Source: Myxococcota bacterium
Lineage (GTDB): Bacteria; Myxococcota_C; UBA6777
DNA: 35,398 bases
Assembly (NCBI GenBank): GCA_023150835.1
Contig: JAKLKB010000060.1
Location: 1-35,398, forward strand
Direction: 5' to 3'
Shown here: positions 1-35,398 of the stretch, in pieces
Position numbering within the stretch: the stretch's first letter is position 1
How the letters are laid out: each line of letters opens with the position of its first letter
The notes under the pieces: model-generated
The model's database searches: none
What the model saw: only the letters and a program-made list of their open reading frames with translations
Told to the model about the DNA's origin: nothing
Made by a program: the position numbers and the translations under genes

Positions 1-88
1 GGGGGGAAGTTGGAACGGGCAGCGTCTGCGTCTCGTGCATACAGCGTGCGTCACGAAAAAACAACATCCCCGCTGCTTCCGACTTTCG

Positions 89-127
89 CTCCCTCCCCTG
101 TTCACGGGGGAGGGCTGGGGTGGGGGG
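89..127. repeat. REP-like imperfect palindrome (CCCTCCCC...GGGGAGGG class)
   Basis: ctCCCTCCCCtgttcacgGGGGAGGGctggggtgggggg: 8-bp inverted arms followed by a G-rich tail, in intergenic DNA. Confidence 0.55.
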
Positions 128-152
128 CCAACAAGCGCTTCACCTAACGCCT

Positions 153-252
153 GTGGGGCGCGGCCCCACGCCCCGCAAGGGAGCTTTGCCCCCTTGACCC
201 CGAGAGGGGCGAAGAGAGCGATGGTTTTCCAAACGAACGACTCTGTCGCTTG
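153..252 (+). repeat. Dispersed ~100-bp intergenic repeat, copy A
   Basis: Starts with the GTGGGGC-gcg-GCCCCAC hairpin, contains TTGACCCC and ends GATGGTTTTCCAAACGAACGACTCTGTCGCTTG; aligns by eye with reverse-complement copies at 16415-16514 and 28824-28925. Confidence 0.85.
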
Positions 253-325
253 AAGTGTCGCGAACGCGGGGTTTTTTGTCCTCTGCGTGACTTTTCTCTC
301 TGTTGCTTTGTTGGGAGGATAGCGT

Positions 326-2053
326 TTGCAAGAAAAAACCATCCTGTATTACAGCCCTGTTGCGCGGCAGTTTGATCGTTTTTTGGAAGAGTTGGGCGAA
401 CTGCTCGGTGTGGTGGTACGCGCAGGGGGGGCGAGTGCAGTCACGACTTTCGGGGAATGTTCGCTGGTGTGGTTCCCTGTGCGCATGGCCCGCGATGTGA
501 TGGCCTTTTTGGATCGCCGTTATGTTCATTGGTTGGTGATGGATCTGCGCTTTCCTGCGGATTATGCGCCTAAAGATATCGAAGAAGATATCTGCGAAGT
601 GTATGCCTTGCTGCAACAGATGGACGAATTGGAAGACCTCGAAGCACGCTATGGATTCCATCGCATCGCAGCGTTGGTTGGGGCGGCTGAACCCGAGCCG
701 ATCGATGCTTTGTGCGTTTCTTTGGGGCATCGAGGGATCACGCATGTGATGCGTCAACACCCGCGAGGCTGCGCACCAAAAGAGCCGTATCTTGGGGCTT
801 TGATGCAGCATCTCGTGGCATGGATACGCAAACCACGCACACGAAAAAATGCCTTGTGCCTTTCAGGAGGCGGGATCACGGGGATCTTTTACGAGTTGGG
901 GGCCGTTAAGTGTCTCGATGATTGTTTGATCGGTGCGCCCGATGATCCCCTGCCACCGATCAATCAGTTCGATATGTACTTTGGGATCAGCGCAGGGGCC
1001 GTGAATTGTGGCATCCTGACGGCGGGCTACGCCGTCGAAGAGATGATGGCGGCCATCGCAGGTGTTCAAGGCGGTCGGATGGGTTCGTTGGATCTCAGCT
1101 TGTTTCACTTATCGCACTTTCACTTTTTCGATGTGATGCGGCGACTGCGTCAAGCCGTCCTCTCTTCGCTTGGAGCCGTTCAACGGGCTTTTTGGCGTCG
1201 TCAGTTTCCCGATCTCGACAAGCTACTCCTCGATTATACCGAGCTTGTCGGCCCTCCCTTTCACTCGAATCACTTTGAAAAACTGATCGCGGCCTTGTTG
1301 CAAGTCGAAGGAGCCACCAACGATTTTCGCGCCCTCCCAAGAGAGTTGTATATCGGTGCTTCCGACCAAGACGCCAAAAAACACGTCCTCTTTGGAGCCG
1401 AGGAACTTCGCGATATCCCGATCAGCAAAGCCATCCAAGCCTCGTTGAGCATCCATCCCGCTTTTTCCGCCGTCGAGATCGAAGGCCGTTATTATGAGGA
1501 TGGTGCTGTGACCAGTACATCCGGCTTTTCCGAAGCCATCCGACGCGGAGCCGATCTGATCTTTGTCTTCGATCCCTTTCTGCCCTTCGTCTCCAAAGAG
1601 GCCGGATACACCAACCGACGCGGCATCTTGTACAACATCGACCAAGATATCCGCACGATCTCTTTCACCCGCTACGAAAGCATCCGCAACTGGGCCTTGC
1701 GCAAGCATCCCAACGTCAGCTCCTATACCTTCGTCCCCTCAAACCGTTCGCGACAACTGCTCTCAAACAATCCCATGGATCATCGACCCTTTCTCCCGAT
1801 CTGGCGCGATGCCTACCTCTCTACCTTCCGACGGATCGAGATCCTCCGCCATCGTATCCAAGGCGATCTCGAAGCCCACGGATGGGGCCTTTCGCTCGAC
1901 AATGCCCGGCGTATCGCCGAACAACTCGAACACAACGAATCTCCCGCCTTTTCGGACTTCTTCTTGGAACGCGATGTCGTGATCCGCACTCCTCCCCTCT
2001 CTCTCCAACAATCCCCCCGAAAAAGAAGTGCTGTCGAAGAAACTTATGAATGA
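326..2053 (+). CDS. Patatin-like phospholipase with N-terminal extension
   Basis: Glycine-rich LSGGG oxyanion motif, G-x-S-x-G nucleophile motif (GISAG) and catalytic DG-x motif (EDGAV); ~170-aa N-terminal region of unknown fold. TTG start uncertain. Confidence 0.85.
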   Translation: MQEKTILYYSPVARQFDRFLEELGELLGVVVRAGGASAVTTFGECSLVWFPVRMARDVMAFLDRRYVHWLVMDLRFPADYAPKDIEEDICEVYALLQQMDELEDLEARYGFHRIAALVGAAEPEPIDALCVSLGHRGITHVMRQHPRGCAPKEPYLGALMQHLVAWIRKPRTRKNALCLSGGGITGIFYELGAVKCLDDCLIGAPDDPLPPINQFDMYFGISAGAVNCGILTAGYAVEEMMAAIAGVQGGRMGSLDLSLFHLSHFHFFDVMRRLRQAVLSSLGAVQRAFWRRQFPDLDKLLLDYTELVGPPFHSNHFEKLIAALLQVEGATNDFRALPRELYIGASDQDAKKHVLFGAEELRDIPISKAIQASLSIHPAFSAVEIEGRYYEDGAVTSTSGFSEAIRRGADLIFVFDPFLPFVSKEAGYTNRRGILYNIDQDIRTISFTRYESIRNWALRKHPNVSSYTFVPSNRSRQLLSNNPMDHRPFLPIWRDAYLSTFRRIEILRHRIQGDLEAHGWGLSLDNARRIAEQLEHNESPAFSDFFLERDVVIRTPPLSLQQSPRKRSAVEETYE

Positions 2054-2206
2054 TTTTTTTGCAAGAGAGTTTTGTGTCTTGCCAAGGAGTGCTTGTTTGT
2101 GCGAGCGTTCGGGGGTCTTTGAGGATTCTGACTTGGGTTCCCGACGGGTCGGGTCTGCGCTTTTTTGGGTCGGGTTTGCCTGATCGAGTCAAAAGGAAGG
2201 ATCGGG

Positions 2207-3838
2207 ATGGAGCGTCGAGGATTGTGGTTGGGGTCCGTGTGGGTTCGTGCGTTTGTGTTGGGTTGTGGTGTCGGGGTGAGTGTGTGGATGTTTGTTGTTT
2301 CTCGCCCGTTTTATCATGATGACGCGTACATCACGTTGCGCTACGCTCATCATCTTTTGCAAGGCCAAGGCATCGTGTGGAATCTGGGGGAGTCTCTACA
2401 AGGTTACACCAACTTTCTGCATTTGGTGCTGATCGCGGGGTTGGGTGCTTGTGGGGTGGATCTGGTTGTGGCTTCGCGTTTCGTGGGGGGCGGGGCCTTT
2501 GCAGGGCTGCTGTTGGGTGTCTTTTGGCTTCGATCTGTTTGGGAATTGCCAACGGCACAACGGACTTTCTCGGTACAAGAAGGCGCACCAGAGGCTCTTT
2601 CAGTACAAGAAGGCGCACAAGGGGCTTGGTTTCTGTCGTTTGTGTTGCTGTTGACGTCGGCTCCTTTAGTGGTTTGGTCGTGGGGAGGGCTGGAGGGCAA
2701 TTTGTTTGCGTGTTTCGTCGCTGTCGGGGCGTTGTTGGTGATGGCGGCCTCAAGACATCCCAAGCCGCTTCGGTTGGCGAGTGCTGCGGGGATGGTGTTG
2801 GCGTGGTCTTGTCTGGTTCGCCCAGAGGGGTGGTTGTTTTGGGGGATCTCTTGGTTGTGGCTGGGTTGGTTTGTTGCCCGCCCGCTGGGTTCGGTTCGGT
2901 TGTTTGGCGCGTATGGGATCGGCGGTTTGTTGTGCCTTGTGCCTTATTTGTGTTGGCAATACGCCTATTATGGCGAACTCATCCCCAACACTTTTTATGT
3001 CAAGGTGGGGGTTCCGTTGGGGTTGCGGCTTGGGCTTGGTGTGTCGTATTTTTGGAAGTACTTGTGGTGGATGCCTTGCTTGTATCTGTTGGCGCTGTTG
3101 GGGTGGGTGGGGTGGGTGTATCGCGTGCGCAAAGGCGAGGATCTCAAGGAACTCGGCTACTTGTTTGGGTTGATCGGAGCGTATGGTGTGTATGTTGTGT
3201 ACGCGGGGGGCGATCACATGCCTTCGTTTCGGTTTGGTTTGCCGTTGATTCCGCTGATGTGTTTCGTGGGGGTGATGGCTTTTGCGGGGACAAGGTTGTT
3301 GCGCGATCGGCGTTGGGTTCACGGTTTGGCTTTGTGTTTTGTGGGACTGGCGCTCTACTCCACAAAACACCCGATGGTGCTACCGCGAACAACGAATATC
3401 GCGGCAGATGTCGGCGCGATCGTCGGGAAATATATTCGGGAGGCATGGCCCAAAGGTGCGTTGGTGGCTTTGAATACGGCGGGTTCGACGCCCTATTACG
3501 CGACTGAGCATCGTTACATCGATATGCTGGGTTTGAACGATCGTGCAATCGCCCGTCGAAAGGTCAACAAGATCGAAGTACCTTGGCAGCGCGCCCCGGG
3601 TCATTTCAAGGGAGATGGGCGTTATGTGCTATCACGACGCCCCGATTACATCATCGTGGGACCCGCAAATGGCACGACCATCGACAAGCCTTGGTTTCTT
3701 TCAGACCTTGAAATGCAACGTGATCCGCGTTTTCATGCAGAGTACGAGATGTTTCGATTTCCGCTCGACCGGCAGGGGCGGGTTTCTGTGAACTGGTCGA
3801 TCTTGTTCACCTATTACAAGAGGCGGGATACCCGCTAA
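2207..3838 (+). CDS. Multi-pass membrane glycosyltransferase, GT-C-like (AftB/PMT-like)
   Basis: DDAYITLRYA motif after the first TM helix, then G-x-TN, RPEG, PNTFYVK, GGDHM and a C-terminal IDMLGLND...PDYI soluble domain; many hydrophobic segments. ATG at 2207 preferred over the ORF start at 2165. Confidence 0.75.
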   Translation: MERRGLWLGSVWVRAFVLGCGVGVSVWMFVVSRPFYHDDAYITLRYAHHLLQGQGIVWNLGESLQGYTNFLHLVLIAGLGACGVDLVVASRFVGGGAFAGLLLGVFWLRSVWELPTAQRTFSVQEGAPEALSVQEGAQGAWFLSFVLLLTSAPLVVWSWGGLEGNLFACFVAVGALLVMAASRHPKPLRLASAAGMVLAWSCLVRPEGWLFWGISWLWLGWFVARPLGSVRLFGAYGIGGLLCLVPYLCWQYAYYGELIPNTFYVKVGVPLGLRLGLGVSYFWKYLWWMPCLYLLALLGWVGWVYRVRKGEDLKELGYLFGLIGAYGVYVVYAGGDHMPSFRFGLPLIPLMCFVGVMAFAGTRLLRDRRWVHGLALCFVGLALYSTKHPMVLPRTTNIAADVGAIVGKYIREAWPKGALVALNTAGSTPYYATEHRYIDMLGLNDRAIARRKVNKIEVPWQRAPGHFKGDGRYVLSRRPDYIIVGPANGTTIDKPWFLSDLEMQRDPRFHAEYEMFRFPLDRQGRVSVNWSILFTYYKRRDTR

Positions 3839-3874
3839 TTTTAGCTATCGCAAGGTGAGCGGGATACCCGCTAA
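3823..3874. repeat. 16-bp direct repeat (GCGGGATACCCGCTAA x2), each copy a small hairpin, between convergent genes
   Basis: Identical 16-mers at 3823-3838 and 3859-3874; GCGGG-ATA-CCCGC stem; each copy is followed by a T-rich run. Confidence 0.7.
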
Positions 3875-4881
3875 ATTTTTTTCCTTGAGCGTTTGGGCGT
3901 GGGTTCGTCGATCACGCCGTCGAGGATCGCGCCCGGGAATCGGGCCTCTTCGAGGATGGCTCCCGAAAAATCCGCGCCCGTCAGATCCGCACACTCAAAG
4001 TCCGCTCCCGTCAAATCGGCATGGCGAAAATTCGCCCCCACAAGGCGCGAACCCGAAAAGTCCGTGTACTGGAGCTTTGCGCCTTCAAACAACGCACCGT
4101 CAAAGATCGCATCTGTGGCGATGCTGTGCGTCATGTCGGCTTGCGTGAAGTTGGCTTCTTTGGCAGAACAGCCCGAGAGATCCGCGTAGGACAGATCGGC
4201 TTTTTTGGCTTGTGTGCCTGCGATGTTTTTGAGCCGCAAGACCGCTTGTGTGCCTTCGCTGGCTTGCGCTCCGACGTACATATTGAGCGGTAGCCCCGAC
4301 ACCGAGAGCAGTTGCCAAGAGCCGCCCGCACCGCCGCTTTGAAGGAAGCGTTTGTGTTCTTCGATAAGGGCTTTCCATGCTTTTTTGTCGAGGGGAGGCG
4401 TGCTTTGAGCGAGGCTTTCGATCATCGTCCGATCCATGCTGCGGCTTGAAGGCTCGTTGCAAGAAGGGAATCGTTGTGCGCGTTGGTAGGCTTCGCGTCC
4501 TTCGGGAGTTTCTGAGATGTGCAGCAAGATCACCACTTCTTGACCGAGCCATCGAGTCAGGGCCGTAGCCTCAGTCTCGTTGAGTCCTTTGGACATCAAC
4601 AAGGACAGGATCTGTTCGGTGGGGGTGTCTTTGGGCAGTGCGTTTTCATACAAATTGGCGGTGAATCCGCCTTCTCCGCCACAAGGCCAGTACCATGCGA
4701 ATCCGGCCTTGGCTCCGCGTGTGATGTAATCGAAGATCCCGCCCATCCATGTTTGTTCGCAATCGTTGGCGTTATCAAAGTAGAGTTGGGCTTGAGTGGG
4801 CTTTTGTTTTTTCTTGTAGCCGATGCAGGTCATCCCTTCGGCGACCATCTCGTCAAACAGCGCGTATTTACGATCACGCAA
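3871..4881 (-). CDS. Pentapeptide-repeat protein with uncharacterised N-terminal region
   Basis: C-terminal A(D/N)(L/F)xx repeats (ADLSY ADLSG, ANFTQ ADMTH, ANFRH ADLTG ADFEC ADLTG ADFSG); start codon uncertain. Confidence 0.75.
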   Translation of the reverse strand: MRDRKYALFDEMVAEGMTCIGYKKKQKPTQAQLYFDNANDCEQTWMGGIFDYITRGAKAGFAWYWPCGGEGGFTANLYENALPKDTPTEQILSLLMSKGLNETEATALTRWLGQEVVILLHISETPEGREAYQRAQRFPSCNEPSSRSMDRTMIESLAQSTPPLDKKAWKALIEEHKRFLQSGGAGGSWQLLSVSGLPLNMYVGAQASEGTQAVLRLKNIAGTQAKKADLSYADLSGCSAKEANFTQADMTHSIATDAIFDGALFEGAKLQYTDFSGSRLVGANFRHADLTGADFECADLTGADFSGAILEEARFPGAILDGVIDEPTPKRSRKKI

Positions 4882-5006
4882 CGGGCGGATGCCGTATCAT
4901 TCCCACGGCACGGAGGAGCAGATGATTTTCGTAGGGGGATATGCAGTGAGCGTGAAGAGAGCGTGCTGAAAGAGGCGGCTGTTTTGTGTGGGGAGGGCCT
5001 TGAGGG

Positions 5007-5795
5007 TTAGGGCGTTTTGGGGGCGGGGGCTTTGCGTGCTCGTTTGTGAAGAACGGGTAGGGCTTCGCGCTTTTTGGGATCTTTGGCATACAAGAACTGC
5101 ATGTGGCGATCCGCTTCGGCTTGGATATCCAAAAAGAAAGTCCACGCACGATCGCGTTCGAGGCGAGCTTCTTCGGAAACGCTTTCGCTTTGGGTGGGGG
5201 CAAGCAAAGCCTCTGCCATACTTTGCAGCGATGTGATCTGTGCGGGAGTGAGCAGTTCTTTTTGGAGGATCGTCGCCTTGTACGTTTCGACCGCTCTGGA
5301 GAGGTCTTGCAGGTCGTTTGCACGATCCACATAGCCCGTACCCGGCTTCACTTTTTCGATCACCTCTTCCACTTTTTTGTCACCAAACCCCACAACCCGC
5401 AGCACTTGGATCACGTATTCCTTCAATACCCCTGCTTCTTCGTATTTTTCTTGCGCCGCTATCGAGTTTGGATCAAGCAATTCGACCGCACGTTGCGCCG
5501 ACCAAAACGCCAATGCCGCTTTGCGTAGCAAGGCAAATTGTTTTTCAGGAACACTCACAAACGTCGCACGCAATGCAGGCAGCGCTTCTTTGAGCTTGGC
5601 GTCCATCCGCGTCGCGTAAGCCGATGCCTGTGCGCCTGAGAGCCGAGGCTTCCGGAGTTCTTCTTCTTTCAACGCCGCAAGGTGTTCTCGGAGTGCATCA
5701 AGGGCTTCTTGTGCTTCGCTCTCGTTAAGCTTCTCGCTGTCTTCGTCGTGTGGGCCTTCTCCCAAGGCATCTTTCCATGTCTGGCTTTCTGTCAT
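5007..5795 (-). CDS. Hypothetical protein (predicted helical, 262 aa)
   Basis: ATG preceded by GGAG; protein-like composition with GTGYVDRANDL and RDRAWTFF segments and a basic Pro-rich tail. No function recognised. Confidence 0.7.
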   Translation of the reverse strand: MTESQTWKDALGEGPHDEDSEKLNESEAQEALDALREHLAALKEEELRKPRLSGAQASAYATRMDAKLKEALPALRATFVSVPEKQFALLRKAALAFWSAQRAVELLDPNSIAAQEKYEEAGVLKEYVIQVLRVVGFGDKKVEEVIEKVKPGTGYVDRANDLQDLSRAVETYKATILQKELLTPAQITSLQSMAEALLAPTQSESVSEEARLERDRAWTFFLDIQAEADRHMQFLYAKDPKKREALPVLHKRARKAPAPKTP

Positions 5796-5980
5796 GGTCG
5801 CTCTCCATCTTGTTTTGGCGTTGGTGTTTCAAACCGCTTTCTGTTGACCGCAAGGGCGAGAACGCGGGGTTTTTGGGTAGCTGGCTCCTCTGAGAAACAC
5901 CCTCGCTTTTAACATACGCTCTCAACAAAGCGCAAGCATCCTCCGAAAGCATCGAAGATCACGCCCAATGGGCGGCGGTC

Positions 5981-6349
5981 GCTTGTTTGGTAATGTGGGA
6001 TTGCGGTGGAGGCTGTGGTACAGCCTGTTTGGTAATGTGGGATTGCGGTGGAAGCTGTGGGACAGCCTGTTTGGCAATGTGGGATTGCGGCGGAGGCTGT
6101 GAGACAGCTTGTTTGGTAATGTGGGATTGCGGTGGAGGCTGTGAGACAGCTTGTTTGGTAATGTGGGATTGCGGCGGAGGCTGTGAGACAGCTTGTTTGG
6201 TAATGTGGGATTGCGGCGGAGGCTGTGAGACAGCTTGTTTGGTAATGTGGGATTGCGGCGGAGGCTGTGAGACAGCCTGTTTGGTAATGTGGGGTTGCGG
6301 TGGAGGCTGTGAGACAGCTTGTTTGGTAATGTGGGATTGCGGTGGAGGC
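5981..6349. repeat. 42-bp tandem repeat (VNTR), ~8.8 copies
   Basis: Unit GC(T/C)TGTTTGGTAATGTGGGATTGCGG(T/C)GGAGGCTGTGAGACA starting at 5981, 6023, 6065, 6107, 6149, 6191, 6233, 6275 and 6317 (last copy partial); no spacers. Confidence 0.95.
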
Positions 6350-6515
6350 AGCGGTATGGCTTGTGGCTTGTGGCGTGAGGCTTTCCTTGTCGATGCTTGC
6401 TTTGCTTTCTTTGCTTTCTTGAGGATGGGTGTTATACCATCCGCAGATGAAGGCGATACACGCAATAAAGCGCACCGTCAACGGCTGTTTTTCTCAGGAT
6501 GTGATGGGAGTTGGG

Positions 6516-8822
6516 ATGGATCAGGCAACGCACAACAAGATCGTATCTTTTCTTTGGGGGATCGCGGACGACGTTTTGCGCGACCTGTTTAGGCGCGGCA
6601 AGTATCCCGATGTGATCTTGCCGATGTGCGTCTTGCGCCGTTTGGATGCCGTACTCGAACCCACAAAACCCGCCGTTCTGGAAACCAAATCGCTCCTTGA
6701 TGAAGCAGGGATCTTGGATCAACACGCCGCACTTTGCGGGGCGTCTGGTCAGGCTTTTTACAACACCTCCCCATTTTGCCTTCGGGATCTCAAGTCGCGT
6801 GACACCACCCAGAAACTGCTTGCTGATTTTGAGGACTATCTCAACGGCTTTTCCAAAGATGTTCAAGATATCCTCGACAACTTCAAGTTTCGCAATCAGC
6901 TTGCGACACTCTCCAAAGCCGATGCGCTCGGAACCTTGGTCGAAAAGTTCCTCCATCCTGAGATCGATCTCAGTCCCGCAGGACTGGACAATCATGCGAT
7001 GGGAACGGTGTTTGAAGAGTTGGTGCGGCGCTTTAACGAAGAGAACAACGAAGAAGCGGGAGAACACTGGACGCCTCGTGATGCTGTGCGCTTGATGTCG
7101 AACCTCGTCTTTTTGCCCGTGGCCTCGCAGATCAAAGCGGGAACGTATCTGATCTATGATTGCGCTTGTGGGACAGGCGGGATGCTGACCGTGGCTGAAG
7201 AGACCTTGATGGAGATCGCCACCCAGCGCGGCCAACAAGTCAACGCACACCTGTACGGACAAGAGATCAATCCCGAAACTTACGCGATCTGCAAAGCCGA
7301 TATGTTGATCAAAGGAGAAGGAGAAAACGCCGAGAATATCAAAGGGGGTGCACAGTATTCGACGCTCTCCAACGATGCGTTCCCTGCGATGGCCTTTGAT
7401 TTCATGCTCGCCAACCCACCCTACGGCAAAAGCTGGAAAAAAGACCTTGAGCAGATGGGCGGCAAAGACGGGATGACGGACGCACGTTTTCGTGTGATGC
7501 ACAAAGGCGAGGAGCTTTTATTTCGGACGCGTTCAAGCGACGGGCAGATGCTTTTTCTCGCCAACATGGTCTCCAAGATGAACCACAAGAGCGACTTGGG
7601 ATCGCGCATCGCAGAAGTCCACAACGGAAGCTCGCTCTTTACGGGGGACGCTGGACAGGGAGAGAGCAATATCCGCCGTTGGATCATCGAAAACGATTGG
7701 TTGGAAGCTATCGTTGCGCTGCCGTTGAACCTCTTCTACAACACAGGCATCGCCACATACATCTGGGTTCTCTCGAATCGCAAGGCCGCACATCGTCAAG
7801 GCAAAGTCCAGCTTATCGATGCCTCTTCATGGTTTCAGCCTTTGCGAAAGAACCTCGGCAAGAAGAATTGCGAGCTTTCCCCTGCGGATATCCAACGCAT
7901 CTGCGATACCTTCCTTGCTTTTGAAGAAACCCCACAATCCAAGATCTTTCCGAACGAAGCCTTTGGATACCACAAGATCGTGGTCGAGCGGCCCTTGCGT
8001 CTGCACAGCCAGCTTTCCACTCCACGCATCCAAACGCTGCGCTTTGCTTCGGGGGATGAAGATCTGCGCTCCGTCTTGTTCGATGCTTTTGGCGATGCCT
8101 TGGCGGAGGACTTCGCTTCGGTCGCTGCGGAGGTGCAAGCGCGTCTGGATGCGTGGGGAACTGAAGACGTCGAAGACAGCGACGACGAAGAAGGCCCATC
8201 GAAAAAAGGCTTGCCGAAAAAGAAGAAAGACAAACTGCTCGATCCAAAGACATGGAAACGCGATGCGCGGCTTGTGGAGGTCGCAACGCTTTTGCGCGCC
8301 GAACTTGGCGGGGAGCTTTTCACGGATCACAACGTCTTTTGTGAGCGGGTGGACGACGCACTCAAGCGCCACGCCACGAAGTTGACCGCTGCGGATCGCA
8401 AAGCCTTGTTGCAAGCCGTCAGTTGGCGCGTTGAAGACGCTCCCCCTGTGATCGCCAAAAAGCACAAGCCAAGCAAAGTTAGCGCCGCTCCGTTGTTTGG
8501 ACTCTTTGAAGTCACGCTCCACGGGAATGTCTTTGTGGTCGAGTACGAAAGCGACAGCGAGATCCGCGATGCCGAGCAGATCCCCTTGCTCGAAGAGGGC
8601 GGTATCGAAGCCTTTTTCCGCCGCGAAGTCTTGCCTTACACCCCCGATGCGTGGATCAAACAAGACGCCACCAAGATCGGCTACGAGATCAGCTTCACAC
8701 GCCACTTTTATCAACCCAAGCCGCTTCGCTCCCTCGCCGAGATCCAAGCGGATATCCTTGCACTCCAAAAAGAAACCGCTGGCTTGTTGGATGGACTCTT
8801 TCAAGAGGAGATTGTGTCATGA
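6516..8822 (+). CDS. hsdM: Type I restriction-modification methyltransferase subunit (m6A)
   Basis: HsdM N-terminus (KIVSFLWGIADDVLRD), GEHWTPR, motif I DCACGTGG, YGQE, motif IV NPPY, LFYNTGIATYIW. ATG 6516 chosen because the family-typical N-terminus begins there. Confidence 0.95.
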   Translation: MDQATHNKIVSFLWGIADDVLRDLFRRGKYPDVILPMCVLRRLDAVLEPTKPAVLETKSLLDEAGILDQHAALCGASGQAFYNTSPFCLRDLKSRDTTQKLLADFEDYLNGFSKDVQDILDNFKFRNQLATLSKADALGTLVEKFLHPEIDLSPAGLDNHAMGTVFEELVRRFNEENNEEAGEHWTPRDAVRLMSNLVFLPVASQIKAGTYLIYDCACGTGGMLTVAEETLMEIATQRGQQVNAHLYGQEINPETYAICKADMLIKGEGENAENIKGGAQYSTLSNDAFPAMAFDFMLANPPYGKSWKKDLEQMGGKDGMTDARFRVMHKGEELLFRTRSSDGQMLFLANMVSKMNHKSDLGSRIAEVHNGSSLFTGDAGQGESNIRRWIIENDWLEAIVALPLNLFYNTGIATYIWVLSNRKAAHRQGKVQLIDASSWFQPLRKNLGKKNCELSPADIQRICDTFLAFEETPQSKIFPNEAFGYHKIVVERPLRLHSQLSTPRIQTLRFASGDEDLRSVLFDAFGDALAEDFASVAAEVQARLDAWGTEDVEDSDDEEGPSKKGLPKKKKDKLLDPKTWKRDARLVEVATLLRAELGGELFTDHNVFCERVDDALKRHATKLTAADRKALLQAVSWRVEDAPPVIAKKHKPSKVSAAPLFGLFEVTLHGNVFVVEYESDSEIRDAEQIPLLEEGGIEAFFRREVLPYTPDAWIKQDATKIGYEISFTRHFYQPKPLRSLAEIQADILALQKETAGLLDGLFQEEIVS

Positions 8823-9838
8823 GCTACGATGACTTGCTTGTATCCATCGCAGAAACCATCAAAGATTACAGGGAAGGCGAGATCGAGCCAAGAAATGAAC
8901 AATGCGTCGATCGGTGGGTTCAGCAGTTTGAGTCTGCGGTTCGTCGTCCCCTGTTGGTTGAGTTGGATTGGGTATTCAAGCAGACTTACCTTTCTCGCGC
9001 TGCGTTGGTAAGGGCTTTTACAGCATTGGTCAAAAAAAATTCGCCTGTGTATTGGAAAAACACACACTTCCTACAAATACAGCAAAACGGAAACAGCCAA
9101 AACGAGATGTTATCGCTTCTCAATGCTGCGATGTTGGATGTTCATGGCTTTGATCTCGGTGCTTGTGTCGGCGGTGAGCGGTATATGTACCTCGACGATA
9201 TCTCTTTTACAGGAAACCGCATCACAAATGATCTGATCCCTTGGATCAAGCAAGACGCTCCCAAAGAAACGGAGTTATGCATCGCGAGCGTGGTTCGACA
9301 TTCTTTTGGAGCCTACCAAGCCCATCAAAAATTAGAAGATGCAGTGAAGCAGTCAGGGAAATCGATCCACATCGATTGGCGATATTCCAAAGAGATGGAG
9401 AATCGCAAGACTTATCGTGACGATTCAGATGTGCTTTGGCCTTCGGTGCTTCCCGGTGATGTGTTTGTGCAAGAGTACCTCAGCGCGCAGAAATACCCCT
9501 TTGAGCCTCGCAATGCGGCTAGTCCCCCCCCCAGATACTTCTCTTCGGAAGAGGGACGCCAACTCTTGGAACGAGAGATGTTGCTTGCAGGCTTACAGAT
9601 CCGTTCCTTTTGCCAAAACCCCAAGGAGATCATGCGCCCTCTTGGTTATGGCCCTTTTGGGCTAGGGTTTGGCTCGACTTGGGTAACTTACCGTAATTGC
9701 CCAAACAACGCGCCTCTTGCGTTTTGGTGGGGTGATCCAGACTATCCGACAAACCATCCTTTTTCGCGTTGGTATCCTCTTTTTCCACGGAAAACATACG
9801 ACACGACGAACGAGGGCGTTTTTGATGACTTTGCTTAG
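8819..9838 (+). CDS. Phosphoribosyltransferase-like protein (PRTase-CE-like, conflict-system associated)
   Basis: PRPP-loop-like motif YMYLDDISFTG (9182-9214) and C-terminal GFG...YRNCPNN.PL.FW...WYPLFPR; GAGGAG RBS at 8805-8810 and ATGA overlap with the hsdM stop; 339 aa. Confidence 0.7.
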   Translation: MSYDDLLVSIAETIKDYREGEIEPRNEQCVDRWVQQFESAVRRPLLVELDWVFKQTYLSRAALVRAFTALVKKNSPVYWKNTHFLQIQQNGNSQNEMLSLLNAAMLDVHGFDLGACVGGERYMYLDDISFTGNRITNDLIPWIKQDAPKETELCIASVVRHSFGAYQAHQKLEDAVKQSGKSIHIDWRYSKEMENRKTYRDDSDVLWPSVLPGDVFVQEYLSAQKYPFEPRNAASPPPRYFSSEEGRQLLEREMLLAGLQIRSFCQNPKEIMRPLGYGPFGLGFGSTWVTYRNCPNNAPLAFWWGDPDYPTNHPFSRWYPLFPRKTYDTTNEGVFDDFA

Positions 9839-12122
9839 ACAACACCTTCCTGAACAAGCACGCACTTATGAGCGCCAGACCAGCGTTGTTTTTCTCAAGA
9901 CGAAAGAGGCGTTTGGTGGACTGTCCAACATGGCGGGCGGCTATCCTTTGCGCGTGAACCGCATCGTGCTTCTCACATCCGAAGCCCTCTATCAAGCCTG
10001 CCGCTTTCCCCATCTTCCCGATGTTCAGCGCATCATCCTTGCGGAAAAAAGCCCCATGACCGCAAAGATGCGTACGAAACCCTATCGTGCAGACTCTCGG
10101 CCTGATTGGGATCACGTTCGCGTCAAGATCATGCGTTGGTGTTTGCGTGTGAAACTTGCCCTTCACTGGGACAGCTTTGGCGAGCTGCTGCTCAGTACAG
10201 AAGAGCGCCCCATCGTCGAAGAATCCCGAAAAGATGATTTCTGGGGAGCCAAGCCCACGGATAGCCAGACGCTCGTTGGAATGAACGTGTTAGGCCGCTT
10301 GTTGATGGAACTCCGCGAAGCTATCAAAACAGAACCGAAAGAAGCGTTGTTGCGTGTCGAACCGCTCAACATCCAGCGTTTCTTGCTGCTCGATGCAGCC
10401 ATCGAAACGGTTGTCTCCCCAACTCTCTCGACGCCGCGCACATTGCACATCGTCCCCGCCTTCTTTCCCACGCCCTCCCCACCACCCGCACAGATCTCAC
10501 TCTTCGACACGAACCCTCCTTCACACGCCGAACGTGCAGACACCGTTATTCCTTCGCAGCTTCACACCGCAAATACAGCTTCTCCCCCTCACGTCTTGGA
10601 TACATCCATGAACACAACCACGACCGAACCTTCCACCGCGACCACCGAACCTTCCCTCCCACACCCACCACGCAACCCTCAACCTTATCCAGCCTACAAG
10701 GCTTCGGGTTCACCTTGGATCGGACAAGTGCCTGAACATTGGGAAGTGAAGCAAGCAAAGCACTTGGGTTCTTTTTTTAAAGGGGTAGGAGGAACGAAAG
10801 AAGACAATGTTCTTTTGGGGGTTCCATGTGTTCGCTACGGTGATCTTTACACAACACACCATAGCTTCATCCGCCGCAGCAAAGTATTTGTTCACGAGGG
10901 GCGTACGCACGATTACACGCCGATCCAGTACGGTGATGTTCTTTTTGCTGCGTCTGGCGAAACAATCGAAGAGATCGGTAAGTCCGCCGTAAATTTGATG
11001 CGAGAGTCCGCTGTTTGCGGCGGTGATACAATCATTTTGCGCCCAAATTCTTTTATTTATCCACCATTTTTAGGTTATGCAACAGATTGTCGGACATCCC
11101 AAACACAAAAGGCGATGATGGGCAGAGGAACCACAGTCAAACATATTTACCCAAGCGAACTCAAAAATCTCTTGATGCCGCTCCCTCCGTTGGAGGAGCA
11201 GGCCGCAATGGTGCGTTATCTCGATGATGCGTGTGGTCGTCTGGATCGAGCGATTCGAGCGAAGCGAAAGATGCTCGCGCTGCTTCACGAACAAAAGCAA
11301 GCCATCATTCACCGCGCTGTCACCCAAGGTCTCGACCCTCACGCACCCCGCAAACCGTCGGGCATCCCTTGGCTCGGTGAGATTCCGCAGCATTGGGAGG
11401 TGTTGCGGTTGGGGAGAGTAACGAATCTTATAACGGGGTATCCCTTCAAAAGCGAATGTTTCACGCAAAAGGAATCTGCGACGCGGCTTCTCAGAGGGAT
11501 CAATGTAACGCCAGCAGGATTGCGGTGGGACTCGACCGTTCGATGGGAACGAGCGTACAATGACGGTCTCGATGTGTTCTGCCTTGAAGTCGGTGACATC
11601 ATATTAGGGATGGATCGCCCAATCATCGCGTCTGGCGTTCGTGCTGCACAAGTTGAAGCGAAGGATGTCCCATCGCTTCTGCTTCAGCGAGTCGCCCGAA
11701 TTCGGCCAACTGAGAGACTGGACAACAGCTTCCTACTTATGTTGCTGAGAGGGAAACTCTTTGCTTATTACATCGCTCCAATTTTCACTGGCATAAGCGT
11801 GCCGCATCTTAGTCCAGAGCAAATTCTGAATTTCAAAATCGTGCTCCCGCCAAAGTCTGAGCAATCGGAAATCGTGCGATACGTTGAGGCGGAAACCGTA
11901 TCCCTAAATACCGCCATTGCCCGCATCGAAAGAGAAATCGCTTTACTGCAAGAGTACCGCACGCGGTTGGTGTCGGATGTGGTGACGGGGAAGTGGGATG
12001 TGCGAGAGGCGGCCAAGCATGTGAGGGAGATTTCGTATGGGGAGGATGCGGTCGATGGGGAGGATGTGGAGGGTGATGGGTTGGTTGAAGATGCGGACGA
12101 GGCGGAGGATGCGGAGGGATGA
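9825..12122 (+). CDS. hsdS: NADAR (YbiA-like N-glycosidase) domain fused to type I R-M specificity subunit HsdS
   Basis: N-terminal NADAR motifs (FGGLSNM, TSEALYQA, DW..VRV.IM, LL.T..RPIVEES..D.FWG, GMNVLGRLLMELR), a Pro/Thr-rich linker, then two TRD plus conserved-helix repeats of HsdS (PWIGQVPEHW...PLPPLEEQ; PWLGEIPQHW...LPPKSEQ...LVSDVVTGK). No in-frame stop; ATG 9825 overlaps the upstream gene by 14 nt. Confidence 0.9.
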   Translation: MTLLRQHLPEQARTYERQTSVVFLKTKEAFGGLSNMAGGYPLRVNRIVLLTSEALYQACRFPHLPDVQRIILAEKSPMTAKMRTKPYRADSRPDWDHVRVKIMRWCLRVKLALHWDSFGELLLSTEERPIVEESRKDDFWGAKPTDSQTLVGMNVLGRLLMELREAIKTEPKEALLRVEPLNIQRFLLLDAAIETVVSPTLSTPRTLHIVPAFFPTPSPPPAQISLFDTNPPSHAERADTVIPSQLHTANTASPPHVLDTSMNTTTTEPSTATTEPSLPHPPRNPQPYPAYKASGSPWIGQVPEHWEVKQAKHLGSFFKGVGGTKEDNVLLGVPCVRYGDLYTTHHSFIRRSKVFVHEGRTHDYTPIQYGDVLFAASGETIEEIGKSAVNLMRESAVCGGDTIILRPNSFIYPPFLGYATDCRTSQTQKAMMGRGTTVKHIYPSELKNLLMPLPPLEEQAAMVRYLDDACGRLDRAIRAKRKMLALLHEQKQAIIHRAVTQGLDPHAPRKPSGIPWLGEIPQHWEVLRLGRVTNLITGYPFKSECFTQKESATRLLRGINVTPAGLRWDSTVRWERAYNDGLDVFCLEVGDIILGMDRPIIASGVRAAQVEAKDVPSLLLQRVARIRPTERLDNSFLLMLLRGKLFAYYIAPIFTGISVPHLSPEQILNFKIVLPPKSEQSEIVRYVEAETVSLNTAIARIEREIALLQEYRTRLVSDVVTGKWDVREAAKHVREISYGEDAVDGEDVEGDGLVEDADEAEDAEG

Positions 12123-12170
12123 CCGAAGGGCAAGAGAGAGGTGTGGTGATAGGAAAGAGAGGAGGAAGGT

Positions 12171-13202
12171 TTGGCGAAGCAGAAGAAGCAGAGCAAAGGC
12201 GCGGAAGAGAGTACGCCGTTTGATGAATTGATGAAGCATCTCGCGGATCGGTATGGGCGTGAGTTGGTGACGTATTTGGGGGGATTGTCGGAGGTGGAGC
12301 GTTGTGAGTCTGTCGGCGGAGAAGTGGAGATCACGCATCGTTTGACAGATCGGGTATTTCGGGTGAAAGCAAAGTTATCCCCCGAAGGAGAACAGGAAGA
12401 GTTTTTGGTGCATTTGGAGTTTGAGTCGTCTTACAACAAGTGGATGGGACAACGCTTGGGGACATACGGTTGGCATCTTTGCGAGAGAGAGAACTTGCCA
12501 GTGATGCACCTCGTTTGGTATGTGAGCGAAGAAACTCCGTCGTACTGGCCTTTGGGAGAATGGCAAAGAGAACGGGAAGAGGAGATGTGGATCGGGGGTC
12601 GGTTGGTGGGGTTGGTGTGTTGGCGGGAGATCTGGTTTTCAGGGAAGTACAAGGCTGAAGATTTTGTGAAAGAAGCACCAGCGTACTTGCTGCCGTTTGC
12701 GGCGTTGATGGAAGGGGCAGAGCGGCCCTTTATCAAGAGACTGGCCGAGGCGATTATGAAGAGCGATGTTTCCGAACAGCACAAACAAGACTTGTTGTTG
12801 ATGGCAAGTTTTTTGTTTGCGCGTTTTTTTGGAGTCCAGATCGTGCAAGAGGAGATCAAGATGAGCTTGCTTGAACCGAATCCATTGGTTGAGTACTTCA
12901 TGCAAAGAGGCCAAGAGAAAGGAAGACAGGAAGGAAGGCAAGAGATTATCGAAAAGATGTTGGGGCAGGGCCTTCCTCCGCAAGTGGTGGCCAATTTCAC
13001 TGGCTTATCGGTCGAAGAGGTGGAAGAGATCAAAGAAGCGCGGCGAGAAAAAACGCAGAGCAAGCAGCGTGTTGTGTTGCGGATGTTGGAGCGTGGCTTT
13101 TCTGTGGAAGAGATCGTTGATGTGACAGAGATGAAAAGAGAAGAGATCGAGCGTATTCAAGAGCAAACCAGCAGCAAGGGGATGCCCGAAGGGGAGGGGT
13201 GA
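12171..13202 (+). CDS. Rpn/YhgA-like PD-(D/E)XK nuclease (putative-transposase family)
   Basis: FD.LMK.L N-terminus, TDRVF...VHLEFES nuclease-like motif, LPV...V.Y, GQEKGRQEGRQE segment and C-terminal ML..G......I...T.L..EE motifs; TTG start after GGAGG. Confidence 0.75.
   Translation: MAKQKKQSKGAEESTPFDELMKHLADRYGRELVTYLGGLSEVERCESVGGEVEITHRLTDRVFRVKAKLSPEGEQEEFLVHLEFESSYNKWMGQRLGTYGWHLCERENLPVMHLVWYVSEETPSYWPLGEWQREREEEMWIGGRLVGLVCWREIWFSGKYKAEDFVKEAPAYLLPFAALMEGAERPFIKRLAEAIMKSDVSEQHKQDLLLMASFLFARFFGVQIVQEEIKMSLLEPNPLVEYFMQRGQEKGRQEGRQEIIEKMLGQGLPPQVVANFTGLSVEEVEEIKEARREKTQSKQRVVLRMLERGFSVEEIVDVTEMKREEIERIQEQTSSKGMPEGEG
12849..12863 (+). promoter_or_regulatory. Putative internal ribosome-binding site and in-frame ATG within the Rpn-like gene
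   Basis: GAGGAG-atcaag-ATG, with ATG at 12861 in frame with 12171; would yield a 113-aa C-terminal protein. Confidence 0.5.
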
Positions 13203-13310
13203 GGGGCAGCACGAAAAAGGAGCGTGTGACACGGAGTGTCGGAAGAAGGTGTTAGAGAGGAAAAGGCAGGGACGAAGGTCATCCATCACGAGGAAAGAGG
13301 AGGAAGTCTG

Positions 13311-16300
13311 ATGCGTGTCACAGATATCTCGGAGAAGGGTTTGGAGTTGTTGATCGTGGGGGAGATGACAGGGACGGATGGGGTGACACCACAAGCGGAG
13401 ACTCTTTCGGAAAACGCGGTGGGGCCGAGCAGTACTTATGCAGCGAACAAAAAGGGCTGGTTGTTGGGGAGGGCCAAGGATTATGATCGGGGCCACGCGT
13501 TGGATCTTGTGCAGCTATGTGCCTTTTTGCACGCGACGCAGCCCACGCTGTTTGAGAAAGTCCCCTTGCACGGGGAGCTTGATCCCAAGGATAGTCAGAC
13601 TGCGAAGTTTCTTGCGCGGCTATCATCGGAGATCGGAAAGGTGGGGGTGGTGGATGTCTTGCGGAAGGGGATAGAACACGGGCCGCACCATGTGTGGCTC
13701 TTTTATGGAACGCCCTCGGAAGGGAACACCACCGCAGAGATATTGCACACACAAAACCGTTTTAGCGTGACACGGCAGTTGCGTTACAGCCACGACGAGA
13801 CACGGAACGCGTTGGATCTGGTGTTGTTTGTGAACGGCCTTCCCATCGCGACGTTGGAACTCAAGAACAGCCTGACCAAGCAAACGGTGGCGGATGCAGT
13901 CGAGCAGTACAAGACAGATCGAGATAAGCGAGAAAAGCTGTTTGGTTTGGGTCGTTGTGTGGTGCATTTTGCGGTAGATGATGCAGAAGTGCGGATGTGT
14001 ACGGAGCTACAGGGGAAAGCGTCGTGGTTTTTGCCCTTTAACAAGGGTTGGGAGGATGGCGCGGGGAATCCGCCGAATCCAGCGGGACTCAAGACGGATT
14101 ATTTGTGGAAGGATATCTTTGCGCCGAAGAGTTTGATACATCTGCTCGAACATTTTGCACAGATGGTGGAGATCAAAGATCCTGAAACGAACAAGAAGAA
14201 GAAGTATCAGCTTTTTCCGCGCTATCACCAACTGGATGTGGTGCGATGTTGCCTTGCGGATGTGCAACGCCGTGGCGTGGGGGGGCGTTATCTGATCCAG
14301 CACTCGGCGGGGAGTGGGAAATCGAACTCGATAGCTTGGTTGGCGCATCAACTGGTGGGGCTTCAACAAGAGGGACAGTCGGTCTTTGATTCGGTGGTGG
14401 TGTTGACGGATCGACGGGTGTTGGACAACCAACTGGCGCAGACGATTCGACAATTGATGCAGATCAGGGCAACGGTGGGACACGCGCAAGAGGCAGGTGA
14501 TCTCAAGCGATTTTTGCAGGAAGGCAAAAAGATCATCATCAGTACAATTCAAAAGTTTCCCTTCATTTTGGAGGAACTCAGCGGGGAGGACAAAGGGCGG
14601 AAGTTTGCGTTGATCATCGACGAAGCCCATTCGAGCCAAGGCGGGAAAAGTTCAACGGCGGTGAATACGGCCTTGTCGGAGGGGTTGTCTGTGGAGGAAG
14701 AGGAAGATGGGGAGGATCTGATCAACCGCGCACTCGAACAACGGAGTGCATCGAGGAAGATGTTGAGCAACGCGAGTTACTTTGCGTTCACGGCGACGCC
14801 CAAGAACAAGACGTTGGAGATGTTTGGAGAGGGGCTTCCAGCCGATGCAGAAGGCAGAGTGAGATATCGGCCATTCCATCATTATTCGATGAAACAGGCG
14901 ATCCAAGAGGGTTTTATCTTGGATGTGCTCAAGAGTTTCACGCCGATCCAGAGCTATTACAGGCTGACAAAGACCATCGAGGGAGATCCCGAATTTGACG
15001 TGCGGAGGGCGCAAAAAAAGCTGCGCCGTTATGTCGAAAGCCACGAGTATGCGATCCGTTTGAAGGCGGAGATCATGGTGGATCACTTTCATGAGCGGGT
15101 GAGCGGGTTAAAAAAGATCGGTGGAAAAGCGCGAGCGATGGTGGTTTGCAATGGTATTGCGCGAGCCATCGAGTATTTTCGGGCATTTCAGGCGTATTTG
15201 ACGGAGCGAAAAAGCTCCTACAAAGCCATCGTCGCCTTTTCGGGGGAGTTTTTACATCAAGGGATCAACGAAACGGAAGCGTCGTTGAATGGCTTTGCGA
15301 GTGATGCCATCGCGAGCAAGATCAAAGAAGATCCGTACCGTTTTTTGATCTGTGCAGACAAATTCCAAACGGGGTATGACGAACCGTTGTTGCATACGAT
15401 GTACGTAGACAAGCCGTTGTCGGGGATCAAAGCGGTGCAAACGCTGTCTCGTCTGAATCGCGCCCACCCAGAAAAGTACGATGTCTTCGTGCTGGACTTT
15501 TACAACGACGCCACAGCGATAGCGGATGCTTTTTCAACGTACTACCGAACAACCGTCTTGAGCGAAGGAACCGATCCGAATCGGTTGAACGATCTGAAGC
15601 GTGATCTGGATCGGTTGGGTGTGTACGCTGCGGAGGAAGTTGAGCGGTTGGTGGGTCTGTTTCTTTCGGGTGCATCGCGGGAAAAGATCGATCCGCTGTT
15701 GGACATCTGGGTGTCAGAGTATCAAGGCTTGGACGAAGAAGAACAGATCGAATTCAAGGGGAAAGCCAAAGCCTTTGTGCGTGTGTACAGTTTTTTGGCG
15801 TCGGTATCATCGTATCCTCACGCAGGATGGGAGGGTTTGTCGATTGTGTTGAATTTGCTGATTCCCAAGCTACCCGCGCCAAAAGAGGAAGATCGGGCCA
15901 AAGGCATCCTTGAGACGGTGGATATGGAGAGTTATCGTGCAGAAAAGCAGGCCGTACAAAGTCTGCGGCTTGTTGATGCAGATGCGGAGATCGCGCCTGT
16001 TCCTGTGGAGAACGGTGGGGGGCGGGGAGAAGCAGAGATGGATCGTTTGAGCAGGATCCTTGATGCGTTCAATGCGCATTTTGGGGCATTGTTCACCGAC
16101 GCGGATCGGGTGATACGACGTATTCGCGAAGATATAGCGCCCAAAGTCGCCGCAGATACAGCCTACCAAAACGCCAAAAACAACACACCTGCGACTGCGC
16201 GAATCGAACACGACAAAGTGTTGGATAGAGTGATGCTTTCCTTGTTGAAGGATGACACCGAAGTCTATAAACAATTCCAAAACAACGACCAGTTCAAGCG

Positions 16301-16370
16301 AGAGGTGCGGGATCTGGTGTATCGGTTGACGAGCGGAGGCTTGGCTGAAGGCAAGAAAGATGTGGTTTGA
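13311..16370 (+). CDS. hsdR: Type I restriction endonuclease subunit R
   Basis: Nuclease motif DLVLFVNGLPIATLELKN, Walker A HSAGSGKS, DEAH box, FTATPK, FQTGYDEP, QTLSRLNR; ATG 13311 follows GAGGAGG. Confidence 0.95.
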   Translation: MRVTDISEKGLELLIVGEMTGTDGVTPQAETLSENAVGPSSTYAANKKGWLLGRAKDYDRGHALDLVQLCAFLHATQPTLFEKVPLHGELDPKDSQTAKFLARLSSEIGKVGVVDVLRKGIEHGPHHVWLFYGTPSEGNTTAEILHTQNRFSVTRQLRYSHDETRNALDLVLFVNGLPIATLELKNSLTKQTVADAVEQYKTDRDKREKLFGLGRCVVHFAVDDAEVRMCTELQGKASWFLPFNKGWEDGAGNPPNPAGLKTDYLWKDIFAPKSLIHLLEHFAQMVEIKDPETNKKKKYQLFPRYHQLDVVRCCLADVQRRGVGGRYLIQHSAGSGKSNSIAWLAHQLVGLQQEGQSVFDSVVVLTDRRVLDNQLAQTIRQLMQIRATVGHAQEAGDLKRFLQEGKKIIISTIQKFPFILEELSGEDKGRKFALIIDEAHSSQGGKSSTAVNTALSEGLSVEEEEDGEDLINRALEQRSASRKMLSNASYFAFTATPKNKTLEMFGEGLPADAEGRVRYRPFHHYSMKQAIQEGFILDVLKSFTPIQSYYRLTKTIEGDPEFDVRRAQKKLRRYVESHEYAIRLKAEIMVDHFHERVSGLKKIGGKARAMVVCNGIARAIEYFRAFQAYLTERKSSYKAIVAFSGEFLHQGINETEASLNGFASDAIASKIKEDPYRFLICADKFQTGYDEPLLHTMYVDKPLSGIKAVQTLSRLNRAHPEKYDVFVLDFYNDATAIADAFSTYYRTTVLSEGTDPNRLNDLKRDLDRLGVYAAEEVERLVGLFLSGASREKIDPLLDIWVSEYQGLDEEEQIEFKGKAKAFVRVYSFLASVSSYPHAGWEGLSIVLNLLIPKLPAPKEEDRAKGILETVDMESYRAEKQAVQSLRLVDADAEIAPVPVENGGGRGEAEMDRLSRILDAFNAHFGALFTDADRVIRRIREDIAPKVAADTAYQNAKNNTPATARIEHDKVLDRVMLSLLKDDTEVYKQFQNNDQFKREVRDLVYRLTSGGLAEGKKDVV

Positions 16371-16414
16371 GCGAAGAATGGCGCAGGCAACAAAACCCCC
16401 CGTGTACACACCCT

Positions 16415-16514
16415 CCCAAGCGGCGGAGTCGTTGGTTTGAAAAAACCCTGATCGTCCCGCCGATAGGGGGTCAAGGGGCGACAGTCTATGGCGGGGTGTG
16501 GGGTGAAACCCCAC
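16415..16514 (-). repeat. Dispersed ~100-bp intergenic repeat, copy B (more diverged)
   Basis: Reverse complement reads GTGGGGT-ttc-ACCCCAC...CCCCTTGACCCC...GGTTTTTTCAAACCAACGACTCCGCCGCTTGGG. Confidence 0.8.
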
Positions 16515-16589
16515 GAAGGCGAACCAACTGCGTCATACGAAATCCGCAGGGAGCGTGATCGAAGGAGAGCGCGAAGACGCCCTGTGCTT

Positions 16590-16615
16590 GGGCAGCCACA
16601 GGGGGCTGCCCCTAC
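16590..16615 (-). repeat. GTAG-type REP element
   Basis: Minus strand reads GTAG-GGGCAGCC-ccctgt-GGCTGCCC: a GTAG tetranucleotide followed by an 8-bp perfect palindrome. Confidence 0.75.
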
Positions 16616-16681
16616 ATTTTTACGATCACACAACGGGCGGATTTCGTCTAAGTCCTATGAGAATTTGAAGTGAGTGGGGGA

Positions 16682-19600
16682 TTAGCGGAGAGAGAGAGCG
16701 CGAGGGCCGAAGAGGTTTTCGATGGCTTCTTCGAAGGATTCGGAGGGATCGACGCGGATGTGTTCGGGGAGTCGGATGAGCGTTTCGGAGCGTTGGGGGA
16801 TGGTGAGGTGAAGGAGGGCGAGGCAGGATCCTTGGTGTTGGTGGAAGATTTGCAGCATTTGGCGAGCGGCGGCTTCGGAGAGATCGGAGGAAGTGAGGTG
16901 GAGATGGACTTCGCGGGCTTTTTCGTTGCGGGCGGCGATGAGGGAGCGTATTTCGGCACCTTTCATGCGGACTTGGTTTTCGTCGGATTCGGTTTCACCG
17001 CGAACAAGGACGGGTTCGTCGCTGTCAAGGAGAGAGGCGACTTCGCTGTAGAGGCGTGGGAAGACGGAGACTTCGATGGTGCCGGTCATATCTTCGACCA
17101 TGATAAAGGCCATGGGTTCGCCTTTTTTGGTGACCATGCCGCGTTTGGAGGTGATGATGCCAGCGATAGTCACTTCGCTACCACTCGGATAATCGGAGAG
17201 ATCGGCGATATTTGCGGTGACGAAGCGTTTGATGTCTTTTTCGAGGCGTTGGAGGGGATGGCCGGAGATGTAAAAGCCGAGGATCTCTTTTTCTTGTTGG
17301 AGGCGTTCTTTTTCGGGCCAGTCTTTGAGGAGGGGGATCTTGGGTTTGGGTGGAGGGGCGGAGCTTGCGAGGAGATCGAACATCGAGATCTGGCTGCTGC
17401 CTTTGTCTTTTTGGAGGCTTTGGCCGTATTGGACGGCGTCGTCCATGACAGCGACGAGAGAGGCGCGGTTGATGGGTTCGATGCCATCGAAGGCACCGGA
17501 CTTGATCAGGGCTTCGATCACGCGCTTGTTGACGGGTTTGAGGTCGACGCGCTCGCAAAAGTCGTAGATGCCGGTAAAGGGGCCGCTTTTGCGGGCTTGG
17601 ATGATCGAGTCGATGGCGTTTTCGCCGATGCCTTTGATGCCAGCGAGGCCAAAGCGGATCTTGTCACCGATGGCGACAAAGCCTCCGTGGGATTCGTTGA
17701 CGTTGGGAGGAAGGACTTGTACTTTGTGTTGGCGGCAATCGTTGAGGTAGAGCAGAAGTTTGTCGGAGTTTCCGGCATCTGCGGTGAGAAGCGCAGCCAT
17801 GTATTCATGTCGGTAGTGGGCTTTTAACCACGCGGTTTGGTACGCAACCAGCCCGTACGCCGCCGAATGTGAGTTGTGTACGATCAAGCCGTTCGCAACG
17901 AAGTTATGATCGTGTTCAACGGTCAGATCGTAGGTTCTTTGCGCGCCTTTTGGTGTAATCGATACAACCGTATCCCAGTAGATCTCGGAATCTCCGAGAT
18001 ATTGAAGGTGGGTAGAAGAGAAAAAGGTAGCGAGTTTTTGGATCGTTGTGCGGCAGAAGCCTTTCTTTTTTTGCGTTGTTGCACCATAAAAATCTCGGAC
18101 ACAGACGCCTGATCTGTTTTCCACTTCCTTCCACGTCAGCCCTGCTTTTTGACGAAGGTCTTCGATCGATTCTCGGATATCAGAAGGGATTGTATCTTTG
18201 CTGCTTTCTTCCTCAACAAGGCGATCAAGGTAATTTTTTAGCTGCTCGACCTGTTCTTCTCGGCCAACGCAGTGGGGGGCAACTGTTTCGACAAACCGCC
18301 GTTTGGTTTGTGCTCCGATAAGCGAAACGGTGAATCCACCTTTTTTTTGCTCTCGGTAGGCAAAGGTTTTTGAGGCGATTTTGCTAGGCAAGCCGAGGCG
18401 CAAAAGCAGTAACTGCACGTCTTTTGCTAAACGTTGGGATGAAGTCGCGTAGAAAGGAGCGTCATGTTCACGCCTCCCGAAAATGAATCCGTCTCCGGCC
18501 CATAACCGGCCCAAAAAGAGAGCGATATCATCGTCTCGCAGGGTAAAGATTTCGGATGGGACAAATTTTTCTGTGGCGGTACAACCGATGAGTCCGAGCT
18601 GCTGCGCCCAATAGAAAGCGCCTGAACGCTTTGGCTGTGTTTGTTTCTGTGCAAGATTTCCGAGAGTGGGTTGGTTTTGCGATGTACAACGAAATGCCCG
18701 CCCGGTGTTTGCTGCCACTTCCATTCGGACAGTATTCGGTCTTGTGTAGATGTGGGCGACGGTATTAGGGAATTTTTGGATAGCTTGGGCAAAGTCATCA
18801 ATTTGTATGGGGTTGTTGTTGTAGAAATAAAGCGTGGTGGGGTGGCATGTATTGCCCTCTGCGATCAAGCCTGCAAGGGCGATAAGTTGGTGTTCTGCCC
18901 AAGAGTTCGATGTGTGCGTTGGTATACATCGGGGGGCAGCGATACGTGTTCCGACTTGCAAGTTTTCGAGCAGGGTCCAGCCTTGGAGGGTGCGAAAGGG
19001 ATGGTTTGCTGTGGCGGTGATGGTTTTGCCCAAGGCCGTTTTGAGTTCAAACGTGGGTTGGATACCGTTGTCGATGACGTCAGAGACCGAGCGGGTGTGG
19101 ATTTTCCAGTCGTTTCCGAGAGCATGAATTGAAAAGGGGCGTGGTGTGGCGTGGAGTTCGGCGAGGGTGGTGCGTTCGCCAGTCTGTGCGTCGAGGAGCT
19201 CGGTATCGCCAGCCAAGCAACGATTGAAACCATAGGCGGCGAACTTTTCGACCTTTCCGAAGAGGTCTTCGGCTTTTGCGGTGTCGAAGCCGTTTTTTTG
19301 GGCACCTTCGACAAAGCGGCTGCGTTGCTTTTCCATTTCGAGGGCGTCTTTTTTACCCATAGCGCGGCGCAAGAGGTCGGCTTCACCGAGGGAATAGCTG
19401 GCGAGTACGTTGGCGATTTGCATGACTTGTTCTTGGTAGATGCAGACGCCGTAGGTGCTACCGAGGACAGGTTGGAGGACATCGAAGATATAGTCGATCT
19501 TTTCTTGTCCGTGTTTTCGGAGGATGAAAGAGTCGGCCATACCGCTTTGGAGGGGTCCGGGTCGGTAGAGGGCGACGAGGGCGATGACGTCTTCAAAACA

Positions 19601-21574
19601 GGAGGGTCGGAGTCGGGTGATCAGTTGGCGCATTCCGGAGGATTCGAGTTGGAAGACGCCCAAGGTATCGGCGTGGCACAAAAGGTCGAATACAGCGGGG
19701 TCTTCGATGTTGATGGTTTCCATATCGACGGTGACGCCTCGGTTTTGTTTGATCAAGTCGAGGCAATTTTTGATCAGGGTAAGGTTCTTGAGTCCGAGGA
19801 AGTCGAACTTGATCAGGCCGACGCTTTCGACCCCTTTCATATCGAACTGCGTGACGACTTCGCCTTTTGCGCCTTTGTAGAGGGGGAGGTGTTCGACGAG
19901 AGGGCGTCCATCGGAGATGACGACGCCAGCGGCGTGGACGGAGGCGTGTCGGTTGAGACCTTCGAGTCGGCGGGCGATATCGAAAAGTTTGGCGAGGCGG
20001 GGATTTTCTTTGATTTCTTCGCGCAGACGGGGTTCTTGTTGGAGGGCGTCGTCAAGGGTGATATCGAGGACGTTGGGGATGAGTTTGGCGAGGCGGTTGG
20101 TTTCGTTGAAAGAGATGTCCATAGCGCGGCCAACGTCTTTTAAGACGGCCTTGGCTTTGAGTTTTCCGAAGGTGATGATCTGGGAGACGGCGGGTCCGCC
20201 CGGGACGGCGTATCGTTCACGGACGTATTGGATGACTTCGTCGCGTCGGGATTCACAGAAGTCGACGTCGATATCGGGCATGGAGATGCGTTCTGGGTTG
20301 AGGAAACGCTCGAAGAGCAGGCTGTGTTTGATCGGATCGATGTCGGTGATGCGGGTGCAAAAAGCGACGAGGGAGCCCGCAGCCGAGCCACGTCCCGGAC
20401 CGACGGGGATATCGTGATCTTTGGCCCAGTTGATAAAGTCAGAGACGATCAAGAAGTAGTCGGCGAAGCCCATTTTTTGGATCATCAGGAGTTCGTATTC
20501 GAGGCGATCGAAGTATTCTTTGCGCAGATCGTCGTGTTTTTCGGGTGGGTTTTGGGCGAGAACGATCTGGAGTCGGGCCTCGAGTCCTTTGAGGCTATCG
20601 GCGCGCAAGGCGTCCATATTGGAGACGCCGTCGCCTTTGTCGAGTTTGGGGAAGTAGTAATCCTTGTTTTTGAGGTTGACATCGCACATCTCGGCGATCT
20701 TGAGGGTGTTTTCGCAGGCATCGGGCCATTCTTTGAAGAGTTCCCACATCTCGTCGGGGCTTTTGAGATAGAACTCTTGGACATCGTGTTTGAGGCGATT
20801 GGGATCGCTGATGGTTTTGCCTGTTTGGATGGCGAGGAGGGCGTCTTGGGCTTCGGCGTCTTCGCGGGCCATGTAGTGGACGTCGTTGGTGGCGACCAGT
20901 CCGAGTCCAAGCTCACGAGCGATCTGGACGAGCTTGGGATTGACGGCCATCTGTTCTGCGATGCCGTTCATTTGGAGTTCGATGTAATAGTAGCCGTTGA
21001 AGATCTGGGCGTATTCTTTGGCGGCGGCGAGGGCTTCTTCGTCGCGTCCTTTGAGCAGAAGTTGGCAGACTTCACCCGCGAGACAAGAAGAAGTGCCGAT
21101 CAAGCCTTCGGCGTGTTGGCGGAGGATCTCTTTATCGATGCGAGGGCGGTAATGGAAGCCTTCAAAAAAGCCCGCAGTCACGAGCTTCGAGAGGTTGCGG
21201 TAGCCTGTGTTGTTTCGGGCGAGGATGAGTTGGTGGTAGTAGATGCGATCGGTGAATCGGCCTTTTTCTTTGCTAAGGCGGGACACAGGAGCCAGATAGG
21301 TTTCGCAGCCCACGATCGGTTTGATGCCCGCGCTGGTGGCCTTTTTGAAAAAGTCGATGGCACCGAACATATTGCCGTGATCGGTGATCGCGACAGCGTC
21401 CATGCCGAGGGATTGGATCTTGTTGAGTAGGCCGTATTCTTTTTTGGGATTTTTGAGATCGCCGATGAGTTGGGCGCCATCAAGCAAGCTGTAAGTGGTG
21501 TGAAGGTGCAGGTGGACAAATTTCTTTTTGATTTGTCCGATATCGCTGCATGTTTCGGTGATGATCGAAGCCAT
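16682..21574 (-). CDS. dnaE: DNA polymerase III alpha subunit (intein-containing)
   Basis: PHP domain FVHLHLHTTYSLLDG, AITDHGN, GPGRGSAAGS, catalytic PDIDVDF, KFDFLGL, YGFN(R)/SH, clamp motif QISMF, OB fold; ATG 21574 follows GAGG. Confidence 0.97.
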   Translation of the reverse strand: MASIITETCSDIGQIKKKFVHLHLHTTYSLLDGAQLIGDLKNPKKEYGLLNKIQSLGMDAVAITDHGNMFGAIDFFKKATSAGIKPIVGCETYLAPVSRLSKEKGRFTDRIYYHQLILARNNTGYRNLSKLVTAGFFEGFHYRPRIDKEILRQHAEGLIGTSSCLAGEVCQLLLKGRDEEALAAAKEYAQIFNGYYYIELQMNGIAEQMAVNPKLVQIARELGLGLVATNDVHYMAREDAEAQDALLAIQTGKTISDPNRLKHDVQEFYLKSPDEMWELFKEWPDACENTLKIAEMCDVNLKNKDYYFPKLDKGDGVSNMDALRADSLKGLEARLQIVLAQNPPEKHDDLRKEYFDRLEYELLMIQKMGFADYFLIVSDFINWAKDHDIPVGPGRGSAAGSLVAFCTRITDIDPIKHSLLFERFLNPERISMPDIDVDFCESRRDEVIQYVRERYAVPGGPAVSQIITFGKLKAKAVLKDVGRAMDISFNETNRLAKLIPNVLDITLDDALQQEPRLREEIKENPRLAKLFDIARRLEGLNRHASVHAAGVVISDGRPLVEHLPLYKGAKGEVVTQFDMKGVESVGLIKFDFLGLKNLTLIKNCLDLIKQNRGVTVDMETINIEDPAVFDLLCHADTLGVFQLESSGMRQLITRLRPSCFEDVIALVALYRPGPLQSGMADSFILRKHGQEKIDYIFDVLQPVLGSTYGVCIYQEQVMQIANVLASYSLGEADLLRRAMGKKDALEMEKQRSRFVEGAQKNGFDTAKAEDLFGKVEKFAAYGFNRCLAGDTELLDAQTGERTTLAELHATPRPFSIHALGNDWKIHTRSVSDVIDNGIQPTFELKTALGKTITATANHPFRTLQGWTLLENLQVGTRIAAPRCIPTHTSNSWAEHQLIALAGLIAEGNTCHPTTLYFYNNNPIQIDDFAQAIQKFPNTVAHIYTRPNTVRMEVAANTGRAFRCTSQNQPTLGNLAQKQTQPKRSGAFYWAQQLGLIGCTATEKFVPSEIFTLRDDDIALFLGRLWAGDGFIFGRREHDAPFYATSSQRLAKDVQLLLLRLGLPSKIASKTFAYREQKKGGFTVSLIGAQTKRRFVETVAPHCVGREEQVEQLKNYLDRLVEEESSKDTIPSDIRESIEDLRQKAGLTWKEVENRSGVCVRDFYGATTQKKKGFCRTTIQKLATFFSSTHLQYLGDSEIYWDTVVSITPKGAQRTYDLTVEHDHNFVANGLIVHNSHSAAYGLVAYQTAWLKAHYRHEYMAALLTADAGNSDKLLLYLNDCRQHKVQVLPPNVNESHGGFVAIGDKIRFGLAGIKGIGENAIDSIIQARKSGPFTGIYDFCERVDLKPVNKRVIEALIKSGAFDGIEPINRASLVAVMDDAVQYGQSLQKDKGSSQISMFDLLASSAPPPKPKIPLLKDWPEKERLQQEKEILGFYISGHPLQRLEKDIKRFVTANIADLSDYPSGSEVTIAGIITSKRGMVTKKGEPMAFIMVEDMTGTIEVSVFPRLYSEVASLLDSDEPVLVRGETESDENQVRMKGAEIRSLIAARNEKAREVHLHLTSSDLSEAAARQMLQIFHQHQGSCLALLHLTIPQRSETLIRLPEHIRVDPSESFEEAIENLFGPRALSLR
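17873..19219 (-). mobile_element. Intein with LAGLIDADG homing endonuclease in dnaE (449 aa)
   Basis: Begins CLAGDT after YGFNR, block B TANHPF, endonuclease blocks LAGLIAEG and FLGRLWAGDG, ends TYDLTV..DHNFVANGLIVHN followed by extein Ser (SHSAAYG). Confidence 0.95.
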
Positions 21575-21624
21575 GAGATTCCTCGCAAAGTCAAGAAGGT
21601 GTTGGATCGGGGGTTTTAAGGGGA

Positions 21625-22335
21625 TTAGGAACGAGAGGAGGTGGTGGGGCGGGCATAGAGGGCCCAAAGCCGATCGAACTCTTGTTGAAAAGCGCGGATC
21701 ATCGAGGGATTGCGTGTGATGATCAGGTTTTCGTGGTTGTTGGTGCTTGCGGAGCGCGTCCAGTTGAAGCTGCCGTTGAGGAGGATGGATTGGTCGAGGA
21801 TGGCGAATTTGTGGTGCATGTGATCGCTGTTTTGATCGACAGCGGTGGGGATTCCGGTTTGGTTGAGGTTGGTCACATCGGAGCCGAGGTCGGCGGCTTT
21901 GTCGTTGTCGGAGAGGATGCGGACGGAGAGGCCGTTTTGGTGGGCTTTTTCGAGGATGCGGGAGAGGCGGTCATCCGTGATGGTGTAGACGCAGACATCG
22001 AGGGTCTTTCGGGCGCTTTGGAGGACTTCAAGAAGGCGGGCGTAGGAACGTGCATCAGGGAAGAACAAGGCTTCGTCGGCGTCGGTGGTTTGGGTGGGGG
22101 ACTGTTGGAGAAGGATCTTGGTGAGGGAGGCGATCCATTCGAGGGCAAGGCGCTCTTGGGGATGGCGGAGGGCTTGTTGTGCGCAAGCAAAGATCTCGTG
22201 GCGCAGGAGTTGGAGTTGTTCGGTGGAGGGTTGGGCGTCTTCAAGGAGTTGCTTGAAGACGGTGGCTTCGTTGCGGGAGAGTTGTTGATCGTCGAAACTT
22301 TGTTGGAGAAAGGTGCGGAATTGTTGGATATCCAT
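21625..22335 (-). CDS. Phospholipase D-family (Nuc-like, single HKD) nuclease/hydrolase
   Basis: HHKFAILD...GSFNWT..A...N.EN motif, LDVCVYTITD and an N-terminal helical extension. Confidence 0.88.
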   Translation of the reverse strand: MDIQQFRTFLQQSFDDQQLSRNEATVFKQLLEDAQPSTEQLQLLRHEIFACAQQALRHPQERLALEWIASLTKILLQQSPTQTTDADEALFFPDARSYARLLEVLQSARKTLDVCVYTITDDRLSRILEKAHQNGLSVRILSDNDKAADLGSDVTNLNQTGIPTAVDQNSDHMHHKFAILDQSILLNGSFNWTRSASTNNHENLIITRNPSMIRAFQQEFDRLWALYARPTTSSRS

Positions 22336-22451
22336 CGTTGGGCCTCGGGGGTAGAAAGACTAGACAAAAAGACAGAGGGAGGATGCCGCGAGGCGAGGTT
22401 GAAGTCAATGATGCGAGGGGAGGCAACGGAAGCAAGGGTGAAAGCGAAGGA

Positions 22452-23954
22452 TTATCTGAGGAAGAGGAAGTAGAGGAGGAGCATGAGGAAGATCCCCGAG
22501 AAGAGGCCGATGAGGACGAGGGCGGCGAGGTGGCGTTTTTTGATGCGTTGTGGGGGTGTTTGCTCGGGGAAGGGTGTGTGGGCTTGGGTGGTTTTGGCGT
22601 GTGGGGTTGGAGCGGTTGCGTGGGGAAGATTGCCGTTGGAAGCGCGTTGTTGTCGGATCTGAGCGACGATATCTTCGGGTCTGCGGAGGTCGACGCTGGT
22701 GCGTTCGTCGGGGACGTTGGGTTCAGCGTCAGGGAGGGCGTCTTGGGAGTTCCATTGGGGTGCGTTGGAGGGAGAGTAGGGTGTGGGTTTGCCCATAGGA
22801 GGGGGAGATCCCATGGGAGGAGGAGCGCCAGCGGGGGTTCCGGAGACGGGCCATCCGCCGATGACGGTGCGTTCGGACTCGAAGCTTTCGTGTTGAGCGC
22901 CTTCTTCGAGGGCGAGTTGGAGATCTTCAAAGAAAGCGCGAGCGTCGGGATAGCGGTCAGCGGGGCTTTTGGCGAGCGCTTTGTTGAGGATATCTTGGAG
23001 TTGGGGAGGGAAAAAGCGTTCGGGGCAGGATTCGGCGAGGGAAGGTGGCGGGTGGCGGAGGTGCTTTTCCATGACTTCGATGGGTCGTTTGGTACCCCAG
23101 AAAGGAGGTCTTCCCGTGAGGACTTCGTAGAGGATGGCTCCAGCGGCGTAGAGGTCGGCGCGGTGGTCGACGCGGGCGTCGATGATGATCTGTTCGGGGG
23201 CCATGTAGTGGGGAGTACCAACGACCATGCCGGCGGCGGTGAGTTTACGTTCGTTGGCGTCTTCAAGAAGAGCGATGCCGAAGTCGAAGACTTTGAGTTT
23301 GCGGTGGACGAGGGAGTCGTCTTGGTTGGGTAGGGAGTGGCCAGCGGAGACGAGCATCATATTTTCGGGTTTGAGGTCGCGGTGGACGATATCGCGGGTG
23401 TGCATGAAGTACATGGCGCTGGTGAGTTGGTTGAAGATGTGGAGGATCTCGTCAAAGGCGAGTGTTCCGCGTTTTTTTCGTTCGTCAAAGAGGGTGCTGC
23501 CTTCGAGCCATTCCATCGCCATGTAGGGGCCAAGGCCGCTGAGATGGCCGAAGTCGTGGATGGAGACGACGTTGTCGTGTTGTAGCCGAGCGAGGACGCG
23601 GGCTTCGCGTTCAAAGCGAGCTTTGGTTTCTTCGTCGGTGATGAGGTCAGCGCGCAAGACTTTGACGGCGAAGAGCTTTCCGAGGTCGGTGTGTCGGCCT
23701 TGGTAGACGGCACCTGCACCGCCAAAGCCGATGCGTTTTTCGAGGACGATCTTTCCGACGTATTTGCCGAGGAAGGGGTCGACGTCTTCGCCTTTGAGGG
23801 AGGAGCCGCAACGGCTACAGTAGGTGGCGGTGTTGTTGTTTTTGTGGCCACAATTTCGGCAAGTGGTGCTCTGATCCGTCACCGTCGTTCGTTCCTTTTC
23901 TTTGGTGGGCGCGGGCAAGACATCCGTGTGAGATCCCGAGCCATCGTGGGCCAT
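22452..23954 (-). CDS. Membrane-anchored Ser/Thr protein kinase with N-terminal zinc ribbon
   Basis: CxxC...CxxC zinc ribbon, GFGGAGAVY, AVK, HRDLKPEN, DFG, GTPHYMAPE, Pro-rich linker and C-terminal TM helix. Start is ATG 23954 or GTG 23882. Confidence 0.92.
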   Translation of the reverse strand: MAHDGSGSHTDVLPAPTKEKERTTVTDQSTTCRNCGHKNNNTATYCSRCGSSLKGEDVDPFLGKYVGKIVLEKRIGFGGAGAVYQGRHTDLGKLFAVKVLRADLITDEETKARFEREARVLARLQHDNVVSIHDFGHLSGLGPYMAMEWLEGSTLFDERKKRGTLAFDEILHIFNQLTSAMYFMHTRDIVHRDLKPENMMLVSAGHSLPNQDDSLVHRKLKVFDFGIALLEDANERKLTAAGMVVGTPHYMAPEQIIIDARVDHRADLYAAGAILYEVLTGRPPFWGTKRPIEVMEKHLRHPPPSLAESCPERFFPPQLQDILNKALAKSPADRYPDARAFFEDLQLALEEGAQHESFESERTVIGGWPVSGTPAGAPPPMGSPPPMGKPTPYSPSNAPQWNSQDALPDAEPNVPDERTSVDLRRPEDIVAQIRQQRASNGNLPHATAPTPHAKTTQAHTPFPEQTPPQRIKKRHLAALVLIGLFSGIFLMLLLYFLFLR

Positions 23955-24229
23955 TGATCGCCGATCTGGCAGGAAGATTCCTTGTATCACAAAGTATCGG
24001 CGCGCACCAAGTTTGTGTGCTTGGAGAGCGGAAGGCAAGAGAGGGATCAGGCTTGCGAAGGGTGAGAGGGGCCATTAGAATGCGCGCCGCAAAAGGCTGA
24101 ACTTTGTTAGGGAGTATGCGTTTGCGTTGTCGAGACGCCCATGTGGGGCGTTTTGGAGGAGGCGTGGCTGTGGAGGCCACAAGAAAAGGCGGCGGCAGAA
24201 CGGGCGTGCCGCGAGGGAGAAGAAGAGTG

Positions 24230-25717
24230 ATGAGTGTTCGCGTGCGTTTTGCGCCGAGTCCTACGGGATATCTGCATGTGGGTGGTCTGCGGACCGCGTT
24301 GTACAATTATCTGTTTGCGCGCAAGCATGGGGGTACGTTTGTGTTGCGGGTGGAGGACACGGATCGCAAGCGCTTTGTGGAAGATGCGATGAAGCGGCTG
24401 ATTGCGAGCATGCGTTGGGCAGGGATCGATTATGACGAGGGTCCGGGCAAAGAAGGCGAGGTGGGTCCGTACACCCAAAGCGAGCGACTGGCTCTGTATC
24501 GCGATGCAGCGGAGCAGTTGGTGAAGGCAGGGAAAGCGTATTATGCGTTCGATACGCCCGAAGAAGTCGAGGCGATGCGACAAATCCAAGAAGACCAACA
24601 ATTGCCGCATACGTTTTATGATCGGGCTGCGATGAAGAACAGCCTTTCGTGTGATGCTGCCCAAGTACAGGCATGGATAGCCGAAGGTGTGCCGTATGTC
24701 GTTCGGTTGAAGGCTCCCGAGGATCCGAATAAGCAATACATCTTGCAGGATCTTGTGCATGGAGAAGTGGTGTTTGCGTCGGATAGTGTGGACGATCAGG
24801 TGTTGTTAAAAGCGGATGGTTTTCCGACGTATCACCTTGCGAATGTGGTGGATGATCACGCGATGAAGATCACGCACGTGATCCGAGGCGAAGAATGGTT
24901 GCCGAGCGCACCGAAGCACTTGTTGTTGTACGAGAGCTTTGGTTGGGAGCCGCCGAAGATGGCGCATCTTCCGCTGCTGTTGAACTCAGACGGGACCAAG
25001 ATGAGCAAGCGTAAGACGATCGGGGCGTTTCAAGTCGATGTGATGGTCGAAGATTATCGAGACAAGGGCTACCTGCCCGAGGCGCTGATCAACTTTTTGT
25101 CGTTGTTGGGTTGGAATCCCGGGACAGGGCAGGAGCTATTTACGTTGGCGGGGCTGGTGGAGGCTTTTTCGTTGGAGCGAGCGCAAAAAGCGGGAGCGAG
25201 CTTTGATATCGAAAAGCTTCAATGGATGAATAAGCAGCACTTGAAGATGTTGGAATTGACGGATCTTGCGCAGCGATTGAAGCCAGCGGTGATCGCGTCG
25301 GGTATGCCGATGCCATCGGACGAGGCGTTGGCAGTGATCGCGGGGTTGATGCGCGAGCGAGTGACGTTTTTGGAAGAGATCCCGACGCAAGCGGATTATC
25401 TGTTTCGCGATCCGACGGTGTACGACGAGGGCGTGGTGAAAAAGCAGTGGAAGGGCGATGCTTTTGCGAAGATGGTGGCCCTGCAAAGCCAACTGTCGGG
25501 GCTTTCGGTGTGGGAGCGGGATGCGATCGATCAGGCGATCGTACAAGCCGCCGAAGGGATGGGGCTAAAGAAGGGAGCGTTTTTGGCGATTATGCGGCTT
25601 GCGGTGAGTGGTGCAGCGGGTGGCCCGGATCTTCTCGATATGATGGCGTTGTTGGGTCAGGAGACCTGTCTTCGCCGTGTTGCGCGTGCGTTGGAGGCGC
25701 TGCCGCCGATGGTTTGA
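24230..25717 (+). CDS. gltX: Glutamate--tRNA ligase
   Basis: VRVRFAPSPTGYLHVGG (HIGH-type), LRVEDTD, PTYHLANVVDDH, RGEEW, KMSKR and a full anticodon-binding domain. Confidence 0.96.
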   Translation: MSVRVRFAPSPTGYLHVGGLRTALYNYLFARKHGGTFVLRVEDTDRKRFVEDAMKRLIASMRWAGIDYDEGPGKEGEVGPYTQSERLALYRDAAEQLVKAGKAYYAFDTPEEVEAMRQIQEDQQLPHTFYDRAAMKNSLSCDAAQVQAWIAEGVPYVVRLKAPEDPNKQYILQDLVHGEVVFASDSVDDQVLLKADGFPTYHLANVVDDHAMKITHVIRGEEWLPSAPKHLLLYESFGWEPPKMAHLPLLLNSDGTKMSKRKTIGAFQVDVMVEDYRDKGYLPEALINFLSLLGWNPGTGQELFTLAGLVEAFSLERAQKAGASFDIEKLQWMNKQHLKMLELTDLAQRLKPAVIASGMPMPSDEALAVIAGLMRERVTFLEEIPTQADYLFRDPTVYDEGVVKKQWKGDAFAKMVALQSQLSGLSVWERDAIDQAIVQAAEGMGLKKGAFLAIMRLAVSGAAGGPDLLDMMALLGQETCLRRVARALEALPPMV

Positions 25718-25815
25718 GGGGCTGTATTGTTCGCTGGGGGAGGAATGTGCAAAGCGCGGGAGCAACGAGGCTTGTGCCGAGGGCTTGAGGGGACTGTGTT
25801 GTTCGCTGCGAGGGG

Positions 25816-27315
25816 CTAGAAACCTCTTTGCCCCCAGCATCGGTGCGTTGAATCTTTGAAGATAGCGCAAGAGATACCGTTACCTACCGCCACACGTTGG
25901 ATGCCTGTTAAACCTTGGACTTGCAGGGCTGTTCGTGTGCTGTCCGGTTTACTGCCACCGAGCTGTCCGTCGTTGTTGTTCCCCCAACAAAAAGCTGTTC
26001 CGTCGTTGGAGGTTGCGCAGGTATGCGAGGTCCCAGCGCTGATCTGAATCCCGTTGCGAAACTCCTGTACAGGCAATGGGGTGGGTTCTTGGAAGCTCCA
26101 ACCCGGGCGATCTCCCACGCCCAGATTGCCCGACAGATCAGAACCCCAACATTTGGCCGTACCGTCCTTTAAGATCGCGCAAGTCGAACTGTGCCCTGCC
26201 GAGATGTCTTGTGCCCCCGAGACTTCGATGACGAGGAGGGGATTGGGACTGGTGTTGCCAGCGGTGCCATTTCCAAGCTGACCGTTGTTGTTGTTCCCCC
26301 AACACTTGACGGTGCCGTCTTCCAAGCGGGCGCAGGTATGGGTTGAGCCAGCGGAGAGTTGTTTGATGCGGCTCAGGCCGAGGATCGGAGCGACCGCCCC
26401 AAACATGGGTGTACTGCCTGTTCCGAGTTGGCCGGCCATTCCCCATCCCCAACATACGCCTGTGCCGTCTTCTAAAAGGGCGCAGTTGTGTGCGTCTCCT
26501 GCGGTGATCTGGGTGGCGCGAGAAATGCCTTGAATCTTTTTGGGCGTGGTGGTGGTGCTGCCTGTGCCGAAGGCATCCAGTCCCCAACATCCGACGGAAC
26601 CATCTTCAAAGAGAGCACACGAATGCTTCGATCCAACAGCCAATTGTTTTGCTTTTGTGAGTCCAACGACAGCTTGAGGGGGGTCCGTGGGCGATGTTGC
26701 GCTGTGCCCGAGTTGCCCAGCATCATTTTTTCCCCAACATTGGGCGGTTTGATCTTCTAAGAGTATGCACGAGTGACCCGCACCCAAGGCAAGATCCCGA
26801 ACGGGCGCACAGCGGCCTTCTTTGCAATCCGAGAGACAAACCTTGCCACAAGCTCCGCAATTTTTCGGATCTGTTTGAACCGAGATGCAAACGTTGTTGC
26901 CGCAATCTTGTGTTCCTTGTGGGCATTGAAAGGCGCAAGAACCGTCGACACAAACATGATCGGATGGACAACCAACGCCGCAGGCTCCGCAGTGTTTTGG
27001 ATCTTTTTGCAGTGATACGCAACTCGATCCGCAAACAGCCTGATCTTTCGGGCATTCTAGGACGCAGGCTCCTTGCTTGCAGACGTGATTGGATGGGCAG
27101 GTTTTGCCGCAAGCTCCGCAGTGTTTTGGATCTGTTTGCAACAATACGCAGCTCGATCCACAACGACCTTCTTCGGGTTTGCAATTGGCTGTAGAGGCGC
27201 AGGAGGGATCCTTGCAGACAGAGGGAGTCTGGCAGCCCAGCCAAAGAGGGAACAGCCATAGAGAAAACACAGGAAATCGAACCATTGGTGAACGGAACGG
27301 AGAGCGAGTTCGCAT
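25816..27315 (-). CDS. Putative lipoprotein with Cys-rich (DPxHCGACG) repeats and RCC1/BLIP-II-like beta-propeller
   Basis: Signal with lipobox-like WLGC, three L/VQxDPK(H/N)CGACG repeats, and seven G..H.C.L..DG...CWG-type repeats. Confidence 0.85.
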   Translation of the reverse strand: MRTRSPFRSPMVRFPVFSLWLFPLWLGCQTPSVCKDPSCASTANCKPEEGRCGSSCVLLQTDPKHCGACGKTCPSNHVCKQGACVLECPKDQAVCGSSCVSLQKDPKHCGACGVGCPSDHVCVDGSCAFQCPQGTQDCGNNVCISVQTDPKNCGACGKVCLSDCKEGRCAPVRDLALGAGHSCILLEDQTAQCWGKNDAGQLGHSATSPTDPPQAVVGLTKAKQLAVGSKHSCALFEDGSVGCWGLDAFGTGSTTTTPKKIQGISRATQITAGDAHNCALLEDGTGVCWGWGMAGQLGTGSTPMFGAVAPILGLSRIKQLSAGSTHTCARLEDGTVKCWGNNNNGQLGNGTAGNTSPNPLLVIEVSGAQDISAGHSSTCAILKDGTAKCWGSDLSGNLGVGDRPGWSFQEPTPLPVQEFRNGIQISAGTSHTCATSNDGTAFCWGNNNDGQLGGSKPDSTRTALQVQGLTGIQRVAVGNGISCAIFKDSTHRCWGQRGF

Positions 27316-27773
27316 CGTGGACTCCTTACGGGGTTAGGGGGTTAGGGTTTGCGTGTTCGGAAGCATCGAAGATTCGCAAACCATTCGGGTTTTGTTCTAT
27401 GTTGAATAGAAGATTTTTTCTTTTTATAATTTTCATTATAAAAGGTATATATTGCTCGACAAAGATCGAAAATAAGTAGAGACAATTTCTTTTTGATATG
27501 ACGAACTGAGAACTTATCAAGTTTGATGCCATCATAGTTGATAAAAATATTTATAAGTAAAAACAGTATTTTATGTTATTTTTTATCAAATGGAGTTGTC
27601 GAGATTTGCGAGTGGGCGGTGTGATGGATAGGAGTGATGGATAAACGAGTTTCCAAAGACTGGTGTTTGCTTATCGAGGGGAGGCAAGTATGTTTAGGCG
27701 GTGAAGGGTTGGGTTCGTTGGTTTTGTGAGGGGGTGGAGGGGGAGGCACTACGTTGGAGGCTTTGGTTGCGGA

Positions 27774-28598
27774 TTATTTTGCATGGATGGAGAGAGAGTG
27801 TTCGAGGCGTGCGGTGTTTGCGTTGTTGTCGTCTGTGGCGATCAAGATCAGGGTGTATTGTCCGGGCTTGTGGAGGGTGATCTTGCCTTGGACGGTCCAA
27901 ACGGGATGGATGAGGGTGGGAGGGAGTCGGATGGTTTGGGGTCGGCCTGTTTGTAGGAGCTTGGGCGGGCCGGCCTCGTGACGGAGCTGGATATCGACAC
28001 GGGCGCGCAACAGGCCGTTTTTGGGCTTCAATCCGCTGATCCGTACGCGGTAGGTGATCGTGCCGGGGGGGAGGGGACCACTTTGGAGATGCGGAAAGCC
28101 GGCATTGTTGAGGATATCAAAGTCGATCAAGGCGAGTTTGCGTTTGGCTTCTTCTTCGAGAGCGCGGATGCGTTGTTCGAGAGCGGGGCCACCGAATTGA
28201 AAGCGGGTGAGTTGGCCGTTTTGGAAAGCGAGAAGCAGGTGGAAGCGTGCATTTGCGTAAAAGAGGCGATAGAGGACGCCTTTTTTTCCGTTATCGTTTG
28301 TGGCTTTGGGGGAGCGTTCGTAGCGTTGGAGGGGTCCGAAGCTGCGCAGGAGTTGATGAAGGCGAGCGAAGTCGCGGATCGAGAAGTTGATGGGCATACC
28401 TCGGGTGATCTTTAGGAATGCAGCGTGATCGTTGTGTTGGAAAGAAGCGAGGAGCTTTTTGAAGGTCTGCTCGACCGTTGGGTCTGGTGGTGGGGATGCC
28501 CGTACAGAGGGAAGAAAGAGCAAGACAGCGAAATGAAGAAAGCCAAGAAGGCCGATAATACGGTATCTCGTGGGATTGTAAACAGAAAGTTGTTCCAT
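27774..28598 (-). CDS. Hypothetical exported protein
   Basis: ATG after GGAG; hydrophobic signal ending VRA-S; C-terminal beta-rich segment (PGQYTLILIATD) suggests an Ig-like fold. Confidence 0.6.
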   Translation of the reverse strand: MEQLSVYNPTRYRIIGLLGFLHFAVLLFLPSVRASPPPDPTVEQTFKKLLASFQHNDHAAFLKITRGMPINFSIRDFARLHQLLRSFGPLQRYERSPKATNDNGKKGVLYRLFYANARFHLLLAFQNGQLTRFQFGGPALEQRIRALEEEAKRKLALIDFDILNNAGFPHLQSGPLPPGTITYRVRISGLKPKNGLLRARVDIQLRHEAGPPKLLQTGRPQTIRLPPTLIHPVWTVQGKITLHKPGQYTLILIATDDNNANTARLEHSLSIHAK

Positions 28599-28986
28599 GC
28601 GATCTTCTCCGAGGGTTGGATCGTGAGGGGGTGGTGAGGACGAAAGACCTGTGCAACGTGCCCTTGCATCGGACGTAGTGGATTTGACCGAGAGGGCCGT
28701 TGCGAGAACGAAGCAGATGTAGCACAAAAGCGGATCGAAGGAAAACGCGGTTCGAGTCGGACGGAGCCGTTCGGTTTGGGATAGGAGTTCCGCAGTTGCC
28801 AAAAAAAGCCGTGTATGCGAACGCCCAAGCGACAGAGTCGTTGTTTGGAAAACCATCGATCTTTTCGCCAACACGGGGTCAATGGAGCCGCGCCCTTAGC
28901 GCGGGGCGTGGGGTTCCAACCCCACAAAACCATTCAACTGCTTCACTTCGATACATAATCCCGATGGGAGTTTGTGATATGTGCGG

Positions 28987-29958
28987 ATGGAGGAGCGAGC
29001 GATGTTTCAGATATCGTTGTTGATCTTTTTGGGGACGCAGACGTGGATGGAGGGGACGTTGCCGTTGCCAGCGCCGATGGAGCGGCGTTTGCGTCATGTG
29101 GAGGCAACGATACGAGAAGAGGCGTTGTTGCGGTTGCGGTGTCGTCGGAATGCACACGAGCAGGAGGCGTTGTGGAGGGGACTTGGGGATGCGTTGGCGT
29201 CTGTGCGTTGGCGTGCGTTGGCGGGACTGTTGTTGTGCGATGAAAAGCAGGCGATGGAGGCGATGGTTCGGGCGAGTCGAGACGAGGCGTATTTGATTCG
29301 GCTTGCGGTGGCGCGTCGAGCGGCGCGTGTGCGAGGGAGGGATAGTTTTTTGTTGTTGCGTTCTTTGTTGGAGGATCGGCATCCGGTGGTGTATGCGTAT
29401 GCGCTGGTGGGCTTGGTGCAGCGGGGGTATGTGTTGGCGTTGCCGATGTTGCGGAGGAGACTGCGTCATTCGGATCAAGATGTTGCGCAAGAGGCGTTGT
29501 TGTTGGCGATCGAGCGGATGCGTGCGGAACGGGCGGTATCGGCGTTATGGGATGTGCTTCGGCATCGTGACGCGGGGTTGCGCGGGTTGGCGCTGCGGGT
29601 GTTGGTGTCTTTGTCGCTGTCGCGTCGGGATGTACGTCGAAAGGCGCTGCGTTGGTTGATGCGGGAGCAAGGGCGTTTGCGAGGAGATGCTCGTGGGGCG
29701 ATGGTGGCGGCTCTAGCGATCTTGGGGGAGCCGAACGGCCTGCGAGCGTATCGTCTGTTGTTGAAAGAAGGGCCGCTTGGGCCTGCAAAGGCAGGCTTGG
29801 CATTTTTGGGTTCTATGGAGGAGCCGATCGCGGTCGAGATGTTGCGGGAAGCTGCAAAAACCGCGATGATGCCGTTGCGTTTGGAGGCTGAGACTTCGTG
29901 GCAGCGGATGCAAGTGGAGATGCAGCGGTGGCGTTCTGCGGAAGAGCGTTCTTTTTGA
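28987..29958 (+). CDS. HEAT-repeat protein
   Basis: Repeated L...L.D....VR..A..AL-type units (LGDALASVRWRALAGL, LLEDRHPVVYAYALVGL, LRHSDQDVAQEALLL); start uncertain (28981-29002). Confidence 0.7.
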   Translation: MEERAMFQISLLIFLGTQTWMEGTLPLPAPMERRLRHVEATIREEALLRLRCRRNAHEQEALWRGLGDALASVRWRALAGLLLCDEKQAMEAMVRASRDEAYLIRLAVARRAARVRGRDSFLLLRSLLEDRHPVVYAYALVGLVQRGYVLALPMLRRRLRHSDQDVAQEALLLAIERMRAERAVSALWDVLRHRDAGLRGLALRVLVSLSLSRRDVRRKALRWLMREQGRLRGDARGAMVAALAILGEPNGLRAYRLLLKEGPLGPAKAGLAFLGSMEEPIAVEMLREAAKTAMMPLRLEAETSWQRMQVEMQRWRSAEERSF

Positions 29959-30145
29959 GGGGTGCATCTGGGGGCTTGTGTTTGCGCGGGCCTGTTTTTG
30001 TGGGTGGTGGAGATCTTGTGTTGGAGGGCGGGTACGCACAGAGTTTGAGCGTGTTGGAATAAAGAGAGTGGGGGGGAAGGTTGAAAGAAGTCGAGAATGC
30101 CGCGAGATGGCGAGGCGTTCATCCCCCAGCGCAAGGGAACCGAGT

Positions 30146-30796
30146 ATGTTTGGTTTTTTGAAGCGTTCAAAGCAAAATGAATTTGAAGCGTTATCGATGC
30201 CTTACCTTGACGCGTTGTACAACGCGGCGGTGCGTTTGTGCCGCAGCGAAAGCGATGCGGAAGATCTTGTACAAGAGACGATGTTAAAAGCCTTCCGCTT
30301 TTTTCATCGTTTCGAGCAGGGGACGCATATCAAGGCTTGGCTGTTTAAGATCATGACAAACACGTTTATCAACCATTATCGCAAGCAACAGCGGGATCGC
30401 GAGGTGGTCGAAGATTGGGATTGGGATCAGATCGCCAAGCCCGATCCGAGCAGTCGGGACTTTGAGCAAAGGCTGTTTGCGCACGCGATCAGCGATCAAG
30501 TGATGGCGGCGCTCGAAGAGATCCCGTTGGACTTTCGGATGGTGGTGATGTTGGCGGATATCGAAGAGTTTGCTTACAAAGAGATCGCAGAGATCGTGGA
30601 TTGCCCGATCGGAACGGTGATGAGCCGTCTGTATCGAGGGCGTCGGATGCTTCGTAAGCTGCTGCATGGATACGCTGTCGAACATGGCATTATCGATGCT
30701 TCGTGGTCGGCTGAACATGAGCCAGACGCCAAAGTCGCGGATATGGAATCGTTTCGGCGCGTGCGTGCGGAGAAGCAGAAAGTGGGGGGCGCGTGA
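30146..30796 (+). CDS. ECF RNA polymerase sigma-70 factor
   Basis: Region 2 DAEDLVQETMLKAFR...KAWLFKIMTNTFIN and region 4 AYKEIAEIVDCPIGTVMSRLYRGR; ATG 30146 preferred. Confidence 0.93.
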   Translation: MFGFLKRSKQNEFEALSMPYLDALYNAAVRLCRSESDAEDLVQETMLKAFRFFHRFEQGTHIKAWLFKIMTNTFINHYRKQQRDREVVEDWDWDQIAKPDPSSRDFEQRLFAHAISDQVMAALEEIPLDFRMVVMLADIEEFAYKEIAEIVDCPIGTVMSRLYRGRRMLRKLLHGYAVEHGIIDASWSAEHEPDAKVADMESFRRVRAEKQKVGGA

Positions 30797-31572
30797 GTGC
30801 AATCTTGAAGAATGCGACGGAGTTTCGGTCGATGACGAAGCAAGAAAAAGAACAAATTCTCCATGCTTATTTGGACAACGAGCTTGGGGCGCGAGAGCGC
30901 GTGGAGATGGAAGAAGCCTTGGATGCAGAGCCGACGTTGCGCGCAGAACTGCGTTTTTATCGAAAGATGCGCCAACAACTGCAAGAAGCTCCACGCAAAC
31001 TGGCTTCACTCGCGTTGGCAGGGCGGATTCAGGCGCGTTTGGAGGGAGAGGTGCGAACAACCCGTTGGACGGGATTTTGGCAGGCAGGGATGGCCGCAGG
31101 GATGGCGTGTGCGATGACTGCTGTGATCTTCTTTTGGAGCCGCCAGTCCGATTCCCCGCATCTTTCGGTGGGTCCGAGTCTTGCGGGGAGCGATGCTCAA
31201 AAAGCGACGCCAACTCAAGCTGCGACCGAGCCTTTCGTTCAAGGTAGCACACCCGTCGCCGAAGGCTCGCGGCCCTCCGCGAACGAACAAAACCGTGATG
31301 CTCCGTCTGAGTCGATGTTTCCTGCCGAATCGACGCCAAACGACACGCGATTGTTGCGTTGCCCACGCAAGTACAAAGCATGGTTGCGACAGCGCGCTCA
31401 AGAACGCCAAAAAGCGCAACGCCTCCAAGCCTTGCGCCTGTTGCGGATGTACCACCCTTCTCTTGTTCAACCAAGAACAGTCGTTTCTGTCCCTTCCTAC
31501 CGCTTGATCCATCCCCCAACGCGGCTTCCACTCCGACCCTTGTCGCGATCATCTCGTTCTACCCGTCCTTAG
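30793..31572 (+). CDS. Putative transmembrane anti-sigma factor
   Basis: GTGA overlap with the sigma stop; N-terminal LHAYLDNEL...E...E..L anti-sigma-like segment without the HxxxCxxC zinc ligands; one central TM helix. Confidence 0.75.
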   Translation: MSAILKNATEFRSMTKQEKEQILHAYLDNELGARERVEMEEALDAEPTLRAELRFYRKMRQQLQEAPRKLASLALAGRIQARLEGEVRTTRWTGFWQAGMAAGMACAMTAVIFFWSRQSDSPHLSVGPSLAGSDAQKATPTQAATEPFVQGSTPVAEGSRPSANEQNRDAPSESMFPAESTPNDTRLLRCPRKYKAWLRQRAQERQKAQRLQALRLLRMYHPSLVQPRTVVSVPSYRLIHPPTRLPLRPLSRSSRSTRP

Positions 31573-31905
31573 CTTCCTAAATGTGCTGCCCTGTGCGATA
31601 GAAAACTTGCGTTTCTTGTGCGTTTTTTGTAGGTTGGCGCAGGCTTGGGGAGTCGTTGTGCGTACGTGTGCGCTCGTGATCGCGAACACAAGGATTTTTC
31701 ACGATTTTTTCACAATTCCTGCTCGTGGTTCTCGCCCAAGTCTGCAACAAAAAGATGATTTGTGCGCAAAGCACAGAGGTGTTTTGAGGTCGCAGGTTCC
31801 GACGGATCTGCGTGAATGGGAGGTTCGTGAGAGCTCGTTGGAGATCAGAACGTCCTTCAAAAAGCCGCAGAGTCGGAGAAAACTGCGCGTATGGGAGGCT
31901 TGGAG

Positions 31906-34900
31906 ATGCGTCAGCAACAGCAACAGGGCGGAGGATGGACCCAAGTCAAAGGGGGGCCGATCCATATCCCGCAGCGGTATCGGCAAGAAACGCGAGGAAC
32001 CCGCCCGCCTGCTCAGTTGGAAAATACACGGCGGCAGAGTTTTTTTCGCCAAGTGTTGCGTTTTGGTGTTTTTTTGGTGTTGGTGGGGTTTGTGACGGGC
32101 GGATGTAGCGGACTGTGGGTGTTTTCTCGCTATGCGACGGGCATTCCGTTGATTACGAGCTTGAGCCAATACAATCCCGAACTACCGACCTTTTTCTATG
32201 CCGAAGACGATCAGGTGGTGGGCGAAGTGGCCAACAAACGGCGTGTGTTGTTGCCGATCGAAAAGCTGCCCACCAAGCTGATCTACGCGCTCGTTGCAGC
32301 CGAAGATGACCGCTTCTTTCATCACGGCGGCGTCGATCCGTTGGGCGTTTTGCGAGCTGTGGTCAAAAACCTCAAGACAGGGCGGCTCAAAGCGGGTGGA
32401 TCGACTCTTTCGCAACAAGTGGCGAAAAGCTTCTTATTGGAAAGCCTCGATCTGCGGATGCAAAAAGGTCTTTGTCGCAACGATGCGCAATGTGGTTGGC
32501 GAGAGCGCTGTCAAACCAAGTCAGGTTCGCCGTATGGGACGTGTGTGGCGCGCTCTTTCAAAAACTGCGCAAAGAAGATCACGCGGATCATCCAAGGCCG
32601 TCCGATGCAGATCTATCAAGGCTTTTCAACCACTTGCGATGCACACGAAGCCTGCAAAGTCCAATGCAGCGACCGCGAAACCAACAACAGCGGCCTGTGT
32701 CCGCGCTGGATCTGCACGCCCGTGGCGACGCAACCGACTTGTCAAAGCAACGCAACTTGCGGGTTTGGGCAGCGTTGCGAAGAGGGCGAGTGCAAGCCCC
32801 AATTTGCCGCACAAGTCGCGGATATCTTGGATCGTTTGCAACGGGCAGGAGCGGTCGTTAGCAAAGTTCGTGGTCCCCAAGAAGTCTTGCAAAAGCTCGA
32901 AGGCAGTTTATTTCGTGAACGCACCGAAAAAGATGAGCAAGTACGGATCTTTGCAGAAAGAGGCGCACAAGTCGAAACACGCTCGATCCAGTCTTTGCCG
33001 GGTGTTTTGTCGGTGTACCGTTTCGCCAAAAAGAGCCTTCGCCGAAAGATCCGCGAAGCGATCTTGGCGACACGTCTCGAACGAAAGTTCACGAAAAAAG
33101 AGATCTTGTGGTTGTATCTTAACGAAAACTACTTTGGCCACCATGCCTATGGTGTCCAAGCTGCCGCCCAAAACTACTTCGGCAAAAACGTATGGGATCT
33201 GAACCTTGCGGAGATCGCGATCCTAGCGGGGCTTCCGAATGCTCCGAGCAAGTTTGATCCCTATCGTTATCCCGAACGAGCGCGCCAACGGATGAAGTAC
33301 GTTCTCAAGCGGATGTTTGAGATGGAGTTTATCACCAAAGCCGAACATGACGAGGCGTTGAACCTCAAGATCGAAACACGGTCGATCCCGGATCGTTTTC
33401 GTGTACAAACGCCCTATTTTACAGAAGAAGTACGCAAAGATATCTTGCGTCGTTATGGCAAGACCAAGCTGATGGAAGGTGGATTGCGGATCTTTACCAC
33501 CATCGATCCAGAAAAACAGATGATCGCCCGTCGTGCGTTGCGTCGTGCGCTTGAATCGCTGGATATGCGCCAAGGATATCGCGGTCCTTTGGGCCATATC
33601 CCCCGCGCACATTGGGCGGATGCAAACAAACAAGCCGCAGGTTTTTATGGCAAAGAACCACTCAAAGCGGGCCGATTGTACGGTGGTTTGATCACGGGCA
33701 TCGATCGGGGAGAACAAGTCGTGACGGTGCAGATCGGCGACCACAAGGCATCCTTGCCGCTGGCAGGGATGGCGTGGGCGCGCAAGCCCGGCTCTTCCTC
33801 GAATCCCAAGAATTACAAACGCACCCGCATCGGAGATCTGGTGAAGCGGGGAGATTGGGTGCTTGTGGAGGTTGTGAAAGATCGCAAGGCTCTCAAAACA
33901 GGCAACGCAGCGATCGATCGCAAGATCCCCGAAGAAGGCGTGTTGTTGCGTCTGCGTCAGCATCCAAAAGTCGAAGGCGCGTTGCTGTCGGTACAACCGC
34001 ACTCTGGTTATGTGGACGTGATGGTGGGTGGGTATTCGTACGCTCGCAGCGAGTTTAATCGTGCGATGCACGCTTGCCGCCAGCCGGGTTCTTCCTTTAA
34101 GCCCTTGGTGTACGCTGTGGCGATGGAAGAAGGAGAACCGCAAAAGGTCAATGGCCGCGAAGAAGTCACGCCGATCACCCCGGGAACGATCTTGCTCGAT
34201 ACACCGCTGGTTCACGACTCGGGGACGGACCCTGCGGCGGCCCGCTACAAACCGAGCAATTATTCGGGCAAGTACGAGGGCGAAGTGATGTTGCGCAACG
34301 CCTTGATCCGATCGATGAACGTCCCATCCATCCGACTGATGCTAAAAGTTGGGATCGACAAGATCGTCGATTATGCCCAAAAGTTCGGCATTACCACACA
34401 ACTTCGCAAAGAGCTTGGTTTGGCTCTTGGCCAATCTTGTGTCAAGCCGTGGGAACTGACCCAGTTTTACGCATCTGTCGCTCGCGAAGGGCGCAAACCG
34501 CGCTCAACGATGCTCAAGATGGTTTTGGATCGCGAGGATCGCGTGCTCGAAGACCACCGCTATTTTGATGATCCTTCGTTAAGTCCCGAATCCAAACTGA
34601 ATCGCCTTGAAGCCGAGATCTTCCGCGAAGAAGAACAGATCCTAAGCAAAGAAACCGCTTATCTGATCACCAACCTGATGCGTCAAGTCGTTGCCCAAGG
34701 GACGGGCTTTAAGGTGCGCAAACTTGGAAAACCTGCTGCGGGCAAAACAGGTACCACCAACGATGCCTTCGATGTGTGGTTCACAGGGTTGACGCCGTTG
34801 CATGCCACCACCGTTTGGCTTGGTTTCGACAAGAACGAAAACCCCTTGGGGGTGTGGGAAACGGGTGGCGATACGGCTGCGCCTGCTTGGGCCGAGTATA

Positions 34901-35112
34901 TGAAACAAGCGACGAAAGGCATCGAATGGGACGAATGGACAGCTCCACCGACGATCCGATGGGAGCGTGTCGATCCAAAAACAGGAAAACTCGCAAACGT
35001 CGATACACCCGGCGCGATCCGCATCCCCTTCCGAGAAGGCACACAACCCACCCAAGTGGTCGAAAAGCGTGGTCGCCTCAAGACGGGCGATGTGATGCGT
35101 GGCGATTGGTGA
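31906..35112 (+). CDS. mrcA: Penicillin-binding protein 1A (bifunctional transglycosylase/transpeptidase) with Cys-rich insertion
   Basis: TM anchor; GT51 motifs EDDRFFHHGG, GGSTLSQQVAK, RKIRE, YLNENYFG; transpeptidase SxxK (SSFK), SxN (SMN) and KTG. Start at ATG 31891 or 31906. Confidence 0.92.
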   Translation: MRQQQQQGGGWTQVKGGPIHIPQRYRQETRGTRPPAQLENTRRQSFFRQVLRFGVFLVLVGFVTGGCSGLWVFSRYATGIPLITSLSQYNPELPTFFYAEDDQVVGEVANKRRVLLPIEKLPTKLIYALVAAEDDRFFHHGGVDPLGVLRAVVKNLKTGRLKAGGSTLSQQVAKSFLLESLDLRMQKGLCRNDAQCGWRERCQTKSGSPYGTCVARSFKNCAKKITRIIQGRPMQIYQGFSTTCDAHEACKVQCSDRETNNSGLCPRWICTPVATQPTCQSNATCGFGQRCEEGECKPQFAAQVADILDRLQRAGAVVSKVRGPQEVLQKLEGSLFRERTEKDEQVRIFAERGAQVETRSIQSLPGVLSVYRFAKKSLRRKIREAILATRLERKFTKKEILWLYLNENYFGHHAYGVQAAAQNYFGKNVWDLNLAEIAILAGLPNAPSKFDPYRYPERARQRMKYVLKRMFEMEFITKAEHDEALNLKIETRSIPDRFRVQTPYFTEEVRKDILRRYGKTKLMEGGLRIFTTIDPEKQMIARRALRRALESLDMRQGYRGPLGHIPRAHWADANKQAAGFYGKEPLKAGRLYGGLITGIDRGEQVVTVQIGDHKASLPLAGMAWARKPGSSSNPKNYKRTRIGDLVKRGDWVLVEVVKDRKALKTGNAAIDRKIPEEGVLLRLRQHPKVEGALLSVQPHSGYVDVMVGGYSYARSEFNRAMHACRQPGSSFKPLVYAVAMEEGEPQKVNGREEVTPITPGTILLDTPLVHDSGTDPAAARYKPSNYSGKYEGEVMLRNALIRSMNVPSIRLMLKVGIDKIVDYAQKFGITTQLRKELGLALGQSCVKPWELTQFYASVAREGRKPRSTMLKMVLDREDRVLEDHRYFDDPSLSPESKLNRLEAEIFREEEQILSKETAYLITNLMRQVVAQGTGFKVRKLGKPAAGKTGTTNDAFDVWFTGLTPLHATTVWLGFDKNENPLGVWETGGDTAAPAWAEYMKQATKGIEWDEWTAPPTIRWERVDPKTGKLANVDTPGAIRIPFREGTQPTQVVEKRGRLKTGDVMRGDW

Positions 35113-35265
35113 ACTTTGGCGATCTGCGCAGGGGGCGGGTAGTTCGGGCTATTTGGGGAGTGGCTGTCAAGTTCTCAAACGGCAAAGTTGAGGCGTCCGG
35201 GGGATGTGTGGGGAAGGATACGAAAAAACGCGGGCATCACGCAGAGGATATCGAAAAGAAGAGTC

Positions 35266-35398
35266 CACGGAAAGCACGGAAAACACGGAAAGTACGGAAA
35301 GTACGGAAAGTACGGAAAGTACGGAAAGTACGGAAAGTACGGAAAGTACGGAAAGTACGGAAAGTACGGAAAGTACGGAAAGTACGGAAAGTACGGAA
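35266..35398. repeat. 9-bp tandem repeat (ACGGAAAGT)n running off the window end
   Basis: About 14-15 units; the first two are degenerate (acggaaagc, acggaaaac) and the rest are perfect. Confidence 0.95.

What the first reader, a model, noticed from the sequence alone, without database searches (positions are those of the whole stretch)
8819..12122. Candidate new defence module: PRTase-like effector plus NADAR eraser fused to HsdS inside a type I R-M operon
Seen: a gene with a PRPP-loop-like motif (YLDDISFTG) sits between hsdM and hsdS, overlapping both neighbours (ATGA with hsdM; 14 nt with the next gene). The next gene starts with a complete NADAR domain and runs without a stop into HsdS. 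Established: NADAR enzymes hydrolyse N-glycosidic bonds (YbiA on riboflavin intermediates; the DarT1-associated NADAR removes ADP-ribose from guanine in DNA), and type I R-M loci host back-up toxins such as PrrC and DarTG. Inference: no DarT-like ADP-ribosyltransferase is visible here, so the PRTase-like protein occupies the toxin position. It may attach phosphoribose to a base, nucleic acid or protein, and the NADAR domain may remove it. Tethering the antidote to HsdS could make the toxin a guard that fires when phage inhibitors disable or degrade the R-M complex.
Basis: partly seen in the sequence, partly recalled or inferred. Interest (0 to 1): 0.9.

Follow-up and report, generated by a model that had tools for sequence, protein, structure and literature searches.

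The report
DS-32 phage defence fused to HsdS
A two-gene anti-phage system already validated in E. coli (DS-32) sits inside a restriction-modification operon here, with its second enzyme joined to the DNA-recognition subunit; this arrangement is widespread, was not found described in the papers searched, and hints that the system works on DNA.

Summary
The operon is hsdM, a 339-aa PRTase, NADAR fused in frame to HsdS, an Rpn-like ORF, then hsdR, with the stated 4-nt and 14-nt overlaps.

The module is not new. Both proteins pass NCBIfam's curated cut-offs for DS32_1 and DS32_2. DS-32 is a PRTase + NADAR pair validated against phage in E. coli (DefensePredictor).

What looks undescribed is the context:
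- NADAR directly follows the PRTase in 79 of 80 loci from other species (the 80th is cut).
- In 32 loci NADAR is fused to HsdS inside a type I R-M operon.
- In 6 it is fused to a DUF1156 methylase. Neighbours were scanned in two of these and form an Hma system.
- In 3 it is fused to a helix-hairpin-helix domain.
- 23 of 39 complete stand-alone NADARs end in a sliding-clamp-binding-like motif (17 exactly Q..[LM]F). 20 of 32 HsdS fusions keep it in the disordered linker; the window has QISLF.

I read this as DS-32 with its eraser tethered to host DNA machinery. That favours a DNA-linked phosphoribosyl adduct as the toxic product, but this is inferred. Verdict: new variant of a known kind.

The parts
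6519..8822 (+). hsdM (type I R-M methylase). The ORF is open from GTG 6429; the ATG at 6519 is my choice of start.
   Evidence: Pfam N6_Mtase 5.5e-53 and HsdM_N 5.3e-21. Same-strand upstream hsdM homologues in 31 of 32 NADAR-HsdS loci, 47-75% identical in the BLAST segments.
8819..9838 (+). DS-32A: PRTase-CE phosphoribosyltransferase-like effector, 339 aa. PRPP-loop YLDDISFTG at nt 9188-9214.
   Evidence: NCBIfam NF053875 DS32_1_antiphage 355.5 bits, cut-off 250. Pfam PF24390 2.6e-46. Model pLDDT 85.2. VIA Z 9.2, rmsd 2.7 over 114 residues to UPRT 1i5e_A.
9825..12122 (+). One ORF of 765 aa: DS-32B NADAR fused to HsdS.
   Evidence: 1097 NADAR-bearing homologues of similar length (420-1339 aa); 99 of the 120 listed carry both NADAR and Methylase_S.
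9861..10403 (+). NADAR domain (protein residues 13-193).
   Evidence: NF053876 DS32_2_antiphage 279.1 bits, cut-off 240. Aligns to E. coli YbiA 2b3w at 6.5e-15. Glu53, Glu132, Asp137, Trp140 invariant and Asp138 nearly so.
10425..10667 (+). Disordered, low-complexity linker (residues 201-281).
   Evidence: pLDDT below 50 over residues 201-281 in the full-length model. Variable in alignment A2.
10491..10505 (+). QISLF: sliding-clamp-binding-like motif (residues 223-227).
   Evidence: Q223 is nearly invariant in A2. Motif statistics. Consensus Q-L-x-L-F from PMC4549789 passages. Binding not tested.
10680..12014 (+). HsdS part (residues 286-730), two target-recognition domains and conserved helices.
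   Evidence: PADLOC Specificity_I 3.1e-95 over residues 286-730. Pfam Methylase_S, two stretches. Well folded in the model.
12171..13202 (+). 343-aa ORF between hsdS and hsdR, with an Rpn-like C-terminal tail. Accessory: not found in the other 80 loci by BLAST.
   Evidence: TIGR01784 Rpn family 39.6 bits, below its cut-off of 52.1, residues 244-287 only. No 'Rpn' query hit in any locus.
13236..16370 (+). hsdR (type I restriction subunit).
   Evidence: Pfam SWI2_SNF2 4.3e-26, HSDR_N 6.4e-19, ResIII, T1R_D3-like. Same-strand downstream hsdR homologues above 40% identity in 30 of 32 fused loci.

Best explanation
This is a type I restriction-modification operon that carries the known DS-32 anti-phage pair as an in-operon cassette: hsdM, DS-32A PRTase, DS-32B NADAR::HsdS, one accessory ORF, hsdR.

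Shown:
- Both DS-32 genes are present above curated cut-offs.
- The PRTase has a type I PRTase core with an intact PRPP loop.
- The NADAR has the YbiA-type active-site residues.
- The NADAR is joined to a complete HsdS by an ~80-residue disordered linker.
- The same cassette recurs in many phyla, either alone or fused to DNA-recognising partners.
- A clamp-binding-like motif marks the C-terminal end of the NADAR module.

Inferred mechanism: the PRTase is the toxic effector. It uses PRPP to put ribose-5-phosphate on a nucleobase through an N-glycosidic bond, most likely on DNA. The NADAR is the eraser that cuts that bond, as NADARs do for ADP-ribosyl-guanine and for phosphoribosylamino-pyrimidines. 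The eraser is held on host DNA machinery: covalently on HsdS or a DUF1156/HmaB-type methylase, through helix-hairpin-helix domains, or through the beta-clamp motif. Host DNA is therefore kept clean. Phage DNA is not kept clean, nor is the cell once a phage disables the R-M complex or the replisome, and replication then stops.

My odds: it is DS-32 embedded in R-M, 0.9. PRTase as effector with NADAR as antagonist, 0.6. The adduct is on DNA and the tethering gives self-protection or sensing, 0.35.
For: Identity: NF053875 355.5 bits against a cut-off of 250, and NF053876 279.1 against 240. DS-32 is described as PRTase + NADAR, validated, with the NADAR structurally like the DarTG antitoxin (bioRxiv passages; Science version passages).

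PRTase fold. PRPP loop invariant.

NADAR active site: alignment to YbiA and invariant residues. They are mapped to E43/E125/D130/W133 of the P. nicotianae NADAR by their spacing (PMC11543638 passages).

Obligate pairing: NADAR directly downstream of the PRTase in 79 of 80 loci.

DNA tethering:
- 32 loci have the HsdS fusion, with hsdM in 31 and hsdR in 30.
- 6 loci have a fusion to a long C-terminal part. Five were scanned by Pfam and all are DUF1156. L016 lies in HmaA-PRTase-NADAR::HmaB-HmaC and L059 has the same layout by Pfam.
- 3 loci have an HhH fusion.

Clamp-like motif:
- 17 of 39 complete stand-alone NADARs end exactly in Q..[LM]F; 5 more end in Q..[LMI][FL] and 1 in PALF.
- Shuffled tails give a mean of 0.0135 and a maximum of 1 in 2000 shuffles.
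- 1 of 1512 other ORFs in the same loci ends that way.
- 20 of 32 HsdS fusions keep the motif in the linker, against a shuffle mean of 0.35 and maximum of 3.
- Two distant plasmid-record homologues end in ...QILLL and ...QINMFDV.
- The window's linker is disordered.

Translational coupling: the 4-nt hsdM/PRTase overlap occurs here and in 16 of 32 fused loci.
Against: - No biochemical data exist for DS-32 in the text I could read. The target of the PRTase is unknown.
- The PRTase effectors that have been characterised act on nucleotide pools, not DNA. Retron-Eco11 depletes PRPP (PMC12746101 abstract). ShosT disrupts purine metabolism (PMC11961720 abstract start).
- This NADAR is YbiA-like. It aligns to YbiA from residue 17, so it lacks a long N-terminal extension such as the one proposed to bind ssDNA in DarT1-associated NADARs.
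- The motif is only five residues and its binding to DnaN is untested.
- 8 of 39 stand-alone NADARs show no motif. By my reading of the printed tails, none of the 6 DUF1156 fusions has the strict form.
- 41 of 80 loci have no R-M partner, so the R-M link is optional.
- The 80 loci are the best 80 of 301 relatives, so they are biased towards the window's type.
Confidence: 0.5

Rival explanations
1. Nucleotide-pool model. The PRTase acts on free bases and PRPP, as in Retron-Eco11 and ShosT. Either the NADAR hydrolyses the toxic nucleotide product, or PRTase plus NADAR together run a futile cycle (PRPP to ribose-5-phosphate plus pyrophosphate) that starves phage replication. Fusion to HsdS would then serve only co-expression or dosage.
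For: Retron-Eco11 PRTase activation is associated with PRPP depletion (PMC12746101 abstract). [quoted passage not shown] The window's PRTase hits the PADLOC retron models PRTase_III-A weakly, 7.5e-9. The NADAR is of the YbiA type, whose known substrates are small phosphoribosyl N-glycosides (PMC11543638 passages).
Against: It does not explain why the NADAR, and never the PRTase, is fused to DNA-recognising partners of at least three kinds (41 of 79 loci). It also does not explain why stand-alone NADARs end in a clamp-binding-like motif.
Confidence: 0.3
2. In fused loci the NADAR-HsdS antidote reports the state of the R-M complex. When a phage anti-restriction protein binds or degrades the complex, the NADAR is lost or inhibited and the PRTase kills the cell, as PrrC does with EcoprrI (the PrrC comparison is recalled, not from a call).
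For: The cassette sits between subunit genes of two unrelated methylation-based systems. In each case the NADAR is fused to the recognition or methylation subunit: HsdS in 32 loci, and a DUF1156 methylase in 6, with Hma neighbours confirmed in the two loci scanned. The genes are translationally coupled to hsdM.
Against: 41 of 80 loci are stand-alone, and the preprint describes the validated DS-32 simply as a two-gene system. The fused state was gained or lost at least 8 times on the PRTase tree, so the pair works with or without R-M. There is no evidence that the PRTase contacts the R-M complex.
Confidence: 0.2
3. Not defence. The pair is a DNA or metabolite damage-control accessory of the R-M enzyme, comparable to YbiA with the PRTase-like YbiB in the LexA-controlled dinG-ybiB-ybiA operon.
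For: E. coli ybiA lies in a LexA-controlled operon together with ybiB, which is predicted to bind DNA and to have phosphoribosyltransferase activity (PMC11125620 passage).
Against: Both proteins score above the equivalog cut-offs of the DS-32 anti-phage families. The distribution is patchy: 0 of 30 other genomes searched, 5 of them in the same family. The neighbours are defence genes: R-M, Hma, and a GmrSD_N gene in L001.
Confidence: 0.05

Closest known systems
DS-32 (DS-32A PRTase + DS-32B NADAR), DefensePredictor; bioRxiv 10.1101/2025.01.08.631726 and Science 2026 (PMC13092281)
   Same: Both genes are present in the same order, above the NCBIfam equivalog cut-offs. The pair is conserved in 79 of 80 loci.
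   Different: Here the NADAR is the N-terminal domain of the only HsdS of a type I R-M operon, and the pair lies between hsdM and hsdS. The passages I read describe DS-32 as a two-gene system and mention no R-M fusion and no clamp motif. The supplements could not be seen.
DarTG1 (DarT1 ADP-ribosyltransferase + NADAR antitoxin), PMC11543638
   Same: A NADAR hydrolase is paired with a transferase that makes an N-glycosidic ribosyl bond. DarT1 modifies guanine in DNA and the NADAR reverses it.
   Different: There is no DarT or other ART domain here. The transferase is a PRTase, so the donor would be PRPP rather than NAD+. The NADAR has the YbiA-type Glu rather than the Asp of the BC4488 subfamily, and no long N-terminal extension.
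PRTase effectors of retron type III-A3 (Retron-Eco11) and ShosTA
   Same: PRTase-like toxic effectors in anti-phage systems. The window's PRTase gives weak hits to the PADLOC PRTase_III-A models.
   Different: Their partners are a reverse transcriptase with msDNA, or ShosA, not a NADAR. Their reported effects are on PRPP and purine pools.
PrrC anticodon nuclease in the EcoprrI type I R-M locus (recalled, not from a call)
   Same: A latent toxin gene is embedded among hsd genes and is functionally tied to the R-M complex.
   Different: PrrC is an RNase held by the R-M proteins. Here the antidote, not the toxin, is covalently part of HsdS, and no trigger is known.
Hma system (HmaA helicase, HmaB methylase, HmaC ATPase; PADLOC models)
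   Same: In L016 the same PRTase + NADAR cassette is inserted between HmaA and HmaB with the NADAR fused to HmaB. L059 has the same layout by Pfam.
   Different: This is a different host system; the window itself has type I R-M.
YbiB-YbiA in the LexA-controlled operon of E. coli K-12 (PMC11125620 passage)
   Same: An independent pairing of a PRTase-like, DNA-binding protein with a NADAR in a DNA-damage context.
   Different: YbiB is not a PRTase-CE protein, and no defence role is reported.

Membership tests
DS-32 anti-phage system | PRTase-like protein matching the DS32_1 equivalog model | tested here: met
   NF053875: 355.5 bits, cut-off 250, residues 6-324 on profile positions 1-322 of 322.
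DS-32 anti-phage system | NADAR protein matching the DS32_2 equivalog model | tested here: met
   NF053876: 279.1 bits, cut-off 240, residues 13-193 on profile positions 1-181 of 181.
DS-32 anti-phage system | The two genes are adjacent and co-oriented, PRTase first | tested here: met
   14-nt overlap. Same order in 79 of 80 loci.
DS-32 anti-phage system | Protects against phage | not testable with these tools
   Shown for the E. coli system only, per passages of the preprint.
Type I PRTase fold | PRPP-binding loop (acidic pair followed by T/S-G) on a Rossmann-like core | tested here: met
   YLDDISFTG, with D126, D127, F130 and G132 invariant in 24 sequences. Z 9.2, rmsd 2.7, 114 residues aligned to UPRT 1i5e_A, and all 50 rows shown are PRTases or PyrR.
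Type I PRTase fold | Phosphoribosyl transfer from PRPP | not testable with these tools
   Inferred from fold and motif only.
NADAR superfamily (YbiA subfamily) | NADAR domain above Pfam's gathering score | tested here: met
   PF08719: 80.6 bits, cut-off 35.1. YbiA 2b3w at 6.5e-15.
NADAR superfamily (YbiA subfamily) | Active-site Glu (E43 equivalent), subfamily-defining Glu (E125 equivalent), Asp and Trp (D130/W133 equivalents) | tested here: met
   Glu53 (SEALYQ), Glu132 (IVEE), Asp137 and Trp140 (DDFWG). All four are invariant in 23 sequences. The mapping uses the E-x4-D-x2-W spacing given in PMC11543638 and the YbiA alignment.
Type I restriction-modification system | HsdM, HsdS and HsdR all present in one operon | tested here: met
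   HsdS exists only as the C-terminal part of the fusion.
DarTG1 | DarT ADP-ribosyltransferase toxin next to the NADAR | tested here: not met
   No ART or DarT family among the Pfam hits of the five operon proteins at E <= 0.1. The upstream gene is a PRTase.
Beta-clamp-binding proteins | Q-L-x-L-F-like pentapeptide at the C-terminus or in a disordered stretch | tested here: met
   Window QISLF lies in a linker with pLDDT below 50. 17 of 39 stand-alone homologues end in Q..[LM]F. Consensus from PMC4549789.
Beta-clamp-binding proteins | Physical binding to DnaN | not tested

The most novel reading that the evidence does not exclude
DS-32 writes and erases a new kind of DNA mark, a base-linked ribose-5-phosphate made from PRPP. 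The eraser travels with host DNA machinery: on the beta sliding clamp through a C-terminal QxxLF motif, or welded to the specificity or methylase subunit of R-M-like systems. Host DNA that is replicated or methylated by the host is then cleaned, while phage DNA stays blocked. Self/non-self discrimination would come from where the repair enzyme is tethered rather than from a sequence or a methyl mark.
Probability: 0.25. Interest if true: 0.85.

Novelty: new variant of a known kind. Interest (0 to 1): 0.55.

Why it matters
DS-32 has been validated, but the text I could read gives no mechanism for it. Two patterns found here turn that into concrete bench tests.

1. The NADAR, never the PRTase, is fused again and again to DNA-recognising partners: HsdS, a DUF1156/HmaB-type methylase, and HhH domains.
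2. The free NADARs end in a clamp-binding-like motif.

Both point to DNA, and to the replication fork, as the place where the system acts. If that is right, PRPP-dependent base phosphoribosylation would join ADP-ribosylation as a reversible DNA modification used in immunity. It would also show a type I R-M enzyme carrying a second, chemically unrelated defence on its specificity subunit.

For annotation, about a thousand proteins, several of them named 'type I restriction enzyme S subunit' or 'NADAR domain-containing protein' by their sources, are probably DS-32B::HsdS fusions. Only 99 of the 120 listed were seen to carry both domains.

Tried and rejected
- Complex prediction of the PRTase (alignment A1) with the NADAR domain (A2, residues 1-200) gave no verdict: score 0.00 against a mark of 0.32, and the controls were not run. 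It says nothing either way about binding.
- The first scan of genome contigs with the single PRTase sequence found no relative. The scan with alignment A1 found 301.
- A DNA search of E. coli genomes with a gammaproteobacterial DS-32 locus (L037) found no match. I therefore could not read the E. coli DS-32B C-terminus or its neighbourhood.
- tblastn of the PRTase against phage records found no match. Against plasmid records it found 7 records at 28-37% identity.
- Sequence search of solved structures with the PRTase profile gave only a chance-level hit, E 0.068.
- Literature. No paper in the held library links NADAR with HsdS or type I R-M, or DS-32 with a clamp. The searches were 'PRTase'+'NADAR', 'NADAR'+'type I restriction', 'PRTase-CE', 'DS-32'+'DefensePredictor', 'NADAR'+'HsdS' (hits are strain genotypes), 'DUF1768'+'restriction', 'NADAR'+'phosphoribosyltransferase'+'defense' and 'NADAR'+'clamp' (hits unrelated). 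Passage look-ups in PMC9503650, PMC11543638, PMC12945103, PMC11125620 and 10.1101/2025.09.30.679545 also found nothing. Subscription journals and supplements are not covered.
- A C-terminal degron reading of the QxxLF tail was considered and set aside, because the motif stays conserved when it is internal in the fused forms.
- A frameshift or misassembly explanation for the fusion was rejected on the strength.
Full report
**1. What is in the window**

On the + strand there is one tight operon:
- hsdM, 6519-8822. The ORF is open from 6429.
- A 339-aa gene, 8819-9838.
- A 765-aa gene, 9825-12122.
- A 343-aa ORF, 12171-13202.
- hsdR, 13236-16370.

The raw sequence shows the ATGA overlap of hsdM with the 339-aa gene and the 14-nt overlap with the next gene. 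Pfam gives these matches:
- HsdM: N6_Mtase and HsdM_N.
- HsdR: SWI2_SNF2, HSDR_N, ResIII and T1R_D3-like.
- The 339-aa protein: PRTase-CE (PF24390), 2.6e-46, over residues 30-324.
- The 765-aa protein: NADAR at residues 23-167 plus Methylase_S.

PADLOC places a complete type I specificity subunit on residues 286-730 at 3.1e-95.

**2. The pair is DS-32**

NCBIfam names both proteins at equivalog level. DS32_1_antiphage scores 355.5 bits against a cut-off of 250. DS32_2_antiphage scores 279.1 bits against a cut-off of 240, covering NADAR residues 13-193.

The DefensePredictor preprint describes DS-32 as a validated two-gene system made of a PRTase (DS-32A) and a NADAR protein (DS-32B). It notes that the NADAR resembles the DarTG antitoxin structurally while the PRTase resembles DarT in neither sequence nor structure, and it suggests toxin-antitoxin partner swapping (passages). 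The Science version mentions NADAR and PRTase domains among the validated systems (passages). So 'candidate new defence module' does not hold; the module is known.

**3. The two enzymes look active**

*PRTase.* The model built on 24 homologues has mean pLDDT 85.2 and pTM 0.85. Foldseek's two matches at E <= 0.001 are uracil PRTases, and nearly all rows shown are type I PRTases or PyrR (5e38_C, 7.9e-4). In the VIA second look, all 50 rows shown are PRTases or PyrR, with the best at Z 9.2, rmsd 2.7 over 114 residues to 1i5e_A. The tool's own note says that Z near 8-9 alone is middling. The case rests on the uniform list together with the Pfam hit and the PRPP loop YLDDISFTG, in which D126, D127, F130 and G132 are invariant. 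The conserved C-terminal block (RNCPNN.PLA.WWGD) has no counterpart in the solved PRTases.

*NADAR.* The domain aligns to E. coli YbiA at 6.5e-15. From the residue numbers given for the P. nicotianae NADAR (E43, E125, D130, W133) and their spacing, the equivalents here are Glu53, Glu132, Asp137 and Trp140. All four are invariant in 23 fused homologues. Glu at the E125 position makes this a YbiA-subfamily NADAR, not the Asp type found next to DarT1.

**4. The fusion is real and common**

The NADAR part alone finds 1097 proteins of 420-1339 aa at E <= 0.001. In the 120 listed, the NADAR part is about 68-75% identical, and 99 carry both NADAR and Methylase_S domains. They come from many lineages; source names include Sulfurimicrobium, Poseidonocella, Caldimonas and Syntrophaceae.

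The full-length model shows a folded NADAR and a folded HsdS joined by a stretch with pLDDT below 50 over residues 201-281, followed by a disordered acidic tail.

**5. Neighbourhood survey**

A scan of one genome per species with the PRTase alignment gave 301 relatives. The best 80 were fetched with flanks, so the sample leans towards the window's type. My ORF and BLAST survey gave the following.

- A NADAR ORF lies directly downstream of the PRTase in 79 of 80 loci. In the 80th (L053) the locus ends 81 nt after the PRTase.
- 32 loci have the NADAR-HsdS fusion. 31 of them have a same-strand hsdM, and 30 have a same-strand hsdR above 40% identity.
- 41 loci have a NADAR without a long C-terminal partner (one is cut, one is split). 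Three of these carry a C-terminal helix-hairpin-helix domain: L063, L075 and L078.
- 6 loci have the NADAR fused to a long C-terminal part. Pfam shows DUF1156 in the five tested. The sixth (L039, cut) shows the same conserved peptide by eye.
- In L016 the neighbours are HmaA (5.6e-170), NADAR::HmaB (1.5e-113) and HmaC (1e-84) of the Hma system. L059 has the same layout by Pfam.
- hsdM and the PRTase overlap by 4 nt in 16 of the 32 fused loci. In 8 there is a gap of more than 1 kb. In L001 that gap holds a GmrSD_N gene.

On a tree of the 81 PRTases, the HsdS-fused state needs 13 changes by parsimony, and at least 8 are forced by well-supported branches. The labels are nevertheless clustered (shuffled mean 25.8). 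The window sits on a long branch of 0.83.

The family is patchy. The DS32_1 model matched 0 of 30 other genomes searched, 5 of them from the same family and some of them incomplete. The own genome has one copy. phmmer finds 933 cluster representatives at E <= 0.001 and 309 at E <= 1e-30 among 1.84 billion.

**6. A clamp-binding-like motif**

Reading the tails after the NADAR domain, I saw that the free NADARs end in ...Q-x-x-L-F. Examples are QPALF, QAALF, QHTLF, QSDMF and QPSLF.

Counts for the 39 complete stand-alone ORFs:
- 17 end exactly in Q..[LM]F.
- 5 more end in Q..[LMI][FL].
- 1 ends in PALF.
- 8 have a loose match inside the tail rather than at its end. At least two of these look like chance matches.
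- 8 have none.

Controls: shuffling each tail gives a mean of 0.0135 and never more than 1 in 2000 shuffles. Of 1512 other ORFs of at least 150 aa in the same loci, 1 ends that way.

In the 32 HsdS fusions the motif survives inside the otherwise variable linker. 20 have Q..[LM]F, against a shuffle mean of 0.35 and maximum of 3, and 26 have [SPAL]LF. The window has QISLF at residues 223-227 (nt 10491-10505), and Q223 is nearly invariant in alignment A2.

Two distant homologues on plasmid records (PRTase about 35% identical) end in ...QILLL and ...QINMFDV.

The bacterial beta-clamp-binding consensus is Q-L-x-L-F, often at the C-terminus (PMC4549789 passages). Binding was not tested. By my reading of the tails printed, the DUF1156 fusions lack the strict motif.

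**7. How it most likely works**

*Shown:* identity, folds, intact motifs, obligate pairing, and the repeated tethering of the NADAR.

*Inferred:* the PRTase makes an N-glycosidic ribose-5-phosphate adduct, and the NADAR cuts it. This matches the chemistry of known NADARs, which act on ADP-ribosyl-guanine in DNA and on phosphoribosylamino-pyrimidines.

Only the NADAR is joined to DNA-recognising partners of at least three kinds, and the free forms carry a clamp-like tail. I therefore favour DNA as the place of action. On this reading, the eraser is held on host DNA machinery, so host DNA is protected, or the loss of that machinery is sensed.

Weighing against this, the PRTase effectors studied so far act on PRPP and purine pools, and this NADAR lacks a long N-terminal extension such as the one proposed to bind ssDNA in DarT1-linked NADARs. 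The pool model is therefore the main rival.

It cannot be general, because half of the surveyed loci have no R-M partner.

**8. Novelty and limits**

In the held library I found no paper that mentions a NADAR-HsdS fusion, DS-32 inside R-M or Hma operons, or a clamp motif on a NADAR (searches; passages). Subscription journals and all supplements were out of reach. The DefensePredictor supplements may hold DS-32 toxicity, mutant or phage-panel data. I could not read the E. coli DS-32 sequences.

Verdict: a known system in a widespread context and architecture that I did not find described, with a new and testable clue to its mechanism.

Noticed in passing
window 5981-6349: A 42-bp tandem repeat, 8.8 copies, 95% matches, lies just upstream of hsdM. 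Both strands read as long repetitive ORFs. Its function is unknown; it could be a promoter-region or phase-variation element.
   Followed up: partly
window 12171-13202 (+): A 343-aa ORF is inserted between hsdS and hsdR. Only its C-terminal about 45 residues match the Rpn recombination-promoting nuclease family, below the cut-off. PADLOC gives no hit. It has no BLAST counterpart in the 80 other loci.
   Followed up: partly
window 16682-21667 (-): A DNA polymerase III alpha subunit of 1661 aa carries an intein with a LAGLIDADG homing-endonuclease domain: Intein_splicing 2e-20 and LAGLIDADG_3 3.7e-13.
   Followed up: partly
window 326-2053 (+) and 3871-4881 (-): A patatin-like phospholipase and a pentapeptide-repeat protein lie upstream of the R-M operon. 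Whether they belong to a defence island was not examined.
   Followed up: no
L001:6152-7948 (gaps of similar size in L004, L014, L015, L025, L035): In L001 a 598-aa GmrSD_N (DUF262-type) gene sits between hsdM and the PRTase, so some of these operons stack a third defence gene. The other five loci have a gap of similar size that I did not scan.
   Followed up: partly
L059:2438-4165 and L059:12574-15915: In the Bradyrhizobium Hma + DS-32 locus, the HmaC-like ATPase carries an N-terminal Swt1-like HEPN domain, and a DUF6119 gene lies upstream.
   Followed up: no
L003:1165-2259: A 364-aa NADAR has the QPSLF motif followed by 134 more residues with no Pfam match. Its PRTase is nearly identical to that of the HsdS-fused L004. 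It may be the remnant of a fusion or a further partner domain.
   Followed up: no
L082 (record CP125156.1): A Klebsiella pneumoniae record of 5.37 Mb is labelled 'plasmid unnamed2' in the plasmid collection. By its size it looks like a chromosome. Its DS-32-like pair lies next to an ISKpn26 transposase.
   Followed up: no

Follow-up and report, generated by a model that had tools for sequence, protein, structure and literature searches.

The question raised by this locus is why the specificity subunit of a type I restriction-modification (R-M) system should carry a NADAR enzyme domain at its N terminus, and whether the two are really made as one protein. In the window (the whole 35,398-nucleotide stretch of contig JAKLKB010000060.1 that was analyzed), the gene concerned stands in a run of genes on the forward strand:

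6429 to 8822, + strand: hsdM, type I R-M methyltransferase subunit, 797 amino acids from GTG 6429 (Pfam N6_Mtase 6e-53, HsdM_N 5.7e-21)
8819 to 9838, + strand: DS-32A, phosphoribosyltransferase (PRTase)-like effector, 339 amino acids (NF053875, Pfam PRTase-CE)
9825 to 12122, + strand: DS-32B(NADAR)::HsdS fusion gene, 765 codons plus stop in a single open frame
12171 to 13202, + strand: Rpn-like ORF between hsdS and hsdR (TIGR01784 5.1e-10, below cut-off)
13236 to 16370, + strand: hsdR, type I restriction subunit (Pfam SWI2_SNF2, HSDR_N, ResIII, T1R_D3-like)
16590 to 16611: terminator-like site downstream of hsdR

The start of hsdM may lie later than annotated because its homologues align from about residue 29. 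The Rpn-like ORF had no homologue in the 80 related loci that we compared; it is specific to the window and probably not part of the system.

The original prediction had described an uninterrupted NADAR-HsdS ORF that was either a true fusion or a recent read-through of two genes yielding long and short HsdS isoforms. The single frame held up: it starts at ATG 9825 (preceded by GAGGG at 9812 to 9816) or at TTG 9717, ends with the stop at 12120 to 12122, and is likewise free of internal stops in a whole-genome search. In 68 of the 80 related genome loci, drawn from many phyla, a single frame encodes both NADAR and HsdS, so the homologous loci are not all split; the same is true of 44 of 121 proteins in a protein search (P0001 and its best 120 matches). 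A genuine, conserved fusion is thus strongly supported by comparison with relatives, and the recent read-through of two genes was rejected on the same counts.

That the window's ORF could instead reflect an assembly error or a lineage-specific read-through, with HsdS made from an internal start, is very improbable. Its linker does have an insertion of its own, which includes imperfect repeats and an in-frame ATG, but other studies' contigs run through the linker free of indels and stops, differing by substitutions, the fusion recurs in relatives, and an internal start with a Shine-Dalgarno (SD)-like word is not conserved (7 of 64 fused loci). This check used assembled contigs from four runs rather than raw reads, and no insertions or deletions were listed in them. 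One contig from the probable source sample covers 10060 to 10900 with 0 differences, and an other-study contig covers 10392 to 10737 with 21 substitutions and 0 gaps; when the 29 substitutions listed for this variant were applied to the window sequence, 0 stops resulted.

The predicted protein reads from NADAR through a disordered Pro/Thr/Ser linker to a complete HsdS with two target-recognition domains (TRDs), and its parts are as follows:

9861 to 10403, + strand: NADAR domain of DS-32B type, residues 13 to 193 (NF053876 DS32_2_antiphage, YbiA 2b3w)
10407 to 10691, + strand: disordered Pro/Thr/Ser-rich linker, residues 195 to 289 (AlphaFold2 pLDDT, composition, alignment)
10491 to 10505, + strand: Q223-I-S-L-F227 (QISLF), candidate beta-clamp-binding motif (conserved Q-x-S-L-F)
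10608 to 10610, + strand: in-frame ATG (Met262), no SD-like word
10613 to 10680, + strand: three imperfect 21-nucleotide direct repeats within an insertion of about 30 amino acids found in this lineage only
10680 to 12038, + strand: HsdS proper, residues 286 to 738, with two target-recognition domains and two long conserved helices
12039 to 12119, + strand: disordered acidic C-terminal tail (pLDDT below 50 for residues 739 to 765; 9-nucleotide tandem repeat)

The NADAR part matches Pfam PF08719 over residues 23 to 167 (E 2e-22) and YbiA 2b3w (E 8.7e-15), and it scores 279.1 bits against the NCBIfam profile NF053876 DS32_2_antiphage, whose cut-off is 240 (283.3 bits in the whole-genome search). 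Judged by this profile, it is DS-32B, the second protein of the anti-phage pair DS-32. DS-32, which comprises the PRTase DS-32A and the NADAR DS-32B, is a two-gene system reported from DefensePredictor and validated in E. coli (bioRxiv 10.1101/2025.01.08.631726). The accessible text of that preprint presents two separate genes, gives no mechanism, does not mention R-M, and states that DS-32A has no similarity to DarT.

The gene directly upstream of the fusion encodes the NADAR's known partner, a point absent from the original prediction. DS-32A overlaps the hsdM stop by 4 nucleotides, and its own stop overlaps the fusion start at ATG 9825 by 14. It reaches 355.5 bits against NF053875 DS32_1_antiphage (cut-off 250) and also matches Pfam PRTase-CE (2.6e-46) and PADLOC PRTase_III-A. 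With DS-32A directly upstream and DS-32B in the fusion, the genes as annotated (hsdM, DS32A, DS32B::hsdS, hsdR) therefore place a whole DS-32 module inside a type I R-M operon. Both window proteins exceed their equivalog cut-offs and keep the gene order and adjacency of DS-32; unlike the described system, the window's DS-32B has a complete HsdS at its C terminus, and the pair lies between hsdM and hsdR rather than standing alone. Phage protection is reported for the E. coli system and is putative for that of the window.

The HsdS portion has what such a subunit should have, and the expected two TRDs and conserved helices were confirmed. The PADLOC type I Specificity_I profile (3.1e-95) aligns over positions 5 to 441 of 448 with residues 286 to 730 (from nucleotide 10680), Pfam Methylase_S matches in 2 stretches, and the predicted model shows two beta-rich TRDs with helices at 456 to 501 and 677 to 720. 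Among PDB entries, 1yf2 (1e-21) and EcoKI 2y7c (1.8e-14) match. Tandem Repeats Finder reported a repeat of period 9 at 12037 to 12117, which encodes the acidic tail. Canonical HsdS proteins (M. jannaschii 1yf2, T. tengcongensis 3okg/5ybb, EcoKI 2y7c) share the two TRDs and two helices, and here too hsdM and hsdR share the operon; what they lack are the N-terminal ~285 residues, an enzyme plus a disordered linker. By sequence, some of the closest HsdS parts belong to ordinary HsdS proteins with no fusion (P0008, P0010, P0021; 66 to 70% identity). Among relatives of the fusion, identity is 60 to 74% for NADAR and has fallen to 24 to 57% for the HsdS parts. A tree of the NADAR domains gave no one clean clade, its resolution being too low to tell a single from a repeated origin of the fusion.

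The pairing with the PRTase is as regular as the fusion itself. A PRTase homologue lies upstream of NADAR in 76 of the 80 loci and, in fused loci where it is present, is always on the same strand (64/64), with a median extrapolated gap of -0.5 nucleotides. An hsdM homologue lies upstream in 63 and hsdR downstream in 61 of the 68 fused loci. Elsewhere the DS-32 pair is found away from R-M genes, and neither hsdM nor hsdR was present in the flanks of the 8 loci where the NADAR stands alone or is fused to something else. The equivalog match, the near-constant PRTase, and the occurrence of the pair without R-M genes tie the job of this NADAR to the PRTase rather than to restriction.

Both enzymes would seem to be kept active, as their catalytic motifs are conserved. 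Among 73 aligned homologues of DS-32A, at least 95% keep YLDDxxFxG (PRPP-loop-like) and YRNCPNNAP (PNNxP), and the PRTase of Retron-Eco11 is reported to require PRPP-loop-like and PNNxP motifs (PMC12746101). PRTase-CE is also reported in type III-A1 retrons (PMC13712802). DS-32A thus resembles the effectors of type III-A retrons in its PRTase-CE and PRTase_III-A matches and its two motifs, but DS-32 has neither a reverse transcriptase nor an ncRNA, and its regulator is a NADAR enzyme. In the NADAR, E53, E132, D137, and W140 are invariant across 35 aligned fusions. A last-strand Glu is reported to distinguish the YbiA family (PMC11125620), and E132 occupies this place, opposite the Glu of "lvEh" in the YbiA alignment; catalytic roles were assigned by alignment, as the accessible text of that source gives no numbering. 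Their invariance indicates that enzymatic activity matters, and not just sequestration of the partner.

NADARs are reported to take ADP-ribose off guanine in DNA and to serve as antitoxins of DarT1 and YarT (PMC11125620), and NADAR/YbiA is reported to cut ribosyl N-glycosidic bonds of riboflavin intermediates (PMC9503650); the family name of TIGR02464 likewise points to cleavage of phosphoribosyl N-glycosides. The window pair is like DarT1-NADAR and YarT-YbiA in that a NADAR hydrolase with a YbiA-type last-strand Glu adjoins a nucleotide-sugar-transferring, toxin-like enzyme. It differs in its partner, which is PRTase-like (PRTase-CE/DS32_1) and would use PRPP as donor, where an ADP-ribosyltransferase uses NAD+; toxicity and its reversal are putative.

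The linker proved to be as described, about 90 residues long and rich in Pro and Thr. It spans about 80 to 95 residues (95 between sequence anchors; P 22.1%, T 17.9%, S 10.5%), and AlphaFold2 is confident for residues 10 to 200 and 285 to 738 and gives pLDDT below 50 for 202 to 268 and 270 to 281. Across fusions its length ranges from 44 to 95 amino acids, and its sequence varies freely. The 21-bp near-duplication noted in it is real (10613 to 10633 and 10634 to 10654, 81% alike, with a third, degenerate copy at 10660 to 10680, 76%) but weak, as Tandem Repeats Finder at score 30 did not report it. It lies in the insertion of about 30 amino acids that none of the 34 other aligned fusions has and that contains Met262. 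The ATG there is in frame, as predicted, but the weak ribosome-binding site ascribed to it was not found, there being no SD-like word 4 to 16 nucleotides upstream; long and short HsdS isoforms may still be made in the window, and no such start is conserved among the fused loci.

Aligned with its relatives, the linker is the equivalent of the C-terminal tail of stand-alone DS-32B proteins, and one short motif persists in both. The strict Q-x-S-L-F motif occurs in 51 of 64 fused linkers (shuffle mean 0.12, maximum 3) and is missing from the other 13; it occurs in 56 of 110 stand-alone tails (shuffle mean 0.4, maximum 2), several of which have QISLF, QRSLF, or QLSLF as their exact C-terminal end. 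The window's QISLF, in a region with pLDDT of about 30, is unchanged in the variant strain and fits the beta-clamp-binding consensus QL[S/D]LF reported at C termini (PMC9690074). Forms bearing a helix-hairpin-helix (HhH) domain do not have the motif (0 of 8 versus 56 of 102 others; Fisher p 0.0025, uncorrected for kinship). Two of them (loci L075 and L078) keep the PRTase gene, and locus L016 has the motif and no PRTase gene, which argues that the motif is not a PRTase-binding site.

Complex prediction for residues 205 to 250 with two copies of the genome's DnaN gave ipSAE 0.57, 0.55, and 0.57 (best control 0.01), a weak pass. Of the calibration set, 58 of 80 solved complexes reached the mark, as did 2 of 110 mismatched pairs, and passes at 0.60 or below comprised only 7 of the 80 solved complexes but both of these mismatches; the set-up here (own alignments, two DnaN copies) differs from that used in calibration. 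At least 61% of contacts agree between runs, and partner pLDDT is at least 43. Because clamp-peptide complexes have already been solved, the pass may reflect structures known to the predictor. Among the papers listed in a literature search, none linked a NADAR or R-M subunit with clamp terms. The motif thus resembles those of beta-clamp binders in its disordered setting and, in stand-alone relatives, its frequent position at the very C terminus; it differs in that it is known from sequence and this weak prediction, and binding in the hydrophobic cleft of DnaN is putative.

HsdS is one of several DNA-related partners of this NADAR. Among 56 DS-32B-like representatives of at least 400 amino acids, 26 have Methylase_S, 5 have DUF1156, and 1 has DprA (DNA_processg_A), and 8 of 120 short homologues among the matches listed have an HhH domain. 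Locus L075 joins DS32_2 to a ComEA-type HhH, and locus L083 joins it to DUF1156_antiphage. The DprA-bearing form recalls ShosTA, whose ShosA is DprA-like. These fusions, together with the clamp-binding-like tail, point to DNA as the place where the NADAR would work.

The reading that we prefer, at a probability of about 45%, is that the NADAR acts on DNA as the PRTase's eraser or antitoxin-like counterpart, and that fusion to HsdS tethers it and couples DS-32 to restriction. DS-32B would remove (phospho)ribosyl-type N-glycosidic adducts from DNA and would have to be held on DNA to do so. Lineages would differ in the tether used: the beta-clamp-binding-like motif, a ComEA-type HhH, a DUF1156 methylase-type protein, or DprA. 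As part of HsdS, one NADAR would be present per M2S or R2M2S complex, and the coupling would be one of dosage and position. The idea of alternative tethers leaves unexplained why the motif is retained in HsdS fusions, HsdS already binding DNA. A metabolic target would also be at least as well precedented as DNA, because the Retron-Eco11 PRTase effector is reported to deplete soluble PRPP (PMC12746101) and ShosT to disturb purine metabolism (PMC11961720). A more specific version is doubtful: DS-32 would be a PRPP-dependent counterpart of DarTG whose PRTase phosphoribosylates DNA bases, and the NADAR would ride the replisome via a genuine beta-clamp-binding motif and clear host DNA of adducts. 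HsdS fusions would then bind the entire type I methylase/restriction complex to the clamp along with its own eraser, and restriction and a DNA-modifying abortive system would act as one machine.

Other readings give the NADAR a different employer or no special role. DS-32 might be a second line of defense that guards the type I enzyme by having the antitoxin-like NADAR as part of the M2S core; if proteolysis or a phage anti-restriction protein that mimics DNA (Ocr and ArdA are examples) disabled the core and NADAR with it, the PRTase would be freed and the infection aborted. An effector module embedded in and physically attached to an R-M operon fits such a guard, as does the all-or-none association with hsdM and hsdR. 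PrrC offers a precedent: the gene for this anticodon nuclease lies within the EcoprrI type I R-M locus, and the nuclease is found in physical association with the R-M proteins. The window likewise has an abortive-infection-type module attached inside a type I operon, but with a PRTase and an N-glycosidase in place of an RNase and with a covalent link where PrrC is a separate polypeptide. The invariant catalytic residues and the fusions of the same NADAR to HhH, DprA, and DUF1156, which a guard specific to type I enzymes does not explain, leave this a minor possibility. Alternatively, the NADAR might be a co-effector rather than an antitoxin, hydrolyzing the PRTase's N-glycosidic product so that the acceptor is regenerated and PRPP is burnt in a futile cycle; the HsdS fusion would serve only to have them expressed together, or to switch them on once the R-M complex encounters foreign DNA. 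PRPP depletion by the Retron-Eco11 effector, cleavage of riboflavin intermediates by NADAR/YbiA, and the retained motifs of both enzymes agree with this, but it does not account for the repeated attachment to DNA-binding modules or the clamp-like motif, and the NADARs reported in defense contexts are antitoxins (PMC11125620); we consider it rather unlikely.

A fusion of mere convenience is unlikely. DS-32 would have inserted between hsdM and hsdS and lost the stop after its floppy tail, harmlessly, with the genes co-inherited; the tail is predicted to be disordered and so structurally tolerant, the linker is free to vary, and the NADAR tree is mixed. Against this, DS-32B beside a separate hsdS was found in none of the 80 loci except for two interrupted genes (L025, L071), and the fusion has persisted across many phyla while the TRDs diverged. 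The function first proposed, an HsdS-borne glycosidase stripping bulky phage base modifications at recognition sites before restriction, has in its favor that NADARs are N-glycosidases able to act on modified DNA bases (PMC11125620) and that HsdS would carry the enzyme to DNA. It gained no support here and is quite unlikely: the NADAR is nearly always paired with DS-32A, the same pair is reported to defend E. coli without R-M (bioRxiv 10.1101/2025.01.08.631726) and stands alone in some of our loci, and the reported NADAR substrates are ADP-ribosyl or phosphoribosyl N-linkages. In the literature as accessible, no report was found of NADAR activity on O-glycosyl or other phage DNA hypermodifications.

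DS-32 has only recently been validated, and the natural fusions and the clamp-binding-like tail provide a concrete hypothesis for the bench. They also reveal a widespread class of HsdS that bears an enzyme on a flexible arm, of relevance to restriction biology, and supply a covalent case among the few abortive-type modules that are built into R-M operons. No paper describing a NADAR-HsdS fusion was found in the literature, and the arrangement seems to be undescribed. Public genomes list the fusion under names such as "DUF1768 domain-containing protein" or "S subunit".

The open reading frame that carries NADAR and HsdS lies in a type I restriction-modification operon, where a conserved covalent link joins the two domains and a DS-32 phosphoribosyltransferase (PRTase) is translationally coupled upstream. 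Residues 13-193 of the fusion product (P0001) matched NCBIfam NF053876 ("DS32_2_antiphage, NADAR family anti-phage protein") at 279.1 bits (cut-off, 240), and the product of the preceding gene (P0002) matched NF053875 ("DS32_1_antiphage, phosphoribosyltransferase-like") at 355.5 bits (cut-off, 250). P0002 also matched Pfam PRTase-CE (2.6e-46) and, weakly, PADLOC PRTase_III-A; a sequence search returned no solved structure related to it. According to the preprint, DS-32 comprises two genes and was validated in E. coli as an anti-phage system; DS-32B is described as NADAR-like and structurally similar to DarG, and DS-32A as a PRTase unrelated to DarT; the same passages suggest toxin-antitoxin partner swapping and offer no mechanism (10.1101/2025.01.08.631726). 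The string DS-32 is absent from the main text of the Science version (PMC13092281).

Genes and sites of the operon
6429-8822, + strand: hsdM, operon gene 1
8819-9838, + strand: DS-32A, operon gene 2
9825-12122, + strand: DS-32B::hsdS, operon gene 3
12171-13202, + strand: Rpn-like ORF between hsdS and hsdR (Rpn-family/putative transposase match to TIGR01784, 5.1e-10, below cut-off)
13236-16370, + strand: hsdR
16590-16611: terminator-like site after hsdR

As originally noted, NADAR and HsdS share a single uninterrupted ORF, a plus-strand frame that begins at TTG 9717 or ATG 9825 and ends with the stop codon at 12120-12122. We took ATG 9825 as the start because GAGGG precedes it at 9812-9816, because it overlaps the DS-32A stop (9836-9838) by 14 nt, and because homologues start at the equivalent position. 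The resulting protein has 765 residues, with Pfam NADAR at residues 23-167 (E = 2e-22), Pfam Methylase_S in two stretches, and PADLOC type I specificity profiles over residues 286-730 (profile positions 5-441 of 448, 3.1e-95). An AlphaFold2 model based on 35 fusions (mean pLDDT, 81.8) was confident for residues 10-200 and 285-738 and fell below 50 in residues 1-9, 202-268, 270-281, and 739-765. The last of these is a disordered acidic C-terminal tail of HsdS encoded by a 9-nt tandem repeat (9 copies, 12037-12117), and acidic endings also appear in the consensus of the homologues.

The linker of P0001 (residues 195-289, 95 aa, as bounded by sequence anchors) is rich in proline (22.1%), threonine (17.9%), and serine (10.5%). 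The near-duplication noticed there proved on direct-repeat search to comprise three imperfect 21-nt copies, at 10613-10633, 10634-10654 (81%), and 10660-10680 (76%); the repeat is too weak to be reported by Tandem Repeats Finder at score 30. The ATG at 10608, which had been credited with a weak ribosome binding site, is in frame (Met262), but no Shine-Dalgarno-like word lies upstream of it. Met262 and the repeats fall in about 30 extra residues that are absent from the other aligned fusions (35 aligned).

Contig C229, which the window covers in full, belongs to a 7.56-Mb genome of 239 contigs (93% complete). An assembly error across the linker had been a concern. Twenty public sequencing runs hold part of the stretch, and four were compared, all as assembled contigs rather than raw reads; the stretches uncovered in X5, X6, and X8 are contig gaps and carry no meaning. 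The contig from the probable source sample spans 10060-10900 with zero differences, that of X8, from a different study, spans 10392-10737 with 21 substitutions and no gaps, and 10413-10763 is covered gap-free by fragments of X6, a third study. No insertions or deletions were listed across the four runs. When the 29 substitutions listed for X8 were applied to the fusion frame, it stayed open with no stops; they alter 16 residues, 14 of them within residues 207-293. Because the contigs cross the linker gap-free and the X8 variants leave no stops, we regard it as real DNA that evolves fast by substitution yet in frame. An artefact or a recent read-through is extremely improbable. Small shares of the stretch occur in the RNA runs X16-X20, and one of the four runs compared, labelled metatranscriptomic, was flagged as probably DNA.

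Other NADAR-HsdS fusions are widespread. Both domains were carried by 44 of 121 proteins (P0001 and its best 120 hits), and among these 44 identity was 57 to 74% in NADAR (60 to 74% in full-length fusions) and 32 to 60% in HsdS. When one genome per species was scanned, 599 stretches matched, and 522 of them encode relatives; the best 80 of the 522 were kept as loci. NADAR and HsdS lie within a single open frame in 68 of these best 80, counting L071, where the frame breaks after 330 codons in a contig of about 2x coverage. L025, L062, L069, and L082 seemingly hold the same fusion gene, either truncated where the contig ends or interrupted, and the remaining 8 of the 80 are other forms. By their record titles, the best 80 span alpha-, beta-, and gammaproteobacteria, Acidobacteriota, Planctomycetota, Verrucomicrobiota, Chloroflexota, Latescibacterota, Thermodesulfobacteriota, Rhodothermales, Armatimonadota, and Binatia, and include the cultured strains Nitrococcus mobilis Nb-231, Desulfurivibrio dismutans, Parvibaculum sedimenti, and Amaricoccus sp. 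B4.

Among the same best 80 of 522 loci, a DS-32A homologue is present in 76, including 64 of the 68 fused loci, where it is always on the same strand at a median extrapolated gap of -0.5 nt; hsdM was found in 63 and hsdR in 61 of the 68, and neither in the flanks of the eight other forms. Three of the four fused loci without DS-32A have NADAR at the contig start. The fourth, L016 (1627-5210, Thermoanaerobaculia), has a GmrSD-type (type IV restriction) gene in that place, preceded by a YhcG PD-(D/E)XK gene. No homologue of the Rpn-like ORF occurs in the 80 loci (best 80 of 522), which marks it as an insertion specific to the window's operon. In L005, L007, L017, L019, and others, the hsdM match stops 2 to 4 kb before DS-32A and is limited to about residues 38-570 of the HsdM encoded in the window (797 aa); many fused loci have additional genes or a differing HsdM C-terminal region in between.

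Ordinary S subunits without a fusion (P0008, P0010, and P0021; 66 to 70% identity) are among the closest sequence matches to the HsdS part, from which we infer that fused hsdS genes swap target recognition domains with normal ones. DS32_2 was found in none of five other genomes of the window's phylum (completeness, 64 to 94%), an absence that fits horizontal acquisition. In NADAR-domain trees built from 122 of 149 candidate rows (those without a sequence anchor were dropped), only 16 to 17 of 119 inner branches were starred; the BLAST-based HsdS label requires 16 changes, of which at least 6 are forced, but contig ends truncate many of the metagenome proteins and the labels are rough. Plasmid and phage collections yielded 13 and 2 records with NADAR relatives for a query of NADAR plus tail only, which is uninformative on fusions; the two records inspected were stand-alone DS-32 pairs.

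HsdS is one of several partners of DS-32B. A search of 1.84 billion representatives with NADAR plus its tail gave 512 proteins at E <= 1e-30, the best 150 of which were classed by length: 19 below 240 aa, 75 of 240-399 aa, 22 of 400-599 aa, 31 of 600-799 aa, and 3 of at least 800 aa. Pfam families were read for the 56 of at least 400 aa. All 56 (from the best 150 of 512) carry NADAR, 26 Methylase_S, 5 DUF1156, and 2 PRTase-CE, the last being PRTase-NADAR fusions; DprA, DUF4365, DUF6988, TIR, M78, and N6_N4_Mtase occur once each. Helix-hairpin-helix (HhH) domains are present in 8 of 120 short homologues among the matches listed. Individual examples join DS32_2 to a ComEA-type HhH (L075:7845-8930), to a DUF1156 anti-phage-type protein (L083:7701-11576, Bradyrhizobium sp. 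139), and, as the DS-32B NADAR, to a P-loop/helicase-like region (L073:428-2350).

Between the NADAR extension and the start of HsdS (LKPYPxYKDSGxPWLG), the 35 fusions can be aligned only at Q-x-S-L-F-[D/E], which in the window is QISLFD (residues 223-228, nt 10491-10508) and is unaltered by the X8 substitutions. The window's linker, at 95 aa, is longer than those of 64 full-length fused loci, which measure 44 to 80 aa (median, 66). Of these 64, 51 carry the strict pattern Q.[STGAD][LMF]F (mean of 0.12 and maximum of 3 in 200 shuffles) and 59 a looser one (shuffle mean, 1.92). The motif also occurs in 56 of 110 stand-alone DS-32B tails among the matches listed (shuffle mean, 0.4; maximum, 2), and several stand-alone relatives terminate exactly in QISLF, QRSLF, QLSLF, or QSALF. 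Judged from sequence, the linker is the tail of DS-32B, with its putative motif. In a stand-alone DS-32 pair of Klebsiella pneumoniae (L112:2956-4594, CP125156.1), in which both proteins exceed the equivalog cut-offs and which adjoins an ISKpn26 transposase, the 201-aa NADAR terminates in DQILLL, a possible hexapeptide-type clamp motif; CP125156.1 is labelled a plasmid though it is 5.37 Mb long.

A complex predicted for P0001 residues 205-250 and two copies of the genome's own DnaN (L084), from a 28-row alignment and with a set-up that differs from that of the calibration, gave ipSAE values of 0.57, 0.55, and 0.57 (best control, 0.01), with at least 61% of contacts agreeing between runs and a partner pLDDT of at least 43, and was scored as weak support. 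Of the calibration cases, 58 of 80 solved complexes and 2 of 110 mismatched pairs passed the mark; those that passed at values of 0.60 or less were only 7 of the 80 solved complexes, together with both mismatches. Clamp-peptide complexes have already been solved, and the predicted pass may reflect likeness to them. We put the odds that the candidate is a functional clamp motif at roughly even. Among the matches listed, the motif is missing from all HhH forms (0 of 8, versus 56 of 102 others; Fisher p = 0.0025, uncorrected for kinship), and it behaves like one among several alternative DNA or replisome tethers. A contact with the PRTase is unlikely, because the HhH forms L075 and L078 have the PRTase but lack the motif and L016 has the motif (QPTLF) but no PRTase, although these numbers are small.

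Our main reading, with a probability of about 0.45, is that NADAR would serve as a DNA-directed eraser or an antitoxin-like partner of the PRTase. It draws on analogy with the DarT1-NADAR and YarT-YbiA pairs, in which NADARs are described as taking ADP-ribose off guanine in DNA (PMC11125620), and on reports that NADAR cleaves ribosyl N-glycosides (PMC9503650; TIGR02464). Fusion to HsdS would keep NADAR on DNA, as would the candidate clamp motif, HhH, DUF1156, and DprA, and each M2S or R2M2S complex would gain one NADAR. Against the eraser stand the soluble metabolites targeted by characterized PRTase relatives, the weak pass of the clamp prediction, and the retention of the motif in HsdS fusions, which already bind DNA. 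The function originally proposed, an HsdS-borne glycosidase that erases bulky phage DNA modifications before restriction, we consider very unlikely.

PrrC offers a precedent for a guard that watches the restriction-modification enzyme, and a PrrC-like role here is conceivable but unlikely. A neutral fusion is quite improbable in our estimate. NADAR residues E53, E132, D137, and W140 are invariant across 35 fusions; in alignment E132 falls opposite the Glu in the last strand of YbiA, given as a mark of that family (PMC11125620). Among 73 aligned DS-32A proteins, conservation is at least 95% for Y124, D126, D127, F130, G132, and YRNCPNNAP and at least 80% for L125, and by sequence likeness these stretches appear to correspond to the PRPP loop and the retron-PRTase-specific PNNxP motif of Retron-Eco11, for whose effector the PRPP motif is described as required for defence and activation as lowering PRPP (PMC12746101). 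That the pair burns PRPP as co-effectors ranks just below a neutral fusion in our estimate.

The fusion proteins stand in public databases as "DUF1768 domain-containing protein" or "type I restriction enzyme S subunit." Among the papers listed, we found none joining NADAR with HsdS, type I restriction or restriction-modification, or clamp binding, supplementary homologue lists being outside the search, and no relevant one, judged by title or abstract, joining DUF1768 with restriction. The fusion joins two known kinds of system, DS-32 and type I restriction-modification, in a new combination, and the putative clamp-like tail of DS-32B proteins is likewise undescribed.

The genome has two more NADAR paralogues (G000:C120:64493-64930 and G000:C160:21254-21703), which score about 84 bits to DS32_2, below the cut-off; one has an in-frame TGA. 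Immediately upstream of hsdM, a 42-nt tandem repeat (8.8 copies, 95% matching, 5981-6349), open in several frames on both strands, might influence hsdM expression or represent a minisatellite. Another defence-type pair may adjoin the operon, formed by a patatin-like phospholipase gene (326-2053) and, after it, an ORF of 557 aa without a Pfam family (2165-3838). Directly downstream of the operon, on the minus strand, dnaE (DNA polymerase III alpha, 16682-21667) carries an intein with a LAGLIDADG domain.
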